DNA from: an uncultured Eubacteriales bacterium | GTDB taxonomy: Bacteria > Actinomycetota > Coriobacteriia > Anaerosomatales > JAAXUF01 | DNA: 64,000 nucleotides | NCBI GenBank assembly: GCA_964388455.1 | Contig: CAYMAN010000001.1 | Location: 27,158 to 91,157, forward strand | Reading direction: 5' to 3' | The notes under the pieces: generated by a model | The model's input: only the letters and a program-made list of their open reading frames with translations | Told to the model about the DNA's origin: nothing | The model's database searches: none | In this document: positions 1 to 64,000 of the stretch, piece after piece | Numbering within the stretch: the first letter of the stretch is position 1 | Layout of the letters: each line of letters opens with the position of its first letter | Program-made: the position numbers and the translations under genes

Positions 1-345
1 CGCGAAGTCGCGATCCCCCAGCAGCGGCGTCACGATCAGCACCGACAGCGACCCGGTGAAGAGCACCGCGACGCCCGTGACCGACACGATCGGAATCAGA
101 ATCGCCGAGCGAAGCAGGTTGCGACGCAACGGATCGGTGCTGTCCGTGAGGAACGTCGCAAGCAAGCCGAGCAGGAACGGTACGGTCACCAGGGCGACGT
201 ACTGGAATGTATAGGTGCGAAACGGGAGTCCGGCAAGGGTCGCCACGCCGGGCGCGAGGAACGCGAGTGTGAACGCGTACACAAGCGCGTAGGTATCTAA
301 GAAGCCTGGCTCTCGTTCTACTGGCAGAGCCGTTGGTTCGGACAT
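1..345 (-). CDS. integral membrane protein; only the 5' part of the gene lies in the window
   Basis: Minus-strand ATG at 345..343 gives MSEPTALPVEREPGFLDTYALVYAFTLAFLAPGVATLAGLPFRTYTFQYVALVTV... and stays open to position 1. Hydrophobic TM-like segments. Absent from the ORF track because there is no stop in the window. Confidence 0.4.
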   Translation of the reverse strand, partial: MSEPTALPVEREPGFLDTYALVYAFTLAFLAPGVATLAGLPFRTYTFQYVALVTVPFLLGLLATFLTDSTDPLRRNLLRSAILIPIVSVTGVAVLFTGSLSVLIVTPLLGDRDFA

Positions 346-424
346 GGACGCCTCCGGAAACGAGCGGTACGGACGGGCCAAGCATGCCCTCGTGTGCGGG
401 CTCGCTCCATGACTTGCGTCAATT

Positions 425-1102
425 CTAGCGTCCGCTTGTGTCTTCGAACGCCACGACGCTTCCGTCGAGCTCCCCGCTCGCGCGGTTCATGGGAGTCGCG
501 GAGAGCGTCAGCGGCGTCGCACGATTATCGGGCCACTCGGCTATGAATGTGCGGCGCGTGATGGTTCCGGCCGATACGATGTCGGCGAGCGTGAACTCTG
601 TTCCGGTCATCGGGTCGCGCAGAACCCAGCTCGGCGTCAGATGCACGCTGCCCATGGTGTCACTCTGCAAACCCAGGATTCTCTCGGCGCCTTCGTTGGA
701 GAAGGTGATGCCACCGACGAGATCCAACACGATGATTCCACCGGGGACCGTGTCGACGATACTCAGGAGCAGATCGTTCTGTAGTCGCATCGAGCGTGCA
801 AGTCGGTGCTGCACGTCCAATTGATGGTTGAGATACATCGTGCTGGCGACCCAGGCCAACGCTGGCAGGAACAGCAGCTCAACATAGTCCTCGAGTGCGT
901 CGAGGTCGACGGTGAGACCGGTGTGCTCAAGGACGTTGGATATCCCCACGAACACGTACAACCCCATGGCGACCGCGAACACGTAGCGTACGGACTTAGT
1001 GATGAGCGGGCTTCTGACACGACTCGTCAGCGTCAGGATCACAGCGATCGTGAACGCCAAGAGACTGACCACATCAGCGAGTATCACTGCCCAGCTACTC
1101 AT
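425..1102 (-). CDS. membrane-anchored PAS-domain sensor protein with no recognisable output domain
   Basis: Track ORF 425..1141. Start moved to ATG 1102 (MSSWAVILADVV...), which overlaps the upstream stop in ATGAGTAG. Hydrophobic N-terminal half, then a PAS-like segment DTVPGGIIVLDLVGGITFSNEGAERILGL. Confidence 0.6.
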   Translation of the reverse strand: MSSWAVILADVVSLLAFTIAVILTLTSRVRSPLITKSVRYVFAVAMGLYVFVGISNVLEHTGLTVDLDALEDYVELLFLPALAWVASTMYLNHQLDVQHRLARSMRLQNDLLLSIVDTVPGGIIVLDLVGGITFSNEGAERILGLQSDTMGSVHLTPSWVLRDPMTGTEFTLADIVSAGTITRRTFIAEWPDNRATPLTLSATPMNRASGELDGSVVAFEDTSGR

Positions 1103-1385
1103 CCGCCACCGACCCAGACTCAGCGACCCGGCGGCCGACAAGGACCGTCAGCCAGACAAACGCGACACCCGCCAGCGCATAGCTCGCATGCTCGAGGAGG
1201 TTGAAGAAGTCAGGGAAGGCGATTCCTTCGACGATCGTGGCCACGTAGCCGCTGAGCATAAGTCCGATGCAAAGCGCCACCGTACCGAACAAGGCGGGTG
1301 TGATACGGCGCGCGATGACAACGACGATCGGTCCGAGGACCAGCATCATCATGAGATCCGCGATCTCGCTCGCCTGGAATTGCAC
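1095..1385 (-). CDS. small integral membrane protein (96 aa), translationally coupled to the PAS sensor
   Basis: ORF 1095..1385 with three hydrophobic stretches (LMMMLVLGPIVVVIA, FGTVALCIGLMLSGYVATIV, ALAGVAFVWLTVLV). 8-nt overlap with the downstream start. Confidence 0.5.
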   Translation of the reverse strand: MQFQASEIADLMMMLVLGPIVVVIARRITPALFGTVALCIGLMLSGYVATIVEGIAFPDFFNLLEHASYALAGVAFVWLTVLVGRRVAESGSVADE

Positions 1386-1445
1386 GTATCCGCACCCCCT
1401 GCACGCTGTTCCTTCAGTGTACCTGACCTAGTGCCGAGCGCCGGA

Positions 1446-2324
1446 TCAGCGTTGCCTCCGCGCACCGGGATAGCCACCGAGCGCGGTGTAGGTCTCGGGG
1501 TTGGGACCGATTCGATGTCCGGAGTCGAGCGCATTGATCGCTTCGATCTCCTCCTCGGTGAGCGAGAAGTCGTAGACATCGCAGTTCTCGGCGATGCGCT
1601 CCGGGTGGACTGACTTAGGAATCGTGGTGATGCCGAGCTCGAGGATCCAGCGAATCGAGACCTGGGCGGGTGTCTTGCCGTACTTCTCGGCGATGGCGAT
1701 GAGGAGCGGGATGTCAGACACTTTGCCGCGCATGAGCGGCGCCCAGGCCTGCATGGTGATGCCGTACTCGCAGCAGGTCGCCTGCAGGTCCGGCTGCTGG
1801 AGGCGCGGGTGGAACTCGAACTGGTTGACTGCGGGGAGCACGTTGGCGAACGACGCCAGCTCGTGGAGGTGATGCGGCAGGTAGTTGCACACGCCGATCG
1901 CCCGAGTGCGACCCGAGGCGAGCAGCTCCTCCATCGCGCGCCAGGTCTCGCGGACGTGCTGCGACCACGGCCAGTGGATGAGGTAGAGGTCGACCTGCTC
2001 GACGCCCAGACGTTTGAGGCTCGCATCGAATGCGGTGAGCGCCGGCTCGTAGCCTTGGTCAGAGTTCCACAGCTTGGTCGTGAGGAAGATGTCGTCGTGC
2101 GGGATGCCGCTTGCGCGGATCATCTCGCCGATGGTCTCCTCGTTGCCGTAAAGTGCCGCGGTGTCGATGAGCTGGTAGCCCATCGCGAGCCCCTCCGACA
2201 CCTCGCGGGCGACATCAGGACCCTTGTCGGCCTTGTAGGTTCCCAGGCCCAAGCGGTGCATCTCGACGTCGGGGGCGATCGTTACGGTATCGGTGAGCGC
2301 GTGCAGCTCTACGGTGTCGGCCAT
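1446..2324 (-). CDS. aldo/keto reductase family oxidoreductase
   Basis: Track ORF 1446..2525 trimmed to ATG 2324 (MADTVELH...), preceded by AGGAGG. AKR-like sequence (GLGTYK, IDTAALYGNEE, LYLIHWP, IPKSVHPERI). Confidence 0.85.
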   Translation of the reverse strand: MADTVELHALTDTVTIAPDVEMHRLGLGTYKADKGPDVAREVSEGLAMGYQLIDTAALYGNEETIGEMIRASGIPHDDIFLTTKLWNSDQGYEPALTAFDASLKRLGVEQVDLYLIHWPWSQHVRETWRAMEELLASGRTRAIGVCNYLPHHLHELASFANVLPAVNQFEFHPRLQQPDLQATCCEYGITMQAWAPLMRGKVSDIPLLIAIAEKYGKTPAQVSIRWILELGITTIPKSVHPERIAENCDVYDFSLTEEEIEAINALDSGHRIGPNPETYTALGGYPGARRQR

Positions 2325-2506
2325 TGGTGAATACCTCCTGACTCTGAGTGTACCCGTGCCCAGCGTTGGCCGACCGAGAGTTCGCGCACAAAAGTTACAA
2401 GATGCGTTCATGGCGCGCGGGTTGCATAATGCACAGGCGCACACGCGCGCGTACACGATAGTGCCGTCGGGATCGGCCCGGCACAGACTCGCAGGAGGCT
2501 TCACCC

Positions 2507-3712
2507 ATGGCGCACGTCCGCTCACTCTTCTTCAAGGGCCCGCTGGCCGACGTCGAGAACAAGGCGATCACCGCCTTCAAGCTGGGCCGCCCCAGCGACG
2601 TGATCTGGAACATCACCAATCGCTGCAACCTCCTGTGCGACCACTGCTACATGGCCGCCGACGGGCACAGCCGGCCCGACGAGCTCACCGACGAAGAGAC
2701 CATCGCGCTGGTCCACCAGATGGGCGAGCGCAAGCTGCCGGCCCTGTTCCTCTCGGGTGGCGAGCCGATGATGCGCAAGAACTTCTGGGAAATCCTCGAG
2801 TTGGCGCGCAGCTACGGCATCCGCGTCACCGTCTCCACCAACTGCACCTTCATCGACCGCGACGCCGCCAAGCGCCTCAAGGCCAACGGCATCGACTGGA
2901 TCGCGACCTCACTCTACGGCCCCGTCGACTTCCACGACGCGATGGTCCAGGTGCCCGGCACGCGCGACAAGGTCATCGAGGCCATCAAGATCCTGCGGGA
3001 GGAAGGCGTGAACGTCGCCATCAAGACCGCCATCTCGGCCGAGACCTGGCCGCACATCTACGACCTCATCGCCGAGGCCAAGTCCCTCGACGTCGGCCTC
3101 CTCTACTTCTGCGACCTCATCACCGCAGGCCGCAGTGAGGGCGAGGACGACGGTCGCATCACGCCCGAGCAGTGGCGCGAGCTCGCCGACTTCATCATCG
3201 AGGACCTCATCGCCGGCGAAGAGTCGGGCGTCAAAGGCATGGAGTGGGACATCGGCGCGATGCCGAGCTTCATCCCCTACGTCGCCGAGCAGTTCACCGC
3301 GCGCGGCATCGACGTCAGCAACGGCCTCGAGCGCCTCAAGACCATCTCGGCGTGCCCGGTGGGTAAGGGCCACATGAACATCAACTCCGAGGGCGGCATC
3401 ATGCCTTGCCAGTTCGCTCAGGACTGGACGATCGGCAATGTCCGCGAGATGTCGCTGCAAGAAGCCGTCTGCGAGCTCTACAAGCTCGATGAGCAGGAGG
3501 CCAAGGGCGTCTGCTCCCCCGAGGCGTGCGAGTATTCGCGCATCTGTCGCGGCTGCCGCGCCAAGGCCTGGCAGCGCACCGGTGACCCCATGGCCGAGGA
3601 CGTCACGTGCCTCCTCCACGCCGGTACCGACCGCTCCGAGCTCGTCGCGCACATCGAGGCGACGCCGGAGTTCCAGCGCTCGGCGCCGTGCTCGGTGCCC
3701 GGGAGCTGTTAA
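2507..3712 (+). CDS. radical SAM / SPASM-domain enzyme (AhbD/NirJ-like architecture)
   Basis: CxxxCxxC cluster motif NITNRCNLLCDHCY, GGEP motif (LSGGEPMM), and a Cys-rich C-terminal SPASM-like region (CPVGKGHMNI...MPCQF...CSPEACEYSRICRGCRAKAW). Confidence 0.85.
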   Translation: MAHVRSLFFKGPLADVENKAITAFKLGRPSDVIWNITNRCNLLCDHCYMAADGHSRPDELTDEETIALVHQMGERKLPALFLSGGEPMMRKNFWEILELARSYGIRVTVSTNCTFIDRDAAKRLKANGIDWIATSLYGPVDFHDAMVQVPGTRDKVIEAIKILREEGVNVAIKTAISAETWPHIYDLIAEAKSLDVGLLYFCDLITAGRSEGEDDGRITPEQWRELADFIIEDLIAGEESGVKGMEWDIGAMPSFIPYVAEQFTARGIDVSNGLERLKTISACPVGKGHMNINSEGGIMPCQFAQDWTIGNVREMSLQEAVCELYKLDEQEAKGVCSPEACEYSRICRGCRAKAWQRTGDPMAEDVTCLLHAGTDRSELVAHIEATPEFQRSAPCSVPGSC

Positions 3713-3818
3713 TTCCGATAAGACCCCTTCCGTTAGGTGCGCTTTCCGGCCCTACTTCGGTATGCCTCATGCTCCTGACTCGCGAACACGCCTGGGAGCG
3801 AGATGTGAGGTAACCGAC

Positions 3819-4274
3819 ATGGTCGATGCGTGCCCAATCAACAGTGAGACCGTGAACAACCGTGTGGTGCGGTTGGTCGCTGGTTTCGTGGTCGTGATTG
3901 CGACCACTTTCCTCATCACACCACATTGGTGGCTGTTCTATCTGCTCGGGGGCGACTTCCTGCTCCGCGCCCTTGGGTATCGGCAGTGCAGCCCTCTCGC
4001 GAACCTGGCCCGACTCCTTGCTCGCGCGCTCAGACTCGAGCCGCAGGCGGTGAACGCCGCTCCCAAACAGTTTGCTGCAGGAATAGGTGTCGCCTTCTCT
4101 CTCATGGCCGGCACGCTGGCGCTCCTAAACCTCGAGCTTGGGGCGCGACTGGTGGCGGGCGGTCTTCTCGGCGCGGCGAGCCTCGAGGCTCTGTTCGGCT
4201 ACTGCGTCGGCTGCAGGATCTACTCGCTCATTCCGCGACGATCTGTCGAAGGGCGAGCTTCGGCCAGAGTCTAG
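3819..4274 (+). CDS. DUF4395-like small membrane protein with a C-terminal CxxC
   Basis: In-frame ATG 3819 inside track ORF 3438..4274. MVDACPINSETVNNRVVRLVAGFVVV..., hydrophobic helices, C-terminal FGYCVGCRIYSL. Confidence 0.6.
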   Translation: MVDACPINSETVNNRVVRLVAGFVVVIATTFLITPHWWLFYLLGGDFLLRALGYRQCSPLANLARLLARALRLEPQAVNAAPKQFAAGIGVAFSLMAGTLALLNLELGARLVAGGLLGAASLEALFGYCVGCRIYSLIPRRSVEGRASARV

Positions 4275-4389
4275 CCGCGTCGCGAAACGCCTCCGGCGAT
4301 AACGCCTGATTGCGCATCCCAAGAGTGCGTAAACCGGGGAGTTCCGGATTCTATACTTCTTTCCCCGACGTCTACCGCAGGAGCGTGCC

Positions 4390-5532
4390 ATGAACTTCGA
4401 AACCCTCGCCATCCACGCCGGACACGAACCGGATCCCGCGTACGGCGCAGTGATGCCTCCGATCTACCAGACCTCAACCTTCGCCTTTCTGGGCTTCGAC
4501 AAGCCCGGCGAGTTCGACTACACGCGGTCGGGCAACCCCACCCGCAAGGCGCTCGAGCAGTGTCTCGCCGCGCTCGAGGGCGGCGTCGCCGGGTTCGCGT
4601 TCTGCACCGGCATGGCGGCCAGCGCCACGATGTTCTCGCACTTCTCGGCGGGCGATCACCTGATCGTGCACGACGACATCTACGGCGGGACCTACCGCCT
4701 GCTCGCGAGCGTCGTGTCCGAGAGGGGCATCGCGATCGACTTCGTGAACCTGCGCGACATCGCCGCAGTCGAAGCTGCGGTGCGACCGGAGACGAAGGGC
4801 ATCTGGATCGAGACGCCGACCAACCCGCTCATGAACCTCGTGGATCTGCGCGAGATCGCGGAGTTCGCCAAGGCTCGAGACATCCTCACCATCTGCGACA
4901 ACACGTTCCTGTCGCCGTACTTCCAGCGGCCGCTGGAGCTGGGCATCGACGTCGTCATGCACTCGACGACCAAGTACATCAACGGCCACAGCGACGTCGT
5001 GGGTGGCGCGCTCATCACCGCCCGAGAGGACCTGGCCGAGAGGATCGGCTTCCTCCAGAACGCCACCGGCTCGGCGCAGGCGCCGTTCGAGTGCTTCCTC
5101 GTGCTGCGTGGCGTCAAGACGCTTGCGGTTCGCATGCAGGCACACAACGCCAACGCCCTGAAGATCGCGCACTACCTCGAGTCGCATCCCCAGATCGCCA
5201 CGGTCCTGCACCCGGGTCTCGAGAGCCACCCGCAGCATGCGCTGGCCAAGTCGCAAGCGACCGGTTTTGGCGGGACGTTCTCGTTTCGCATCAAGGGCGG
5301 TAACGACGAAGCCCGCGTCTTCCTCGAGGCGCTCGAGCTGTTCATCCTCGCCGAGTCGCTCGGCGGTGTTGAGTCGCTCATCGAGCAGCCGTTCACGATG
5401 ACGCACGTATCCATGCCCGAGGATGTGCGTCGCTCCATCGGGATCACCGAGGACCTCATCCGTGTCTCAGTAGGCATCGAGAACGTCGACGACCTCATCG
5501 CGGACCTGGATCAGGCACTCGCACGGATCTAG
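4390..5532 (+). CDS. Cys/Met-metabolism PLP-dependent enzyme (cystathionine gamma-synthase / gamma- or beta-lyase family)
   Basis: 380 aa. Family-typical N-terminus MNFETLAIHAG and PLP-lysine region HSTTKYINGHSDVVGGA. Substrate specificity cannot be resolved by eye. Confidence 0.9.
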   Translation: MNFETLAIHAGHEPDPAYGAVMPPIYQTSTFAFLGFDKPGEFDYTRSGNPTRKALEQCLAALEGGVAGFAFCTGMAASATMFSHFSAGDHLIVHDDIYGGTYRLLASVVSERGIAIDFVNLRDIAAVEAAVRPETKGIWIETPTNPLMNLVDLREIAEFAKARDILTICDNTFLSPYFQRPLELGIDVVMHSTTKYINGHSDVVGGALITAREDLAERIGFLQNATGSAQAPFECFLVLRGVKTLAVRMQAHNANALKIAHYLESHPQIATVLHPGLESHPQHALAKSQATGFGGTFSFRIKGGNDEARVFLEALELFILAESLGGVESLIEQPFTMTHVSMPEDVRRSIGITEDLIRVSVGIENVDDLIADLDQALARI

Positions 5533-5562
5533 CGGCTGCAGGGTCGACGCATATCGCACGAA

Positions 5563-5588
5563 AAAGGGCCCCGTTGCCGGGGCCCTTT
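5563..5588. terminator. bidirectional intrinsic-terminator-like hairpin
   Basis: AAAGGGCCCCG-TTGC-CGGGGCCCTTT, a perfect 11-bp stem. It has an A-run 5' and TTT 3' on the plus strand, so a TTTTT tail follows the stem on the minus strand. Lies 31 nt after the stop at 5532. Confidence 0.6.
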
Positions 5589-5679
5589 CCATCGCTGCCG
5601 AACAGCGACGCCGTGCGTTTCGCGAGTATCGCGTTGCAGTCACGTTGCGGGGCTTGTGAGGCCGCGGAACGCCGCTGTT

Positions 5680-5748
5680 CTAGGCGGTGCCGACCTCCGT
5701 GTTACCGGATACCGTCGGGACCAGTGCAGCGATGCAATTACTTCGCAC
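5680..5748 (-). CDS. candidate 22-aa small ORF (MRSNCIAALVPTVSGNTEVGTA); hypothetical
   Basis: GTG at 5748 with AAGGAGGTGA upstream (10 nt between GGAGG and GTG). Ends TAG 5682..5680. The minus-strand T-tailed terminator lies about 90 nt downstream. No homology recognised. Confidence 0.2.
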   Translation of the reverse strand: MRSNCIAALVPTVSGNTEVGTA

Positions 5749-5956
5749 TACTGGCTCACCTCCTTTTCAACAGCGGGTGCCGAAATGCGCCCTCGGGATT
5801 CCCCGTGCAGACATCGCTAGCGAGTGCCGTGCCGAGATTCACTCGGGCACGGGATTCGCTCCTTGCCCGTGCACGCGCGACTCCGCTCGCCGCCGTATGC
5901 AGGACCGCAGATTGGGTCCGGCTGTTGTTTCACCAGATGGGGACGGGACGAGGGCT

Positions 5957-6415
5957 ATGACCGATCCGGCATTCCAACCGAAGATACTGGGAATCCTCTG
6001 TACCTGGTGCTCCTACTCGGGGGCCGATGGCGCGGGTCAGTCTCGGACGGCGTATCCTCCCAACGTCAAGGTGGTCCGCGTCATGTGCAGCGGCCGCGTC
6101 GATCCCTCGTTCATCATCTCAGCTCTAGCCGACGGCGCGGACGGGGTGCTGGTCTGCGGCTGTCACCCCGGCGATTGCCACTACATCAACGGCAACTGCA
6201 AAGCCGCTGCGCGCATGACAGTGCTCTCCACGATGCTCGAGCAGCTGGGCATCGAGCCGGAACGCGTCCGCCTCGAGTGGATCAGCGCCTCAGAGGGCGC
6301 CCGCTACGCCGAGCTCGTCGCCGAGATGACCGAGCAGGTTCGCGCGCTCGGCCCGCTCTCGTGGAATCGCTCGGCCAGCAAAGCCGACACTGCCGACAAG
6401 GCGGTGTCGCTGTGA
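5957..6415 (+). CDS. mvhD: MvhD-type hydrogenase iron-sulfur (delta) subunit
   Basis: ATG 5957 inside track ORF 5687..6415. ILGILCTWCSYSGADGAG, MCSGRVDP and CGCHPGDCHY are typical of MvhD/FlpD. Confidence 0.85.
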   Translation: MTDPAFQPKILGILCTWCSYSGADGAGQSRTAYPPNVKVVRVMCSGRVDPSFIISALADGADGVLVCGCHPGDCHYINGNCKAAARMTVLSTMLEQLGIEPERVRLEWISASEGARYAELVAEMTEQVRALGPLSWNRSASKADTADKAVSL

Positions 6416-7395
6416 CCAAGCTGAAGCTGGGGATGTACTGCGCCGCCGGGTGCGGTGGCTGCGACATCTCGCTGCTCGAGGTACACGAGCACCTGCTCGA
6501 CATCGTCGCCGCGGCCGACATTGCGTTCTGGCCCGCTGCGACCGACTTCAAGTACGCCGACGTAGAGGCGATGGCCGACGGCGAGATCGACGTCTGCTTC
6601 TTCAACGGCGCTATCCGCAACGCCGAGAACGCCCACATCGCGAAACTCCTGCGCGCCAAGTCCAAGGTGCTAGTCGCTTACGGCGCGTGTTCGTCGTTCG
6701 GCGGGGTCCCCGGGCTCGCGAACCTCTACCCGATCCAGGACGTCATCGACCGCGCGTTCACCACGCAGTCGACCGATGCTCCTTCCGGCCAGCGCCCCTC
6801 GGCCACAGCGACCCACGCCGACGGCTCGAGCGTCGGGCTGCCCGCGATCGCTGGCACCGTCACTTCGCTGGGCGATCTGGTCCCTGTCGACTACACGCTC
6901 CCCGGCTGCCCGCCGTCCACCGACCGCGTCTGGGAAGTCGTGCAGGCGATCGTCGCCGGCGAGCTGCCCGGCGCGCCCGCGATCGTCGGCACCGGCGGCA
7001 AAGCCGTGTGCGATGACTGCCGCCTCGAGAAGCGCGGCACCCGCGTCGCGAAGTTCGTGCGCTCGCACGAGATCATCGCCGAGGACGGCCGCTGCCTCCT
7101 CGAACAAGGCATCGTCTGCATGGGCCCCGCCACGCGCTCGGGCTGCGGCGGCCAGTGCACCGACGCGCTCATGCCGTGCCGCGGCTGCTTCGGCCCCGCC
7201 GGCGACTCGCTCGACCAGGGCGCCGCGATGGTGGCGGTTCTCGGCACGCTGGTGGACTCCGAGGACGAGGCGGTCATCCGCCAGACCGTCGCCGAGGTCG
7301 TCGATCCCGCCGGCACCTTCTACTGCTTCACGCTCGCGACCTCGCTCCTCGGCCGCGCCAGAACCGCGAATCCCGCCGAGGAGGTGCGCTCGTGA
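6412..7395 (+). CDS. mvhG: [NiFe]-hydrogenase small subunit, Mvh (group 3c-like)
   Basis: GTG 6412 overlaps the mvhD stop (GTGA). MYCAAGCGGCDISLLE..., GACSSFGG, LPGCPP, and distal Cys clusters CDDC...C, CMGPATRSGCGGQC, CRGCFGP. Confidence 0.85.
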   Translation: MTKLKLGMYCAAGCGGCDISLLEVHEHLLDIVAAADIAFWPAATDFKYADVEAMADGEIDVCFFNGAIRNAENAHIAKLLRAKSKVLVAYGACSSFGGVPGLANLYPIQDVIDRAFTTQSTDAPSGQRPSATATHADGSSVGLPAIAGTVTSLGDLVPVDYTLPGCPPSTDRVWEVVQAIVAGELPGAPAIVGTGGKAVCDDCRLEKRGTRVAKFVRSHEIIAEDGRCLLEQGIVCMGPATRSGCGGQCTDALMPCRGCFGPAGDSLDQGAAMVAVLGTLVDSEDEAVIRQTVAEVVDPAGTFYCFTLATSLLGRARTANPAEEVRS

Positions 7396-8894
7396 CCCGC
7401 GTCAGTATCGATCCCATCACGCGTCTTGAGGGACACGGTCGCATCGACCTGTTCCTGGGTGACGACGGTGCCGTCAACGACGCCTTCCTGGTGATCCCGG
7501 AACTGCGCGGCTTCGAGAAGTTCCTCGAGGGCCGGCCCGTCGAAGAGATGCCGCAGATCACCGCTCGCATCTGCGGCGTGTGTCCCGAGGCGCACCACAC
7601 CGCGGCGGCAAAAGCGGCAGACGCCGTCTACAACGTGGACATCCCCGTCGCGGCTGAAATCGCCCGCCGCCTGCAGTACAACGCCTTCATGGCCGGCGAC
7701 CATGCGACGCACTTCTACGCGCTGGGTGGCCCGGACTTCATCGTCGGCCCGGATGCACCGGCTGCCGAGCGCAATATCATCGGCGTCATCAACAAGGTGG
7801 GGCCTGAGATCGCCGGCAAGGTCATCCGCATGCGCAAGGAGGCCCACGAGGTCGCAGAGATCCTCGGCGGTCGTCGGATCCATCCGGTGGGCATGGTGCC
7901 GGGCGGGATCTCGAAGCCGGTTTCGAAGGAGTCGGCGGCGCGGTTGCGTGAGATCGGCGACTACATGGTGCAGTTCGCGCGCGAGTCGCTGGTCATCTTC
8001 GACGCGCTCGTGCTCAAGCAGGACCGGCTGCTCAAGATGGTGCTCTCCAAGGCCTACTACAACCAGACCGCTTACCTCGCGCTGGTCAACAAGCAGAATC
8101 AGCCGGACGCCTACGACGGTGACGTGCGCGTGGTCGACGCCGACGGCAACGAGGTCGTGCGCTACCACCCCAGCGAGTACCTCGACCACATTGCCGAGGC
8201 GATTGTGCCGTGGAGCTACCTCAAGATGCCGTACCTGAAGAAGCTAGGCTGGAACGGCGTGTCCGAAGAAACGTCTCGGCAGATCATGCGCACCGGGCCT
8301 CTCGGCTCGCTGAACGCGAGTGATGGGATGCAGACGCCGCACGCGCAGGCCGAGTACGAGCGGTTCTACCAGACGTTCGGCGGCAAGCCCGTGCATCAGA
8401 CGCTGGCGTTTCACTGGGCACGCCTCATCGAGATGCTGCAGGCAGCCGAACTGGTCCAGCGCCTCGCCAACGATGAGCGCCTCACGTCGACCGACGTTCG
8501 CACGCTGCCCAGCGGCACGCCGCGCGAGGGCGTCGGCACGGTGGAGGCGCCGCGCGGGCTGCTCACGCACCACTACATCACCGACGAGAACGGCATCGTG
8601 CAGAAAGCGAACCTCATCGTCGGCACCACGTACCAGTACCCGGCAATCCAGCTGTCGGTGGCCAAGGCCGCCCGCGAGCTGGTGCGGCCCGGCGTCGAGC
8701 TCACCGAGCCGATCATGAACTTCATCGAGATGGCCTTCCGCGCCTACGACCCGTGCTTCGGCTGCGCGACCCATGCGCTGCCCGGCTCGACCCCGCTCGA
8801 GCTGCGCACGTTCGCGGCCGACGGCGAGCCTCTCGGCGGCCTGCGTCGCAACGGTGACGGCTCGCTCGAGCGCATCGAGGGAGGCGCGCGATGA
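7392..8894 (+). CDS. mvhA: [NiFe]-hydrogenase large subunit, Mvh (group 3c-like), Cys (not Sec) form
   Basis: GTG 7392 overlaps the mvhG stop (GTGA). N-terminal ITRLEGHG, RICGVCPEAHH, and C-terminal DPCFGCATH followed by a 39-aa extension that fits protease processing. Confidence 0.9.
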   Translation: MTRVSIDPITRLEGHGRIDLFLGDDGAVNDAFLVIPELRGFEKFLEGRPVEEMPQITARICGVCPEAHHTAAAKAADAVYNVDIPVAAEIARRLQYNAFMAGDHATHFYALGGPDFIVGPDAPAAERNIIGVINKVGPEIAGKVIRMRKEAHEVAEILGGRRIHPVGMVPGGISKPVSKESAARLREIGDYMVQFARESLVIFDALVLKQDRLLKMVLSKAYYNQTAYLALVNKQNQPDAYDGDVRVVDADGNEVVRYHPSEYLDHIAEAIVPWSYLKMPYLKKLGWNGVSEETSRQIMRTGPLGSLNASDGMQTPHAQAEYERFYQTFGGKPVHQTLAFHWARLIEMLQAAELVQRLANDERLTSTDVRTLPSGTPREGVGTVEAPRGLLTHHYITDENGIVQKANLIVGTTYQYPAIQLSVAKAARELVRPGVELTEPIMNFIEMAFRAYDPCFGCATHALPGSTPLELRTFAADGEPLGGLRRNGDGSLERIEGGAR

Positions 8895-10948
8895 GCGACA
8901 CGTTCGCGCCGATCGCAGGGTTTGCGCCCGACGCGCACGCTGCCGTCACGGGCTCCCCCGCCCCGGACGCCACCCCCGACGCCATCGTCTTCCTGTGCGA
9001 CTGCGGCCCCATCATCCGCGACCTCATCGACCTCGACGCGCTCACCACCGAGGTCGCCGCACTCCCCGGCGTCGCCAAGGTCGAGCGCCACGTCACCCTC
9101 TGCTCGTCTGAGGGCAAGGCGTTCCTCGCCGCCAAGCTCGCCGAGAACCCCGACCTCCTACCGGTCGTGGCCGCGTGCACGCCGCGCGAGCATGCGCAGG
9201 ACTTCGCCGAGGCCTGCGAGACCGCGGGTCGCAACCCGTTCACCATGAGCCGCGCCAACATCCGCGAGCAGGTCGCGTGGGTCACCCCCGACCGCGCCGA
9301 GGCGACCGCCAAGGCGCTCGACATGATCGCGTCGGCGGCGGCCCGCGTGGGCGAGCAGCGACCGCTCGAGGCCCCCGAGCTCGAAGCCGAGACCAGCGTG
9401 CTAGTGGTCGGCTCCGGTGTGGCCGGCATGACCGCCGCGCTCCTGATCGCCGAGTCCGGCCGCCAGGTCACGCTGGTGGAGCGCGAAGCAGCCATCGGCG
9501 GCAAGGTGGTGCTCCTCTCGGAGATTTATCCGGACATGGAGTGCGCCCCGTGCCTGCTCGAACCGCTGATGGACGAGGTGCTGCATCACCCGGGCATCGA
9601 GGTCCTTACCTACTCGGAAGTCGATGAACTGCTGGGTTACCTGGGCAATTTCACGGCGGTCATCCGCAAGAAGTCGCGCCACGTGGACGCCGACGGCTGC
9701 TACGGCTGCATCGACACCTGTTCGGGTGTATGCCCGGTGGGCGTACCCGACGCGTTCAACGTCGGGATGACGCAGCGTCACGCGATCCACATCCCGTTCG
9801 CCGGCGCGCTGCCCAACGCGGCTGTTGTCGATGAAGCGTCGTGCCTGCACTTCAACGGTGGCTCCTGCGATGCGTGCGTCAGCGCGTGTCCCTTTGGCGT
9901 CATCGGTCTCGACGGCGGCGACGAAGTTCTCGAGCGCCGAGTGGGCGCGGTCATCCTCGCGACCGGCTCGCAGCTCAAGCTCGACCCCGGCAGCGTCTAC
10001 GACCACCCCCGCGTGATGACCACGTGGGAGTTCGAACGCGTTCTGAATCCCGACGGCCCCACCGGTGGCGAGATCCGCCTGGCCGACGGCTCGACCCCCA
10101 AACGCATCGCATTCCTCCACTGCGCCGATGAGACCGGGTGTGCTCCTGCAGCCACCTGCTCGCAGACGTGCTGCCTGGCGCTCGCGAAGCAGATCATCGA
10201 GACCTCACACAAGCTTCCCGACGCTCAGCTCGCCGAGCTCGCGTTCGACCGCCAGCTCGGCGGCCCGCACTACAACCGTCTTGCCGCTGCCGAGGACGCG
10301 CCGGCAAATCTGCGCACCGTGCGTATGGCGATCGGCGACAGTCTCGCCGTGACCGCCGGTGCGAACGGCCGCGTGATCGTTGGCGTCAACCTCAAGGGCG
10401 GTCAGCGCACTGGCGACTTCGACCTCGTGGTGATGGCGGCTCCGCACGTCGGGGACTCTGGCGGCGTAGCACTCGCGGGTCGCATCGGCGTCGACGTGGA
10501 TGCGACGGGCTACGTGCTCGCTTCAAGCAAGATCCTCCGCCCGTTCGCCAGCCGCACCGACGGCATCTTCGTTGCCGGCTCGGCGCAGGGCGAGAAGAAC
10601 ATCGCAGCGGCGTCCAACTCGGCCGCGGCTACAGCCGGCGCGGTTCTCTCGGCGCTGGTTCCCGGCAGGAAACTCATTCGCGAGGCCACGACAGCGGTCG
10701 TCAACGACGCCATCTGCGGCGGATGCCAAGTGTGTATACTCGCATGCCCCTACAAGGCGATCTCGTTCGACGTCGACCAGAAGCGCGCGGTCGTCAACGA
10801 ACTCCTGTGTCACGGGTGCGGCACCTGTGCCTCAGCCTGCCCGTCCTCGGCGATTACGGCCAAGCATTTCACTGATGGCCAGCTATTTGCTGAGATTCAC
10901 TCCCTCGTCACACCGAATCACCGCGTATCAGTCACCACCAACCTGTAA
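8891..10948 (+). CDS. hdrA: HdrA-like FAD/FeS oxidoreductase (heterodisulfide reductase subunit A family)
   Basis: ATGA overlap with mvhA. FAD fold VLVVGSGVAGMTAALLIAESG. Four Cys clusters (CYGCIDTCSGVCP, CLHFNGGSCDACVSACP, CGGCQVCILACP, CHGCGTCASACP). Cys-containing N-terminal domain. Confidence 0.85.
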   Translation: MSDTFAPIAGFAPDAHAAVTGSPAPDATPDAIVFLCDCGPIIRDLIDLDALTTEVAALPGVAKVERHVTLCSSEGKAFLAAKLAENPDLLPVVAACTPREHAQDFAEACETAGRNPFTMSRANIREQVAWVTPDRAEATAKALDMIASAAARVGEQRPLEAPELEAETSVLVVGSGVAGMTAALLIAESGRQVTLVEREAAIGGKVVLLSEIYPDMECAPCLLEPLMDEVLHHPGIEVLTYSEVDELLGYLGNFTAVIRKKSRHVDADGCYGCIDTCSGVCPVGVPDAFNVGMTQRHAIHIPFAGALPNAAVVDEASCLHFNGGSCDACVSACPFGVIGLDGGDEVLERRVGAVILATGSQLKLDPGSVYDHPRVMTTWEFERVLNPDGPTGGEIRLADGSTPKRIAFLHCADETGCAPAATCSQTCCLALAKQIIETSHKLPDAQLAELAFDRQLGGPHYNRLAAAEDAPANLRTVRMAIGDSLAVTAGANGRVIVGVNLKGGQRTGDFDLVVMAAPHVGDSGGVALAGRIGVDVDATGYVLASSKILRPFASRTDGIFVAGSAQGEKNIAAASNSAAATAGAVLSALVPGRKLIREATTAVVNDAICGGCQVCILACPYKAISFDVDQKRAVVNELLCHGCGTCASACPSSAITAKHFTDGQLFAEIHSLVTPNHRVSVTTNL

Positions 10949-10969
10949 TCACCGAGAAAGGGAACGACC

Positions 10970-11194
10970 ATGGCTACAACTCACACGATCGACGCCAAAG
11001 GACTGCGCTGCCCGCAGCCGATTCTGCAGGTCATTCTGAAGCTGCCACAGATTCACGACGGCGATCTGCTCGTGGTCTCCGCCGACTGCGAGAGCTTCGA
11101 GGACGACATCCGCAGGTGGTGCACGCGCATGGACAAGACACTGCTCGGTCTCAACACGAACGGCGCGGCCGTCACTGCGCAGATTCAGTTCTAG
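10970..11194 (+). CDS. tusA: TusA/SirA-family sulfur-carrier protein
   Basis: 74 aa with the family's Cys-Pro-x-Pro motif: IDAKGLRCPQPILQV. Confidence 0.8.
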   Translation: MATTHTIDAKGLRCPQPILQVILKLPQIHDGDLLVVSADCESFEDDIRRWCTRMDKTLLGLNTNGAAVTAQIQF

Positions 11195-11199
11195 ATTCC

Positions 11200-11658
11200 G
11201 TGACTCCCACGCTGATCCTCGGGCTCGGCAACGCGATCCTCTGCGATGACGGCGTCGGTATCAAAGTCGCACGCCGCATCGCCGAGCTCGGCCCTCATCC
11301 CGACATCGTCGTGAAGGAGGCCGAGCTCGCGGGCTTCGCGCTCATCGACCTGCTCGAGGGGTTCGAGCGCGCTGTCGTGGTCGACGCCGTCCGTCTGCGC
11401 GACGCTAAGCCGGGCGCGATCGTGATCTTCGACGGCGCGCAGCTCGAGCCATCGCTGCACCTGGTCGCCGGCCACCAGATCGACCTGCCGACCGCCCTGG
11501 CGATGGGTCGCCAGCTTGGGCGACCCGTGCCGAGCACGGTCTCGATAGTGGGCATACAGGTACAAGATGACCGCACGTTCTCGGAAAGCTGTACGCCCGA
11601 GGTCGAGGCGGCCATCGAGCGAGCCGCCCAGGTCGTACTGGAGGTAGCCACCACATGA
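11200..11658 (+). CDS. hydrogenase maturation endopeptidase (HyaD/HycI/FrhD family)
   Basis: GTG 11200 inside track ORF 11116..11658. LILGLGNAILCDDGVGIKVA and GHQIDLPTAL are typical of the family. Confidence 0.8.
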   Translation: MTPTLILGLGNAILCDDGVGIKVARRIAELGPHPDIVVKEAELAGFALIDLLEGFERAVVVDAVRLRDAKPGAIVIFDGAQLEPSLHLVAGHQIDLPTALAMGRQLGRPVPSTVSIVGIQVQDDRTFSESCTPEVEAAIERAAQVVLEVATT

Positions 11659-12530
11659 CCCAGCCCATGCGTCTGCCCGCAGGAGCGATTCACGTCGCCG
11701 GCGACACGTACTACATACCGGATCTCACCAACTCCGGCTTCATCGAGGGACTCGTCATCGATACCGGCCCCGAGTCGAGCGTCTACGACGGCTGCATCAT
11801 CGACCGCCTCGCCATCACCCACGGCCACGCCGATCACTTCTCGGCGGCGTCGGTACTTCGCGAGAACGGCGCGACGGTGGTGGCTGCGCGCGACGACGCG
11901 ATGATGGTCGAGAATCCCGACATCAACATCCGCGGCATGTTCTCGTGGGCGCGCCCGGGCGACATCCTCGTGGGCAAGCTGTTCAAGGGCACGCCGTGCA
12001 AGGTCGACGCGCTCGTCGAGGACTGGCGTGACCGCCGAGCGACCCCGATTCCACTGCCCGGCCACACCATGGGCCATACCGGCTTCCTCACGCGCGACGG
12101 CGTACTGTTCACCGGCGACGCGCTCTACCTCGAGTCTCTGTGGGCGCGCCATCCGCTGCCCTACGCCATCGACCCTGACATGGTCGCCGACTCACTGCGC
12201 TCCCTTCGCGACCTCGAGTTCGACTGGCTGGTGCCGGCACACGGCGATCTTGTGGACCGCGATACTGCGCTCGCCAACATCGAACACCATCTCGAGCAGA
12301 TCGAGGATCTCGAGGCGCACCTGCTCGAAGTGCTCGAAACACCGCACACCACCGAGGAGATCATCGCGATCGTCATGGCCGAGCGGGGTCTCTCGGACAA
12401 CCCGGCGCAGTACTGGCTGGCTGTCACCACGGTGAAGGGGTACCTCGGCGACCTGCTGGGCCGTAGGCTGCTGGAGTTCTTCGTGCGCGATCACTGCGGC
12501 GTCTGGGCAACCGCCAACGCTGCCGAGTAG
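11655..12530 (+). CDS. MBL-fold metallo-hydrolase
   Basis: ATGA overlap with the protease gene. HxHxDH motif ITHGHADHF, plus later PGHTMGH and PAHG ligand-like motifs. Confidence 0.8.
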   Translation: MTQPMRLPAGAIHVAGDTYYIPDLTNSGFIEGLVIDTGPESSVYDGCIIDRLAITHGHADHFSAASVLRENGATVVAARDDAMMVENPDINIRGMFSWARPGDILVGKLFKGTPCKVDALVEDWRDRRATPIPLPGHTMGHTGFLTRDGVLFTGDALYLESLWARHPLPYAIDPDMVADSLRSLRDLEFDWLVPAHGDLVDRDTALANIEHHLEQIEDLEAHLLEVLETPHTTEEIIAIVMAERGLSDNPAQYWLAVTTVKGYLGDLLGRRLLEFFVRDHCGVWATANAAE

Positions 12531-12581
12531 CGGCGCGCGGTCGCACACCTGGTCGCTCCCCGCTACACTTCGTTGTGGTTC

Positions 12582-12610
12582 GCGCCCGCTTCCTCAGATT
12601 GAGCGGGCGC
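12582..12610 (+). terminator. hairpin downstream of the hydrogenase operon / in the leader of the lyase gene
   Basis: GCGCCCGCT-N11-AGCGGGCGC, a perfect 9-bp stem, 52 nt after the stop at 12530. No T-run, so its role (terminator or leader structure) is uncertain. Confidence 0.35.
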
Positions 12611-12632
12611 ACACACGACGCCGGGAGGCGCC

Positions 12633-14012
12633 ATGTTCAAGACGATCATCGAACCGTTTCGCATCAAGTCCGTCGAGCAGATCAAGATGACCACACCCGA
12701 GCAACGCCGCCAGATGATGGCGGAAGCGGGCTACAACATCTTCGCGCTGCGCTCCGAGGACGTGATCATCGACCTGCTGACCGACTCCGGCACAGGCGCG
12801 ATGAGCTCCAACCAGTGGGCCGGCATCATGCGCGGCGACGAGTCGTACGCCGGAAGCCCCAGCTACTTCCGCTTCCGCGATGCCGTGCACGACGTGATGG
12901 GCTTCGAGCACATCATTCCCACGCACCAGGGACGCGCCGCCGAGCGCATCCTCTTCGCCGTCATGTGCAAGCCGGGCGACGTGGTCCCCAACAACAGTCA
13001 CTTCGACACCACGCGCGCCAACTGCGAGTTCACCGGCGCCACCGCGCTCGACCTGCCTTCGCCGGAACTCGCCGACATGGCGTCGGACTATCCGTTCAAG
13101 GGCGACATGGACATCGACCGCCTCAAGGCGACCTTCGCCGAGTTCGGTGCCGAGCGAATTCCGCTGGTCATGCTCACCGTGACCAATAACTCGGGTGGCG
13201 GCCAGCCGGTCTCGATGGCCAACGCGCGTGCCGTCGCCGAGGTCTGCCGCGCCAACAACACGCCGCTCTACCTCGACGCCTGCCGCATCACCGAGAATGC
13301 GTACCTCATCAAGCAGCGCGAGCCGGAGTTCGCCAACACCAGCGTCAAGGAGATCGTCCGCGAGATGTGCGCACTCGCCGAGGGCTGCACCATGAGCGCC
13401 AAGAAGGACGCCATCGTCAACATCGGCGGCTTCCTCGCCACCCGCGATGCGGAAATCGCGCGCGAGCAGAAGGACCTGCTCATCCTCACCGAGGGCTTCC
13501 CGACCTACGGCGGCCTGTCTGGTCGTGACCTCGAAGCCATCGCCGTGGGCATGGAGGAGGCCGTCGACGAGGACTACCTCCACTACCGCATCGCCTCGAC
13601 GCGCTACATCGGCGAGCACCTCAAGGCCGCCGGCATCCCGATCCTCTGGCCGCCAGGTGGCCACGCGATCTACGTCGACGCAGTCCACTTCGCGCCGCAT
13701 CTGGCGCCGACAGACTTCCCCGGCGTCTCGATCGCCATCGCGATGTACCTGCACGGCGGCGTTCGCGCCTGTGAGATCGGCACCCTGATGTTCGGTCACC
13801 GCGACGCCGAGACGGGCGAAGAAGTCGCCGGTCCTCGCGAGCTGGTGCGTCTCGCCATCCCGCGCCGCACCTACACCCAGAGCCACATGGACTACGTCAT
13901 CGAGGTCATGGTGAAGGTCTACGCCGAGAGGGACTCGCTTCCCGCCTACCGCATCGTCGAGCAGGCCCCGTTCCTGCGCCACTTCTCGGCGAAGCTGGAG
14001 CCGGTGGAGTAG
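12633..14012 (+). CDS. beta-eliminating PLP lyase, tryptophanase / tyrosine phenol-lyase family
   Basis: 459 aa. EPFRIKSVE, IDLLTDSGTGAMS, PTHQGRAAE, PLP-Lys region SAKKDAIVNIGG, RLAIPRRTYTQSHMDY, LRHFSAKLE. Trp versus Tyr specificity not resolved. Confidence 0.9.
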   Translation: MFKTIIEPFRIKSVEQIKMTTPEQRRQMMAEAGYNIFALRSEDVIIDLLTDSGTGAMSSNQWAGIMRGDESYAGSPSYFRFRDAVHDVMGFEHIIPTHQGRAAERILFAVMCKPGDVVPNNSHFDTTRANCEFTGATALDLPSPELADMASDYPFKGDMDIDRLKATFAEFGAERIPLVMLTVTNNSGGGQPVSMANARAVAEVCRANNTPLYLDACRITENAYLIKQREPEFANTSVKEIVREMCALAEGCTMSAKKDAIVNIGGFLATRDAEIAREQKDLLILTEGFPTYGGLSGRDLEAIAVGMEEAVDEDYLHYRIASTRYIGEHLKAAGIPILWPPGGHAIYVDAVHFAPHLAPTDFPGVSIAIAMYLHGGVRACEIGTLMFGHRDAETGEEVAGPRELVRLAIPRRTYTQSHMDYVIEVMVKVYAERDSLPAYRIVEQAPFLRHFSAKLEPVE

Positions 14013-14036
14013 CGTCACGCGACCCGCAAGCGCACC

Positions 14037-14070
14037 GAGGCCCGGCAGCTGAATCGAGCTGCCGGGCCTC
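14037..14070. terminator. strong hairpin between convergent genes
   Basis: GAGGCCCGGCAGC-TGAATCGA-GCTGCCGGGCCTC, a perfect 13-bp stem between the stops at 14012 (+) and 14118 (-). Confidence 0.6.
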
Positions 14071-14117
14071 GCGCTGTGTGCAGCCGCTGCGGCGGCGCTG
14101 AATTGCGGCGATTCGCG

Positions 14118-14873
14118 CTACGGAACCTGCTCGACCACGACCTCGCCGACACCGCGCGTCAGCCTGATCTCGAGCTTGGGGCCAGACTTCGAGTACGCCG
14201 CGTTCACCAGGTCGCGTCCATCCTCGGTGAAGCCTGGACTCTCGAAATCGCCCACACCGTCCTCAGCGCCGATGATTCGCACGCCCATGTCGCTCGGCAC
14301 TCGGATTCGCATCTCGCCGACACCACATTCGATGGTCGCGTTGACGTCGCCGGTCCGCTCGCCCGACAAGTCGATCTTCGCCGAGCCCACGCCGGTGAGC
14401 ACCTCGAGTTCACGTACATCCACGTCGCGCAGGTCGATCGTGCTCTCGCCGACGCCCAGCTTCAGGGAGAGCTCGGTGGCGACGCCCGACGGGAGCTTCA
14501 TCGTCCAGCGGTTGCGTACGTCGTTACTCAGCCTCATCGGCTCCGACTCGGGCTGGTCCACCCAGTACTGAGCCCTGGTGCCGTCGGTCTCGAACTTGAC
14601 CTCGGGCTTCCAGCTGACCGGTGCGTACTCGAACCGGCTCGTGATCGTGTCGCTGTCCTCAGCGCTCCCGGTGAGGGTGAGCTCGCCTACACCCATGCGG
14701 AGCGTGCCAACGAGCATCTCGGCGCCCTCAAGTTCATGCGATGGCTTGTCCACAGTGACCGCGGTCGGTTCTCCGCCAATGGTCTCCGACAGCGGTACGC
14801 GCGTACATCCGGTCGCCGCGAGCAGCCCGAAGAGCGCCACTCCCACAGCGATGATCGCGATTGCTCTCTTCAT
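14118..14873 (-). CDS. lipoprotein with toastrack-like (DUF2154/DUF4097-type) beta-rich domain
   Basis: Track ORF 14118..15047 trimmed to ATG 14873 (MKRAIAIIAVGVALFGLLAATGC, a lipobox). Repetitive GVGE..I.L strands (LRMGVGELTL, LKLGVGESTIDL, LTGVGSAKIDL, IECGVGEMRIRV). ATGA-coupled to the upstream gene. Confidence 0.6.
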   Translation of the reverse strand: MKRAIAIIAVGVALFGLLAATGCTRVPLSETIGGEPTAVTVDKPSHELEGAEMLVGTLRMGVGELTLTGSAEDSDTITSRFEYAPVSWKPEVKFETDGTRAQYWVDQPESEPMRLSNDVRNRWTMKLPSGVATELSLKLGVGESTIDLRDVDVRELEVLTGVGSAKIDLSGERTGDVNATIECGVGEMRIRVPSDMGVRIIGAEDGVGDFESPGFTEDGRDLVNAAYSKSGPKLEIRLTRGVGEVVVEQVP

Positions 14874-15814
14874 CACAGCTCCCCTCCAGCCGAGACAGTC
14901 GTCCCGGTCGTGGTCGGCGCGCCCTCGAAGCGGCCGACCAGCATCGTCTTGGCCCACATTCCGTGCACGAACCCGACGCCCTTGGCGAGCCACAGCGTCA
15001 CGAACACGCCGAGCACCCCGACCGCCATGACCAGCGGCATCGCCCACGGCTGAATCAGATAGCCGTAGTTGAGGCCACGAATCACGGCCTCACCGGCCGC
15101 CATCTGCACGAGCGGCAGCATGAAGACAGCCACCGACACGGCCAGCGCCGTGACCACGGTTGTGAAGTAGATGATGCCCAACGGCATCTGCAGCACCATG
15201 TAGAGCATCGTCGTCCACGAGCGGTAGTCCGTCAGCCAGCTCTTGATGCGCTCCCACAGGCTTCCCTGCACACCCACCATGCGCGGCCGCCTAGGCATAC
15301 GTTCGCCGAGGAGACCCTCGACCATGCGGCCCTCGGCCAGCGAAATGGCGCGCACCACGGCCAAGAACAACAACGCGAACGGCACGCCGACGATAAGGAT
15401 CGCGAGGCCGAAGCTGAGCGACAGACCGGTCACCACGATCGTGAAGTACATGATTCCGGTCGCCAGCGTGAGCAGCATGTAGAACAGCGCGCCCCACGCC
15501 GACGGATCCAGGATGATGCCAAAGAAGCGACCGATCGGGCTCGCGCCCAGCTTCGACTTCGATGCCGGCGCAGGCGGCTTGCGCAGCGCGGCGGCGACCG
15601 TCAGCTCGGCGTCGCGGTAGGCGGCCGCGACCTCCTCGGGCGTGCCATAGGACTCGAGTGCGGCCTCAAGTGCCTCGGGCGAGCCGTCACCCTCGGCGAC
15701 CGCCGTGCGCAGATACTCCTCGGCATCGTAGACGGCGTCCTGGATGAGCGCCGGGTCGGATCCCGCGAGTACCTTTCTGAGTTCAGCGAGGTATCCCTCG
15801 ACCGTGTTATTCAA
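14873..15814 (-). CDS. PadR-associated membrane signalling protein (DUF1700-like N-terminal helix domain plus duplicated 2-TM sensor-type module)
   Basis: TTG 15814 with GGAGGGG 5 nt upstream, overlapping the padR stop. LNNTVEGYLAELRKVLAGSDPALIQDAVYDAEEYLR, then two similar hydrophobic blocks (GALFYMLLTLATGIMYFTIVVTGL / TTMLYMVLQMPLGIIYFTTVVTAL). Confidence 0.55.
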   Translation of the reverse strand: MNNTVEGYLAELRKVLAGSDPALIQDAVYDAEEYLRTAVAEGDGSPEALEAALESYGTPEEVAAAYRDAELTVAAALRKPPAPASKSKLGASPIGRFFGIILDPSAWGALFYMLLTLATGIMYFTIVVTGLSLSFGLAILIVGVPFALLFLAVVRAISLAEGRMVEGLLGERMPRRPRMVGVQGSLWERIKSWLTDYRSWTTMLYMVLQMPLGIIYFTTVVTALAVSVAVFMLPLVQMAAGEAVIRGLNYGYLIQPWAMPLVMAVGVLGVFVTLWLAKGVGFVHGMWAKTMLVGRFEGAPTTTGTTVSAGGEL

Positions 15815-16175
15815 CGTTCCCCTCCAGTGTCGCGTCGACGAAGCCGCGAGTCCGCGTCCACGCCGCCTTCCAGTCGCCCAGCACGTAACGTCCGCGCTCG
15901 GTGATCGAGTAGTACTTCCGAGGCGGGCCCGAGACACTCGGCTCGACTCGGCTTTCCAACATGCCGTTCTCTTCCATCGAGCGGAGAACCGGATAGAGCG
16001 TTCCCTGCTTGACGGGTACTCCCTCGCCCCAGGCACCCTCGATGCTCTTCGCGATCTGGTAGCCGTAGAGCGGCTCCGATGATCGGTCGAGAATCGCGAG
16101 CAGGACGAGCGAGACCGTGCCCGCGTTGAGTTCCTTCTGGAACTTGCGAAGCATGATTTCGTCTGCGGGTGTCAC
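15807..16175 (-). CDS. PadR-family transcriptional regulator
   Basis: 122 aa. GTG start with GGGGAGGTGA upstream. Winged-helix signature LYGYQIAKSIE...GTLYPVLRSMEENGMLES...KYYSITERG. Confidence 0.9.
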   Translation of the reverse strand: MTPADEIMLRKFQKELNAGTVSLVLLAILDRSSEPLYGYQIAKSIEGAWGEGVPVKQGTLYPVLRSMEENGMLESRVEPSVSGPPRKYYSITERGRYVLGDWKAAWTRTRGFVDATLEGNVE

Positions 16176-16218
16176 GGCTCACCTCCCCTTCTGTCGACGC
16201 GGTGCTATTAACACCGCA

Positions 16219-16272
16219 GTAGTACTAACTTCACACTAGCCAATTCACAGACTACTACGAAGTTCGCACTAG
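16219..16272. promoter_or_regulatory. two imperfect ~22-bp direct repeats in the padR/rbr divergent intergenic region (candidate operator)
   Basis: GTAGTACTAACTTCACACTAG (16219..16239) and ACTACTACGAAGTTCGCACTAG (16251..16272) share TA.TAC.AA.TTC.CACTAG. The region is locally AT-richer than its surroundings. Confidence 0.35.
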
Positions 16273-16368
16273 TCAAGGAAATTCTTTCTGGAGTTTCGCT
16301 CGGCGTTCGAACGGATACCATTACCAGTGAGAAACCTCGACCCCTGACACCACGAAAGGAGTCTCTTA

Positions 16369-16944
16369 ATGCCGAGCATCAAAGGCACCGAGACCGAGAA
16401 GAATCTACTGAAGGCCTTCGCCGGCGAAAGCCAGGCGCGCAACCGCTACACGTATGCTGCGAGCGTCGCCAAGAAGGAAGGTTTCGAGCAGATAAGCGCT
16501 CTGTTCACCGAGACAGCCGACAACGAGAAGGAGCACGCCAAGGTCTTCTTCAAGTACCTCGAGGGCGGGCCCGTCGAGATCACGGCGACCTATCCCGCAG
16601 GCAAACTCGGCACCACCGCCGAGAACCTTCTCGCCGCCGCCGACGGTGAGCTCGAGGAGTGGAGCGAGCTCTACCCGACGTTCGCCGAGGTCGCCGAGTC
16701 CGAGGGCTTTGCCGACGTCGCGGCGTCGTTCCGAAACATCGCGAAGGTCGAGGCTCATCACGAGGCTCGCTACCGCGCGCTGTTGGAGAACGTCAACGGC
16801 TACAAGGTCTTCAAGAAGGACGGCGTCTTCTTCTGGAAGTGCCGCAACTGCGGCTACGTCCACGAGGGCGCCGAGGCTCCGGACCTGTGTCCGGCCTGCA
16901 AGCACCCGCAGTCCTACTTCGAACTCCTCGGCGACAACTTCTAG
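16369..16944 (+). CDS. rbr: rubrerythrin
   Basis: 191 aa. Di-iron ferritin-like domain (GESQARNRYTYAA, EKEHAKVF, EAHHEARY) plus a C-terminal rubredoxin-type CRNCGY...CPACKHP. AGGAG SD. Confidence 0.95.
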   Translation: MPSIKGTETEKNLLKAFAGESQARNRYTYAASVAKKEGFEQISALFTETADNEKEHAKVFFKYLEGGPVEITATYPAGKLGTTAENLLAAADGELEEWSELYPTFAEVAESEGFADVAASFRNIAKVEAHHEARYRALLENVNGYKVFKKDGVFFWKCRNCGYVHEGAEAPDLCPACKHPQSYFELLGDNF

Positions 16945-16966
16945 GCGATCGGTGGCGTAGCCGCTT

Positions 16967-17602
16967 CTAGAGGCTCGCCGTCTCCGGTGTCTCTGCCGGT
17001 CCGTTGTCGAGCGATGCCCACAGGTATCGCGAGGCAGCGGATCGGTAGGGGCTCCACCGCTTACCGGCCTCCGCAAGCTCCTCCCGCGTCGCAGGCCTTT
17101 CGAGCTCAAGCAACCATCCGGCCGCGCGGCGCAGACCAAGGTCGTCGACGGCAAGAACGTCAGGTCTGCCCAGGGCGAAGATCAGGTACATCTCGGCGGT
17201 CCAGCGACCTATGCCCTTCACTGCGGTCAGCGCCTCGATGACTGACTCGTCGTCGAGTTCGTCGACGGCGCTCAGGTCCAGCCGGCCATCGACGACATGC
17301 AGTGACAGATCGCGCACGTAACGAGTCTTCGCACCGGAGAGTCCCACAGCACGCAACTCTTCCTCGGCGTGACCGAGAATGGCCTCCGGCGTCACGGGGC
17401 CGAGTGCCTCGAAACGGCGCCAGATTGTGTCTGCCGCTTTCACCGAGAGCTGCTGGCTGACGATGGATGCGGCCAGCTCGGCGAAGCGATCCTCGGCCAC
17501 GTGCTCGCGCAGCGGACCGACCGCGTCGATGATTCCGGCGAATGCCGGGTCGAGCTCACGGAGCGCGGTTGCTGCTCGGTAGAGGTTCGTCGGCTCAGTC
17601 AC
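16967..17602 (-). CDS. HhH-GPD DNA glycosylase (AlkA / 3-methyladenine glycosylase II-like)
   Basis: GTG 17602 overlaps the upstream stop (GTGACTGA). LTAVKGIGRWTAEMYLIFALGRPDVLAVDDLGLRR is the HhH-GPD hallmark with a catalytic Asp. Confidence 0.75.
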   Translation of the reverse strand: MTEPTNLYRAATALRELDPAFAGIIDAVGPLREHVAEDRFAELAASIVSQQLSVKAADTIWRRFEALGPVTPEAILGHAEEELRAVGLSGAKTRYVRDLSLHVVDGRLDLSAVDELDDESVIEALTAVKGIGRWTAEMYLIFALGRPDVLAVDDLGLRRAAGWLLELERPATREELAEAGKRWSPYRSAASRYLWASLDNGPAETPETASL

Positions 17603-18656
17603 AGAGCACCGTGGCGACGATTCCGCGATTGCCGGACTCGGCCGCATCGCCGCGTGCGGCCGTCGCGCGGAGCACGCACCCCAGCACACTGCCCAGGTCG
17701 ATCGGCGAACCGCTCGTGGCGCTCGTCACAATCGTGAAGGCAGAGACACTGACGCACTCGCTCGCATTTGGGACGGTGTCCGACGCCACCCCTTGGCATA
17801 CATCAACACAGGCGCGAGCTACTTCGGTAGCGCGCGAAGATGAAACGCCGGGCAACACGATCGCGAAGCTGTCATCGTTCAGGCGCCATAGTGTATCCGT
17901 CGGACGCGACAGGCTCGCAAGGGAGAGGGACACGGCTGCGAGGACGGCATCGCCGGCATCGCGGCCGTAAGACTGATTGATAGCACCAAGGTCATCGATA
18001 TCGATCACCACGATGCTGAAATCGCCGCCAAGGACCGGGTCGCACAACGGCTCAATCGCCGATCGCAACAGCGTCGCCGTGGGAAGCCCCGTGAGCGAGT
18101 CCCGTGTCACCAGCGCTCGGGGATGCGCAAACTCGCTCTCCGCCGAACCGAGCAACGCCGCCTGCGACTTCAACTCGAAGGCCTCGAACTCGCACAGCGT
18201 CTCGGCAAGAAGTCGCACGTGTTGGTCGTACTCAATGCGATGCGCTTCTCCCAGATCCTGATCGATCACGCCGATAAACCGGGAAAACGCGGGGTCGAGC
18301 GAGAAGAACTCCATTGAGGCCGCAAAGGCCAGGCGCTGGGTGTCGTTCATGCGATCGAAGCGTTCCGGTGCACTTGCTTGTAGATGTGAAACCACGGCCT
18401 GCATGTAGTCGGCGGTGCCTTGAGAAACCGCTACAGAAAGTTCGAGCTCGCCTCGTGCGTGCCGGCGCAGCAACTCCCCCCACCATCGTACGTGGTCGGC
18501 CTCCTCGACTGAGAGCTGGAAGAACAGTGCGCGGAGGCGGGGGCTCTCGGTCTGCTCGGCGAAGTTCTGGTACACATCGCGCGCCATCACGTCGAGAGCG
18601 GTGCATGACTGCAGAAGTGACTGGATCAACCTCGCGGAGTCGGTCGAAGTACCCAT
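17595..18656 (-). CDS. ferritin-like (di-iron-type) N-terminal domain fused to a degenerate GGDEF domain
   Basis: ATG 18656 (MGTSTDS) with GGGAGGG upstream. N-terminal helices contain ExxH-type motifs (SVEEADHV, EAHRIEYDQH). C-terminal DSLTGLP...VVIDIDDLGAINQSYGRDAGD...RLNDDSFAIVL has NDDSF in place of GGDEF. Confidence 0.65.
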   Translation of the reverse strand: MGTSTDSARLIQSLLQSCTALDVMARDVYQNFAEQTESPRLRALFFQLSVEEADHVRWWGELLRRHARGELELSVAVSQGTADYMQAVVSHLQASAPERFDRMNDTQRLAFAASMEFFSLDPAFSRFIGVIDQDLGEAHRIEYDQHVRLLAETLCEFEAFELKSQAALLGSAESEFAHPRALVTRDSLTGLPTATLLRSAIEPLCDPVLGGDFSIVVIDIDDLGAINQSYGRDAGDAVLAAVSLSLASLSRPTDTLWRLNDDSFAIVLPGVSSSRATEVARACVDVCQGVASDTVPNASECVSVSAFTIVTSATSGSPIDLGSVLGCVLRATAARGDAAESGNRGIVATVLCD

Positions 18657-18708
18657 CAACGCTTCCCTCCCGGGTTTCGGAACCGAGAGCCTCCGGCTAC
18701 TCGTCGGT

Positions 18709-19104
18709 TCAGTTTGCGGCCAGGAACTGTGCGGCGAAGATCCAGAGTGCGCCAAACGCACCAGCCAGATACAGGATCGGTGGGACGAACAGGAGTCCTA
18801 TCCAGTAGCGCCGTGCCAGCAACGCGAATACCAAGAACAACAGCGCGTCGCCGATGGCGAAGAACAAGAACAGCCCTAGGGCCCCCATCGAGGAAGCCGC
18901 GATCAGAACCGGCGGAAGCACGGTCGCGGTGCGCTCCGCGATGCCCAGAACCACGGGCGTCAACGACATGATGAACGCGATCTGTCCGATCACGAGCACC
19001 GTCGACACCGCGAAAGCCACCCAGAAGACCACAGTGAAACTGCTCGGCGTGGCGGAAGGCAGTGCCGTGCGCGGCATCTGCGACTGCTTGGCTGTGTCGG
19101 GCAT
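18709..19104 (-). CDS. integral membrane protein, unknown function
   Basis: Track ORF 18709..19326 trimmed to ATG 19104 (MPDTAKQSQMPRT...). Four hydrophobic helices. No recognised family. Confidence 0.5.
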   Translation of the reverse strand: MPDTAKQSQMPRTALPSATPSSFTVVFWVAFAVSTVLVIGQIAFIMSLTPVVLGIAERTATVLPPVLIAASSMGALGLFLFFAIGDALLFLVFALLARRYWIGLLFVPPILYLAGAFGALWIFAAQFLAAN

Positions 19105-19288
19105 CCTGGTGTCCTCTCGCGGGGAGTCACCGCTCACACTAGCGGGATAGATGGGCTGGTCAAGTGGCCGCCGGGAGGAATCGCATCCAACCGCGCTCGG
19201 AATGCATAAGCGCCCCGCAGGAAACCTGCGAGGCGCTGATGTCATGGGACTGTCGCCGCCGGGGGATGCCGGCGGCGACCAAGGGGGA

Positions 19289-19387
19289 CTAGATGAGGTG
19301 GAGCAGTACCGCCAGGACCATCGCACCGGCGACGATTGCTGCGGTGCGGCCGTAGAAGACGCTACCTTCGCTGAAGCTGTCAGTCAT
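19289..19387 (-). CDS. candidate 32-aa hydrophobic mini-protein (MTDSFSEGSVFYGRTAAIVAGAMVLAVLLHLI)
   Basis: ATG 19387 with AAGGAGG 8 nt upstream. Single predicted TM helix. Divergent from the LysR gene. It is the 3' end of an implausible 190-aa track ORF that runs antisense to lysR. Confidence 0.35.
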   Translation of the reverse strand: MTDSFSEGSVFYGRTAAIVAGAMVLAVLLHLI

Positions 19388-19470
19388 TCGAAACGCCTCC
19401 TTCAGTGCGACCGCCCAATGTGGTCGCGTTGTTTCTACTGCTATCATCGGGCCTGCGAAGCGCAAGAACA

Positions 19471-19500
19471 ATTGTCGTTTCCTAATGTATAGCGTAAGAT
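19471..19500 (+). promoter_or_regulatory. putative sigma70-type promoter giving a leaderless LysR mRNA, plus a T-N11-A dyad
   Basis: TTGTCG (19472..19477), 17-nt spacer, TAAGAT (19495..19500). ATG 19508 is only 7 nt downstream and there is no SD. ATTGTCGTTTCCTAAT contains a T-N11-A dyad typical of LysR boxes. Confidence 0.35.
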
Positions 19501-19507
19501 TTACTTC

Positions 19508-20449
19508 ATGCTTAATGTGACCCGCCTCCGCATGCTCAGAGAGGTCGCCTCGCGCGGCACGCTCGCTGCCGCCGCAGAGGCGCTGTTCATGACGCCCTCG
19601 GCCGTATCGCAGCAGATGGCCGTGCTCGAGCGGGAGACGGGCTCGCAGCTGCTCGAGCGCTACGGACGCGGTGTGCGACTCACCGACGCTGGCACCCAGC
19701 TCGTCGCCAACACCGAGCGCATCCTCGCAGAGATCGAGCGCGCCGAGGCGGATCTCGCCGTCGCATCCCGCGGGGTCGTCGGTCGCGTCCGCGTGTCGGC
19801 CTTCCCTACCGCTGCGCGCGCGCTGCTGATCCCGGCACTTCCTCGACTTCAGGCCGAGCACCCCAATCTCCGGGTATCGATGGTCGACCTTGAGCCCGAG
19901 GAGTCGATCCCCGCGCTCAAGAACGGCGACCTAGACGTCGTCGTAGCCTACGAATGGGGGCTGCTGCCCCGACTCACGGACGCGGGCATCGAGCGCGAGC
20001 AGCTGTTCACCGAGCCCGTCTATCTCGCACTGCCGGCGGACCACCCACTGTCGGGAACGGGGCCGGTGAAGCTCGCCGACCTCAAGAACGAGGAGTGGAT
20101 CGTCGGTCGCGACTCGACGTCGATGCTCGACCTGGTGGTCGCCGCGACTCGTCGGCAGGGCTACGAACCTCTGACCGATTTCCACTCGATGGACTTCCAG
20201 GTCATCCTCTCGGCGGTCGGCGCCGGGCTGGGCGTGGCACTGGTACCGCCGCTCGCTCTCATAGGTACGTATCCCAACGTCGAGATCACCGATGTTTCCG
20301 ATCTCGAGATCAACCGCACCATCTGGGCCGCGATCCGCCGAGGAAGCAACGGCAACCCCGGCATCGCGGCGGTTCTCGCCGCACTCCGAGAGTCCGCCAA
20401 GCGAGTCGCTTGCGAGATTCCTGCCGCGGGGACGAAGCCGAAGGTCTGA
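19508..20449 (+). CDS. LysR-family transcriptional regulator
   Basis: 313 aa. N-terminal HTH LRMLREVASRGTLAAAAEALFMTPSAVSQQMAVLERETG, and a C-terminal substrate-binding-type domain. Confidence 0.9.
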   Translation: MLNVTRLRMLREVASRGTLAAAAEALFMTPSAVSQQMAVLERETGSQLLERYGRGVRLTDAGTQLVANTERILAEIERAEADLAVASRGVVGRVRVSAFPTAARALLIPALPRLQAEHPNLRVSMVDLEPEESIPALKNGDLDVVVAYEWGLLPRLTDAGIEREQLFTEPVYLALPADHPLSGTGPVKLADLKNEEWIVGRDSTSMLDLVVAATRRQGYEPLTDFHSMDFQVILSAVGAGLGVALVPPLALIGTYPNVEITDVSDLEINRTIWAAIRRGSNGNPGIAAVLAALRESAKRVACEIPAAGTKPKV

Positions 20450-20488
20450 CTCGGCGGCGGAATCGGCTAGTCGGGTCTGCCGCGGTCG

Positions 20489-21112
20489 CTAGTCGCCTAC
20501 GACGACGGTGCGCCTGAGATACGTGTCGGTCTCGAGCGCCTTGACCACCACAGACGCGACATCTGCACGCGAGATGCGAGCTGTCTTCTTCAGCAGCGTC
20601 CCGTCGAGTGACACGCGATAGGTGCCGCTGGGCGGGTCGTCGGTGAGTCCGACAGGCCGCACGATCGCCCAATCCAAACCGGTGGCCATGATGCGCCGTT
20701 CCATCCCCTCGAGGTCGTCGTAGATGCCGCGCATCGCCGTCTTGATCAGGGCGCGATACGTCAACGAGAGCGCCTTGTCGGTCCGGGCGAACGTGCCAGC
20801 AGCGCTGATAGCCGCAAGTCGCCGCACATCGCAGACGGCCATCGCGTGGATGACGTTGGAGATTCCCTCCTCGTGAACACCCTTGCCCCCTGATCCTTGC
20901 GACAGAGCGAAGGCGACCGCGTCCTGCCCCACCATCGCGCCTTCCACCGCAGAAAAGTCGCGGACGTCGCCGTTGACGGTCCTCAGCCGCTCGTGGGTCA
21001 ACGCCAGGGGTGTCGAGCGTACAAACGCCGTCACCTCGTGCCCGTGACCCAGCGCGCGTTCAACGATCAGCCGTCCGGTGCGTCCGGCGGCGCCGAGTAC
21101 CAGGATGTTCAA
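20489..21112 (-). CDS. NAD(P)H-binding atypical SDR (NmrA / flavin-reductase-like)
   Basis: TTG 21112 (LNILVLGAAGRTGRLIVERAL, a Rossmann GxxGxxG) inside track ORF 20489..21169. Confidence 0.75.
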   Translation of the reverse strand: MNILVLGAAGRTGRLIVERALGHGHEVTAFVRSTPLALTHERLRTVNGDVRDFSAVEGAMVGQDAVAFALSQGSGGKGVHEEGISNVIHAMAVCDVRRLAAISAAGTFARTDKALSLTYRALIKTAMRGIYDDLEGMERRIMATGLDWAIVRPVGLTDDPPSGTYRVSLDGTLLKKTARISRADVASVVVKALETDTYLRRTVVVGD

Positions 21113-21195
21113 GGTGGTGCCCTTCTCGCGAAACGAGGGATGGCGTGCGAGGCATGATCCGCCGCGCACGCCATCCCGAGTCTAGCTGAGTACGT

Positions 21196-22026
21196 CTACT
21201 TCACTCGCACCTTCACCGCGACTTCTTCGCCATCGACGAAGAACGGGGTGTCGGCGCTGTTGATCTTGTCCTCCATGTCGAAGTTGAAGAGGCCGGCATC
21301 GGCCTTATCGGCGTGGATAGCCACGAGCAGGTTGCTTGTCAGGGGCAGCGGGTCCAGAGCGACAGTCGTGTTGAGCGACTCGCCTGCGGGGATGCGCGCA
21401 AGACCGACGCGACCACCAGGGCCACCGTCCTTCTCGAGGTGCACGACGATCCAGGCATCGGTGGGAGCAACTGCCTTGGATACCACAAGCTCATCCTTGG
21501 CGCCGACCTGATCGGACGCCTCGACCAATGCCGTTCCTGCGGCTGCCGGTACGCCGAACTCGCGCACGCTGGCTACCAGAGCGAGCTCCTTCTCGTTCAC
21601 GAAGAACGGGCGATCGGGGCTCATCTCCTTGTTCATCATGTCGAAGTCGTACTCACCCTTGGTACCGCGGTCCGCGTGCACCGCAACGATGACCTTGGGA
21701 GTCGTGAGATCCTCGAGTTTGACCTTTACGTCGACGGACTCCCCCTTCTTCACAGGGGCGAGTCCTACGCGCATGCCGGGCTTGCCGTTCATGTCGGTGT
21801 GCACGACGATCCAGCCGTCGCTCGGCGAAAGAACGCGTTTCACGACCAGCTCTTCGACGCCGTTCTGATCTTCATCGAGCTCGAGCTGCGCTGTTTCGGC
21901 AGTGGCCACATAGCCCCATACCTTCGAGGTGTCGGTCTTCTCGGCGGTGTCGGTGGCACATCCGGACAAAACCGCCGTTGCCCCGAGCAGGGAGAGTACG
22001 GCGCCTACGAGTGCGATTCGCTTCAT
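21196..22026 (-). CDS. lipoprotein built from two tandem copies of a ~110-aa domain of unknown function; ATGA-coupled to copA
   Basis: [23 protein letters not shown] lipobox. Residues ~43-153 and ~164-275 align ([23 protein letters not shown]... / [23 protein letters not shown]...). Confidence 0.7.
21202..21900 (-). repeat. intragenic tandem domain duplication (21568..21900 and 21202..21537)
   Basis: Protein-level repeat with a 120-aa period. Shared blocks: ELVV.K.V.P.D.WIVVH, G.RVGLA, GES, VA.HAD, F.FDM, PFFV. Confidence 0.7.
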
Positions 22027-25000
22027 GACGGGTCCTTTCTGACGTCCGCGCTGGTTGCGGTTGTGGGCGAGGTGGGCGGCGCGGTGCGCCTACCCGAGGG
22101 CTTCTTGGCAATGCGGAGGCTGGGTTTGAAGCCTCGCAGGAGGAGCGAGTTGGTGACGACTGAGACGCTCGAGAACGCCATGGCGGCGCCGGCGACCCAC
22201 GGGAACGCCGAGAGGAGGCCGACTGCGGCGACCGGGATCAGCACCGTGTTGTAGCCGAGCGCCCAGACGAAGTTCTGGCGGATCTTGCGCATCGTGGCTC
22301 GGGAGAGCTCGATGGCGGTGACAACGTCGCGCAGGTCGTTCTTGATCAGCACGATGCCGCCGGTCTCCATGGCCACGTCAGTGCCCGCGCCCATGGCGAT
22401 TCCCACGTCGGCCTGCGCCAGCGCCGGTGTGTCGTTGATGCCGTCGCCGACCATCGCGACCGTGAGACCCTCGGCCTGCAGCTTCGCGACCTCGGATGCC
22501 TTGTGCTCGGGGAGCACCTCGGCCAGGACCTGCTCGGCGGGGATGCCTACCAGGCGAGCGATGGAGTTGGCGGTGCGGCGGTTGTCGCCGGTGATCATGA
22601 ACACCTTGACGCCCATGTCCTGCAGGCGGCTGACGGCCTCAGCCGAGTTCGGCTTCAGCGTGTCGGCGACGGCGATCATACCGGCCAGCTTCTGTCCGTT
22701 GACGCCCACGAGCATGACGGTCTTGCCTTCGTCCTCAAGTTCCGCGATGCGGTCCTCGAAGCGCGAGATGTCGATGCCCTCGCGGGCCATGAGCTTGCGG
22801 TTGCCGAACACGACGCGCATGCCGTCCACGGTGCCTTCAACGCCGTGACCCGGAACCGCCGAGAAGCCCTCGACGGCAGGAATCACGATGTTGTCGGCCT
22901 TGGCTCGGTTGATGATGGCCTCGGCGAGCGGGTGCTCGGAGTTCTTCTCAAGCGCGGCGGCGAAGGTGAAGACGCGCGTGGCGTCGTGTCCTTCGGCCAG
23001 CTCGATGTTGGTGACTTCCGGCTTGCCGTGCGTGAGCGTGCCCGTCTTGTCGAAGACGATCGCGGATATCTTGTAGGCGGTCTCGAGTGCTTCGCCGGAC
23101 TTGATGAGGATGCCGTTCTCGGCGCCTCGGCCGGTGCCGACCATAATCGCGGTCGGCGTCGCCAGACCCAGCGCGCAGGGGCACGCGATGACCACGACGG
23201 CGATGCCCGCAAGCAGCGCGGCGATCCACCAGCCGTTGGTCGCGGCGGCCATGAGAATCGGCTCGAAGATGAGGAGCGAGGCGGTCGGATCGGGCATTGC
23301 GCCGTAGAGCAGGGGGCCTGCGAACGCCCAGAACAGGAACGTCAGCAGCGCTGCGGCGATGACGAACGGAACGAACACGGCGCTGATGATATCAGCGAAG
23401 CGTTGCACGGGGGCCTTGGAACCCTGAGCGTCTTCCACAAGGCGCACGATCTGCGCGAGCGCGGTATCGGCTCCGACCCTGGTGGCGCGGAAACGGAAGC
23501 TGCCCAGCTTGTTCATGGTCGCGCCGATGACGTTGTCGCCAGCGTTCTTCTCGACCGGGATCGATTCGCCCGTGAGCATCGACTCATCCACCGCCGAGGA
23601 ACCTTCGACCACGACGCCATCGACCGGCACCTTCTCGCCGGGACGGACCACGATCAGGTCGCCGACCAGCACCTGGTCAACGGGGATGTCGATCTCGACG
23701 CCTCCGCGCACGACGCGTGCGGTCTTAGCCGCAAGCCCCATGAGCTTCTTGATCGCGTCGGAGGTCTTGCCCTTGGCGCGAGCCTCGAGCAGCTTGCCCA
23801 TGAGCACGAACATGATCAGCAGCGCGGCGGTCTCATAGAACGCCGGTTCCATCTGTAGCGCCGGAATGAACGTCGCAGCGGCCGAGTAGAAGAACGCAGC
23901 CGAGGTGCCGATGGCGATCAGCAGATCCATGTTGCCGCTCATACGCTTGATCGCATGCCACGCGCCCTTATAGAAGCGGGCGCCGGCGATGAACTGCACC
24001 GGTGCTGCGAGCAGGAACTGAATGTACTTGGAGACGAGCATCGGATCCCACGCACCGCCGATCGCACCGGCGAGCCACTCGGAGATCTTCAGCGGCACAA
24101 GATCCATGAACGGCGGAACCATCGCCAGAATGAGGAGCGGGAGGGAGAGCGCCAGCGAGAAGATGAACATGCGCACTTCGCGCTTGTACGCAGCGGCCTG
24201 AGCGAGCGCCTGTGTGTCCTCGGCATCCGAGCCGAGAGCGACCTCGACCTTGACGGCCGCGTCGTAGCCAGCCGCCTTGACCGCGTTGATGAGGTCGTCG
24301 ACACCCACGACCGTGGGATCGAACTCCACGGTGCCGGTGTTAGCCGCGAGGTTAACGGTGGCCGACGTGACGCCATCCAGCTTCAGCAGCGACTTCTCGA
24401 TGACCGAAGCGCACGACGCACACGTCATGCCGAGAAGTGCCAGCGTGACCTTGCCACCGGCGGTCGGCTTGTCGCTCGCCGCAGTGTGCAGCGGAGTCGC
24501 CGAGTAACCGAGACCGTCGACGACGGCCTTGATGCCGTCCGGATCGATCACGGCGGGGTCGTAGGTCACCGCGAGTCGTTCCGTGGCCAGGTTGACCGTG
24601 GAGGTGACGATGCCGGGGGTCTTGGCGGTGGACTTCTCGATGATGGAGGAGCAGCTGGCACAGGTCATGCCGGCGACCGCAAAGGTGGCGTCGACTACTC
24701 CGGCTGCGGCAGCGCCGACAGCCGAGGCACTTCGCTCAGGGTCCTTGATGGGGGCCCGGGCGGCTTCGCCGCCTTCCCCATCTGCGGAGTCTTCGCTGCG
24801 CACCTCGGCTGTCGGCTCTTCGGCGGTCGGGGTGGGGGTGGATGCGGCCAGTTTGGCTTCGGCGGCTTGGGCTGTGGGGCAGGCTGGGGCGGCATCGGGG
24901 AACTCCGCCGTGGGGAATGCCTCGGCGGCGGTTACGCCGGCCATTACGGCGGCAACTGCGGCTTTGGTGTCGGGGACGGGTGCGGCAGCGGGCACGGGTG

Positions 25001-25787
25001 CGGGCGTCGCTTCGGGTGTGGACGCAGGTGCTCCAGCGGGGTTGATCTCGGGGAGCTCCTTGACGAAGCCTACTCCCAGGATGAAGGGGTCGCCGGGGGT
25101 GAACCCTGCGGCTGTAACGGCTTCCTCGAGACGCTCGGTCGCAACCTCGCGCTCCAGGTAGACGGTTACCGTCTGCTCTTGGGCATCAGCTTCGACGGCG
25201 GCTACGCCGTCAACCTGCTTGGCCTGCATCGAGACGAGCTTCTCGCAGGCACCACAGTGCATACCGACTGCGCTCAGCTTGAGGCGACGGTAGCGCGTGG
25301 ACGCGACCGTCGGCTGAGTGACCGGCTCAACAATTGGCTCGTCGGCGACGGGCTCCACAGCGGTCTCCTCGATCGGCTCGGGAGCGGGCTCCTCCACTGC
25401 GTCCTCCACCTCATCATCGAACTCGGGTATCACACCGCTCGCAGACACTGCGGCTATCGCGTCGCGAAGTGCTTGGGCGACCGACTCGTCCGACCTCTCG
25501 GCCTGAATCGGCAGTTCTGCTGCAGCATCAACGGATGGGTCGTCGATGACCGAAGGTGCGCCCGCCTTGAAACCGGCGCGCATGATCGCCTTGATCATCT
25601 CCTCGAACTGGACGTCGCCGTTGGCGTGGATCGTGACGAGGCTGTTCTCGTAACTTGCATCGACGTCAATCACTCCGTCGATATCGCGCAACCACGCCCC
25701 GAGCTTCTGCTCGCAGGAGTGACACCGCATACCCTCCACCCGGAGGCGGATTGTAAGTGTTGACTCATCGGGAGTTCGTGTTGCCAT
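22023..25787 (-). CDS. copA: copper-translocating P1B-type ATPase with four N-terminal HMA domains
   Basis: 1254 aa. Four GMxCxxC domains ([40 protein letters not shown]) joined by Pro/Ala/Glu-rich linkers. CPC motif ([12 protein letters not shown]), [17 protein letters not shown]. Confidence 0.95.
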
Positions 25788-25796
25788 GTTGGGCTC

Positions 25797-26342
25797 CTAC
25801 TCCACAACGATCTTGCCAAAGACCATTTCCATGCCGCACGAGAAGGCGTAGGTACCCGGCTCCAGAGCGCCGAGCTTCACGGTCTTGGGTCCGGCACTCA
25901 GGTCCTCCTGGAATCCGAGGTCCTTTGACTGCACGATCGCAGTGCAGCCGCTGCTCTGCCCGAAGGTAATCTCGGCGGGGACGCCGGCCTTGAGGCTGAT
26001 GACGTTGGGGGCATAGGTGCCGGCCGAGAGGTCGACCGATATCTTCTGCACATCGCCGGAGACGGTCGCTGTACCCGCAACCTCATCGCCGCTTACACCG
26101 TTGGCGGTCGGCTGGCCGGAGCCGCAGCACGCGCACGCCGGTGCATCGCTGCCAGAAGCGCCGCCGGTGGCCGAGCCGCTCTGCGAGCCTGCGGCAACTC
26201 CGGTGGCTCCGGCTGTCCCGGCCGAGCGGCCGCTACCTGCCGATGCGATGCGGTACGCGCCGAAGAAGGCACCCACCACCAGCACACCGACCACAACGAG
26301 TCGCATCGTGTTGCCGCTTGTCTTTGCTTCAGTGGTAGTCAT
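25797..26342 (-). CDS. membrane-anchored cupredoxin-like (cupredoxin_1-type) protein
   Basis: TM MRLVVVGVLVVGAFFGAY, a Gly/Ser/Ala linker with the Cys cluster PACACCGSG, and a beta-rich C-terminal domain ending GTYAFSCGMEMVFGKIVVE. The start could instead be the internal MRLVV. Confidence 0.65.
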   Translation of the reverse strand: MTTTEAKTSGNTMRLVVVGVLVVGAFFGAYRIASAGSGRSAGTAGATGVAAGSQSGSATGGASGSDAPACACCGSGQPTANGVSGDEVAGTATVSGDVQKISVDLSAGTYAPNVISLKAGVPAEITFGQSSGCTAIVQSKDLGFQEDLSAGPKTVKLGALEPGTYAFSCGMEMVFGKIVVE

Positions 26343-26369
26343 TGTTCGTACTCCTCATGTGTCAGACGA

Positions 26370-27626
26370 TCAGGAGAAGAATCCGCCGAATGCGAGTCCT
26401 CCGAGAATTGCGACGATCACGCCGATCACTATCATCGCGAATTGGTTGGGTTCGAAACCCAGAATCGTGACAGCCTTGCGGCTCGAAGCCGCTTCGGCCT
26501 TCTTGCGACGAACGAACCAGAGCGTACCAGCGATGCCCGCGGCCCCGAGAAGGAGCCATGCTGCCGGCGACCCGCCGGTCCCACCTGCCGAGTCACCCAC
26601 GATCAGCTGCCCGGCCATCATGCTCATTCCACACGTCAGCGTGTACGTGCCGGCCTTGGTTGCCGGGATATCGACGTTGGTCACGCCGTTGGGCGCGAGA
26701 TCCACGAGAATGTTGAGCTGCGGCATGAATATCTGTGCCGAGCACGCAACGTCCTCTCGGCGATCCACTACGAGTCGCACGGGGGTATCGGCGGGAATCT
26801 GTACGACATCCGGGACGAACCTGGTGTTCTCGATGACGAGCGGCACTTCCACCACGCCATCTGCACCTGTGGTGTAGCCAGCGGTGGAAGGAGCGGCGCC
26901 TGTGCCGACGATTGCCGTCTTCAGCGTGTTGAATGTGACCGGGGCGCCGGTTGCGACGAGACCCCGGTTGATGAACACGAGACCGAAGATGATGACGCCC
27001 ACGGACAGCACCGTCATCATGCGGTTCTTCCACTCGCGAGGGATAAGCGAGCCGGCGGTACCGAACGCGACCATCAGCGGGGCGGTGCCGAGTCCGAAGG
27101 CGGCCATACCCAAACCGCCCAGAGCGGCGCTGCCGCTGGCGGCGGCCGCCACTTGCGCGGCCATGAGCGGGCCGCACGGAAGCACGCCTGTCATGAGCCC
27201 GAATGTGATCGGTGTCGCCAGCGAGCTGTGACCTTCTTTGGCGTCGGAGACGGACTTGCGACGCATCTTGGAGAGTTGGTTGATCAGCCAACGGGGCGGC
27301 GCCGGAGTGAGCCGAGCTGCCCACTTCACCTTGCCGGTCATCCCCAGGCCGAGCACGATCATGAACACACCGGCCACGTAGTACACATACGGCCGAATCG
27401 CATCGAGGTTGACGAACCCACCGATCGCGCCAAGCAAGAGACCCACGAGCATGTAGCTCACGATCTTGGCCGCCTGGTAGGCAACGTTCGGGGTCAGCTT
27501 CTTATACCAAGGCCCGTCCTCTTCGCCCTTGACCGCATAGGTCAGAACGAGCGGGCCACACATGGACACGCAGTGCAGGCTGGTACCCAGCCCGAGCATG
27601 AACATGGAAACGATGAATACTTGCAC
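26370..27626 (-). CDS. DsbD_2/TauE-like polytopic membrane domain fused to a C-terminal cupredoxin-like domain
   Basis: GTG 27626 with GAGGAG 8 nt upstream (alternative ATG 27650). LGLGTSLHCVSMCGPL and GVLPCGPLMAAQ membrane Cys motifs. C-terminal GTYTLTCGMSMMAGQLIVGD, then a terminal TM helix. Confidence 0.7.
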   Translation of the reverse strand: MQVFIVSMFMLGLGTSLHCVSMCGPLVLTYAVKGEEDGPWYKKLTPNVAYQAAKIVSYMLVGLLLGAIGGFVNLDAIRPYVYYVAGVFMIVLGLGMTGKVKWAARLTPAPPRWLINQLSKMRRKSVSDAKEGHSSLATPITFGLMTGVLPCGPLMAAQVAAAASGSAALGGLGMAAFGLGTAPLMVAFGTAGSLIPREWKNRMMTVLSVGVIIFGLVFINRGLVATGAPVTFNTLKTAIVGTGAAPSTAGYTTGADGVVEVPLVIENTRFVPDVVQIPADTPVRLVVDRREDVACSAQIFMPQLNILVDLAPNGVTNVDIPATKAGTYTLTCGMSMMAGQLIVGDSAGGTGGSPAAWLLLGAAGIAGTLWFVRRKKAEAASSRKAVTILGFEPNQFAMIVIGVIVAILGGLAFGGFFS

Positions 27627-27738
27627 GGAATTGACTCCTCGCTGGTGCATCGGGGCGCTACAGAAAACGCAGCGTACGACATACGATTCCCGCTCCAGGC
27701 GCGCGCGAAGCGGCCGCGTGAGCGGAAGCGAGGAGATC

Positions 27739-28167
27739 CTAGACCCTGAAGCGCGCTCCGAAGGAGTCTTCGAGCGGCGGCGGCGGGTCACCAGTGTATG
27801 CGGCGACCGGTTTGAGTGAGACCCGCGGCGCGAACAGGATCGCTCCGACCACGGCGAGTATCGCGATCAACCACGTGAACGTGAGGGAATCGGCCCCACT
27901 AGGCACGATGCCGTTGGAACTGCTGGTGTTCACAACCCACTCGCCGGGGCAATCCGAGTACGCGCCACCCTGAGGCATGAACGGCATAGCACCCATGCCG
28001 ACGCCATTCATCTCGCAGCCGATCATCTGACACGTCGGCAGTACAACAGCAACCAAGGCCACGATGATGGCCAATGGCAACATAAAGCGCTGCATGTTGA
28101 CGTATCGGAACAATGATCCCCTATCGAGTTCCCGGCCCATTCTCAGCACCTTGAAGGCAAATTCCAT
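27739..28167 (-). CDS. two-TM membrane protein with a Met/Cys-rich extracytoplasmic loop; unknown function
   Basis: LPLAIIVALVAVVLPTCQMIGCEMNGVGMGAMPFMPQGGAYSDCPGEW... followed by a second TM FTWLIAILAVVGAILF. Start uncertain (M1, M10 or M25 of the track ORF). Confidence 0.45.
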   Translation of the reverse strand: MEFAFKVLRMGRELDRGSLFRYVNMQRFMLPLAIIVALVAVVLPTCQMIGCEMNGVGMGAMPFMPQGGAYSDCPGEWVVNTSSSNGIVPSGADSLTFTWLIAILAVVGAILFAPRVSLKPVAAYTGDPPPPLEDSFGARFRV

Positions 28168-28182
28168 GCCGAGAGGTGCGCT

Positions 28183-28581
28183 TTACTCGGCCGCAGTGAA
28201 TTCGAGTGCCACTGAGTTGATACAGTACCGCAAACCCGTCGGCTCAGGTCCGTCTGGGAAGACGTGCCCCAGATGTCCGTCGCACACGGCACACGTGACC
28301 TCGGTGCGGCTCATTCCAAAACTGAAGTCCTCGTGTTCGACAACCGCGCCCTCGCTTATCGGCGCCGAAAAGCTCGGCCACCCGCAGCCCGAGTGGAATT
28401 TGGTGTCTGACGAGAACAGCTCGGATCCGCATCCCGCACACGTGTAACGGCCGTCCTCGAAGTGGTCGGTGAACACACCAGAGAATGCGGGCTCGGTCCC
28501 GGCGCGACGCAGCACGCGGAACTGCTCGGAGGACAGGATCTCGCGCCATTCGTCATCTGTTCGCAGGAGTTTGTCTCGCAT
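28183..28581 (-). CDS. msrB: peptide-methionine (R)-S-oxide reductase
   Basis: SelR/MsrB signature: two CxxC pairs ([21 protein letters not shown]) and catalytic RYCINS. Start taken at ATG 28581 ([14 protein letters not shown]); 28611 is possible. Confidence 0.9.
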
Positions 28582-28744
28582 CGCGGTGCCTTTCGAGTGT
28601 GCGGCCGTCACTCATTCTATTCCCGTTGCGGGCGGCGTCATCCTCGGCACCCGAGTCGCCGCAGCCGTATGGTGGCGGCTGCGGTCTGCGGGTCAGGCCC
28701 GGTCGACGCCGGGGCAGGAGCTGATACTGAGCAGGACCCGGCGA

Positions 28745-29125
28745 CTAGATCGTCCGCCCGACGAGCATCCCCATCAGTACCGCAGCGATGCCCAGCACCA
28801 TGCTGCCGACCATGTTCGCGACTCCTTGAGCCACCATGCCGCGCTCAAGCAGTACCACCGTCTCATACGACAGCGCCGAGAACGTGGTGAACCCACCGAG
28901 CACGCCCACTCCCAGGAACAAGCGCATCTCCAGCGTCACCACGCCTCGATGTGCGGCAAGCGCCATGAGCAGCCCGAGAAGGAACGCGCCGGCGACATTG
29001 ATGACGAGAGTGTGCCACGGGAAGAACGAATTCCACCGCTGAGCGATCCACGTGCCGAGGACATAGCGCATCCCACCACCGATCGCGGCGCCAAGCATGA
29101 CCCCCAGAACGTTCGCGATTCTCAA
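28745..29125 (-). CDS. crcB: fluoride channel CrcB/FluC
   Basis: TTG 29125 with GGAGG 6 nt upstream (track start 29161 is an alternative). GTWIAQRW...FPWHTLVINVAGAFLLG and GVLGGFTTFSALSYE are typical CrcB motifs. Confidence 0.85.
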   Translation of the reverse strand: MRIANVLGVMLGAAIGGGMRYVLGTWIAQRWNSFFPWHTLVINVAGAFLLGLLMALAAHRGVVTLEMRLFLGVGVLGGFTTFSALSYETVVLLERGMVAQGVANMVGSMVLGIAAVLMGMLVGRTI

Positions 29126-29167
29126 ACCCGGCCTCCGATAAGCGACAACCCTGCGGAGCATTCTAGG

Positions 29168-29851
29168 CTATGCGCCCTGTCCGCCAACCGGAGCGGCGGA
29201 GCTCTCCTCACTGTTCGCGCTCGCAGCGCTCGTCGCGAGCCGTTTGCAACGCTCGAGCTCGTCGCGAAGGATGGGCGACGCGGGAACGGAGGTCTCCTCG
29301 TAGGCGAGGCTGAAGTCCGCGCAGAACTTCTGGGCCTTCTCGCGATACTGCGCGAGATCCTCCTCGGCCAGGCCGGTGTTGAAGAAGAGGCCTCGCTTGT
29401 AGTGGGTGAAGAGGCGCTTGGCCATCTCCATGGGGTCGCGGCCGTACTTGGCTGCGCGGTCAAGCTTGAGCTCCTTGATTACCATGTGCGCGCTGACCTC
29501 GGCCCAGCCGGGACTCATGAACCAGGTGCCGACCTCGTGCTCGATCTCTGCCGCGTAGCGCTCCGGGGTGAGCATGAACATGATGCAGTCGTCGTACGGC
29601 GGCAGCACGGTGGGCACGTTGACCAGCAGTTCGATGTCCTTGAGCGACTGGCAGTAGCCATAGCCGAGGAAGACCGCGTCGACCTTGCCCTCAAGCTCGT
29701 TGATCTGCTCGACGATGGCGTCGCGCATGCGCTCCGGGTAGATGTGCAGCGCCGCCTCGAGCCAGACGACCTCCGTGATGTCGGGGTCGTTCTCGATGAG
29801 CGCAGCAATCTCGTTCTTGATCATGTCGCAGGCGATGACGGCGATTCGCAT
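29168..29851 (-). CDS. DUF1638-domain protein
   Basis: 227 aa. MRIAVIACDMIKNEI...AVFLGYGYCQSL...YDDCIMFML. Recalled family association with corrinoid methyltransferase loci, not verified here. Confidence 0.7.
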   Translation of the reverse strand: MRIAVIACDMIKNEIAALIENDPDITEVVWLEAALHIYPERMRDAIVEQINELEGKVDAVFLGYGYCQSLKDIELLVNVPTVLPPYDDCIMFMLTPERYAAEIEHEVGTWFMSPGWAEVSAHMVIKELKLDRAAKYGRDPMEMAKRLFTHYKRGLFFNTGLAEEDLAQYREKAQKFCADFSLAYEETSVPASPILRDELERCKRLATSAASANSEESSAAPVGGQGA

Positions 29852-29875
29852 GTGTGGGGCCGCTTTCTGCGAGTG

Positions 29876-31501
29876 TCAGCCGGCCGAGCGCGGAAAGCGC
29901 ATGGCCGAGACGAATCGGGTCTGGAACTCCGGGTGCCCGGCGAGGTCGACGGCGGTCACGTGACGCGCGATCGACTCGGCGCGGCGACGGGTGGCAGTGT
30001 CGAGCAGCGCCATGAGCGTGCCGGTCATGGCGGTGTTTCCCGCGAAGGTCACGCGATCGTGCCATGCCGAGGGAATCATGCCCATGCGCACGATCGCAGA
30101 GGCCTTCACGTGGAAACCGAAGCCGCCTGCGATGATGAGCTCGTCGACGTCTGCCGCGTCCACCTCGGCGGCGTCGAGAAGCATGTCGATGCCTGAGGCG
30201 ATGGCCGCGTTGGCGAGCTGCACCTGGCGCACGTCACGTTGCGTGAGGAATACGCTGGGCGTGATCTCGAAGGCGCGGGTGCCCTCGCGCTCCGAGACGC
30301 GGGTGGCAAGGGGATGTGCGACGTCGCCGCGCAGTCGGCCGGAGTGGTCGAGGACGCCGGCGTCGAGGAGCACCGCGATGAGGTCGAGCAGGCCGCTGCC
30401 GCACAACCCGCGGGGGGTGGTGCCGCCGATGGTCTCGATCGCGAGGCAGCCGGAGTCGTCCAGCGACACGCGCTCGACGGCGCCCTCCTCGGCGCGCATG
30501 CCGTAGGCGATGCTGGCGCCCTCGAGCGCGGGGCCGGCGGCGGTCGACGCGGCGACGAGGCCGCTCGGGGTGCGCAGCACCATCTCGCCGTTGGTGCCCA
30601 GGTCGACCAGCAGGACCATGCGCTCGTGCTCGGCGATGTGGGTGGCGACGAGCCCGGCCGTGATGTCCGCTCCCACGAACGCGGAGATTCCCGGCAGCAC
30701 ATACACGCCAGCCGCCGAGAGACCCGCGAGACCGACCTCAGCGGCGGGGCGCTCCAGTGGATCGAGGAACGCAGGCTCGTAGGGCGCGATGCCGAGCGGC
30801 GCCGGATCGAACCCGAGCAGCAGGTGGACCATAGTGGTGTTGCCCGCGATGGAGACCTCTCGGACACGCTCTACGGGCTGGCCGATGGCGGCAAGCACTT
30901 CGCCCACCAGCGTCTCGATGGCAGCGGCGATCGGTGCGCGCAGCGACTCAGTGCCGTGCGCAGCCACGTGTGTGATGCGCGACATGACATCGTGCCCGAA
31001 GGGATGCTGCGGGTTGAGCGCCGACGCCGAGCCCAGCCGCTCGCCGGACTCGAGGTCGTGAAGCGCGACCACCACCGTGGTGGTGCCGATGTCGACCACC
31101 GCGCCCAGCAGCGGCCCATCGCCGACGATGCCGCGGGCGGACGGCGGCTCGATCGCGAGCTCGCCTTGCTCGCCGGCCTCCACGATGCGCAGTCCGGCCG
31201 CGCCGACAGGCGATCCGTCGAGGGCTCGCACGATCACGTCGCCCGCCACGCGCGCGCGACACGCCAGCCTGATCCCCGCCGAGAGGCTGTCCGCGCCCAA
31301 GAGCACGCGCTCGTCCGCTGACGCGCTGGCGAGCTCGCCCTGCGCCCTGACTGCGCAGCGGCCGCACGTCCCGAGGCCACCGCAAGGCGCGTCGAGCGCG
31401 ACCCCGCCAGCAGCTGCAGCGTCTTTGATTGTGGTGCCGAGCTCGACGAGGACACGAATCCCCGACGGCTCGAATGTGATTGTGGCAAATGGCTCTGACA
31501 T
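29876..31501 (-). CDS. reductive activator of corrinoid enzymes (RACE/RACo-type: 2Fe-2S ferredoxin domain plus ASKHA ATPase domain)
   Basis: 541 aa. N-terminal plant-type ferredoxin motif DAPCGGLGTCGRCAV...LACRARV. ASKHA blocks VVDIGTTTV and LLVDLGTNGEMV. Confidence 0.85.
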   Translation of the reverse strand: MSEPFATITFEPSGIRVLVELGTTIKDAAAAGGVALDAPCGGLGTCGRCAVRAQGELASASADERVLLGADSLSAGIRLACRARVAGDVIVRALDGSPVGAAGLRIVEAGEQGELAIEPPSARGIVGDGPLLGAVVDIGTTTVVVALHDLESGERLGSASALNPQHPFGHDVMSRITHVAAHGTESLRAPIAAAIETLVGEVLAAIGQPVERVREVSIAGNTTMVHLLLGFDPAPLGIAPYEPAFLDPLERPAAEVGLAGLSAAGVYVLPGISAFVGADITAGLVATHIAEHERMVLLVDLGTNGEMVLRTPSGLVAASTAAGPALEGASIAYGMRAEEGAVERVSLDDSGCLAIETIGGTTPRGLCGSGLLDLIAVLLDAGVLDHSGRLRGDVAHPLATRVSEREGTRAFEITPSVFLTQRDVRQVQLANAAIASGIDMLLDAAEVDAADVDELIIAGGFGFHVKASAIVRMGMIPSAWHDRVTFAGNTAMTGTLMALLDTATRRRAESIARHVTAVDLAGHPEFQTRFVSAMRFPRSAG

Positions 31502-31525
31502 TGAGGTTCCTCGGTGAGCGGACGG

Positions 31526-33595
31526 CTAGAGAAGTGGCGGACCGGATGCTGTGGCCACCACCGTGAGCTCGACGAAGACGTCATCGTCGGCACGTGTCTG
31601 GCGCGCCAGCACCTCGTCGTGGGTGAGCGACACGATGGCATCGGGGGCGCCAGCGGCGTGGGCGGCCGCGATCGCCGCCTCACTCGCGAGCTCTTCGGCA
31701 CGGCGCCGCGCGGTGGCGTAATCGGGGTAACGCTCACGCACGGCAGGCGTGATGACCACGAAGTTCTCGTCGGGTTCGGCCTTGACCTTGGCCTCGGCGC
31801 GCTCCAGCACACGTCCCGCGAGCGCGCCGTATGCGTTGGCGACCTCGGCATGCGGCGGGATGACAAGCTCCGAGGCGAGCAGCGCGTTCGCTCCCGGGAA
31901 CCACGCAGCGACCGGCGCACCCACCGCGACGAGCGGCACACCCAACCCGACCTGCACGCGCAGCACGCCGCTCCTTCCGGACGCGAGCTGATGCGTGAGC
32001 AGCCCGATCTCCGCCGAGGAGGGCTCGGTGCCGGCGGTGTCGGCGGCTAGCGCACGGGCAGCGAGCTCAAGCGCCAGCCGGGCGCCGACAGCCTCGCGCA
32101 CGCGAGCCGCGAGTGCGTCCGGCCGCAGCCGAGCGACGCTCGCGAGCAGGCGCAGCCCGAGCGTGGACGCCGCCGCGTCGCCCAGCGCGAGGTCTCCTGA
32201 AGCCGCGAGAACGTCGGTCGGAGTGAGCGCGATCTCCGCGAGATGCCCCGCACGCACGAGGGCGTCGAGGTCGATGAATGGCCCTCCAACACGCACGACC
32301 TCACCGATGTGCACCGCGCGGCCCTCGAGCAGCGCGAACACGTCGGACATGCGGGTTGAACTCTCGCGGTCCGGGCGGCTTCCGGGGCGCTTCACCAGCG
32401 TGAGGAAGAGAGGCTCCTCAGCCAGCTCGTCTTTCGACGCGAGCGCCGCGAACCGCTCAAGTTCGCCGAGGAGCTCGGGGAACTTCTCGGCGGCGGTGCA
32501 AAGTGGTACGGCTCGGTCGGGGCCGAGGGTGACGCGACCATCGGAGTCGACGCGGACTCGGCTGTCGCCTCCCAAGCCCACGGTGCGCACGTCGAGCGCC
32601 TGGACGCGCGTGCGCCAGCCGCCCACGAGCGCGCCCTCGGGGCTGACCTCGGGCATCCCGCCGGCGACGAACGCTATGTCGGTGGTGGTGCCGCCCATGT
32701 CGGCGACGATCGCGGAGGTGAGGCCGGAGAGCCGGCACGCGCCCACGACGCTCGCGGCGGGACCGGACAACACGGTGTCGACGGGGCGCAGGCGCGCGAC
32801 CGTCTCGGCGGTCAGAGAGCCATCGCCTTTGACGACCATGAGCGGCGCGTCGATGCCGAACTCGCCAAGGGTGGTGCGCACCGCGTCGAGCAGGTCGCGG
32901 ACGAGGGGCAGCAGGCGTGCGTTGAGTGCGGCGGTCGTGGCGCGCTCAACCATGCCGATGCGCTGCGAGAGCTCGTGACCGCAGACCACGGGTGCGGCGC
33001 ACGTGTTTGCGATCAGCGCGCGGACGGCGACCTCGTGCTCCGCATTCGCGACGCTGAAGAAGGCCGAGACCGCGAACGCGTCCACCGAGGAGGCCATGCG
33101 CGCGACTGCGGCCTCTGCGGCAGCGACGTCGAGGGGCGTGCGAAGCGAGCCGTCGGGGGCGTGAGCGCCGGCGATGACCGCCACGTCGGCAGCGGGTAGG
33201 CCGCCGGGCAGCGAGAACGTCGCGGGGTCAGGCACTGCGATGATGAGGCCGACGCGCGCACCCTTGCCTTCGACCACCGCGTTTGTGGCAAGCGTGGTCG
33301 ACAGCGACACGAGCTCGACGCCGGGCAGCAGACCCGCGTCGATCGCACCCAGCGCGTCGCGGATCCCGATGGCCAGATCCTCGCGCGTGGTGGGCCGCTT
33401 GGCCTTCGCGAGTATCTCGCCAGTGCCGAGGTCGACCGCGACCGCATCGGTGAACGTGCCCCCGGTGTCAATGCCCAGTCCCAGCGGACTCCGCCGCTGA
33501 GACTGGCTCGCTTCGAGCCGACGGCTGCGCCGCGGCTCAAGCTCGCCCCGAAGCTCTGCTATCGGGCCGCCCTGTGGGGCTTGCTTCTCGGACAC
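31526..33595 (-). CDS. hydantoinase/oxoprolinase A (HyuA)-family ASKHA ATPase, with no HyuB partner in the window
   Basis: 689 aa. GTG start 1 nt after the upstream stop. LGIDTGGTFTDAVAV, IVADMGGTTTDIAFV. A ~40-aa Arg/Glu/Gln-rich N-terminal extension makes the exact start uncertain. Confidence 0.8.
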   Translation of the reverse strand: MSEKQAPQGGPIAELRGELEPRRSRRLEASQSQRRSPLGLGIDTGGTFTDAVAVDLGTGEILAKAKRPTTREDLAIGIRDALGAIDAGLLPGVELVSLSTTLATNAVVEGKGARVGLIIAVPDPATFSLPGGLPAADVAVIAGAHAPDGSLRTPLDVAAAEAAVARMASSVDAFAVSAFFSVANAEHEVAVRALIANTCAAPVVCGHELSQRIGMVERATTAALNARLLPLVRDLLDAVRTTLGEFGIDAPLMVVKGDGSLTAETVARLRPVDTVLSGPAASVVGACRLSGLTSAIVADMGGTTTDIAFVAGGMPEVSPEGALVGGWRTRVQALDVRTVGLGGDSRVRVDSDGRVTLGPDRAVPLCTAAEKFPELLGELERFAALASKDELAEEPLFLTLVKRPGSRPDRESSTRMSDVFALLEGRAVHIGEVVRVGGPFIDLDALVRAGHLAEIALTPTDVLAASGDLALGDAAASTLGLRLLASVARLRPDALAARVREAVGARLALELAARALAADTAGTEPSSAEIGLLTHQLASGRSGVLRVQVGLGVPLVAVGAPVAAWFPGANALLASELVIPPHAEVANAYGALAGRVLERAEAKVKAEPDENFVVITPAVRERYPDYATARRRAEELASEAAIAAAHAAGAPDAIVSLTHDEVLARQTRADDDVFVELTVVATASGPPLL

Positions 33596-33596
33596 G

Positions 33597-34667
33597 CTAC
33601 GCCACGTTGTGGCCGTCGTAGCGACCGTACTTGCGGGCGGCCATGATCAGCGCGTCGATGTTCTCGGGCGGGGTGTTGATGGGCACTTCGCAGCCTGAGC
33701 CGAGGATGAAGCCCGCGGGCGAGTCGAGCATGCCTTCGCAGATGCCCTTGGCCTCGGCGTCGATCTGTTCGGGGGTGTTGTTGAGAAGGTTGGCGGGGAC
33801 GACGTTGCCCACGAGCACCACGCGGTGCCCGGCTGCTTCCTTGGCCTCGGCGAGGTTGACGGCGTCCAGGCTCCACAGGTCGAAGTCGGCGTCGAGCATG
33901 ACCTCCCAGTTGGGTTTGGTCTTGCCGCAGATGTGCAGGCCGGCGAGCGGGGCACCGGCAGCGTGCAGATGATCGGCGACGCGCTTGAGGTACGGCGCCA
34001 CGAACTCGGTGAAGTGCTTGGGCGACACGAGCGAACCCGAGCCGATGGGCTCGACCACGAACGGCAGGCCGCCGCGCTTGAGGATCGCGTCGATGAAGCG
34101 AATGTTGGCCTGTGTCGTCAGCTCGAGTAGCTCGTGGACCTGCGCTTTGTTCTTGTACAGGTCGCGGCTCATCACATCGAGTGGACGCAGCGCCGCCGCC
34201 GTAGTGAACGGGCCGCCCAGAACCACTGAGACGACCACCTCCCCGCCGACCTCCTTCACGCAGTGCTCGAGCGCCTCGAGGTAGATTGGCAGGCGGCCGT
34301 CCTTCTCGGGATCGGGCATGGTGATCTTGGAGAAGTCGAAGCCGTCCTCGAGCGGGAACACGTCGATCTGCGGCGCGTCCTCATCGAAGAACTTCATGGT
34401 GGTGCCCATGGACTCGGCGAGCGTGGAGGTCGTCGAGAAGATGGTGATGATGTCGTTGCCGTAGCGGCGGAACGCGGCGACGTGGGCCTCGCCCATGAGC
34501 TTGCCGCTGCGGTTGTACTCGCCCACCTTGATGCCGGTGACGCGCGCGGCGTGGTTCAGGATGAGCGGGAAGCAGGCGACGCGCTGCGGGTGCTCGCCCT
34601 TCAGGTAGCTGACGACGCGCTCGAGCGAGTTCTGGGTATCGGCGGGGATGTCGAATGTGGTGGTCAT
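33597..34667 (-). CDS. URO-D-family (MtaA/MtbA-like) corrinoid methyltransferase, copy 2
   Basis: ATG 34667 (MTTTFDIPADTQNS) inside track ORF 33597..34715. Zn-site-like motifs GLHICGKT and LGSGCEVP. Confidence 0.8.
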   Translation of the reverse strand: MTTTFDIPADTQNSLERVVSYLKGEHPQRVACFPLILNHAARVTGIKVGEYNRSGKLMGEAHVAAFRRYGNDIITIFSTTSTLAESMGTTMKFFDEDAPQIDVFPLEDGFDFSKITMPDPEKDGRLPIYLEALEHCVKEVGGEVVVSVVLGGPFTTAAALRPLDVMSRDLYKNKAQVHELLELTTQANIRFIDAILKRGGLPFVVEPIGSGSLVSPKHFTEFVAPYLKRVADHLHAAGAPLAGLHICGKTKPNWEVMLDADFDLWSLDAVNLAEAKEAAGHRVVLVGNVVPANLLNNTPEQIDAEAKGICEGMLDSPAGFILGSGCEVPINTPPENIDALIMAARKYGRYDGHNVA

Positions 34668-34761
34668 GGCCACGGGTCCTTTCGGCGTGGGTTCAGGTGC
34701 TCGCGGGCGATTCAAGTGCCGCGCCGGATGCGACCCGTTCGCAGGCCGCGGTACCGGCGGT

Positions 34762-35421
34762 CTAGGCAGCTGTGCTCGCGAACAACTCGGTCGCGACGCG
34801 CACGGCGCCGGCTGCGTTGTCGGCGTAACCGTCGGCGCCGATGCGGTCAGCGAACGAGCGGCTGATGGGGCCGCCGCCGATCATGACCTTGAAGCGGTCG
34901 CGGATGCCCTCTTCTTCGAGCATCTGGATGACCGAAGCCATGCCGTCCATGGTCGTGGTCATGAGCGTCGAGAGGCAGATGAGCTGCGAGTTCGTCGCCT
35001 TGGCCTTCTCGATGAACTCCGCGAGTGGCACGTCTCGGCCCAGGTCGTGGACCTCGAAACCGGCCACGTCGAGCATGATCTTGACCAGGTTCTTGCCGAT
35101 GTCGTGCGTGTCACCCTTGACCACGCCGATGACGCACCCGATCTTCTCGGCACGGTCCGAGGCCTTGATGTGTGGCTTGAGCACGTCGAGCGCGGCATAC
35201 ATCGCGTCCGAGCAGATCAGCAGCTCGGGGACGAAGTACTCCTCCTCGTCGTAGAGGCGACCGGCCTCGTTCATGCCCACGACGAGCCCGTGCGTGATGG
35301 CATCGTAGGCGTCGAGTCCGGCTTCGACCGCTTCGTGCGCGGTGGCCACTGCGAGGTCCTCGTCGAGCTCCAGTACCCCTTTGGCGAGATCGGCGAGGAT
35401 TTCTTCGTTCGAACGCGGCAT
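34762..35421 (-). CDS. cobalamin-binding corrinoid protein
   Basis: 219 aa. B12-binding DxHxxG motif (VVKGDTHDIGKNLV), with SxL (LSTLMTTT) and GG (MIGGGP) elements. N-terminal helical cap domain. Confidence 0.9.
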   Translation of the reverse strand: MPRSNEEILADLAKGVLELDEDLAVATAHEAVEAGLDAYDAITHGLVVGMNEAGRLYDEEEYFVPELLICSDAMYAALDVLKPHIKASDRAEKIGCVIGVVKGDTHDIGKNLVKIMLDVAGFEVHDLGRDVPLAEFIEKAKATNSQLICLSTLMTTTMDGMASVIQMLEEEGIRDRFKVMIGGGPISRSFADRIGADGYADNAAGAVRVATELFASTAA

Positions 35422-35467
35422 GCTCGTACCCTTCTCGGTTCGGTCGCCGGATCAGGCGGCCTGTGGT

Positions 35468-36535
35468 CTATGCGGTGGCGAGCTCGCGGAGCTCGACGGA
35501 TTCCTCGGATGGCAGCGTGCCGGAGACTACGTCGGCGATTGCACGGATGTTGGCAACGGGGGTGCGCGGGCCGATGCCGCACGCTGGTGCCACGATGTCG
35601 ACGCCGTCACGCATGCGGGCAGCGGCGACCTGGCGCAGCGTGCCTGCCTTGCCGTACTCGAGCAGGTACGTGCTCACGTTGCCCATGGTCACGTGCTCGG
35701 GCGCAAGCGCACGCAGCGTGCGGAAGGACACGTTGCTGTCGATGCTGATCGCCGGCGCGGAGATCTCGGCCAGTGCGCCGCGCAGTGCTTTCACATCCCC
35801 GCAGATGTGCACGATCGACAGCACGCCGCGCCCAGCGAAGTGGTCGACGATGCGATTCACGTACGGCAGCGCGAAGGCCTCGAACGCCTTGGCGCCGATG
35901 AGCTCGCCGGTGCCGCTCGGGTCGGCTATGCAGATGGTGTCGGCGCCTGCGTCCACGAGCGCGTCACCCAGCGCAATCGCGGCCTCGGCGGACACCTCGA
36001 GCAGCGCGTGCGCGGCGGTGGGGTCGCGGCGCATTGCTCGATAGAATTCCAGGGGATCGGCGAGCGATGTCGCCAGGGAGATCGGGCCGGTGAGGCTCGC
36101 AATCATGGGCATGTCGGATCGCTCGGCGACGAGCAGTCTCGTGGCCGATACGGCGACGGCAGCCCTGCCGCGCGTCGCGTCGAATGCGTCGAGGCGGTCG
36201 ACGTCGGCCAACGCATCGAGCGCGTACCCGGTGACTCTCGGCTCCGTCTTGGCGTCGCCCAGATCGACAGGCGCGCCCATTCCCTCGGCTTCGATCGTCA
36301 TGCAGAAGGGTGTGCCGAGATTCTCGACGCCTGCGACGTCCGCCATGCCGAGGACGAGGCGAGCCATGCTCTCGGCGTCGGAGTGTGCGCGGGGCCACGA
36401 CTCCCCCACCGCTTCCATCACGTCGGTGACGGCCATATTCATCATGCCACCGGGGCAGATGAACGGCGCGCGGTCCACGGGGGTTCGTGCAAGAACCGCG
36501 CGTAGTCGCTGCTTTGGGGTGATGGAGCTGGTCAC
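35468..36535 (-). CDS. URO-D-family (MtaA/MtbA-like) corrinoid methyltransferase, copy 1
   Basis: GTG 36535 (VTSSITPKQRLRAVLARTPVDRAPF, a family-typical N-terminus). The track start 36586 is a TTG. Zn-site-like motifs IVHICGDV and APACGIG. Confidence 0.8.
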   Translation of the reverse strand: MTSSITPKQRLRAVLARTPVDRAPFICPGGMMNMAVTDVMEAVGESWPRAHSDAESMARLVLGMADVAGVENLGTPFCMTIEAEGMGAPVDLGDAKTEPRVTGYALDALADVDRLDAFDATRGRAAVAVSATRLLVAERSDMPMIASLTGPISLATSLADPLEFYRAMRRDPTAAHALLEVSAEAAIALGDALVDAGADTICIADPSGTGELIGAKAFEAFALPYVNRIVDHFAGRGVLSIVHICGDVKALRGALAEISAPAISIDSNVSFRTLRALAPEHVTMGNVSTYLLEYGKAGTLRQVAAARMRDGVDIVAPACGIGPRTPVANIRAIADVVSGTLPSEESVELRELATA

Positions 36536-36627
36536 AGAGTTCCGTCCGTCGCTTATCCGGAGCCTGATAGGTCGAATAAGCAACAACTATTCCACACTTA
36601 TCGCACAAACGGAAGCGGCAGTGCGCT

Positions 36628-37356
36628 CTAGCCGATCGAACAGCCCACCCCACGGCCGCCATCTCGCACCATGGCGATCAGTCGGGATCGCCCGGCGTCG
36701 CTCAGCCCCAGATCAGCGATCTCGCCCTCGAGCTGCGCCTTCGTCCCGTCGCCAGCGACGTAGCCGTTCACGTGCGCGGCGGACGTGCTCTCGCGCAGCG
36801 CGGCCTCGTCATCGCCGAACATCGCGTTGAAGTCCGTCGCCAGCACGCGGTCATTTCGCAGATAGTACTTTTGGTGGTAGTCCTCGGCGTTCCAGAAGCG
36901 CTTGAGGGGCTCGATGCGTGTGGCGAGCGGGCGTCCACCGAGCACCGCCGAGAACCTCGCGGCCCGCTCCTCGGCGACTGCCAGTTGCTCAGCGTCGTGC
37001 GCGAGAATGACGGATGCGTACTGCTCCTTGTGCGCGACCCACGTGGGGTTGTGCGAGGCGAACGCGAGGTCCACCAGCTCCGAATAGGTGATCACCGAGG
37101 GCTCGAAGTCGACCTGGAAGCACTCGGTCTGATCTCGCAGGTCCCGATAGGTGGGGTTGGCGTAGTCGCCGCCGGCGTACCCGACCCGCGTGCGCCAGAC
37201 TCCTTCGACGAGCCCGAACCGGGCGTCAGGGGTCCAGAATCAACCGACACCGAACGTCGCCGTGGCGAGCACGCCGGGAACCTGCAGGTCCAGGGCCGGT
37301 ATCGCGAGCGGCTCGGGAGTGGCCGCCGGTTCTTGGGATCGAAAACCTCGGAACAT
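36628..37356 (-). CDS. msrA: peptide-methionine (S)-S-oxide reductase, probable selenoprotein (TGA 37242..37240 read as Sec)
   Basis: ATG 37356 with GAGAGGAGA SD. ...ATFGVG-TGA-FWTPDARFGLVEGVWRTRVGYAGGDYANPTYRDL..., in frame with track ORF 36628..37095. The TGA sits at the Cys of the MsrA GCFW motif. Later motifs: RFWNAEDYHQKYY. Confidence 0.7.
37207..37227 (-). other. putative bacterial SECIS hairpin
   Basis: mRNA GACGCCCGGUUCGGGCUCGUC begins 13 nt after the UGA. 3-bp lower stem, 2-nt 3' bulge, 4-bp upper stem, GGUUC apical loop at about +23 to +27 from the U of UGA. Confidence 0.45.
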
Positions 37357-37403
37357 GCTGTCTCCTCTCGTTTCCGACTTCTGGTGCAAGCGCCGCGCCA
37401 GCC

Positions 37404-38627
37404 CTACTCCTCCAGCGCGTTGGCGAGCTGTTCGAGGAAGAGTCCCACATCGGTGACGATACCCACTGTCTGCCACGAGCCTCGGTCCGCGAGCTTGGTC
37501 ACGACCGCCGGATTGATGTCGACGCACACCGTGGTGGTCGACGCAGGCAACATGTTGCCGGTAGCAATCGAGTGCAGCATCGTCGAGAGCATCAGGCACG
37601 CACCGGCACCCTGCGCGTAGTGGCGCATCGCGTCCTGCGCCTCGATCACGTCGGTGATCACGTCCGGCAGCGGACCGTCGTCGCGGATCGAGCCCGCGAG
37701 CACGAACGGCGTGTTGGTCTTCACTAGCGTGTACATGAGTCCCTTGGTGATGACCCCCGCGTCAACCGCAGCCTTGATCGAGCCGTAGCCGCGCACGGTG
37801 TTGATTGCGCGCAAATGGTGTTCGTGCCCGCCAAACGTCGGCACGCCCGTCTCCAGCGCCACGCCCAGCGATGTCCCGTACAGCGCGCTCTCGATGTCGT
37901 GCGTCGCCACGGCGTTCCCGCCAAAGAGCACGGTGATGTAACCCATGTTCACCAGCCGAGCGAGTTCGTCAGCGGCACCCGTGTGAACGACCGCAGGCCC
38001 CACGACCGCGATGACCTCTCGGCCAGCGGTGCGATTGTCTCGGAGCATCTTCGCCACATCGGCCACGACCTGCGCCTTGGGCTTCTCGCTCGATACCGAG
38101 GAGGACATGAACTCGAATGCCTGCTTGTCGCGTGGACGTTCCTGCGGATGAACTCGGATGCCGATGTGGCCGACGACGAACCGGTCGCCCTCGCGCGCGT
38201 CGGCCATCGGGATCGCCTCGGCGGTTCCGGCGACCGGATCGATGCGCACGCCGAGGTCCATCTCGGGATTGGTGACACGGACCCAGGCGCCGTCGATGCG
38301 GATGTCAGACTCCATGTTGGTGGTCGAGTAGAAGCCGTCGGGGAACACACCGTCCATCTGTGCAGGCTTGGTCTGGGCATCAGCCGGATCGACAGACACC
38401 GCGCCGTGCGCTCCCACCTGTCCCAGAATCTCGTCGAGCACCACTTGATCAACCGCGCGCACGCGCAGAACGCACACAGACGGATCGTCATTGGTGCGGC
38501 CGACGTCGAAGCTCAGCGTCTCGAACTCGCCGCCCAGCGCGATGACCGTGTCCATCACCTGCGACATGATTCCCGAGTCGATCAGGTGACCTTCGATGCG
38601 GACGTCTTCGAACACGGAGTGAATCAT
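37404..38627 (-). CDS. TIGR00300-family protein (LOR/SDH-type domain; arginine dihydrolase / archaeal ornithine cyclodeaminase-like)
   Basis: ATG 38627 (MIHSVFEDVRIEGHLIDSG) with GGAGG upstream, inside track ORF 37404..38840. Family assignment is from recalled sequence similarity only. Confidence 0.6.
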   Translation of the reverse strand: MIHSVFEDVRIEGHLIDSGIMSQVMDTVIALGGEFETLSFDVGRTNDDPSVCVLRVRAVDQVVLDEILGQVGAHGAVSVDPADAQTKPAQMDGVFPDGFYSTTNMESDIRIDGAWVRVTNPEMDLGVRIDPVAGTAEAIPMADAREGDRFVVGHIGIRVHPQERPRDKQAFEFMSSSVSSEKPKAQVVADVAKMLRDNRTAGREVIAVVGPAVVHTGAADELARLVNMGYITVLFGGNAVATHDIESALYGTSLGVALETGVPTFGGHEHHLRAINTVRGYGSIKAAVDAGVITKGLMYTLVKTNTPFVLAGSIRDDGPLPDVITDVIEAQDAMRHYAQGAGACLMLSTMLHSIATGNMLPASTTTVCVDINPAVVTKLADRGSWQTVGIVTDVGLFLEQLANALEE

Positions 38628-38700
38628 GATGCCCTCCAAGACAGTAGCGTGAGCGAGTGGGAACCGCGCGACCCTGGCCGAGAGTAGCGGCTTGTCGAAG

Positions 38701-39126
38701 CTAGTACGAGCCGTGCACTCCCAGCATGCCAAAGGTGCACGGCACGACGCTGATACTCGCATCAAGTGAGTAGGCGCCGGTCGCCACGTCAGGGTTTCTG
38801 TAGTCGGCCGGGCTCGGCGCTGCCGGACAGTGCGGCGCAATCCTGAGTGCCTGATCGCGTATCAGCGGATGCGCCTCATTCACGACTCCCTCGAGTATGC
38901 TCGACGGTGAGGCGTTCATTGCGCTCCACGTGCTGACCGCGCCATCGACGATGCGCTGGTTCGAGAAACACGTCTTCTGCTTCGCATTGGCGAGATTGGC
39001 GTAGAAGACCGGGATCGCTACTGCGATGAGCACGCCGATGATGACCACCACGACCATGAGCTCGACGAGGCTGAATCCCTCGGACTGCGTGAGCCGGACG
39101 CTTCGCAATGTCATCGGGATGCGCAT
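38701..39126 (-). CDS. prepilin-type (type IV pilin / pseudopilin-like) protein
   Basis: Class III signal plus methylation motif SEGFSLVELMVVVVIIGVLIAVAIP. Four Cys in the C-terminal globular part. No pilus or T2SS genes nearby. Confidence 0.7.
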   Translation of the reverse strand: MRIPMTLRSVRLTQSEGFSLVELMVVVVIIGVLIAVAIPVFYANLANAKQKTCFSNQRIVDGAVSTWSAMNASPSSILEGVVNEAHPLIRDQALRIAPHCPAAPSPADYRNPDVATGAYSLDASISVVPCTFGMLGVHGSY

Positions 39127-39129
39127 CCC

Positions 39130-39591
39130 CTACGACTCGGACATCGCACGCTTATACGCCACAATCGTCTCGCGATACTCGGGCATCGAGGTGCCGAGAA
39201 TCTGCGTCGCCAGAATGGCTGCGTTCTTGGCGCCGTTGATGGCGACACAGGCGACCGGAACCCCGGTGGGCATCTGCACCATCGACAGCAGCGAATCGAG
39301 TCCGCCCAGGTCGCTGGTCTTCATGGGCACGGTGATGACGGGGAGCGGCGTGAAGGCTGCGACCACGCCGCCGAGATGTGCGGCCTTGCCAGCAGCTGCG
39401 ACGATGACCTTGATACCGCGGTCTCCCGCGGTCGACGCCCACTCGTGAACGCGGTCAGGATTGCGATGCGCGCTTGCCACGACAATCTCGAACTCGACGC
39501 CCAATTCCTCGAGCTGAGTGGCGCATTCCTGCATGACGTCAAGGTCGGACTTGGACCCCATGATGATTCCGACAAGCGGCGTTCCGGCCAT
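39130..39591 (-). CDS. purE: 5-(carboxyamino)imidazole ribonucleotide mutase
   Basis: ATG 39591 ([16 protein letters not shown]) with GGGAGG SD. SAHRNP and [14 protein letters not shown] motifs. Confidence 0.95.
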
Positions 39592-39699
39592 CGATTCCTC
39601 CCAATACATCCATCGGTGGTCGTACTCTGCCCGCGCAAGGTATGCGGGCCCTTAGGCGCGAAGCGTATCAGAATCCCGCACGATTGGCTCGGGTTGCCG

Positions 39700-41007
39700 C
39701 TACTTGCAGCCCGCCTCACAGGCCTCGCCGTCGCCAAAGAGCAGCTCTTTCTCGGCAGTGGAGATGCCGGAACGCGCCTGATCGCGCAGGTTGTTCACGC
39801 CGACGAAGAACTCACGCATCATCGCGACCAGTAGGTAGCGACCCTTGGGCGAGAGCACCAGCTCGTCTGAGTTGTCGACCGAGAAGGCGCCAACGGTCCG
39901 CATATACGCGATCTCTACGGCGAGGCCCAGCTCGATGGAGACGCCGAAGTCCTCGATGAACTGCTTCTTGTCGAGCCGCATCCCAAAGAGCGCCATCAGG
40001 AAGCGGTAGCGCATGCGGTCCTTGTGCGCGAACGCGCGACTCTGCATCGCCGGCGTCTTGCCCTCCTCGATGCGCTCCGAGTAGCTCTGGAGCGAGAAGC
40101 TGTTCACGTATATCGCGCCCTCGAGGAAACTGAACGCGCCCGAGCCGATGCCCACGTACTCCTCGTAGTCGACGATGTACTCGTCGATCATGCCGCCGCC
40201 GGTGCGCGAGAACGTCCACGCGCTCGCGGGCGAGAACGTGTCGGCCAGACCGGAGGCGATGAGCTTGTAATAGTCGGCCTCGCGGGCGTAGTCGACCTTG
40301 CCGACGGTGCGGCGCAGCGACTCGCGCACGGCGGGAGACGCCATGAGCGGGTAGAACGTCGTCTGACTGACGCCGGTCTCCTTGATGAACTCGACGTCGC
40401 GCTTGAGCATCTCGGGCGTCTGGCTCGGGAAGTTGAAGATCATGTCGGCGTTAAGCGAGTGGAAGCGGCCTTCCATCGCCTTGAGCCGTTCGAGGATCTG
40501 CGCCGCCGAGCCGTACTTGTCGTAGCGGTCCATCTGCTTGAGCAGACCGTCGTCGAGCGACTGTACTCCCACACTCAGGCGCTGCACGCGGCCGTCGAGC
40601 GGATCCATCCACTGCGGGTACAGGTGGTTGGGGTTGGTCTCCGAGGAGACCTCCTTGATCGAGAAGAGCTCCTTGGCCAGATCGATCGTGGTGACCAGCT
40701 CGTCGATGTCGATGGTGGGGGTACCGCCGCCAACGTACATGGACTCGAAGTCGTAGCCCAGTGCGTGAACCATGCGCATCTCTTCGCGCAGGTTGGTGTA
40801 GTAGCGTTTGGCTCGCTCGGCGTTGAAGGGAAAGCGGTTGAACGAGCAGTACGGGCACAGCCGCTCGCAAAACGGGATGTGCACGTAGAGCAGGTACTGG
40901 CGCCCCGCCACGGGTGTCGGGAGCGCGTCGATGCCCGAGGGCTCGAGCGTCAGGTAGCGGTCGTTGGTCCGCCGCATGACGGCGGTGAGGAGGCGCTCCG
41001 CTAACAT
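39700..41007 (-). CDS. HemN-like radical SAM enzyme (coproporphyrinogen III oxidase family / class C methyltransferase-like)
   Basis: 435 aa. YVHIPFCERLCPYCSFN (CxxxCxxC), YVGGGTP. Confidence 0.8.
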   Translation of the reverse strand: MLAERLLTAVMRRTNDRYLTLEPSGIDALPTPVAGRQYLLYVHIPFCERLCPYCSFNRFPFNAERAKRYYTNLREEMRMVHALGYDFESMYVGGGTPTIDIDELVTTIDLAKELFSIKEVSSETNPNHLYPQWMDPLDGRVQRLSVGVQSLDDGLLKQMDRYDKYGSAAQILERLKAMEGRFHSLNADMIFNFPSQTPEMLKRDVEFIKETGVSQTTFYPLMASPAVRESLRRTVGKVDYAREADYYKLIASGLADTFSPASAWTFSRTGGGMIDEYIVDYEEYVGIGSGAFSFLEGAIYVNSFSLQSYSERIEEGKTPAMQSRAFAHKDRMRYRFLMALFGMRLDKKQFIEDFGVSIELGLAVEIAYMRTVGAFSVDNSDELVLSPKGRYLLVAMMREFFVGVNNLRDQARSGISTAEKELLFGDGEACEAGCK

Positions 41008-42302
41008 GCGTCGCCCCCGCCGGTCCCGCCCGCGAGCGCGCGATGCGCGATGTCGTGCCGATAGAAGGCGCCGTCGAAGCGAATCGCGTCGACCGCACGA
41101 TACGCCTTGTCGATCGCCTCGCGGTAGTCGTTGCCAAACGCCGTCACGTTCAGCACGCGTCCGCCGGCCGACAGCAACGAGCCGTCCTCGGCGAGCGTGG
41201 TGCCGGCGTGATAGACAACGACGCCCGGAATCTCCTCCGCGGCCCCGATGCCGGTGATGAGTTTGCCGGTCGCGTAGTCGTCGGGATACCCGCCGCTCGC
41301 CATCACCACGGAGACGACTACGTCATCGCTCCAAGACAGCGCGCCGAACTCGTCGAGCTGACCGTTCGCAACCGCCGAGAGGACCTCCGCGAGGTCGTTC
41401 TGGAGGCGCGGCAGGAGAACCTGCGTCTCAGGATCGCCGAAGCGGGTGTTGTACTCGAGGACCTTGGGACCCTTGGGGGTGAGCATGAAGCCGCCGTAGA
41501 GCACGCCGCGGAACTCGATGCCTTCCGAGACCATCTGGCGCGCGGTCATCTCGAGGATCTCGACCATGCGCGCGTAGTCAGCCGCCGGGATTCCGGGGAC
41601 CGGCGAGTAGACACCCATGCCGCCGGTGTTGGGCCCCAGATCGCCGTCGAACGCGCGCTTGTGGTCCTGGGCGGGCGCCATCGGCATGACGGTGGGACCG
41701 TCGACGAAGGCGAGCAGTGATACCTCAGGACCGGTCATGAACTCCTCGATCACGACCGTCGCGCCGGCATCGCCAAAGCGGCCGTCGAAGCACTCCTCAA
41801 CCGCCGCGATCGCGTCGGCGGACTCCATGGCGACGGTGACTCCCTTACCCGCGGCGAGGCCATCGGCCTTGACCACGATGGGGGCGCCGACGCGCTGCAG
41901 GTATGCGAGCGCCGGTTCGCGCTCGGTGAAGGTGCGGGCCTCAGCCGTAGGGACCTCAGCGCGCTCCATCAGTGCCTTTGAGAACGACTTGCTCCCCTCG
42001 AGGAGCGCGCCCGCTGCGCCCGGGCCGAAGGTCGAGATGCCGGCGGCGCGCAGGTCGTCCGCCAGACCAGCGACCAGCGGGACCTCGGGGCCGATCACCA
42101 CGAGCGTGATGGCGTTCTCGCGCGCGAACGCGATGACGGCGGCAGGGTCGCCTGAGTCGAGTGCGACGTTGGTGGTGGCGCGCTCGCCTGCGGTGCCGCC
42201 GTTACCCGGCGCGGCGAAGATCGCCTCGACCTGAGGGGAGGCGGCCAGCGAGTGTACGATCGCGTGCTCACGACCGCCGGAGCCGATGACGAGGATGCGC
42301 AT
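41001..42302 (-). CDS. purD: phosphoribosylamine-glycine ligase
   Basis: ATG 42302 (MRILVIGSGGREHAI) with AGGTGA SD. ATP-grasp blocks throughout. Confidence 0.95.
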   Translation of the reverse strand: MRILVIGSGGREHAIVHSLAASPQVEAIFAAPGNGGTAGERATTNVALDSGDPAAVIAFARENAITLVVIGPEVPLVAGLADDLRAAGISTFGPGAAGALLEGSKSFSKALMERAEVPTAEARTFTEREPALAYLQRVGAPIVVKADGLAAGKGVTVAMESADAIAAVEECFDGRFGDAGATVVIEEFMTGPEVSLLAFVDGPTVMPMAPAQDHKRAFDGDLGPNTGGMGVYSPVPGIPAADYARMVEILEMTARQMVSEGIEFRGVLYGGFMLTPKGPKVLEYNTRFGDPETQVLLPRLQNDLAEVLSAVANGQLDEFGALSWSDDVVVSVVMASGGYPDDYATGKLITGIGAAEEIPGVVVYHAGTTLAEDGSLLSAGGRVLNVTAFGNDYREAIDKAYRAVDAIRFDGAFYRHDIAHRALAGGTGGGDAC

Positions 42303-42366
42303 GAGAATCACCTATCGATCGAAACGAAATGTACACACGGCCCTCGCCCTGGAAGGCGGCGGCCCG

Positions 42367-43920
42367 CTAGATCCTGGAGGTCTGCGCCGCCGGCACGAGC
42401 TTTTTGGGCGTCACCTTGTAGCCGAGCGGGATGCCAAAGAGCAGTCGCGTCTGAGCCTCAAGCGCCGGCAGCGTACCCAAATAGAAGCCGAGGAACATCA
42501 TCGTGAACCACATCGCGCCGATCTCGATGGCGGTCTTCGCGCGCGACACGCTGTCGGGTGGCGGACAGCGCCACAGCTCGAACACGATGGTAGACGCGAT
42601 TGTCACACCACCCACGCTGAGTAGTATGCGGAGCACCTCGAGGTTCTGCGCGATTCCCGAGTGCCAGCCGGGACTGTACCAGTGCATGGTGGCGTAGCGA
42701 GAGCTGATCGCGTAGATGCTGGCGAGGATGAACCAGGTCGCGACGCGCAGCACGTGATCGTGCAGCACCTGGCCGAGGCGGAACGTCGTCGAACCGCGCA
42801 TGGCCCCTGGCTTGAGCGCGAGCTGCCCGGTGATGTAGCCGACGTCCTCGGCACCCCACGCGTGGCGCTTGACCTGGTGGAAGCGGTTCGACATCGCGTC
42901 TGCCCAGCCGTCGCCGTCGGTCGCGTCGCCCTGGGTCGGCAGGAACACCGACACCGTCGAGATCTCCTCGCCGGACTCGAACAGGCAGTTCAGGAACGAG
43001 TGCCAGTCCTCGGAGATCACAGAAGGGTCCCACCAGCCGCACCTCTCGGCGAGCTTGAGGGAGAGCGTGTAGGTGGAGATGGGGAGCGGTTGGTAGAACG
43101 GCATCGCGAGCTCGGCCATCTGCATGGTGTGTGACAGCCACGTGATGAAGCGGATGGGTGCCGGCACGTGCCAGATGTTGTTGTAGTAGAAGAGCGGCGC
43201 CTGCCAGAAGGTCAGGTAGCGCTGCTCGTCGGCCGCGAACATACTCGCCACCGCCGAGAAGTACTTGGGGTGCAGCACCGAATCCGCGTCGCAGGAGGTG
43301 ATGGTCGTGAGCTCGAGGTCGACGCCGGTCGCAACGAGGACCTTGTGCGCCTCCTTGGCGGCCCATGCCTCATTGGAGCTCTTGCCGGGCTCGTCGCCGG
43401 GGATGCCGGCGGGGTGTACGGTGACGATGACGTTGAGGAACCTGCCAGCGTACTCGGCGGCGAGCGCTTCGCCCTTGGCGCGCGCGTCGAGCTCGCGCTC
43501 CTCCATGCCGAGAACCGGGATGATCCGCTCAGCCGCGCGATGCTGGGAGGCGAGGCCGTCGAGCGTACGACGCAGGATGTCGATCGGCTCTTTGTAGTTC
43601 GGGATGATGATGACGTGGCGAGTGTCGGAGGGCGCGAAGCCGAAGGGTCCGGCCTCGTCCTCGGCTAGTGTCCAGTCTCGGCTCAGGGCCTGCTGGCGCT
43701 GGCGCTCGCCGTAGAGCGCGAACCCGAAGGTGATGACGCCGCGAACGACCATGTAGCCCATGAACAGTGTCGCGAAGACGAGCCACGCGCGCGGGAACAA
43801 GAACGTACCGAGCACCGCGAAAACGATGAGCGTCCACGACACGATGCCCGGCAGCATGTGTCCAAAATTGCGCTGTGTGCCGTGCTGGATGGTGCCGTTC
43901 GCCACAAGATCTCCCTGCAT
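42367..43920 (-). CDS. membrane-embedded family-2-like glycosyltransferase
   Basis: 517 aa. N-terminal TMs, then VIIIPNYKEP, a DAD-type motif (TSCDADS), WGAED, and C-terminal TM helices. Confidence 0.65.
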   Translation of the reverse strand: MQGDLVANGTIQHGTQRNFGHMLPGIVSWTLIVFAVLGTFLFPRAWLVFATLFMGYMVVRGVITFGFALYGERQRQQALSRDWTLAEDEAGPFGFAPSDTRHVIIIPNYKEPIDILRRTLDGLASQHRAAERIIPVLGMEERELDARAKGEALAAEYAGRFLNVIVTVHPAGIPGDEPGKSSNEAWAAKEAHKVLVATGVDLELTTITSCDADSVLHPKYFSAVASMFAADEQRYLTFWQAPLFYYNNIWHVPAPIRFITWLSHTMQMAELAMPFYQPLPISTYTLSLKLAERCGWWDPSVISEDWHSFLNCLFESGEEISTVSVFLPTQGDATDGDGWADAMSNRFHQVKRHAWGAEDVGYITGQLALKPGAMRGSTTFRLGQVLHDHVLRVATWFILASIYAISSRYATMHWYSPGWHSGIAQNLEVLRILLSVGGVTIASTIVFELWRCPPPDSVSRAKTAIEIGAMWFTMMFLGFYLGTLPALEAQTRLLFGIPLGYKVTPKKLVPAAQTSRI

Positions 43921-44004
43921 GTTCCCGCGGCCCGACTGACCGCAGCACGTCCCGTGATTGTACCCCGCATGCCTCCGAGCAAGCGCTCGACGGATGCCGT
44001 TTCG

Positions 44005-45336
<1,332 letters not shown>

Positions 45337-45521
45337 CTACAGTATAGCGGAGCGCATGAAGGAGCGTGGGTGAATCATGCCGCGCGCACGCGAAACTGGC
45401 TTGAATCCTGCAGGAACCTGCTCACCTCCGCACCGACGGATGCCGATGGGACTATATTGGTGCCCTGCGCACTACGTCAGAAGCTCGCGCCACCGGAGAA
45501 CCCACTGTTGAGGTAGGCCAC

Positions 45522-46706
45522 ATGAGTACCTGCATCTCTAGAAATCGACGGTCATCCCTTCTGCTCGCGATTGCGCTCACGCTCACTGTTTTGTCGATGC
45601 TTGCGTTCGCTAAGCCCGCGTTCGCTGTGAAGTACGACCCGCTGAACGTGATCTCATATGACACCTGGCGTGGCTCGTCGTCGATGTCGGCTGCAGACAT
45701 TCAGGCGTTCCTCGAGACGAAACCGGGCCCTCTCAAGACGCTCGTGGCGAAAGACCACGCGGGAGTCAAGAAGAGCGCGGCGGTGATCATCTGGGAAGCT
45801 GCGCGTTACTGGAACCTGAATCCCAAGGTGATTCTTGCGACGCTCGACAAGGAGCAGTCCCTCATCTCGCAGGCTCCGCACGTCAAGACCGCGACTCACC
45901 CTCACGGGACCTATGACTACCACATCCCCAAGGCGATGGGTTGCGGCATCTACAAGGGCAGCAAGAACACGTATCCGGGGTTTGGGAAGCAGGTCTGGAA
46001 CGGGGCACGCAAGCTGTCGACCTACGAGGTGGCCGGCACAGAGGGTGGCCAGCTGCTCGGCGGCTGGAAGCCCGGGACCGCGATTCGGGTGTACTCCTAT
46101 CCGGCCAAGGCAAGGATCACGATCGTTCCGAAGAACGCCTGCACGTGGTCTCTCTACGTGTACACGCCCTACTATCCGCAGAAGTCGTTCTGGGACATCT
46201 ACGTGCGGCACTTTGGCGACCCGCAGCAACCGGCACGCATGCGGCCGGTGTACCGGTTCGTGCACCGCTCCAACGGGTCGATCCGCTACACGTCGAGCGA
46301 GACCGAGCGCTATGGACTGATCAAGCGCTGGGCTCGCACCTATCGCTACAGCGGTATCGCCTTCTCGGTCGACACGAGCGCTACCGGCAACTCGAAGCCA
46401 CTGTATCGCCTGTATAACCCGAGCACGGAACGGTGGAGGTACACCCCCTACGAGAGGACCCGTACCAGCCTGCTAGCCACACACGACTGGCGCTCCCGTG
46501 GAGCGGTCGCCAAGGTCTCGCTTGGCACTACAGGGACCCCCGTCTACAAGCTGGAGAATCGGCGGACCCACGCGAGCTACTTCACGGCTTCCGCCGCCAG
46601 GAAGCAGGCGATGTGCTACGGCCGCGGTGCAACGCACTACTACCGCGGAGTGGCGTTCCGGCTCGAGAAGTCGGTTACCGCTACGATTCCGGTCGGTTCG
46701 CCGTAG
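45522..46706 (+). CDS. secreted protein: unassigned N-terminal domain plus three C-terminal P.Y(R/K)..N.....Y(T/F) repeats
   Basis: Signal peptide LLLAIALTLTVLSMLAFAKPAFA. Repeats PVYRFVHRSNGSIRYTSSETE / PLYRLYNPSTERWRYTPYERT / PVYKLENRRTHASYFTASAAR. Confidence 0.6.
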   Translation: MSTCISRNRRSSLLLAIALTLTVLSMLAFAKPAFAVKYDPLNVISYDTWRGSSSMSAADIQAFLETKPGPLKTLVAKDHAGVKKSAAVIIWEAARYWNLNPKVILATLDKEQSLISQAPHVKTATHPHGTYDYHIPKAMGCGIYKGSKNTYPGFGKQVWNGARKLSTYEVAGTEGGQLLGGWKPGTAIRVYSYPAKARITIVPKNACTWSLYVYTPYYPQKSFWDIYVRHFGDPQQPARMRPVYRFVHRSNGSIRYTSSETERYGLIKRWARTYRYSGIAFSVDTSATGNSKPLYRLYNPSTERWRYTPYERTRTSLLATHDWRSRGAVAKVSLGTTGTPVYKLENRRTHASYFTASAARKQAMCYGRGATHYYRGVAFRLEKSVTATIPVGSP

Positions 46707-46842
46707 TAGCACACGGGACACGTGCGCCGCAGATTGGTCGTTGCGGTCAGGTGTGACTGAGCCCAGGGCTGTACAACTCTGAGGTTACGGAGTAGGCTAG
46801 TGAGCGATAACTAACTCCGACTCCGAGCCACTGAGGATATTC

Positions 46843-48114
46843 GTGCCCGCTTCCGCCTCCCGCACAGCACTGACGCTGGCCACTGCGCTCTGTTGCGTGG
46901 CGCTTGCGGGCTGCTCTTCGGGTCCGACGGAGCTTGCGGGGCGAGTCGCCGACGACAGCGTGTCGGTCCAGATTCCTTTGACCGCGATGCCGTCGGTGAA
47001 TCTCGATGCCGGGTTCGCGCCGACAGCCGCACCCGGCATCACAGCCCCACAGCGCAGTGGCGTTGCGACAGCGGTCGCTCTCACCCGCATTGGCAGCGTC
47101 GCGCGCGTGGAGAGCGTCGCCGTTCAGCGCGGCGCTGTTGTTCGTGCAGGCGACGAGATCGCCCGGCTCGACGCACGCGCGCTCGACGCGAACGTGGCTG
47201 TCGCGAAAGCCTCACTCGCCAGCGCTCGGGCGCATGTCGGTGTGCTCGACGACGCGATCGACACGGTGGTCTCGAACCGCTCGACGCTCGCCTCGAACCG
47301 GCAGAAAATCGACGACGCGGCGGCGCAGCTCACAACCACTCGTGCGCAACTGGCGACCCAGCTCGCCGACCTCAAGGCGCTGCTCGCCAAGATTGAGGCG
47401 CTTGGCGCAGGCGGCGGACGGCCTCCGGTTCCGCCGGGTGGCGTCTCCACCAGCACGGTTTCGCCCGGCACACCTCCCCCGGGAACGCTCCCTCCAGGCG
47501 GGATTCCCGACCCGGCACAGGTGCGCGCGGGCATCGCAAAGCTCACGGCAGCACTCGCCAAAATTGACGCCGGTCTCGCGCAGGTCGCGAGCGGGCGTGC
47601 GAAGCTCTCCTCGGCGGGTGCGAAGCTGAGTGATGCGCGTACGCAACTGACGGACCTGCGCCGACTCGCGCGAGCAGGCGTGGACGGCGCGAAGGTGGGC
47701 GTGCAGATCGCCGAGTACCAGCGCTCGCTCGCGATACTGCGCTCCCCCGCCGACGGCACGGTGGTGAGCGTGGTGGCCGTCGGTGACGTGCTCGCTCCCG
47801 GCGCGACCGTCGCCGAGATCCGGCCCAGCGGCCTCCCGCGCGTCACCACCTGGATCGCACCCGAGCAGCTGGCCGGCATCGAGGTCGGCACGCAGGTAGA
47901 GGTGAGCGCCGACTGGTTCGCCGACGACGGTGGCCCCATCCCCGGCCGAGTCACCTCCATCAGCACGCGAGCCGAGTACCCGCCGACCTCCTTCGCGACC
48001 AGCGAGATCCACCTCACGCGAGCGATTCGCGTGGAAATGACGCTCTCCCCCGCCGCCGAGCAACCCGCGCTGCCTCCAGGCACGCCGGTCGACGTGCGGT
48101 TTCTCGGCAAGTAG
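46843..48114 (+). CDS. HlyD-family periplasmic adaptor lipoprotein
   Basis: Lipobox CCVALAGCSS. Biotinyl-lipoyl-like hairpin (VQRGAVVRAGDEIARLD), a long coiled coil interrupted by a Pro/Gly-rich insert (GGGRPPVPPGGVSTSTVSPGTPPPGTLPPGGIPDP), and a beta-barrel C-terminus. Confidence 0.7.
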   Translation: MPASASRTALTLATALCCVALAGCSSGPTELAGRVADDSVSVQIPLTAMPSVNLDAGFAPTAAPGITAPQRSGVATAVALTRIGSVARVESVAVQRGAVVRAGDEIARLDARALDANVAVAKASLASARAHVGVLDDAIDTVVSNRSTLASNRQKIDDAAAQLTTTRAQLATQLADLKALLAKIEALGAGGGRPPVPPGGVSTSTVSPGTPPPGTLPPGGIPDPAQVRAGIAKLTAALAKIDAGLAQVASGRAKLSSAGAKLSDARTQLTDLRRLARAGVDGAKVGVQIAEYQRSLAILRSPADGTVVSVVAVGDVLAPGATVAEIRPSGLPRVTTWIAPEQLAGIEVGTQVEVSADWFADDGGPIPGRVTSISTRAEYPPTSFATSEIHLTRAIRVEMTLSPAAEQPALPPGTPVDVRFLGK

Positions 48115-48179
48115 CGACGCAGTGGCGATACGACGACATGACAGCGGCACCGACGGAAGAACGGACCAGGTGAGGCGAG

Positions 48180-48962
48180 ATGGCAACTGAGACGCAGAAG
48201 CGGCCACCGATCGTTGTGGTGGTGATCGTGGTCCTGCTGGTGGCGGGAGCACTCGGCTACTGGTGGTGGAGTTCGCAGCAGACCGCCGACAACGGCGCGC
48301 TGTCAGCGAGCGGCTCCGTGGAGCTCACCGAGTTCCAGATCGCCCCGGCGATGGCGGGCCGCATCGAGACCATCACGGTTGGCGAAGGCGACAGCGTGAA
48401 GGCCGGTGCAGTGGTCGCGACGCTCGACAAGCGCGCGCTCGAGCTGCAGCTGGCGCAGGCGGTCGCGGGTGTCACGGCAGCCGAGGCGGCCGTCACCCAG
48501 GCCAAGGACGACGGCACCGCCGCAGAGGTGAAAGCCGCGCGGGCGCGACTCAAGCAGGCGAAGGCAGGCGTGGCTCTCGCCAAGGTGCAGCTGACGTACG
48601 CCACGGTGACCACTCCCAACGCGGGTGTCGTCTCGGCGGTCGCGGCCAATGCCGGGCAGAACGCGAGCCCGGGCAAGACGCTCGCGACCATCTCGGACAC
48701 CAGCGACCTCTTTGTGCGCGTGTTCGTACCGGAGACGCGCATCGGCGACGTGAAGCTGGGCGCAAAGGCGACGGTGACCACCGACTCGAGCGACGCTACC
48801 TATCCCGGAGTCGTGGAATTCATCGCCTCGCAGTCCGAGTTCACGCCCAACAACGTCGAGACCAAGGAGCAGCGCGTCAAGCTGGTCTACGAGGTGCGCG
48901 TGCGTCTCTCGGACTCGAGCGGCACGCTCAAGGCCGGCATGCCCTTGGATGTGACCTTCTAG
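48180..48962 (+). CDS. HlyD-family periplasmic adaptor (membrane-anchored)
   Basis: N-terminal TM IVVVVIVVLLVAGALGYWWW. GRIETITVGEGDSVKAGAVVATLD, a coiled coil, FIASQSEFTPNNVETKEQRVKLVYEVRV. Confidence 0.8.
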   Translation: MATETQKRPPIVVVVIVVLLVAGALGYWWWSSQQTADNGALSASGSVELTEFQIAPAMAGRIETITVGEGDSVKAGAVVATLDKRALELQLAQAVAGVTAAEAAVTQAKDDGTAAEVKAARARLKQAKAGVALAKVQLTYATVTTPNAGVVSAVAANAGQNASPGKTLATISDTSDLFVRVFVPETRIGDVKLGAKATVTTDSSDATYPGVVEFIASQSEFTPNNVETKEQRVKLVYEVRVRLSDSSGTLKAGMPLDVTF

Positions 48963-48963
48963 C

Positions 48964-49962
48964 GTGACCGCCTCAACCGACATGCCTGTCCGAGAGACGA
49001 CCGTCCTCGACGCACGCGACCTGTGCCGCGACTTCGGCGACGTGCGGGCGGTCGACGGCGTCTCGCTCACGGTGTCGCGCGGTGCCGTGTTCGGCCTGCT
49101 CGGCCCCGACGGTGCCGGCAAGTCCACGCTGATCCGCATGCTCGCGACGGTGCTCGCACCCGACTCCGGCGACGCGCTGGTCTTTGGCGACTCCGTGGTC
49201 AGCGCGCACCGGTTGGTGACGCCGCGCATCGGCTACATGTCGCAACGCTTCTCGATGTACCCCGACCTCACCGTCGCCGAGAACCTCGAGTTCTTCGCGC
49301 GCATCCGAGGCGTCCCCGCCGCACTCCGTCGCACGCGCGCTGCCTCGCTACTCGAATCGATGGGCCTCGCCGATTTCGCGGGGCGCCAGGCGCAGCACCT
49401 CTCAGGCGGCATGAAGCAGAAGCTGATGCTCGCCTCCACGCTCATGCACGAGCCCGAGCTATTGCTGCTCGACGAGCCCACGACCGGCGTCGACCCGCTC
49501 TCCCGTCGCGAGTTCTGGCGCATCATCGCCGACCTCCAAGCCGCCGAGAAGACCGTGCTGGTCGCCACGCCCTACATGGACGAGGCCGAGCGCTGCACGC
49601 ACATCGCGTTCATGGACGACGGCCACCTGCTGCACACTGGCACGCCCGCTGAGGTGAAGGCGCTCGTGCCCGGCACGCTGTTCGAGGCCGCGGCGCCGGA
49701 TCCGCGCGCGGCGCTTGCTGTGCTCTGCGGCGGGGATGGCGTCCGCAACGGCGGCACCGGCGGCGGTCTCGGCGGCGTGACCTCGGCCCACCTGTACGGC
49801 GACGTGGTGCGCGTGCTCTCGGCTCCGGGCGGCCCGAACGCCGACCAGCTTCTCGGCAGGCTGCGGGACGCCGGCATCACGACTGCGACCGTTCAGGCGG
49901 CCGCCGTCGACATGGAAGCCGCGTTCGCCTACCTCGCCGAGCAGGGCGGTGAGGCGTCATGA
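48964..49962 (+). CDS. ABC transporter ATP-binding protein (ABC-2 type), copy 1
   Basis: GTG start. Walker A GLLGPDGAGKST, signature LSGGMKQKL, Walker B LLLLDEPT. Confidence 0.9.
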   Translation: MTASTDMPVRETTVLDARDLCRDFGDVRAVDGVSLTVSRGAVFGLLGPDGAGKSTLIRMLATVLAPDSGDALVFGDSVVSAHRLVTPRIGYMSQRFSMYPDLTVAENLEFFARIRGVPAALRRTRAASLLESMGLADFAGRQAQHLSGGMKQKLMLASTLMHEPELLLLDEPTTGVDPLSRREFWRIIADLQAAEKTVLVATPYMDEAERCTHIAFMDDGHLLHTGTPAEVKALVPGTLFEAAAPDPRAALAVLCGGDGVRNGGTGGGLGGVTSAHLYGDVVRVLSAPGGPNADQLLGRLRDAGITTATVQAAAVDMEAAFAYLAEQGGEAS

Positions 49963-51107
49963 TCGCAGCGGCCCTCTCCCGCGTCGGAGCCATCGCGCGC
50001 AAGGAGTTCATCCACATCGGGCGCGACCCGCGCATGCTCATGGCGGTGCTCATCGTGCCGATCATGCAGCTGCTGCTGTTCTCCTACGCGATCAGCTTCG
50101 ACGTGAAAGACGTCCCGACCGTGGTGCTCGACCAGGACCGGACCACGGCGAGCCGCGCGTACCTGCAGACCTATCGCTCCTCGGACTTCTTCGCGGTGAA
50201 GGGGTCGATCGCCGACCTTGCCGGTGTGGACAACGCGTTCGAGCGCAACCTCGCCGAGGTGGCGGTCGTGGTGCCGTCCGGCTTTGGGCGCTCACTCGCG
50301 CGCGGCGAGAAACCTCAGGTAGCGGTGTTGGTGGACGGCACCGAGCCCAACTCGGCGGCGCTGGGTCAGGCCTACGCGATCGCGCTCAACCAGCTCTACA
50401 GCAACGAAGTGCTGGTGGAATGGGCCGACCGTCAGGGGCTGGATACCACGCAGCTAGGACGGCTCGAACCGCGCGTCCGCACCTGGTACAACCCGGAACG
50501 TAAGTCGGCGGACTTCCTGATTCCCGGGCTCATGGTGGTCATCATCATGATCGTCACCGTGCAACAGACCGCCGTCACGCTCGTGCGAGAACGCGACCTG
50601 GGCACACAGGAGCAGATGATGGTGAGTCCGCTGCGACTCCCTGAGCTGATGCTCGCAAAGCTGCTGCCGTGGACGGTGCTCGCGTTCTTCGACATGATGG
50701 TGATCGCGCTGGTGGGTCTCGGCTTCTTCCAGATTCCCCTGCGCGGAAGCGTCGGATTCCTCGCGGTGGCAGCGGCGTTCTTCGTGTTCGCGTCGCTCGG
50801 CCTAGGGCTGATCATCTCGGCGCTGGCGCCCAGCATGGAATCGGCGAACATCATCGCTCTCATGGTCGCGTTCCTGCCGGCGTTCATTCTTTCGGGCTTC
50901 GCATTCCCGCTCGAGTCGATCCCGCGCTTCTTGCAGGCGGTGAGCTACCTCTTCCCGGCGCGCTACATGATCATCATCTCGCGCGGTGTGTTCCTCAAGG
51001 GCGCCGGGTTAGCCGAACTGTGGCCACAGCTCGCGCTGCTCGCGGGCTACTCGGTACTCGTGATCATCATCGCGTCGGTCCTCTACGGCAGGAGGGCCGC
51101 CCGATGA
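49959..51107 (+). CDS. ABC-2 family permease, copy 1
   Basis: ATGA overlap. ARKEFIHIGRDPRML N-terminus, a large extracytoplasmic loop, then five C-terminal TMs. Confidence 0.85.
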   Translation: MIAAALSRVGAIARKEFIHIGRDPRMLMAVLIVPIMQLLLFSYAISFDVKDVPTVVLDQDRTTASRAYLQTYRSSDFFAVKGSIADLAGVDNAFERNLAEVAVVVPSGFGRSLARGEKPQVAVLVDGTEPNSAALGQAYAIALNQLYSNEVLVEWADRQGLDTTQLGRLEPRVRTWYNPERKSADFLIPGLMVVIIMIVTVQQTAVTLVRERDLGTQEQMMVSPLRLPELMLAKLLPWTVLAFFDMMVIALVGLGFFQIPLRGSVGFLAVAAAFFVFASLGLGLIISALAPSMESANIIALMVAFLPAFILSGFAFPLESIPRFLQAVSYLFPARYMIIISRGVFLKGAGLAELWPQLALLAGYSVLVIIIASVLYGRRAAR

Positions 51108-52225
51108 ACGCCAAGCGCATCCGCCTGCTCATGTGGAAAGAGTTCCTGCAGCTCCGCCGAGACCCGCTGCTGCTCCGTCTTCTGTTCCTGCTGCCGGTCA
51201 TCCAGTTGGTCATGATGGGCTACGTCGTGGGCGCCGACGTGAAGAATCTTTCGACCGGGGTGGTCGACCTCGACAGGAGCGTGACCTCTCGGCGCCTGAC
51301 CGACAGCTTCGCGAGTTCCGGCTACTTCGACATCACGCAGCGCCCCGCCAAGGAAGCCGACCTTCGACCGCTTCTCGACCGCGGTGACGTGAAGGTCGCA
51401 ATCGTCATCCCCGAGGGGACCGAGGCGCGCGTCTCGGCCGGCGGCGCCGCTCCCGTCGGCATCATCGTGGACGGCTCCGACAGCCGGATCGCGAGCGTCG
51501 GCAGCGGCTATGCCTCGCAGCTCATCTCCGCCTTCAACGCCAAACGACTCGCCGAGCAGGGCCTGGTCATCGCCGGTCCCGGCATCGATGCCCGCGTTCG
51601 CGTCGAGTACAACCCGAGCCTTCGCGCGGTCAACTCGATGATTCCCGGGCTCATCGCTACGATCCTCATCCTGTCGATGGCGACGATCATGTCGCAGGCA
51701 GTCGTGCGCGAACGCGAGCGCGGCACGCTGGAGCAGATGTTCGTCACCCCCATCAGCCGAGGCGACTACCTCGTGGGCAAGCTGACGCCGTACATGCTGA
51801 TCGGCACCGTGCAGATGCTGACCGTGGCTCTCGTTGGCCGGCTGTGGTTCCGCGTGCCGTTCAACGGCGAGATCTGGGTCGTGGTGCTCGGCCTGTTCCT
51901 GTTCATGCTGACGACGGTAGCGCTGGGCCTCTTCATCTCGCTCGTGTCGCACACGCGTCAGCAGGCACAGCAGACGGTCATGTTCATCATGCTTCCGTTC
52001 ATGGTGCTGTCCGGGTTCATCTTCCCGGTGGCCTCGATGCCGCAGGTGGCGCAGTACCTGACCTATCTGATTCCGCTGCGGTACGCGGTCGAGATCCTGC
52101 GCGGCACCTTCATCAAGGGCGCCGGTGCGGGCGAGCTGATCTTCCAGCTGCTCGCGCTCGCGATCTTCTCGGTGGTGTTGCTGGGCTCGGCGGTATTCAG
52201 CTTCCACAAACGACTAAGCGACTAG
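51104..52225 (+). CDS. ABC-2 family permease, copy 2
   Basis: ATG 51104 (ATGA overlap) inside track ORF 50669..52225. MWKEFLQLRRDPLLL. Same architecture as copy 1. Confidence 0.85.
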   Translation: MNAKRIRLLMWKEFLQLRRDPLLLRLLFLLPVIQLVMMGYVVGADVKNLSTGVVDLDRSVTSRRLTDSFASSGYFDITQRPAKEADLRPLLDRGDVKVAIVIPEGTEARVSAGGAAPVGIIVDGSDSRIASVGSGYASQLISAFNAKRLAEQGLVIAGPGIDARVRVEYNPSLRAVNSMIPGLIATILILSMATIMSQAVVRERERGTLEQMFVTPISRGDYLVGKLTPYMLIGTVQMLTVALVGRLWFRVPFNGEIWVVVLGLFLFMLTTVALGLFISLVSHTRQQAQQTVMFIMLPFMVLSGFIFPVASMPQVAQYLTYLIPLRYAVEILRGTFIKGAGAGELIFQLLALAIFSVVLLGSAVFSFHKRLSD

Positions 52226-52234
52226 GAGGCGACG

Positions 52235-53074
52235 ATGACCGACCACCTCACGAAAACCGGCCGAGAGGCCACCGCCGGCTCGCCCGCTTCCGCCGAGCCC
52301 GCCATCACCGTGCGCGGCCTCACCAAGCGCTACGGCGACTTCACGGCCGTCAACGGGATCGACTTCGACGTCGCACGCGGAGAGATCTTCGGGTTTCTCG
52401 GCCCCAACGGGAGCGGCAAGACCACCACCATCCGCATGCTCACCGGCACCATCGCGCCGCAGGCCGGCAGCATCCGGATCCTTGGCGAGAACGTCATCGC
52501 CAGCCCGGAGCGGGCGAAGCGCCGCATCGGCTACATGAGCCAGAAGTTCTCGCTGTTCGAGGACCTCACCGTCGACGAGAACCTGCGCTTCTACGCCAGC
52601 GTCTACGACCTGCCCGCCGGGAAGTTCGCTCAGCAGCGCGCCTATGTGCTGAAGATGGCCGACCTCGTGGGGCGCGAGAACGAACTGACCGCGAACCTTT
52701 CGGTGGGCTGGAAGCAGCGCCTCGCCTTGGGAACCGCTACGATTCACGAGCCCGAGCTGCTCTTCCTCGACGAACCGACCAGCGGCGTCGACCCCGTGGC
52801 CCGTCGTCACTTCTGGGACCTGCTGTACGAGCTGGCGGGCCGCGGCGTCACCCTGTTCGTCACCACGCACTACATGGAGGAGGCCGCGCAGTGCGGTCGC
52901 CTCGCGTTCATGTACGCCGGACGACTGATCGCCGAGGGTTCGCCGCGCGAGATCCGCGAGCACTACCTGCACGAAGCGGGTGCGACCGACGACAGCGGCT
53001 CGCCACGCACCGCCACCATCGAAGACGTATTCGTGCACCTCGTGACGCGCGAGCGAGAGGAGACCGCCCGATGA
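52235..53074 (+). CDS. ABC transporter ATP-binding protein (ABC-2 type), copy 2
   Basis: Walker A GFLGPNGSGKTT, signature-like LSVGWKQRL, Walker B LLFLDEPT. Confidence 0.9.
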   Translation: MTDHLTKTGREATAGSPASAEPAITVRGLTKRYGDFTAVNGIDFDVARGEIFGFLGPNGSGKTTTIRMLTGTIAPQAGSIRILGENVIASPERAKRRIGYMSQKFSLFEDLTVDENLRFYASVYDLPAGKFAQQRAYVLKMADLVGRENELTANLSVGWKQRLALGTATIHEPELLFLDEPTSGVDPVARRHFWDLLYELAGRGVTLFVTTHYMEEAAQCGRLAFMYAGRLIAEGSPREIREHYLHEAGATDDSGSPRTATIEDVFVHLVTREREETAR

Positions 53075-53715
53075 CCGACCTGCCCATCCCCGATCCGAGC
53101 ACCGATCTCGGCGCCGAGCATCCCCCGTCCTTCACCGAGCAGGAGCCCGGCCGCAAGGGAGAGATCCTCGACGCAGCCCTCGAGGTCTTCTCCGAGCGTG
53201 GCTACAACGGCGGCTCCATGCGCGAGATCGCGAACCGCGTCGGCGTAAGCGAGCCCGCGTTGTACCGCCACTTCTCGGGCAAGGAAGAGGTATTCGTCGC
53301 CCTGATGCGGATTGGCGCGGGTCGCCTGCGCAAGGAGTTGTTCGCGTTGATTGACCAGCTGTCGCCCGAGCACATCGCCGAGCAGCTTCCGGCCGTGTTC
53401 GACGACCGCCGCCGCGCAGTTCGGCGTTACGACCGCCTCTTCCGGGCCGTGCTTCCGACCGTGGTGCGCAACCCGAGCTTCGTCGGGGAGTTCCGTGAGG
53501 GCATCGCATTTCCGGTACGCGAGAAGCTCCTCGATAAGACCGTCCAGATCGACGCCTACTACCAGGTGATCGACGCTGAGAAGACCCGTGATGCTCGCGT
53601 CCGCGTGTTGATGGCGCTGTTCGTCGGCACGTTCATGACGTCACTGGTGCTTGCCGACGAACCCGATCGCGACGCGGCAGATGCAGCGCTCTCGCTGATG
53701 GGGTGGACGCGCTAG
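53071..53715 (+). CDS. TetR-family transcriptional regulator
   Basis: ATG 53071 (ATGA overlap) inside track ORF 51844..53715. HTH ILDAALEVFSERGYNGGSMREIANRVGVSEPALYRHF. Confidence 0.85.
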   Translation: MTDLPIPDPSTDLGAEHPPSFTEQEPGRKGEILDAALEVFSERGYNGGSMREIANRVGVSEPALYRHFSGKEEVFVALMRIGAGRLRKELFALIDQLSPEHIAEQLPAVFDDRRRAVRRYDRLFRAVLPTVVRNPSFVGEFREGIAFPVREKLLDKTVQIDAYYQVIDAEKTRDARVRVLMALFVGTFMTSLVLADEPDRDAADAALSLMGWTR

Positions 53716-53717
53716 GG

Positions 53718-54296
53718 TCAGGCCACTCCGCGACGAGCTGCCGAGGTCATGAGCAGGCGCATGCCGGTGACCGCTTCAATCGCCGCTGACCTGGCAAGCA
53801 CGCGATCGATCTCGTACTGCGAGAGCGCACAGCCATCGACTTCGACGTGCAGAATGCCGCAGGCCCACGCGGCGTGAATCGTACCGGGGTCGCCGTGACA
53901 CACGTCGTCGAGGGCTTCTGCCAGCCGCTGGATGGCCACGTACCAGATGGTTCGCCTTCGATCGTACGCGCCGAGCACGTTCCACGCCGCGTCGTCCTCA
54001 AAGGGGATGTCGGCGACGAAGCTGGCGGCGGCCTCGACCATCACTGCTTCGTTCTCGGCCAGATCAGCGAGTGCGACCCTCATCAACGCGCGCTCCGCGG
54101 TTGCGTAGGGATGAACCGCAAGGATGAAGCGACGGCCGGCGACCGACCGCTCGAGCAGCTCGGCATCGCGCTGCGAAAGCCCGTGGAGTGACGACAACAC
54201 CGAGAAGAGCACCGCCGAGGTTTCACCGTCGCCCACCGGTCGGTAGACGGTTCGCGGTGCGGCGAATGTGGGATCTGCCTGTAGCTGCAGCGACAT
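53718..54296 (-). CDS. hypothetical protein (192 aa), no recognised family
   Basis: ATG 54296 with AGGAGA SD. Balanced, non-low-complexity composition. Convergent with tetR across a 2-nt gap. Confidence 0.45.
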   Translation of the reverse strand: MSLQLQADPTFAAPRTVYRPVGDGETSAVLFSVLSSLHGLSQRDAELLERSVAGRRFILAVHPYATAERALMRVALADLAENEAVMVEAAASFVADIPFEDDAAWNVLGAYDRRRTIWYVAIQRLAEALDDVCHGDPGTIHAAWACGILHVEVDGCALSQYEIDRVLARSAAIEAVTGMRLLMTSAARRGVA

Positions 54297-54515
54297 GACT
54301 GTCTCCTGACCGAGTCCGGAACACGCGGACCGTCAGACGCGGCTAGGAGTCATGGCTGCGATGCGTCCTTAGGACGGATACTCGACCCGATTCCCGGGCA
54401 TGCCAAGAGGCCTGGCCGAGAAGCAACGAGAGTTCACTTGGGTGCAATCCCGCGTTCACGTAGCCGGCCTTGGACCAGTCGTTCGCGTCGTCAATCAGAT
54501 GCTGCGGACGCGCGC

Positions 54516-55946
54516 CTACCCCCGCTTCATAACCGCGCGCGCTGCGATCACGCCGCTTGCGCTGCTCTGCAGCAACCCGCGCGTGATGCCGGCACCGTCG
54601 CCGATCGCGTAGAGGCCGTCGATCGCGGTCTCGAGGTTCTCGGAGACCTGCAGGCGTGAGGAGTAGAACTTCACCTCGACGCCATACAGCAGCGTGCTCG
54701 GCCCGGAGATGCCGGGCGCGAGCGGCTCCATCGCCTCGAGGAACTCGACGATGTCGGTCAGATGCCGGTACGGCAGCACCGCCGAGAGGTCGCCGGGGGT
54801 CGCGTGCTCCAGCGTCGGCTCGGCCAGCGACTGCGCGATGCGCTCCGGGGTCGAGCGTCGGCCGGCCTTCAGGTCCGCGAGTCGCTGCACCAGGATGCCG
54901 TCGCCAAGAAGGTTCGCGAGCTTGGCGATGGAGCGGCCGTAGGCGATCGGGTCGTTGAACGGCTCAGTGAACCGCGTGCTCACGAGGACGGCGAAGTTGG
55001 TATAGGGCGTCTGGGTCTCGGCGTAGCTGTGGCCGTTCACGGTGACTACATCGCCGTAGCTCTCTGTGGTGACCTCGCCGTGCGGGTTCATGCAGAAGGT
55101 GCGGACCGTGTCGCCAAATGCCTTGGTGTGGTAGACGAGCTTCGCCTCGTAGAGTGCGTCGGTCAGCCGCTCCATGATCGGTGCCGGGCACTCGACGCGC
55201 ACGCCGATGTCGACGGCGTTGTTCATCAGCGGCAGCTTGAGCGCATGCGCCTGATCGGCGAGCCAGTTGGCGCCTTCTCGGCCGGGGGCTGCGATGACGA
55301 CGGGTGCCTCGAACACAGTGCCGTCAGCGAGCTCGACGCCGGTCGCGTGGCCGCCGGCGGCGAGTATGCGCTTGGCGGCGACCTCGGTGCGCACCTCGAC
55401 ACCCAGCTCGATGAGGCGCTGCATCATGGAGTCAAGCACCTCGGGAGAGCGGTCGGTTCCGAGGTGACGGATGCGCATGGGGATGAGCTTCATGCCCGCC
55501 ATCGTCGCCTCGCGCTCGAGCGCCGACGCGGTCGCGGGGTCGGGCCCGTGGACATCCTCGGTCGCTCCGAACTCGAGCCACATGTCATCGGCCTCCCCGA
55601 GCAGCTTCTCCAGCTCGGGCTTCGCGACGTAGTCGGGCAGCCAGCCGCCGACCTCCGTGGTGAGCGTGAGCTTGCCGTCCGAGAACGCTCCCGCGCCACC
55701 CCAGCCGGTCATGATGTCGCACGTGCGGCAGCCGATGCAGGCGGTCTCGCGCGCGGGACACTTGCGCCGAGGAATGGCGTGACCCTTCTCAAGGATCAGG
55801 ATGCGCGTAGAGGGCTCACTGCGCATGAGCTCGAGAGCTGCGAAGATGCCAGCGGGACCGGCACCGACGATGATGACGTCGTAAACGGGGGAAGACACTG
55901 TGTGGACTCCTCGTGAATGGTTGAGTTGCAGACCGTCGGTAATCAT
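54516..55946 (-). CDS. FAD-dependent oxidoreductase (COG2509-type uncharacterised flavoprotein)
   Basis: YDVIIVGAGPAGIFAALEL dinucleotide fold. CPARETACIGCRTC. GAGAFSDGKLT as recalled for this family. C-terminal GDGAGITRG. Confidence 0.75.
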   Translation of the reverse strand: MITDGLQLNHSRGVHTVSSPVYDVIIVGAGPAGIFAALELMRSEPSTRILILEKGHAIPRRKCPARETACIGCRTCDIMTGWGGAGAFSDGKLTLTTEVGGWLPDYVAKPELEKLLGEADDMWLEFGATEDVHGPDPATASALEREATMAGMKLIPMRIRHLGTDRSPEVLDSMMQRLIELGVEVRTEVAAKRILAAGGHATGVELADGTVFEAPVVIAAPGREGANWLADQAHALKLPLMNNAVDIGVRVECPAPIMERLTDALYEAKLVYHTKAFGDTVRTFCMNPHGEVTTESYGDVVTVNGHSYAETQTPYTNFAVLVSTRFTEPFNDPIAYGRSIAKLANLLGDGILVQRLADLKAGRRSTPERIAQSLAEPTLEHATPGDLSAVLPYRHLTDIVEFLEAMEPLAPGISGPSTLLYGVEVKFYSSRLQVSENLETAIDGLYAIGDGAGITRGLLQSSASGVIAARAVMKRG

Positions 55947-56004
55947 ACCTGCGGTGTCAAGGATTAGCGCTCAACGGTCGCTCAGTACAGACAAGAGGTA
56001 AATT

Positions 56005-56280
56005 GTGCCGACAAGCGGAAACAGCAACCACTCACCCCGCATCACCGTGTTCACGAGCCCCTCGTGCCCGTGGTGCAAGGTCGCCAAGCGCTACATCGCC
56101 GAGAAGGGGCTGCAATTCCGGGAAGTGAACGTCATCGCCAACCCCAAGGGTCGCCAGGAGATGGTGCGTATGACGGGGCAGTCCGGAGTCCCGGTGATCC
56201 GGGTCGGCGAGCACGCGATGGCCGGCTGGAACGAGCGCGAGTTCGAGAAGCTGCTGAGCGGGAAGTTCAAGCAGCGCTAG
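56005..56280 (+). CDS. glutaredoxin-like small thiol-disulfide oxidoreductase
   Basis: 91 aa. GTG start. ITVFTSPSCPWCKVAKRYI (CPWC), GVPVIRVG. Confidence 0.8.
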   Translation: MPTSGNSNHSPRITVFTSPSCPWCKVAKRYIAEKGLQFREVNVIANPKGRQEMVRMTGQSGVPVIRVGEHAMAGWNEREFEKLLSGKFKQR

Positions 56281-57662
56281 TTGATCGCACCCGACGGCAT
56301 GTTGGGCGGATCGACAAACTTCGTGTAGCGGTCGTTGAAGACAAGCTGCACGGTGTCGGTCGGTCCGTTACGGTGCTTGGCCACGATCAGCTCGGCCGTG
56401 CCCTTCTGGGGCCGGCCCTCTTCCTCTTCGCCGCGAGGATCCGTGTTGCGGTCGATGAACATGACCACGTCGGCGTCTTGCTCGATCGCGCCGGACTCGC
56501 GGAGGTCGGAGAGCTGCGGGCGCTTGCCGGCACGCTGCTCGACCGCACGCGACAGCTGCGAGAGCGCGATGACCGGGACTTCGAGCTCCTTGGCTAGGAT
56601 CTTCAGGCCTCGCGAAATCTCGGCAATCTCCGTCTGGCGGCTCTCGGAGCGGCTGTTGTGCGACTGCATGAGCTGCAGGTAGTCGACGATGATGAGTCCC
56701 TTGGGCTTGTCACGCAACTGACGACGAGCCTTGGCGCGAATCTCGAGGATGGAGATCGACGGCGTGTCGTCCACGTAGAACTCCAGGTTCGCGAGCTTGC
56801 CCATTGCGTTATGGATGGAGAACCAGTCCGACTCCTTCACGTACCCGGTGCGCACGTCTTGCAGGTTGATGAGCGCCTCGGAGCACAGGACTCGCTGCAT
56901 CAACTGCTCGGCTCCCATTTCCAGTGAGAACACGGCGACCGCCGCCCCGGCCTTCGCGGCGTTGACCGCGATGTTGAGCGCCAGCGCCGTCTTGCCGACC
57001 GCAGGACGCGCCGCAAGGACGATCAGGTCGCCGGGGTGCATGCCCGCCAGAAGCTTGTCGAGCTTCTTGAAGCCAGTGGGAACGCCGGTGACGTGCTGCT
57101 TCTTCTCGGCGAGTTCCTCGAGCTGCTCGAAGGAGATCTTGAGGAGGTCGTTGATGTACTTGAAGTTGCTCTGGACGCGTTTGTTGGTGACGTCGAAGAC
57201 CAGCTTCTCGGCGTCGCCGACGACCTCGCTCATGTTGTCGGGAGCGTCGTAGCCGAGGGCCACGATCTGCGTACCGGCGCCGATGAGCTGGCGCAGCATC
57301 GACGTCCGCTGAACGATCTCAGCGTAGCGGCTCCAGTTGGCGGTTGTGGGAACCACTCCCGTGACGTCGAGCAGATATGTCTTGCCACCAGCGGCTTCCA
57401 ATTCGCCGCTCGATTCCAGTCGATCCGCGATCGAAAGATGGTCAATCGGGATGGAGCGATTCTGCAGGTCAGCCATGGCGGTGAAGATACGAGCGTGCGC
57501 CGGGCGATAGAAATCCTGCGGCTGCAGCATCGCCAAAGCGCCTTCGACGGCTTCAGAGGAAAGGAACATCGCGCCGAGAATTGCCTGCTCAGCCTCCAGA
57601 TTGTGCGGGGGAACGCGGTCGAAACCGCCTGATCGCTCTATCCGGAATTCGCCGTCGGCCAT
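56277..57662 (-). CDS. dnaB: replicative DNA helicase
   Basis: ATG 57662 (MADGEFRIE...PPHNLEAEQAILGAM) with GGGAG SD. Walker A ARPAVGKTALAL. LIIVDYLQLM. Confidence 0.95.
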   Translation of the reverse strand: MADGEFRIERSGGFDRVPPHNLEAEQAILGAMFLSSEAVEGALAMLQPQDFYRPAHARIFTAMADLQNRSIPIDHLSIADRLESSGELEAAGGKTYLLDVTGVVPTTANWSRYAEIVQRTSMLRQLIGAGTQIVALGYDAPDNMSEVVGDAEKLVFDVTNKRVQSNFKYINDLLKISFEQLEELAEKKQHVTGVPTGFKKLDKLLAGMHPGDLIVLAARPAVGKTALALNIAVNAAKAGAAVAVFSLEMGAEQLMQRVLCSEALINLQDVRTGYVKESDWFSIHNAMGKLANLEFYVDDTPSISILEIRAKARRQLRDKPKGLIIVDYLQLMQSHNSRSESRQTEIAEISRGLKILAKELEVPVIALSQLSRAVEQRAGKRPQLSDLRESGAIEQDADVVMFIDRNTDPRGEEEEGRPQKGTAELIVAKHRNGPTDTVQLVFNDRYTKFVDPPNMPSGAIN

Positions 57663-57872
57663 GTAGCTCCCTCTCGTGTCCGCCGGCGCTCGCGACACAA
57701 ATGTCGGGTGCCACACGGACTGCAGGAGGTGATTCTAGCGAACCACAGTGACACGGGCGACGGCGTTTGCTGTCGGTTGTCGTCGATGTCCACAGGTGTC
57801 CCGACGCTCACCTGCGCCGATACGAGTTATCCCCAGTATCCACCGATTCCCGAGCAACTTCTCCACAGACAC

Positions 57873-57909
57873 GAACAGCGTCGCCCCCGCGCGGGAGACG
57901 ACGCTGTTC
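57873..57909 (-). terminator. hairpin downstream of rplI
   Basis: GAACAGCGTCG...CGACGCTGTTC, a perfect 11-bp outer stem enclosing a GC-rich sub-stem. Lies 30 nt after the rplI stop. No T-run. Confidence 0.45.
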
Positions 57910-57938
57910 GGTGGTGAAACCTTGAACCGAAGCGCTGC

Positions 57939-58562
57939 CTACTCGGCGGCCTCGGCTTCGACAGCCTCGTCGACCGCGACGTCAGTCTCGGCCTGCTCGG
58001 CGGTCTCTTCGACGACCTCGACGAACGGCTCGCCGTCGGCGTCGATACCCTCGACCTCGGCCACAACGGTCTCGGGGACCGAAGCGGACTCAGCGGCGGG
58101 AGCGGACTCGGTGTGGCCTTCGCCCACGACGTTGATGCTGAGCTCAGCCTTCACGTCACGGTAGATGGCGACGGTAACCGGGTGCATACCGGCGGTCTTG
58201 ATGTGACCGTGGGTCTCGATCTTGCGCTTATCGAGCTCGATGCCCAGCTGGGCGACGATGGCGGCCTCGATCATGGTCGACGTGACCGAGCCGAACAGAC
58301 GACCCTCGTCACCGACCTTGGCCTCGACGGTGACGACCTTGTCGGCCAGGGAAGCAGCGAGCTTCTCCGCGTCAGACAGACGGCCCTCTTCGCGCACCTT
58401 GATGTTCTTGGAACGCATTTCGAGCTGCTTGAGATTGCCCTTGGTGGCCTCGATGGCTACCTTGCGGGGCATGAGGTAGTTGACCGCAAAGCCGCGAGCG
58501 ACCTCGATCACGTCGCCCTCGCCTCCGCGACCTTTCAGTTCCTGCAACAGGATGACCTTCAT
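57939..58562 (-). CDS. rplI: 50S ribosomal protein L9 with an acidic C-terminal extension
   Basis: MKVILLQELKGRGGEGDVIEVARGFAVNYLMPRK. About 60 extra Glu/Ala/Val-rich C-terminal residues. Confidence 0.95.
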   Translation of the reverse strand: MKVILLQELKGRGGEGDVIEVARGFAVNYLMPRKVAIEATKGNLKQLEMRSKNIKVREEGRLSDAEKLAASLADKVVTVEAKVGDEGRLFGSVTSTMIEAAIVAQLGIELDKRKIETHGHIKTAGMHPVTVAIYRDVKAELSINVVGEGHTESAPAAESASVPETVVAEVEGIDADGEPFVEVVEETAEQAETDVAVDEAVEAEAAE

Positions 58563-58617
58563 GGTTACTCCTTCAATGTCGCCGGACGGACATATCCGTC
58601 CGGACGGCAGTTCTCAC

Positions 58618-59577
58618 TTACCAACGCCTGGATGGCTCCACTGGCGCCGCCGGCATCTCCCCGTCGCGGGGTAGACGTCGGAAGTTGATCCAAAAGTCCA
58701 AGAGCCCGGAAAAGCTGATCGCGAGCGTGAACACGTCGAGCGCGGCGAGCGCAGCCAGCCCAAGGATGCGCCCGCCGAGACCGACGCCGGCCCGGTCGAG
58801 CAATCCCGCAGCCACACCGATTCCCTGAAGGAAGAACAGTGCGCGTGTACACAACAGTAGATTCAGCCCCACCACGCCGAGCGTACCCGACGCCGCGAAA
58901 GCTCCGTACGAAGCCGCCACCAGAAAGACACCCGCAACGAACACCCAGAGCACGTGCGGCGTGATATCGAGCCGCGACAATGCCGGAATGTCGAGCGAGA
59001 CGCCTGCTCTGCGAGCGGCCCACGCGATTGCTGCCACAACAAGCACAGCCAAGAGCACCGCCGACTGGAAGTACGTCGAGGGCCATGACGAGACGATGAA
59101 TGTCGTCGCCTGCGTCATCTGCGCTGTCAGATCCGCCGGAGCGTTCGCCCCGAGCGACTTGATCAGCCCAGCGGTGATGAGCTTAGTCTGCTCGGTGATC
59201 TGCTCAGGAAGCGTTGTCCCAGCAGCACGAGCGGCAAGCGCATCGAATCCCGCGCCCGACACCGCGAACGCACCGATCAGGCTGCCCGCGATGACCTGGA
59301 ACGAGCTTTTGGGAAGCAGCGCCACAGCGAGCACAACAGCGAGCATGATGGGAGCCACGTAGAATGCTCCGCCGGGCATCAGGAAACTAGCGAGCACGAT
59401 TCCGAACCCGGCCGCAGCCGCGGCGATGATGCCACGACCCCGGTACGTCAGACCCGCGATGCCGGCAGCCGCAATCGGCAGACCGAAGATCGCCACTGAC
59501 GAAGTCAGCGCCGTTCCAAGGACTGTCGCTACGACGAGCAGCAACACGTCACGCGTGCTTGTGGTGCGAACCTCCAC
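58618..59577 (-). CDS. DUF2232 (YybS-like) polytopic membrane protein
   Basis: 319 aa, multi-TM. Its position between rpsR and rplI matches the yybS location known from Firmicutes. Confidence 0.6.
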   Translation of the reverse strand: MEVRTTSTRDVLLLVVATVLGTALTSSVAIFGLPIAAAGIAGLTYRGRGIIAAAAAGFGIVLASFLMPGGAFYVAPIMLAVVLAVALLPKSSFQVIAGSLIGAFAVSGAGFDALAARAAGTTLPEQITEQTKLITAGLIKSLGANAPADLTAQMTQATTFIVSSWPSTYFQSAVLLAVLVVAAIAWAARRAGVSLDIPALSRLDITPHVLWVFVAGVFLVAASYGAFAASGTLGVVGLNLLLCTRALFFLQGIGVAAGLLDRAGVGLGGRILGLAALAALDVFTLAISFSGLLDFWINFRRLPRDGEMPAAPVEPSRRW

Positions 59578-59583
59578 GAAGAA

Positions 59584-59847
59584 CTACCTGCCGCCCCTGC
59601 GGTCGATACGGCCGCTGATGACCGGAACGGTGTAGGGAACGAGTGCCATCTCACGGCCGCGCTTGACGGCGATCGAGAGCACGTGCTGGTGCTGGGCGCA
59701 GTTGCCGGAAACCCGACGCGGCTTGATCTTGCCACGGTCGGTCATGAACTTGCGCAGCATCTGCACGTCCTTGTAGTCGATGTACTCGACGTGGTCCTTG
59801 CAGAACTGGCAGTACTTGCGACGCGGCTTGCGTGCGAAATCGGACAT
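59584..59847 (-). CDS. rpsR: 30S ribosomal protein S18
   Basis: [44 protein letters not shown]. Confidence 0.95.
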
Positions 59848-59931
59848 GTCTTCTGACCTCCTTCCGCGATGGTAGTCGCGGTGTTGATACGGTGTGCGCC
59901 CGAGGGGAGGGCGCGGGATAGTTTCAGGTGC

Positions 59932-60363
59932 CTAGAACGGGATGTCTTCGTCGACGACAGAGCTCGACGCGGGGGCGCTCTTGGGGGCAGGGGCGCTATA
60001 GCCGCCTCCACCACCGTGACCGCCGCCCTCGCCGCGCGCGCTCAAGAACTCGATATCATCGGCGATGATCTCGACCTTGGAACGCTTGTCGCCATCGGGG
60101 GTCTCCCACTGGCTCCAACGCAGCTTGCCTTCGATCGCGAGCTTCGAACCCTTGCTCAGGAAACGCGAGACTGACTCTGCGCGCGTACCGAACATGGTCA
60201 CGTCGAAGAAGTTGGGAACGTCCTCCCACTCCCCCGACTGCGGGTTCTTGCGACGGTCGTTGACGGCGATACCCATCTTGAGAATGGACATGCCGCCCGC
60301 CGACTGACGAAGCTCCGGGTCGCGGGTCAGGTTGCCGCTGATACAAACTCGGTTGATGCTCAT
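59932..60363 (-). CDS. ssb: single-stranded DNA-binding protein
   Basis: ATG 60363 (MSINRVCISGNLTRDPELR) with GGTGG SD. OB fold, Gly-rich tail, acidic tip DEDIPF. Confidence 0.95.
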   Translation of the reverse strand: MSINRVCISGNLTRDPELRQSAGGMSILKMGIAVNDRRKNPQSGEWEDVPNFFDVTMFGTRAESVSRFLSKGSKLAIEGKLRWSQWETPDGDKRSKVEIIADDIEFLSARGEGGGHGGGGGYSAPAPKSAPASSSVVDEDIPF

Positions 60364-60439
60364 TTGAAACCACCTTCTGATGTACACGGATTCGGGCTAT
60401 TGCACCCGAGGCCGCGGAACGAGCCGCCTTGCGAGGGAA

Positions 60440-60754
60440 CTAGGCCTTAACACCCTTGACCTTGTCCTTGTCCTCGCGATTCACGAGCATGAACCGCACC
60501 ACGGGATCAGTGATTCGCAGTACGCGGTCGAGCTCGGCGATTGCGGCCGGCGCGGTGTGGAAGTCGACAAGGACGTAATCGCCCTCGGTCACCTTGTTGA
60601 TCTCAAAGGCGAGCTTGCGCTTGCCCCACGAGTCAACGGTATCCACCACGCCCCCGTCAGCGGTGATAACGCCCTGGACCTTGTCCAGAACGCCCGCGCG
60701 GGCCTCATCATCAAGAGAGGGGTTGAGCATAAGCAGCAGTTCGTAAGCCTTCAT
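60440..60754 (-). CDS. rpsF: 30S ribosomal protein S6
   Basis: ATG 60754 (MKAYELLLMLNPSLDDE) with GGGGAGGTGA SD, inside track ORF 60440..60838. Confidence 0.95.
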   Translation of the reverse strand: MKAYELLLMLNPSLDDEARAGVLDKVQGVITADGGVVDTVDSWGKRKLAFEINKVTEGDYVLVDFHTAPAAIAELDRVLRITDPVVRFMLVNREDKDKVKGVKA

Positions 60755-60834
60755 ATGTGTCACCTCCCCTGGGCTAGTCGGCCCCGGGACTATGAAGGCG
60801 CACCCCGGAGCAGGAAATGAGCCTGTGGAGTGTA

Positions 60835-61968
60835 TCACCGGCTCGCGACTGCGGCAACATCGTCTCTTATGGCACTGACAGGAACCTTACCGAGACCTTC
60901 CATGCCGCCCGCTCGCCACAGCGGCCACAGCGCGCCGACCGCACACAGCACTCCTGCCGCAAGCAGTGCCGCCGTTCGCGCCCCCCGACCCGCCATTCTC
61001 ATCCCGCGAGAGATCGCCGAGCCGAGTCGCCCGTCCCGAGCCGCCGAGGATGCCGCGCGCGCGACCTTGGCGCCGGTGGAGATCGTCTCCCCTGCGTCCG
61101 CGAGAACGCCGGTCGCCTGCAGCGCCTCGGGTACCCGGCCGCTGCTGCCCGAGAGCGTCACACCCGGCGCGACCTCGCCAGCGACCGCCGCTGAGTTAGA
61201 GCCTGCATCGGCGAGTCTCGAACCCGCGCTTGTCGTCACAGGGACGACCGAGACGCCGGGCACCGTGCCCGGCGACCCCGTGGCCGACACGACATCCGCC
61301 AGGGTCGACACAGCGCCCGTTGGGGTCGACACGGCATCCGCAACTCCTACGGTGACCCCAGGCGCGAGCACGGCATCGCCCACCGCCGCACCTACTGCCG
61401 CACCGACTGTACCGACTGCGGGCTCCCCCACCGTCACCGGTTGCGCCTCGGCGGCCGGTTGAGCGGCGATCGGCACCGGCATGAGACTCGTCGGATCCAG
61501 ATACAGGTTCCCCATGCGCAGCCCCAGATGCAGATGTGTTGCCGAGGAGGACACGTCCCCGTCTGCTGCGAGCGTCGCGACCTGCTCGCCCTCTTCGACG
61601 GTGGCGCCGCGCACGACCATCACCCGATCGAGCGGCAGCAGCGTCACCGATCCCTGCGCCGTGCGGATGCTCGTCGCCAGAACGGTCGTGCCTCCCGCAC
61701 CCGGCACCCGTCCCACAAACGTGACCTCCCCCGCCAGCGGTGCGACCACCTCCGCACCCTCCTCGCCCACCAGGTCGAGGCCGCGGTGCGTAGAACTCTT
61801 CCCGTCGGCAGCGGCATACGTTGCCCCAAAGCCGAGCCGCACTTCTGTAGCCCCGCTCGCAAGCGGCGAGCGCGCCAGCGCGACCGACGGCGCCCCCAGC
61901 GCCATGCCCGCGCTGACGCACAGTGCGATCGCACCACCAATGATGTTCCGAACTGAAGTCGTGTACAT
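60835..61968 (-). CDS. M23-family metallopeptidase with a low-complexity spacer and C-terminal TM anchor
   Basis: ATG 61968 and signal peptide (IIGGAIALCVSAGMALGAPSVALA). HRGLDL and ATHLHLGLR motifs. ~200 aa of Ala/Val/Gly/Thr/Ser-rich sequence, then LLAAGVLCAVGALWPLW. Confidence 0.75.
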   Translation of the reverse strand: MYTTSVRNIIGGAIALCVSAGMALGAPSVALARSPLASGATEVRLGFGATYAAADGKSSTHRGLDLVGEEGAEVVAPLAGEVTFVGRVPGAGGTTVLATSIRTAQGSVTLLPLDRVMVVRGATVEEGEQVATLAADGDVSSSATHLHLGLRMGNLYLDPTSLMPVPIAAQPAAEAQPVTVGEPAVGTVGAAVGAAVGDAVLAPGVTVGVADAVSTPTGAVSTLADVVSATGSPGTVPGVSVVPVTTSAGSRLADAGSNSAAVAGEVAPGVTLSGSSGRVPEALQATGVLADAGETISTGAKVARAASSAARDGRLGSAISRGMRMAGRGARTAALLAAGVLCAVGALWPLWRAGGMEGLGKVPVSAIRDDVAAVASR

Positions 61969-62107
61969 GATGAAACCCCTCGCCTTCTCGGCGAGGAACG
62001 GGTGTCTGAGGGTATACGAACAGGTGTTCGACACCGAGAGCGAACTTCCTGCACGCTCGCCGAGAAACACACACGGCCGTCCACCAAGGACGGCCGAGAA
62101 AGTGCGC

Positions 62108-62182
62108 TGGAGCGGGTGACCGGACTCGAACCGGCAACTTTCAGCTTGGGAAGCTGACGCTCTACCATTGAACTACACCCGC
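62108..62182 (-). tRNA. tRNA-Gly (anticodon CCC), CCA encoded
   Basis: GCGGGTG-TA-GTTC-AATGGTA-GAGC-G-TCAGC-TTCCCAA-GCTGA-AAGTT-GCCGG-TTCGAGT-CCGGT-CACCCGC-T-CCA folds as a cloverleaf by hand. Anticodon loop is TT-CCC-AA. Confidence 0.85.
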
Positions 62183-62228
62183 GCGCCGCGAAAGTGTATC
62201 CCAGCGCGCACGAGCGCCGCAAACACGA

Positions 62229-62256
62229 AGCGCCGCCAGACGAATCCGGCGGCGCT
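62229..62256 (-). terminator. intrinsic-terminator-like hairpin after the DUF5679 gene
   Basis: AGCGCCGCC-N10-GGCGGCGCT (9-bp stem). On the minus strand it is followed by TCGTGTTT. Confidence 0.45.
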
Positions 62257-62282
62257 ACGATACGTAACTCAAGTGGCTTGTC

Positions 62283-62432
62283 TTACGACTTGCCGATCTT
62301 GAAGATCTTGGTTCCGCATTCAGGACAGATGCCCTGGCTTGCCGGACGTCCGTTCTTCATGGTGATTTCCTGGGCGTCCTTCATTTCCCTCTTGGCCTTG
62401 CACTTAACGCAGTAGCCTTCCTTAGCAGCCAT
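62283..62432 (-). CDS. DUF5679-type zinc-ribbon mini-protein (49 aa)
   Basis: ATG 62432 with GGAGGTGA SD. MAAKEGYCVKCKAKREMKDAQEITMKNGRPASQGICPECGTKIFKIGKS (CxxC...CxxC). Confidence 0.6.
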   Translation of the reverse strand: MAAKEGYCVKCKAKREMKDAQEITMKNGRPASQGICPECGTKIFKIGKS

Positions 62433-62597
62433 TCGCGCAGTCACCTCCTTGTTCGATGCGATCTGGCAACGGCCGCACACCCGGGCAGGCATGGCCGTGG
62501 CGCTTTGATGGTCCCCTCGGGGCAGGAACTTCCTGCCTTCATTAGGAAATACTACAGAATCCAGCGCGGTTGTCACGCCTTGCCTATTCGGGAACTT

Positions 62598-63254
62598 TCA
62601 GAGTTCGTTTCGCTCGGAGGTCTTGAGGAGCCTCGCGAGCCATGCGAGGAGGCCTGCACCGAGGCCCATCGCAGTCGCCCAGGCCACCCCGGACGTGATC
62701 CAGAACGGCTCCGGGAACGTCTGGATCAGCAGGGAGTCGTAGGCGAACGTCCACGTGCCTGAGGCGAAGAACAACCCGTGGAACGCGGCGAAGAAGATGT
62801 CGAAATCCGAGACGGCTGCGATGGCCGCGAGCACGATGAGCGCCAGCGTCAGGATCGCTCCTGCCCGCAATGCGGCGATGACGGCATCGATACGCTTGCG
62901 CCGAAACATCACCACGATCCACGCGGTGACCAAAAGCGTGAGCACGCCTGTGAACAGGCGTGCTCGGATGAGAACCACGCGCACGTCGATCAGATGGGAG
63001 CTGGCAGAAGCGTCGAAACCATCGCGTCCGTCGACGGTCACGGGCAGCGCGTCGGCGTCGCTCTCAACCACGAAGGCGCGAACCTGCTCGGCTACTTCGA
63101 GCATACGCTCGGGGGGCAGCCCGGCCTCCTCGGCAAGCGAGAGGCGGGAAGCCAGCGCGCGCGTGAACGCGGGGCCTGTGAGCGGCAGGATGGCGATGCC
63201 GGCGATCATCAGCGCCAATGTGATGCCTACGACCCATGCGGAGATTGTGCGCAT
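62598..63254 (-). CDS. TIGR01906/DUF1461-type integral membrane protein
   Basis: ATG 63254 (MRTISAWVVGITLALMIAGIAIL) inside track ORF 62598..63557. HLIDVRVV and FHGLFFASGTWTFAYDSLLIQTFPEPFW motifs. Confidence 0.55.
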   Translation of the reverse strand: MRTISAWVVGITLALMIAGIAILPLTGPAFTRALASRLSLAEEAGLPPERMLEVAEQVRAFVVESDADALPVTVDGRDGFDASASSHLIDVRVVLIRARLFTGVLTLLVTAWIVVMFRRKRIDAVIAALRAGAILTLALIVLAAIAAVSDFDIFFAAFHGLFFASGTWTFAYDSLLIQTFPEPFWITSGVAWATAMGLGAGLLAWLARLLKTSERNEL

Positions 63255-63258
63255 AGCC

Positions 63259-64000
63259 TTACAGCTCGGTCGGATCGGCCGGGTACAACTCGTCTTCGTC
63301 GGTCGACATGTCGTCGCCAGCCTTGTCGCCGAGACGCGTACTGGATCGCGAAAGCTCGAGCGTGGAGGCGGCGACCACGACATTCCCGCCCCCGCTGATG
63401 GCGGCGGCCAGCGCCTGGTCGGCGGCGTCGAGCAACTCGTCGACGGTCGAAGCGTCGACGGGAAGTGACGCGATTCCGATCGAGACACTGACGCTGGCAT
63501 CGTCGACGGTCGTCGAGCCGATCGCGCGGCGCAGCTTATCGGCGAGGTGGGCGGCATCTGTCACACCGGGGGGGCGCTGGGTCGTCACGTCCTCGGCCAG
63601 AAGCACCGCGAACTCCTCGCCACCGATTCTCGCGGCAAGGTTCGAGGTGACATCGGCATCGTCGGCGGTCTTGAGGCAACCGGTGATCGTCGTGGCGATG
63701 GCGCGAAGCAGCTTGTCGCCTCGTTCGATGCCGAACCTCTTGTTGAACACACCGAAGCTGTCGATGTCGAGCAGGATCAAGTGGACCGGGCGATCATCCC
63801 GATGTGCTCGGCGGATCTCTGCGGCGAGCGCCTGAAGGAAGAAGCCGCGCGAATACAGCCCTGTCGCGGCATCGAGCACGGTCATCGACTGGCGACCGGA
63901 CTCCTCGCAGCGCTGCTCGTGGACCAGCTGCGTCGCGACCGCGGCGGTACCGGCGAGAACCCCCACCTGCCAGAGGTAGCGCACGAAGACGAAGACGGGA
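63259..64000 (-). CDS. diguanylate cyclase (GGDEF domain, GGEEF active-site form); N-terminus beyond the window
   Basis: DAATGLYSRGFF...LLDIDSFGVFNKRFGIERGD...ARIGGEEFAVLL. The frame stays open upstream of the track's GVG start (PVFVFVRYLWQVGVLAG, TM-like), so the gene is partial. Confidence 0.8.
   Translation of the reverse strand, partial: PVFVFVRYLWQVGVLAGTAAVATQLVHEQRCEESGRQSMTVLDAATGLYSRGFFLQALAAEIRRAHRDDRPVHLILLDIDSFGVFNKRFGIERGDKLLRAIATTITGCLKTADDADVTSNLAARIGGEEFAVLLAEDVTTQRPPGVTDAAHLADKLRRAIGSTTVDDASVSVSIGIASLPVDASTVDELLDAADQALAAAISGGGNVVVAASTLELSRSSTRLGDKAGDDMSTDEDELYPADPTEL

Follow-up and report, generated by a model that had tools for sequence, protein, structure and literature searches.

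Six co-directional genes in the 64-kb window (the whole stretch of DNA analyzed here) encode a corrinoid-dependent methyl-transfer module, which we read, with moderate confidence, as a type 1 mlp gene cluster (MGC) for methyl-chalcogenide transfer. Most likely it would demethylate small Se- or S-methyl compounds and hand their methyl group on to a thiol. A type 1 MGC is defined by four operational criteria (Kountz & Balskus 2023 preprint, PMC10418091), and the present cluster shows all four of them. Methyl transfer from sulfur or selenium is supported by the His-Cys-Cys sites of both methyltransferases, the selenide activity of ClMlp2, the sdm genes of M. voltae and the Methanococcales relatives of the second methyltransferase, MT-B. 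Selenium is a tentative first choice of donor, followed by sulfur as a somewhat less probable one, with a minor share left for other donors.

Gene content of the cluster and its flanks

An ORF check of the window located all six genes on the minus strand between 29168 and 36586, separated by gaps of 46, 94, 1, 24, and 24 bp, with no terminator-like site inside the cluster. The products, from MT-A to DUF1638, are 355, 219, 356, 689, 541, and 227 amino acids long, and the same six were called by an independent gene caller on contigs with an identical corrinoid protein. The likely start of MT-A is a GTG at 36535, the 36586 end being that of a TTG-extended ORF. The ORFs, Pfam matches, and second gene caller thus confirm the tight, co-directional layout described in the sequence-only reading, and the Pfam domains of all parts bear out its methyltransferase-corrinoid protein-methyltransferase-activase module (Table 1). 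That reading's statement that the window holds no pterin-binding methyltransferase also stands, since tblastn found no pterin-binding, MttB, or MTHFR homologue in the 64 kb (E > 1) and the corresponding profile HMMs, run against all its six-frame segments, gave a best E of 0.37 (<6 bits). Hydrogenase and NPN-dependent enzymes encoded in the window suggest an anaerobic host.

Table 1. Features of the cluster and adjoining genes
Feature	Coordinates	Strand	Evidence or remark
CrcB fluoride exporter	28745..29161	-	Pfam CRCB, E 9.6e-26; NCBIfam TIGR00494 88.6 bits (cutoff 80.45)
DUF1638 protein, partner of RamA/RACo-type activases	29168..29851	-	Pfam DUF1638, E 3.5e-29
RACo/RACE-type reductive activase (2Fe-2S ferredoxin, middle, and ASKHA ATPase domains)	29876..31501	-	Pfam Fer2 5.5e-7, Raco_middle 1.1e-51, RACo_C_ter 2.5e-71
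Lone HyuA-like ASKHA ATPase, without HyuB partner	31526..33595	-	Pfam Hydant_A_N and Hydantoinase_A, residues 40-362 only
MT-B, divergent URO-D-family (Mlp2-type) zinc methyltransferase	33597..34667	-	Pfam URO-D, E 7.6e-73
Corrinoid (B12-binding) carrier protein, CP	34762..35421	-	Pfam B12-binding_2 and B12-binding, E 2e-19 and 3e-24
MT-A, MtaA-like (Mlp3-type) zinc methyltransferase	35468..36535	-	Pfam URO-D, E 1.4e-71
MsrA with in-frame TGA (37242..37240) at catalytic Cys position	36628..37356	-	ends 92 bp upstream of MT-A

Downstream, CrcB lies 42 bp from DUF1638 by its gene-call start (29125) or 6 bp by its ORF start, with a weak promoter-like match at 29187..29160; the two genes are possibly co-transcribed. 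MsrA and MsrB flank the cluster in the window, and a heavy-metal P-type ATPase and cupredoxin island adjoins it both here and in an orthologous locus (L091). Read through, MsrA translates as ...ATFGVG*FWTPD..., and replacing the stop by Cys gives a match to Pfam PMSR that starts at profile position 1 (E 9e-36) and, below threshold, one to the "Selenoprotein MsrA helical domain" (E 8.5e-4). The same split ORF is called on an independent contig (L001), and on its sequence this MsrA is probably a selenoprotein. The SECIS-like hairpin after the TGA is no better than in shuffled sequences (z = -0.64), and neither Sec machinery nor tRNA-Sec was found in the 64-kb window.

The two methyltransferases and their zinc sites

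MT-A matches the NCBIfam PRK06252 subfamily "methylcobalamin:CoM methyltransferase" with 354 bits (cutoff 244), remaining below the equivalog cutoffs of MtaA (229 versus 400) and MtbA (207 versus 600). Its best PDB match is M. mazei MtaA (4ay7, E 8.8e-47), and a neighbor-joining tree places it as sister to MtaA, a grouping that it shares with Mlp3. MT-B reaches only 146 bits against the MtaA and CmuA models, under all cutoffs. Its orthogroup is tight (60 to 95% identity across phyla) and collapses into two clusters at 50% identity, the next relatives being at most 41% identical. These include proteins of Methanococcus maripaludis, M. aeolicus, and Methanothermococcus, and in the tree MT-B groups with such Methanococcales proteins of the Mlp2/Sdm type, one of which (L116) is encoded directly after a corrinoid protein gene.

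The H-x-C...C zinc motif that had been reported for both enzymes is real: H-I-C and A-C-G of MT-A, like the H-x-C...C residues of MT-B, fall on LHICGN and PGCGIAP of MtaA (4ay7) in the alignments, the segments known to carry its zinc ligands. H245-x-C247 and C326 of MT-B are invariant in 14 orthologues, and His-Cys-Cys is kept in 22/22 aligned MT-A, MT-B, and reference sequences. In the UroD superfamily, His-Cys-Cys marks S/Se-methyltransferases, while O-demethylases replace the Cys ligands (Kountz & Balskus, PMC10418091). The presence of His-Cys-Cys in both enzymes therefore disfavors an O-demethylase. The earlier view that the donor cannot be read from the sequence is accordingly too cautious with respect to donor class, which probably narrows to sulfur or selenium, and it stands with respect to the choice between the two.

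Carrier, activase, and helper proteins

The corrinoid protein, whose translation shows DTHDIG (DxHxxG), an S-T-L stretch, and GGG, scores just under the cutoff of TIGR02370, "methyltransferase cognate corrinoid protein" (214.1 versus 215.3 bits), and is 67 to 88% identical to corrinoid proteins of orthologous clusters. The activase carries a CGGLGTCGRC motif and matches AcsV (365 bits) and RamA (93 bits) of NCBIfam, both under cutoff. For the HyuA-like protein, in which the ATPase motifs GIDTGGT and DMGGTTTD are invariant, Pfam gives a sub-threshold MutL/GlmL match; its AlphaFold model (pLDDT 83, pTM 0.77) retrieves acetone carboxylase beta, caprolactamase alpha, and N-methylhydantoinase in whole-length Foldseek searches (E 1e-22 to 1e-25, query TM up to 0.62).

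DUF1638, named in the sequence-only reading as one of two extra partners, already has a link in the literature. Genetic work in Phaeobacter inhibens connects it with B12 reactivation of the RamA-like kind, as split-MetH function there requires both DUF1638 and a RamA-like protein (PMC5764234), which supports its pairing with the activase here; in Ruegeria pomeroyi grown on N-osmolytes it is more abundant, together with RamA (PMC12478193). Among 32 DUF1638 proteins drawn from a range of corrinoid loci, C67 and C89 never vary (32/32), C8 and H36 are shared by 31/32, and C177 (19/32) is kept only in the present clade.

Conservation and neighborhoods of orthologous loci

We compared 30 loci with an MT-B orthologue of at least 60% identity. 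The core is kept in 17 of them, which indicates that the gene set is no chance juxtaposition. Within these 17, the corrinoid protein, MT-A, and activase are always present, the HyuA-like gene occurs in 16 and DUF1638 in 15; the two incomplete core loci are truncated contigs, and both helper genes are present wherever the contig is complete, so that their standing as conserved partners, proposed from the sequence, is upheld. Orthologous clusters also occur in Nitrosomonadales and Steroidobacteraceae MAGs.

Several neighborhoods support a link to selenium, as does the TGA-containing MsrA. In one locus (L088), selD (369 bits), selA, and selB immediately precede the cluster, and a gene for a NifS-like desulfurase immediately follows it. 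Another (L006) carries a double-cubane protein (513 bits) and a BcrAD-type ATPase, gene clusters that recur in L106, L108, L089, and L115. Methyltransferases of the ArsM family or of selenoprotein type are found within or next to L087 and L088, and L087 also has rhodanese, TusA, and DsrE genes. In M. maripaludis, TusAD transcripts rise on selenium starvation.

Proposed mechanism and alternatives

Transfer direction, substrates, acceptor, and helper roles are inferred by analogy with the MtsA, MtpA-MtaA, and SdmABC systems. With its His-Cys-Cys zinc site, MT-B would bind a small Se- or S-methyl compound. Candidate substrates are methylselenol and dimethylselenide or, on the sulfur side, methanethiol, DMS, and other methylthio compounds. 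The methyl group would pass to the corrinoid protein in its Co(I) state, freeing selenide/selenol or sulfide/thiol for assimilation. MT-A would then unload the methyl of CH3-Co(III) onto a thiol acceptor, with sulfide and homocysteine as candidates. Adventitiously oxidized Co(II) would be re-reduced to Co(I) by the activase, using ATP and its 2Fe-2S center with DUF1638 as partner, and the lone HyuA-like ATPase may also help to maintain the corrinoid protein.

The same machinery could serve sulfur only, with MT-B demethylating methanethiol, DMS, or a methionine-salvage intermediate and MT-A methylating homocysteine or another thiol, a possible though less probable reading that would make the cluster a corrinoid-dependent methionine or sulfur salvage system like the type 1 MGCs that the preprint terms "non-selenium". 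Such a role may apply given that Mlp3 proteins of Geomonas, Geotalea, DDH964, and one G. sediminis cluster carry the label "non-selenium clade" in the preprint (PMC10418091) and that Geomonas silvestris (L117) has exactly the present architecture and, in addition, a CobW gene; there, an amino-acid permease gene follows the cluster. Also on the side of sulfur are SsuA-family ABC transporters in about five loci (L006, L090, L112, L094, and L106), a core-MetE-like gene 3 kb upstream in L087 along with its rhodanese, TusA, and DsrE genes, the flanking MsrA and MsrB, and some sulfide activity of ClMlp2 (PMC10418091). Sel genes, moreover, are adjacent in only 1 of about 12 independent contexts, and the SECIS-like hairpin, no better than shuffles, and lack of Sec genes in the window likewise weigh against selenium. 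However, the non-selenium label is not applied to Desulfuromonas sp. TF or P. thiophila (PMC10418091), L088 is directly flanked by selDAB and NifS, double-cubane and ArsM-selenoprotein-family neighbors recur, the nearest named MT-B relatives are from Methanococcales, whose Sdm system serves selenium, and the surroundings of the orthologous loci showed no MarHDK-like or Mtn genes.

Net methylation of selenide, sulfide, or a metalloid for detoxification or volatilization, from some other methyl donor, is improbable. The sole Mlp2 activity measured in vitro is methylcobalamin-to-selenide transfer, but according to the authors that assay was run in reverse for convenience (PMC10418091). In the L087 cluster, an ArsM-family gene is flanked by two DUF1638 genes, and the P-type ATPase and cupredoxin island would also suit this reading; however, metalloid methylation is already covered by SAM-dependent enzymes, and as no MttB, MtaB, or pterin-binding gene was recognized that could supply the donor enzyme, the two thiol-type methyltransferases fit thiol-to-thiol transfer better.

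A catabolic O-demethylase or methylotrophy module, passing methyl from methoxy-aromatics, methanol, or the like to H4folate via a methyltransferase encoded elsewhere, shares the general layout and would agree with an anaerobic host and a weak C-terminal match of MT-B to CdmB, a chloromethane enzyme (E 2e-8), but is very unlikely. Both enzymes have His-Cys-Cys at zinc and not the carboxylate-substituted site of O-methyltransferases, and pterin-binding and MTHFR genes are absent from the 64 kb. MT I paralogues of O-demethylases generally differ from one another far more than members of the MT-B orthogroup do, and ClMlp3, which corresponds to MT-A in the preprint, shares only about 17% identity with OdmB and VdmB. 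The Nitrosomonadales and Steroidobacteraceae MAGs with the cluster, moreover, are probably not methylotrophic acetogens.

Comparison with known systems

Placed indirectly, via their relatives, MT-B would be of the Mlp2 type and MT-A of the Mlp3 type. ClMlp2 methylates selenide with a Km of about 80 uM, 4.3-fold faster than sulfide, and M. voltae needs its sdm genes to use dimethylselenide (PMC10418091). Orthologous loci are found in Geomesophilobacter sediminis (GCA_016458275, L005), Desulfuromonas sp. TF (GCA_000472285, L089), and Pseudodesulfuromonas thiophila (GCA_900101955, L006), all three of which Supplement 3 of the preprint records as having a type I MGC (PMC10418091). The sequence-only reading was to be given up if both methyltransferases fell into a described group with the same neighborhood; this is largely what we find, as the type 1 definition fits and three carrier genomes hold orthologous loci, although that group is only partly characterized biochemically. 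The preprint description leaves the HyuA-like and DUF1638 genes uncovered. Beyond the preprint, both accompany the present clade wherever the contig is complete, and HyuA-like relatives also adjoin other corrinoid methyltransferase systems, including MttB-type and methanogen ones.

Gene content and family assignments

All six minus-strand open reading frames (ORFs) that the sequence-only reading had described as a complete corrinoid methyl-transfer module are present, and the same products are gene-called on four independent metagenome contigs with an identical corrinoid protein (CP). Two URO-D methyltransferases, MT-A (MtaA-like) and MT-B (divergent), accompany the CP, a HyuA-like ATPase, a RACo/RACE-type activase, and a DUF1638 protein, with intergenic gaps of 46, 94, 1, 24, and 24 bp, no terminator-like sites found within the cluster, and a G+C content of 63 to 71% (2-kb windows). 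The nearest genome is a groundwater Coriobacteriia metagenome-assembled genome (MAG; L007), in which the gene order is identical and the proteins are 72 to 88% identical. The 2Fe-2S ferredoxin, RACo middle, and ASKHA ATPase domains of the activase all score over the Pfam cutoffs, and its NCBIfam scores for AcsV (365 versus a cutoff of 800) and RamA (93 versus 500) indicate a member of the RACo/RACE superfamily outside those two subfamilies.

Features of the cluster, of its surroundings in the window, and of related loci (L handles)
Locus	Feature	Coordinates	Strand	Assignment
Window	[NiFe]-hydrogenase-like ORFs	5824..10948	+	Oxidored_q6 small-subunit-like and NiFeSe_Hases large-subunit-like ORFs, then FAD/4Fe-4S HdrA-like protein
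Window	Probable copper or heavy-metal island	22023..27791	-	P-type ATPase (1254 aa, four HMA domains), cupredoxin-like protein, DsbD-cupredoxin fusion
Window	MsrB	28183..28611	-	
Window	CrcB	28745..29161	-	Fluoride exporter
Window	DUF1638	29168..29851	-	Pfam DUF1638
Window	Activase	29876..31501	-	Fer2, Raco_middle, RACo_C_ter
Window	HyuA-like	31526..33595	-	Hydant_A_N and Hydantoinase_A, first 360 residues only
Window	MT-B	33597..34667	-	Pfam URO-D, E 7.6e-73
Window	CP	34762..35421	-	Both B12-binding domains (Pfam); DTHDIG present
Window	MT-A	35468..36535	-	Pfam URO-D, E 1.4e-71
Window	MsrA	36628..37356	-	In-frame TGA at 37242..37240
Window	Ornithine cyclodeaminase	37404..38840	-	Nickel-pincer-nucleotide dependent; TIGR00300, 514 versus cutoff 411
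L005	DUF1638	14692..15309		
L015	243-aa protein	9232..9963		Weak PF02965 match
L035	110-aa Cys-rich protein	9658..9990		Zinc-ribbon-like, no Pfam match
L087	Membrane protein between MT-B and MT-A	11103..11687		
L087	DUF1638, first copy	16654..17295		
L087	ArsM-family gene	17320..18150		PRK11873, 267 versus cutoff 263
L087	DUF1638, second copy	18237..18878		
L088	ORF	2605..3216		N-terminus only of "ArsM/AhpD domain selenoprotein"
L088	selD, selA, selB	3553..9100		selD 369 bits, AhpD-like fusion
L088	Membrane protein between MT-B and MT-A	11098..11961		
L088	Cysteine desulfurase	17470..18612		NifS-like

With respect to the two methyltransferases, MT-A scores 354 bits against a cutoff of 244 for the NCBIfam subfamily PRK06252 ("methylcobalamin:CoM methyltransferase"), whereas MT-B stays below that cutoff. 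Both fall below the equivalog cutoffs for MtaA (NF040654; 229 for MT-A and 121 for MT-B versus 400) and MtbA (NF041608; 207 and 93 versus 600), and MT-B reaches only 146 bits against the MtaA/CmuA models. In both proteins, the H-x-C motif and the distal C align with the LHICGN and PGCGIAP segments of Methanosarcina mazei MtaA (4ay7), which are known to carry the zinc ligands of that enzyme. The H-x-C...C zinc motif read from the sequence is present in both methyltransferases. The zinc-site columns are H, C, and C in 22/22 aligned MT-A, MT-B, and reference sequences and are invariant in 14 MT-B orthologues. A neighbor-joining tree unites the MT-A proteins in one clade, sister to MtaA, and groups MT-B with proteins of Methanococcus maripaludis, M. 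aeolicus, and Methanothermococcus and with one from a Clostridia MAG.

No tetrahydrofolate methylase was found in the 64-kb window (tblastn and a 17-sequence Pterin_bind profile, its seed confirmed as PF00809, in six frames; best E of 1.6, <3 bits), and neither were pterin-binding, MttB, or MTHFR homologues (tblastn and profile HMMs from confirmed family members). The earlier claim that the window holds no pterin-binding methyltransferase gene is upheld by these searches.

Conservation of the cluster

The MT-B orthogroup extends over Coriobacteriia, other Actinomycetota, Geobacterales/Desulfuromonadales, Nitrosomonadales, and Syntrophorhabdales at 60 to 95% identity, and it makes up two clusters among 1.84 billion 50%-identity representatives, the next relatives being 41% identical or less. 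MT-A homologues across these taxa are 51 to 58% identical. Conservation of the neighborhood, which had been put forward as a check on the module, was surveyed in 30 loci with an MT-B orthologue: where the contig is long enough, the CP, MT-A, and RACo genes are present in 17/17 loci, HyuA-like in 16/17, and DUF1638 in 15/17, the two incomplete clusters lying on truncated contigs. The gene order is CP, MT-B, a variable insert, MT-A, RACo, HyuA, DUF1638 in Proteobacteria and other Actinomycetota and MT-A, CP, MT-B, HyuA, RACo, DUF1638 in the Coriobacteriia-like lineage. Such tight conservation of MT-B across phyla points to a single substrate that is small and common, and biochemical work on this clade looks worthwhile.

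Genes in the insert or the flanks encode a CobW-type GTPase in 8 loci and an SsuA-family ABC transporter in about 5. Others encode one of two proteins with no Pfam match, an outer-membrane beta-barrel in 4 loci and a small membrane protein in 3, and there are also genes for a double-cubane protein with a BcrAD-type ATPase and for an ArsM-family methyltransferase. Where the carrier is Gram-negative, MT-B and MT-A are separated by a gene for a predicted outer-membrane beta-barrel of 292 aa or for a ~190-aa multi-pass membrane protein (in L087 and L088, and also in L095, L099, L093, and L094); these may be substrate uptake channels.

Probable membership in the type 1 mlp family

The window cluster has all four features by which mlp gene clusters are defined in PMC10418091, as seen from Pfam, NCBIfam, the gaps, and the folate-arm search. 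These features include co-directional genes, gaps of 2 kb or less, and no H4folate methylase within 20 kb, and a type 1 cluster has one Mlp2 and one Mlp3 (PMC10418091). In the tree of that study, Mlp2 is the sister of a clade with the coenzyme M methyltransferases, Mlp1, and Mlp3, and M. voltae sits in the Mlp2 clade (PMC10418091); our neighbor-joining tree agrees with this layout. By this indirect placement, relative to MtaA and the Methanococcales proteins, MT-B would be an Mlp2 and MT-A an Mlp3. Furthermore, the first part of the carrier table in PMC10418091 includes Geomesophilobacter sediminis (GCF_016458275), strain TF (GCF_000472285), and Pseudodesulfuromonas thiophila (GCA_900101955), and orthologous loci are found in these three genomes (L005, L089, and L006, respectively).

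The window cluster is not a new kind of system; it most likely adds a new member, from an actinobacterium, to the type 1 mlp family. The gene-level description in the sequence-only reading stands, and its novelty of kind is lost to the shared defining features and to the orthologous loci in listed carriers. What is novel is the strictly conserved set of HyuA-like, DUF1638, and often CobW genes, none of which is mentioned in PMC10418091 or its supplements, together with the very tight, multi-phylum MT-B orthogroup.

Genes neighboring the cluster in the window

In MsrA, the position of the catalytic Cys in GCFW is taken precisely by an in-frame TGA (ATFGVG[TGA]FWTPD), with the ORF conserved on either side of it and the same split ORF on contig L001. 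Read with Cys at the TGA, it matches PMSR from profile position 1 (Pfam) and gives a subthreshold match to the "Selenoprotein MsrA helical domain," and it is probably a selenocysteine MsrA, judging from the sequence. In a test for a SECIS element, a hairpin begins 5 nt after the TGA, with an energy no better than that of shuffles (z = -0.64). No tRNA-Sec was found in the window, where Rfam at gathering score returned one tRNA only and no cobalamin, SAM, or fluoride riboswitch.

CrcB follows DUF1638 after 42 bp (gene-call start 29125) or 6 bp (ORF start 29161), and MsrB comes next. CrcB also occurs, with DUF190, in a Nitrosomonadales MAG (L087), at a distance of about 8 kb from the orthologous cluster there, and its presence near both clusters may be a coincidence. 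P-type ATPases of the same sequence cluster as the one in the metal island flank the orthologous cluster of locus L091 on both sides. The ornithine cyclodeaminase gene adjoins genes for a prepilin-type N-methyl protein and PurE, with purD and purA further on. The hydrogenase-like ORFs, in which the large-subunit match is partial and the boundaries are uncertain, fit an anaerobic host.

Substrate of the cluster

For the window clade, the evidence supports S/Se-methyl chemistry but does not prove it. In the mechanism that we adopt, a methyl-chalcogenide would give its methyl group to Co(I)-CP via MT-B, and CH3-CP would pass it on to a thiol via MT-A. The His-Cys-Cys site is a mark of S/Se-methyltransferases, whereas O-methyltransferases replace the cysteines; O-demethylase systems, with an OdmB/VdmB-type MT I and a pterin-binding MT II, have Cys zinc ligands of MT I lost or replaced by carboxylates and co-encode an H4folate methyltransferase (PMC10418091). 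The window shows neither trait, since both methyltransferases are His-Cys-Cys and Pterin_bind is absent. This argues against an O-demethylase, the methoxy-aromatic option that the sequence-only reading had kept open.

The donor chalcogen may be selenium, to which we give slightly less than even confidence. With methylcobalamin as the methyl source, ClMlp2 methylates selenide with a Km of about 80 µM and 4.3-fold faster than sulfide, and dimethylselenide use in M. voltae needs the sdm genes (PMC10418091). Selenium starvation strongly induces the corresponding M. maripaludis loci as well as the TusAD sulfurtransferase system (PMC11097638). Directly upstream of the cluster in a 6.9-Mb genome (L088) lie selD, selA, and selB, the cysteine desulfurase gene directly follows DUF1638 downstream, and the ORF with the partial selenoprotein match may end at a Sec codon. 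In L087, rhodanese, TusA, DsrE, and an OsmC-related (seleno)protein domain are encoded upstream, and the ArsM-family gene, followed by CobW, lies between two DUF1638 copies. The double-cubane protein is found in L006 (513 bits), L106, and L108, and the selenium-leaning neighbor in the window is MsrA with its in-frame TGA, ending 92 bp upstream of MT-A.

Sulfur is a real possibility, to which we give about a third of our confidence. Sulfur-leaning features are the SsuA-type transporters, a core-MetE-like gene 3 kb upstream of the L087 cluster, an amino-acid permease after the cluster of Geomonas silvestris (L117), and the position of the window cluster between MsrA and MsrB. In the first part of the carrier table, Mlp3 of Geomonas, Geotalea, and DDH964 is labeled "non-selenium clade," and strain TF and P. 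thiophila are without that label (PMC10418091); G. silvestris has the window architecture plus a CobW gene. The MT-A proteins of all these clusters form one clade, at 51 to 57% identity to the window protein, that holds genomes with and without the non-selenium label, which leaves the chalcogen open.

Another, less likely idea is a housekeeping methionine synthase, with MT-A methylating homocysteine; the variable transporters, porins, and selenium/sulfur neighbors resemble salvage of external compounds and not core biosynthesis. Anoxic demethylation of methyl-arsenic, brought up by the ArsM neighbors and the paddy-soil Geomonas hosts, would, in our judgment, be chemically less plausible with a thiolate-type zinc site. 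A methyl-fluoride or methyl-halide substrate, brought up by the CrcB genes, is rejected as unsupported, CrcB being absent from contexts other than the window and L087 and the sole enzyme match being that of the MT-B C terminus to the chloromethane enzyme CdmB (weak; E 2e-8).

HyuA-like and DUF1638 proteins

The predicted structure of the HyuA-like protein is confident (pLDDT 83), and its whole length matches subunits of the HyuA type, those of acetone carboxylase, caprolactamase, and N-methylhydantoinase (Foldseek E 1e-22 to 1e-25); its ASKHA ATPase motifs are invariant. Neither the window nor any of the orthologous loci examined was found to encode a HyuB-like partner. Distant relatives (33 to 46% identity) occur in 78 further genomes, with hosts that include Methanomassiliicoccales, Methanosarcina, Methanolobus, Halanaerobiaceae, Anaerolineae, Oceanospirillaceae, and a Rhizobium. 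We observe that 35 of these 78 loci have at least one corrinoid-methyltransferase component within 7 kb, the neighbors being a corrinoid protein (21), MttB (18), a pterin-binding methyltransferase (17), DUF1638 (14), RACo (10), URO-D (7), and a MetH-activation-domain-like protein (5). One paper on glycine-betaine methyltransferase loci draws the HyuA-like gene as "HydA," without comment. Two small proteins recur immediately upstream of such distant HyuA-like genes: the 243-aa protein seen in L015, with its weak similarity to the MetH activation domain (5 loci in all), and the 110-aa protein seen in L035 (8 loci, mostly of Methanomassiliicoccales).

Fitness genetics has tied DUF1638 to the B12 reactivation that a split methionine synthase receives through a RamA-like protein, and the phylogenetic distributions of DUF1638 and this protein coincide (PMC5764234); in R. 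pomeroyi, DUF1638 and RamA are more abundant on N-osmolytes (PMC12478193). Among DUF1638 proteins from diverse loci (the window protein and 31 others, e.g., from L005, L009, and L065), C67 and C89 are identical in 32/32 and C8 and H36 in 31/32, and a fourth cysteine, C177, is conserved in the mlp-cluster clade only. This near-invariant Cys3-His set suggests a metal or cofactor site. The single-sequence structure model of DUF1638 (pLDDT 50, pTM 0.36) is poor for fold comparison.

From these data, we infer that HyuA-like would be an ATP-dependent maintenance factor for the corrinoid protein. That HyuA-like and DUF1638 together form an unrecognized second ATP-dependent CP maintenance module beside the RACo-type reductase, general to corrinoid methyltransferase systems, is a more speculative proposal that we consider rather unlikely. 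Such a module would act in, e.g., cofactor loading, exchange, or repair, and would span substrate classes in bacteria and methanogenic archaea.

Significance

With the window locus, the mlp cluster family comes to include a Coriobacteriia-like actinobacterium. In the gut and in anoxic soils, peat, and groundwater, methylated compounds such as dimethylselenide, dimethyldiselenide, methylselenol, dimethylsulfide, and methanethiol are major mobile forms of selenium and sulfur, and, to our knowledge, how non-methanogenic bacteria reclaim these elements from methylated compounds is poorly known. Reconstituted corrinoid systems often need more than a RamA/RACE activase, and the strictly co-inherited HyuA-like and DUF1638 proteins are concrete candidates for the extra factors. 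To know what they do would be of use, too, in understanding split methionine synthases and the demethylation of glycine betaine by marine bacteria.

Comparison with known systems

The mlp clusters share with the window the His-Cys-Cys zinc sites, seen here in both MT-A and MT-B, and the lack of a nearby H4folate methylase, as well as a pairing of one methyltransferase near the coenzyme M methyltransferases (Mlp3-like, MT-A) with a more distant one (Mlp2-like, MT-B). In addition, relatives of the window cluster adjoin selABD, double-cubane protein, and Sec lyase-like genes, as in the mlp system. Unlike the mlp system compared, the window cluster has no Mlp1, and it comes from a Coriobacteriia-like actinobacterium. 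In the text and supplements of PMC10418091, taking the first of the two parts of the carrier table, "Actinobacteria" is nowhere mentioned, and the carriers are described there as obligate anaerobes, mostly Firmicutes. The hosts of the MT-B clade, in contrast, are mostly Desulfobacterota/Geobacterales, Nitrosomonadales, Steroidobacteraceae, Actinomycetota, and Syntrophorhabdales MAGs.

The SdmABC system for dimethylselenide demethylation in M. voltae and M. maripaludis (Niess & Klein 2004, as cited in PMC11097638 and PMC10418091) likewise combines a corrinoid protein with URO-D-family methyltransferases, and it probably passes the methyl group to coenzyme M. The window bacterium, unlike the Sdm methanogens and MtaA hosts, presumably does not make coenzyme M. 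Outside the MT-B clade itself, the named proteins closest to MT-B are URO-D proteins of Methanococcales (35 to 37% identity with those of M. maripaludis and Methanothermococcus), and one of them adjoins a CP gene at a methanogen locus (L116) where no activase, HyuA-like, or DUF1638 gene was found. The methylthiol systems of methanogens (MtsA/MtsB and MtpA/MtpC with MtaA) and the coenzyme M methyltransferases MtaA/MtbA have the fold, the His-Cys-Cys site, and the thiol-corrinoid-thiol logic in common with the window; MtaA is the best PDB match of MT-A (28 to 29% identity with the M. mazei protein over aligned columns).

HyuA of ATP-dependent hydantoinase, caprolactamase, and acetone/acetophenone carboxylases has the same fold and ASKHA motifs as HyuA-like. 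However, the sequence similarity is limited to the N-terminal 360 residues, the protein scores far under every HyuA equivalog cutoff, and its neighbors are corrinoid methyltransferases and not genes of lactam or ketone metabolism. Finally, the split methionine synthase and glycine-betaine systems of Roseobacters share with the window a ferredoxin-domain RamA/RACo-type activase paired with DUF1638, both of which are genetically needed for B12-dependent methyl transfer in these bacteria (PMC5764234). The Roseobacter pair serves a MetH-type or MtgB-type (pterin/MttB) system and its genes are unlinked in the genome, whereas the window pair is operonic with URO-D-type methyltransferases and an additional HyuA-like ATPase.

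Follow-up and report, generated by a model that had tools for sequence, protein, structure and literature searches.

Methionine sulfoxide reductases of the MsrA family occur with either Cys or Sec at the catalytic position. The Cys-type enzymes (E. coli, bovine, M. tuberculosis; PF01625) are recycled by thioredoxin (summarised in PMC13188914), while Sec-MsrA is listed among the verified prokaryotic selenoproteins (PMC13188914) and is also found in eukaryotes such as Chlamydomonas, in which Sec replaces the catalytic Cys (PMC13188914, PMC9404770). The Chlamydomonas enzyme belongs to a different subfamily from the gene described here, and its SECIS is of the eukaryotic type and located in the 3' UTR rather than in the coding region. 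A characterised bacterial example is the MsrA of Clostridium (Alkaliphilus) oremlandii OhILAs (CoMsrA), a native selenoprotein that carries Sec16 in a GUFWG motif, contains no cysteine (1-Cys type) and depends on its helical domain to be active (PMC4333827). Its activity exceeds that of its own Cys version 20-fold, and it is recycled by glutaredoxin and not by thioredoxin (PMC4333827). Selenium incorporation and the catalytic superiority of Sec have been shown only for CoMsrA (PMC4333827, citing Kim et al. 2009). Bacterial SECIS elements generally have a stem of 6-8 bp and, approximately 20 nt downstream of the UGA, a conserved G in the loop (PMC4605307).

The msrA gene compared here with these systems lies on the minus strand of a 64-kb stretch of DNA, the whole of which is called the window in the following. 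We conclude that the locus very probably encodes a functional CoMsrA-type selenoprotein methionine-S-sulfoxide reductase A, composed of the catalytic PMSR domain and a C-terminal helical domain, for which we infer selABCD and the insertion of Sec.

Reading Frame and Called Fragments

The minus-strand frame of msrA extends from ATG at 37356..37354 to TAG at 36630..36628 and comprises 242 sense codons. It holds a single in-frame stop, TGA at 37242..37240, which corresponds to residue 39 and occupies the catalytic codon (G-U-F-W) in the context MFRGF...TATFGVG-TGA-FWTPDARFG.... An earlier note on this DNA had described the same frame, opening with ATG 37356 behind a Shine-Dalgarno sequence and bearing the TGA at the catalytic codon, and re-translation agrees with it. 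The elements of the frame are as follows.

36628..37356, minus strand: full-length msrA coding sequence, 242 codons plus TAG with U at residue 39, from the translation, the PMSR match (9e-36) and the match to C. oremlandii MsrA (E 1.7e-41, query residues 30-227)
37361..37369, minus strand: Shine-Dalgarno-like GAGAGGAGA, 4 nt 5' of ATG 37356, seen in the sequence
37240..37242, minus strand: UGA codon at the catalytic position (G-U-F-W), predicted to be read as Sec39; 151 of 163 other loci likewise have TGA here
36628..37095, minus strand: mis-called shortened ORF of 155 aa with an internal GTG start and without the catalytic residue, from the ORF list

A relative with 80% identity, L083, begins at the equivalent Met (MFQSFRS). 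Mechanical ORF calling divides the gene: next to the shortened ORF, whose internal GTG start had been reported correctly, the ORF list shows an upstream piece that terminates at the TGA. The 155-aa product is present as P0004 in the NCBI and Logan protein collections (99% identity over the shared part), and one Logan assembly from this organism (L001) has a separate gene call for the 38-aa N-terminal part, so that the expectation of a catalytically dead truncation from standard pipelines is borne out. Most database homologues are likewise shortened, many of them starting with MWRTRVGY, or have the Sec codon wrongly rendered as W.

Two Logan assemblies made independently from separate sequencing runs of this organism, L001 (SRR13723396) and L002 (SRR13723397), both contain the TGA. 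That a sequencing or assembly error created it is a reading in favour of which nothing specific can be named, although MAG-derived sequence can carry errors; it is refuted by the occurrence of the same TGA with its flanks in these independent assemblies and in 150 other loci, and its probability is practically nil.

Domains, Active-Site Residues and Cysteines

For profile and structure comparisons, Cys was substituted at residue 39. The protein matches the Pfam family PMSR (PF01625) over residues 32-169 with 9e-36 and 123.9 bits against a cut-off of 23.7 bits, and in the alignment of the full 242-aa translation to MsrA profiles, which had been proposed as a check, the TGA falls at the catalytic Cys/Sec site of this domain. 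The match to PF20939, 'Selenoprotein methionine sulfoxide reductase A, helical domain', is weak (E 8.5e-4, 19.5 bits) and lies under the gathering score of 23.7 bits. The domains and cysteines are located as follows.

36850..37263, minus strand: PMSR catalytic domain, residues 32-169, with conserved Y70, E78, Q112, Y113, H161 and Y164
36676..36849, minus strand: C-terminal helical domain typical of selenoprotein MsrA, residues ~170-227, from the sub-threshold PF20939 match and the CoMsrA alignment
37120..37122, minus strand: Cys79 (TGC), adjoining the catalytic Glu78, confined to the Coriobacteriia-like subclade
36640..36642, minus strand: Cys239 in the C-terminal tail GVGCSIG, a candidate resolving cysteine; a tail Cys is present in 24 of 134 complete Sec forms

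The seven best matches among all PDB sequences are the C. oremlandii MsrA entries (4u66, 7c13, 4lwj-4lwm and 4w8c; best E 1.7e-41), with an identity to CoMsrA of ~40% over 196 aligned positions. The phmmer alignment joins query residues 30 to 225-227 with residues 7 to 200-202 of the 209-residue CoMsrA chain and covers its helical domain (145-209), whereas ordinary Cys-type MsrA structures of the PDB reach E values of 1e-16 to 1e-24 with an alignment confined to the catalytic domain, those of the E. coli, bovine, M. tuberculosis and other Cys-type enzymes lying at 1e-16 to 1e-20. Query residue 39 is aligned to Sec16 of CoMsrA, and Y70, E78, Q112, Y113, H161 and Y164 correspond to its Tyr47, Glu55, Gln89, Tyr90, His137 and Tyr140 (PMC4333827), all of which are invariant or nearly so among the homologues. 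In the helical-domain region, N197, Y199, G202, G217 and L218 are invariant in the homologue alignment.

The window protein accordingly resembles CoMsrA in its PMSR + PF20939 architecture, in a predicted Sec within GUFW near the N-terminus and in the conserved active-site Tyr, Glu, Gln-Tyr and His...Tyr. It differs in several respects: CoMsrA has 209 residues with Sec16, while the window protein has a 23-residue N-terminal extension that places Sec at position 39; the motif is GUFWG in CoMsrA and GUFWT here; and the host of CoMsrA is a Firmicute, while that of the window gene is a high-GC Coriobacteriia-like actinobacterium. Among homologues of the window's PurA that bear a name, the top-scoring one, assigned to a Coriobacteriia bacterium, is 87% identical, and the remainder, from MAGs labelled Coriobacteriia or 'HGW-Actinobacteria', reach 82-87%. 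With the Cys-type enzymes the window MsrA shares the catalytic domain and a GCFW-type active site, but these have Cys in place of Sec, are without the helical domain and carry their resolving cysteines in a different C-terminal region.

A further difference concerns cysteine. CoMsrA has none, while two are present here, Cys79 adjoining the catalytic Glu and Cys239 in the tail; thus the definition of a 1-Cys selenoprotein MsrA, with no cysteine besides the catalytic Sec, does not apply to the window protein. Cys is wholly absent from 87 of 134 complete Sec forms, and the residue following the catalytic Glu, mostly Thr or Ser, is Cys in 15 of 136. Cys79 and Cys239 could, speculatively, serve as resolving cysteines. 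We regard it as possible, though rather improbable, that the Coriobacteriia-like subclade including this gene represents a multi-Cys selenoprotein MsrA, in which Cys239 on the flexible tail, or Cys79, would resolve the selenenic acid to a selenenylsulfide and recycling would be exerted by thioredoxin or by a Cys-type glutaredoxin-like protein, in contrast to CoMsrA with its lack of cysteine and its dependence on glutaredoxin. If true, the subclade would represent a known selenoenzyme with a modified mechanism and not a new system.

The Catalytic Codon in Related Loci

Related loci were collected by scanning genome contigs and metagenome contigs once each, which yielded 160 loci, and by four single-protein look-ups, which added five, two of them carrying the same protein. 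Codons were counted with one locus per distinct sequence, giving 163 loci, or 164 with the window. The catalytic codon is TGA in 151 of the 163, TGC or TGT in 11 and TCA in one (152, 11 and 1 of 164 with the window). The alternation of Cys and Sec, for which a comparison of orthologues had been proposed, is therefore found at the exact codon, with TGA accounting for ~93%. The TGA form is distributed over Coriobacteriia and other Actinomycetota, Chloroflexota (Anaerolineales, Dehalococcoidia), Planctomycetota, Desulfobacterota, Syntrophales, Nitrospirota (Thermodesulfovibrionia), NC10, Synergistota and Clostridia, with the cultured strains Desulforamulus aeronauticus DSM 10349 and Wukongibacter sp. 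M2B1 among its carriers. Cys forms occur, among others, in two cyanobacteria and a Thermoplasmata archaeon. The earlier note had referred to Sec-MsrA as known in a few organisms. Its occurrence stands, but 'few' does not, as Sec is the majority state across many phyla in the helical-domain subfamily.

The peptide E-T-A-T-F-A-L-G before the UGA is conserved, with near-invariant codon positions 1 and 2, while the third positions vary with 1.4-1.9 bits of entropy, which is the signature of translation in frame up to the UGA. In comparison with L083 (80% amino-acid identity, also TGA), dN/dS amounts to 0.22 over the 37 comparable upstream codons and to 0.14 over 203 downstream codons, at dS of 0.66-0.88. 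Both sides of the UGA are, on these estimates, under purifying selection.

These data bear on the possibility that the gene is a pseudogene, in which a nonsense mutation turned TGC or TGT into TGA and from which at most a C-terminal fragment would be made from an internal start, for instance that of the 155-aa ORF. It would agree with such a decay that annotation pipelines call the 155-aa fragment only, that no Sec machinery is seen in the 64-kb window and that single-base changes at this codon are seen in relatives (TGT, TCA). However, TGA is the majority codon of the family (151/163) and is common to L083 across a dS of ~0.7-0.9, with both halves of the gene under purifying selection and free of other stops or frameshifts. 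The start region is undamaged from the Shine-Dalgarno sequence and the ATG through all 38 N-terminal codons, the hairpin core described below matches the family consensus, and the loss of residue 39 together with the N-terminal strand would leave a fragment with no catalytic centre. In particular, the purifying selection on 37 codons 5' of the UGA (0.22 against the TGA-bearing L083) makes a pseudogene very unlikely. The claim that the gene is a functional Sec-MsrA rather than a TGC-to-TGA pseudogene is supported by the conservation of the UGA, by the covariation in the hairpin, by the purifying selection 5' of the TGA and by the match to CoMsrA.

The Predicted SECIS Hairpin

In the following, the hairpin is numbered with the U of UGA as +1. 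The hairpin GACGCCCGGUUCGGGCUCGUC at 37227..37207, with GGUUC at +23..+27, was found where the earlier note had placed it, and comparison adds conservation at the RNA level with frozen synonymous sites. With its closing pair it is described by one feature.

37206..37228 (+15..+37), minus strand: predicted SECIS hairpin, with a lower stem of 37228..37225 and 37209..37206, a bulge at 37211..37210, an upper stem of 37224..37220 and 37216..37212, and an apical loop G24 U25 U26 at 37219..37217

The window sequence, G16-A-C-G-C-C-C-G-[G24-U25-U26]-C-G-G-G-C-U-C-G-U-C36, folds with a 5-bp upper stem (19-23 with 27-31), a 2-nt bulge on the 3' side, a 4-bp lower stem and the GUU loop at -10.7 kcal/mol. 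The distance from the UGA to the loop G is 20-21 nt.

In the SECIS of E. coli fdhF, which serves as the bacterial reference, the loop contains G23 and U24. The window hairpin resembles this element as a coding-region hairpin just past the UGA that presents a small apical GGU/GU loop ~20 nt away, here with G24 and U25. It differs in the sequence of the stem, in a loop of 3 nt, GUU (5 nt, GGUUC, if the closing G-C opens), and in its bulge, which is located on the 3' side (UC), while fdhF has a bulged U17.

Taken alone, the GC-rich window sequence does not exceed its shuffled versions significantly in stability (z = -1.55 over 25 nt, z = -0.24 over 66 nt), so the case for the hairpin rests on comparison. 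The 11-nt core CCCGGUUCGGG (CCCGGTTCGGG) is shared without change by 84 of 136 Sec forms, the remainder carrying the core variants CCCAGUUCGGG, CCCAGUUUGGG or CCAGGUUCGGA, and the core of the window is the consensus of the family. As an 11-mer the core is not rare, with 2.55 chance matches with at most one mismatch expected in the window, and being common by chance it carries weight only through its position and its family-wide conservation. Within the core, third codon positions have entropies of 0.17, 0.00, 0.62 and 0.41 bits at +21, +24, +27 and +30, compared with 1.96 and 1.95 bits for the adjoining 5' codons (Gly and Pro) and with 1.6-1.9 bits further 3'.

Compensatory changes in the hairpin of relatives, proposed earlier as a check, are observed at two pairs. 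Pair 19-31 occurs as U-A in 40 sequences and as G-C in 39 (Ala GCC...Leu CUC vs Ser UCC...Ser AGU), and pair 23-27 as G-C in 79 and as A-U in 18 (CGG-UUC vs CAG-UUU). The covariation score of 0.185 compares with 0.100 +- 0.008 in column shuffles, none of 500 of which reached it, and also exceeds that of every slid register; column shuffles ignore phylogeny, whereas the slid-register control preserves relatedness. In a minority variant, UCC AGG UUC GGA GUC, pairing occurs in a shifted register with a 6-nt loop, and GGUU remains at unchanged distance.

Sec and Cys forms differ in this region. At codon +6, 148/152 Sec forms but 3/11 Cys forms have C in third position (p 7e-9), GGG stands at codon +9 in 139/152 and 5/11, respectively (p 4e-4), and the median minimum free energy of +14..+38 is -10.4 kcal/mol in Sec forms against -4.2 kcal/mol in Cys forms (p 6e-4). 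The older Cys forms have lost the hairpin.

Automated searches did not recover the element. RNAalifold, applied to an alignment of 118 sequences, gave a weak consensus from invariant columns without the hairpin, which we attribute to the lower stem being heterogeneous in register and the upper stem invariant; the structure was therefore specified explicitly and its pairs were counted. A covariance-model search, one of the checks proposed earlier, returned no match: Rfam reported no SECIS family in the whole window at gathering thresholds or in 37150..37280 at E<=10, where only chance matches appeared, and this result is uninformative because no Rfam model matches this element. Concerning the two properties on which the hairpin had been said to stand or fall, conservation is found across 136-152 Sec forms, while significant stability of the single sequence is not (z -1.55 and -0.24). 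The hairpin is the family's predicted SECIS element.

Recent Converts and the Question of the Inserted Residue

Close relatives include genes that have left the TGA state. L169 (P0003, 70% identity) has TGT and a hairpin identical to that of the window, L166 (P0001) has TGT and a slightly degraded hairpin, and L167 and L168 (P0002, two ENA assemblies) have TCA (Ser) with the hairpin retained. L167 and the window share the gene order purA, glycosyltransferase, purD, radical SAM, purE, pilin-like gene, ArgZ-like gene and msrA, with msrB and dsbD further on. The comparison shows Sec to be the ancestral state of this subclade. Since TGT and TCA converts keep the hairpin, the hairpin alone is no proof of present-day Sec insertion; the window msrA carries both the TGA and the hairpin.

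A different view would be that the UGA is translated, but not as Sec, either through a reassigned code (Trp or Gly), through near-cognate read-through with Trp or Cys, or through insertion of Cys by the Sec machinery at scarce selenium. The observed conservation requires full-length translation, yet the sequence does not identify the inserted residue, and some homologue entries carry W at the Sec site (P0009, P0099, P0113 and P0118). The W entry that was checked, however, is a gene-caller artefact: P0009 (L170) has W in the stored protein and TGA in the DNA, and the stored protein disagrees with the table-11 translation. Moreover, the family accepts only Sec or Cys at this position, where Trp or Gly would kill catalysis, and the signal for SelB is a dedicated, conserved hairpin whose loop contains G. 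TGA also ends 10 of the 49 well-supported genes of the window, and no other conserved gene with an in-frame TGA is seen. Together, this leaves a reading of the UGA as another residue with a very small probability, and insertion of Sec is the explanation that we prefer.

Sec Machinery and Genetic Code in the Window

In the 64-kb window, ARAGORN and Rfam found tRNA-Gly alone and no tRNA-Sec, and Pfam scans of 50 ORFs together with inspection of the gaps revealed no SelA, SelB or SelD. Near msrA in 1.76 Mb of related loci, no Sec machinery or tRNA-Sec was detected by ARAGORN and by motif regexes that were perhaps too strict. A scan of the window for coding-like in-frame TGAs gave no real second selenoprotein gene; its HdrA-like, hydrogenase, glutaredoxin (CPWC) and MsrB genes are all Cys forms, the CPWC protein being its only glutaredoxin. 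As TGA terminates 10/49 well-supported genes, the window uses the standard code with TGA as a normal stop, and a reassigned genetic code was rejected on this ground.

Proposed Mechanism and Significance

The proposed mechanism is drawn from the known bacterial pathway. Translation would begin at ATG 37356, and at UGA39 the hairpin 13-35 nt 3' would present its small apical loop (G24 U25 U26). The loop would recruit SelB-GTP-Sec-tRNA(Sec), so that Sec would be inserted in place of termination by RF2, and the ribosome would proceed to TAG 36628, yielding an enzyme of 242 residues whose G-U-F-W active site contains Sec. This Sec would then attack the sulfoxide of Met-S-O.

The gene is a further predicted Sec-MsrA, from an uncultured Coriobacteriia-like actinobacterium, in a family that is already characterised and has solved structures. 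It brings no new mechanism or biological question, as the existence of Sec-MsrA, its structure and the catalytic advantage that it has were established before. The comparative set of ~150 Sec forms from at least eight phyla, with a very uniform SECIS core (CCCGGUUCGGG, loop GUU), together with recent Sec-to-Cys and Sec-to-Ser converts that have the hairpin, provides a clean test for bacterial SECIS predictors and for studies of Sec/Cys exchange. The main value lies in correcting the annotation, since the public protein is a 155-aa fragment without the catalytic residue. As a consequence of such truncated or mistranslated entries, functional and metabolic inferences for these anaerobes miss an antioxidant repair enzyme and a marker of selenium use.

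Relatives With Altered Catalytic Codons and Database Records of the Family

Among the related msrA genes, the one encoding the homologue P0002 carries TCA (Ser) at the catalytic codon and yet retains the SECIS-like hairpin, and it is present in this form in two ENA assemblies, with a gene order around it that matches that of the window. P0002 thus represents either a naturally inactive MsrA or else a very recent Sec-to-Ser change.

Msr genes of relatives:
L167, 10001-10741, and L168, 3718-4458: P0002 msrA, catalytic codon TCA (Ser)
L170, 184-903: P0009 msrA, DNA at the Sec codon TGA, stored protein W

Tryptophan stands at the Sec position in the stored proteins P0009, P0099, P0113, and P0118. 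The DNA of P0009 contains TGA at this codon and the stored sequence disagrees with the table-11 translation of its DNA, and therefore the gene caller apparently used a code in which TGA is read as Trp. Many further family entries are truncated calls that begin at MWRTRVGY.

Genomic Neighborhood and Other Redox Genes

Features of the window:
5684-11194, plus strand: MvhD-like, MvhG-like, and NiFe-hydrogenase large-subunit-like genes, followed by an HdrA-like flavoprotein and TusA
28183-28611, minus strand: Cys-type MsrB (SelR domain, 7.6e-51)
29168-36586, minus strand: corrinoid-dependent methyltransferase cluster, between msrA and crcB/msrB
56002-56280, plus strand: small glutaredoxin-like protein (CPWC site)
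62283-62597, minus strand: small ORF with a C-terminal CxxC...CxxC zinc-ribbon-like motif (...CVKCKAKREMKDAQEITMKNGRPASQGICPECGTKIFKIGKS), adjoining tRNA-Gly(CCC) at 62108-62182

The Cys-type msrB is located 8 kb downstream of msrA. The intervening corrinoid cluster comprises two URO-D/MtaA-like genes, a B12-binding corrinoid protein, a hydantoinase-like gene, the RACo reductive activator, and DUF1638, and because the related loci L167 and L169 lack it at the equivalent position, it looks like an insertion. Some anaerobes have selenoprotein forms of HdrA and of Mvh/Vhu subunits; in the hydrogenase/HdrA-like cluster, whose HdrA-like flavoprotein carries 4Fe-4S domains, no gene contains an in-frame TGA and every one is a Cys form. 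Since CoMsrA, the selenoprotein MsrA of Clostridium oremlandii, is recycled by glutaredoxin (PMC4333827), the glutaredoxin-like protein encoded 19 kb from msrA is a possible reductant.

Stop Codon Usage

At 65% G+C, which is the value of the window, TGA is the usual majority stop. TAG is the commonest stop across the 49 well-supported ORFs of the whole window (32/49, followed by TGA with 10/49 and TAA with 7/49), and termination at TGA persists despite this excess. A lineage trait may underlie the preference for TAG.
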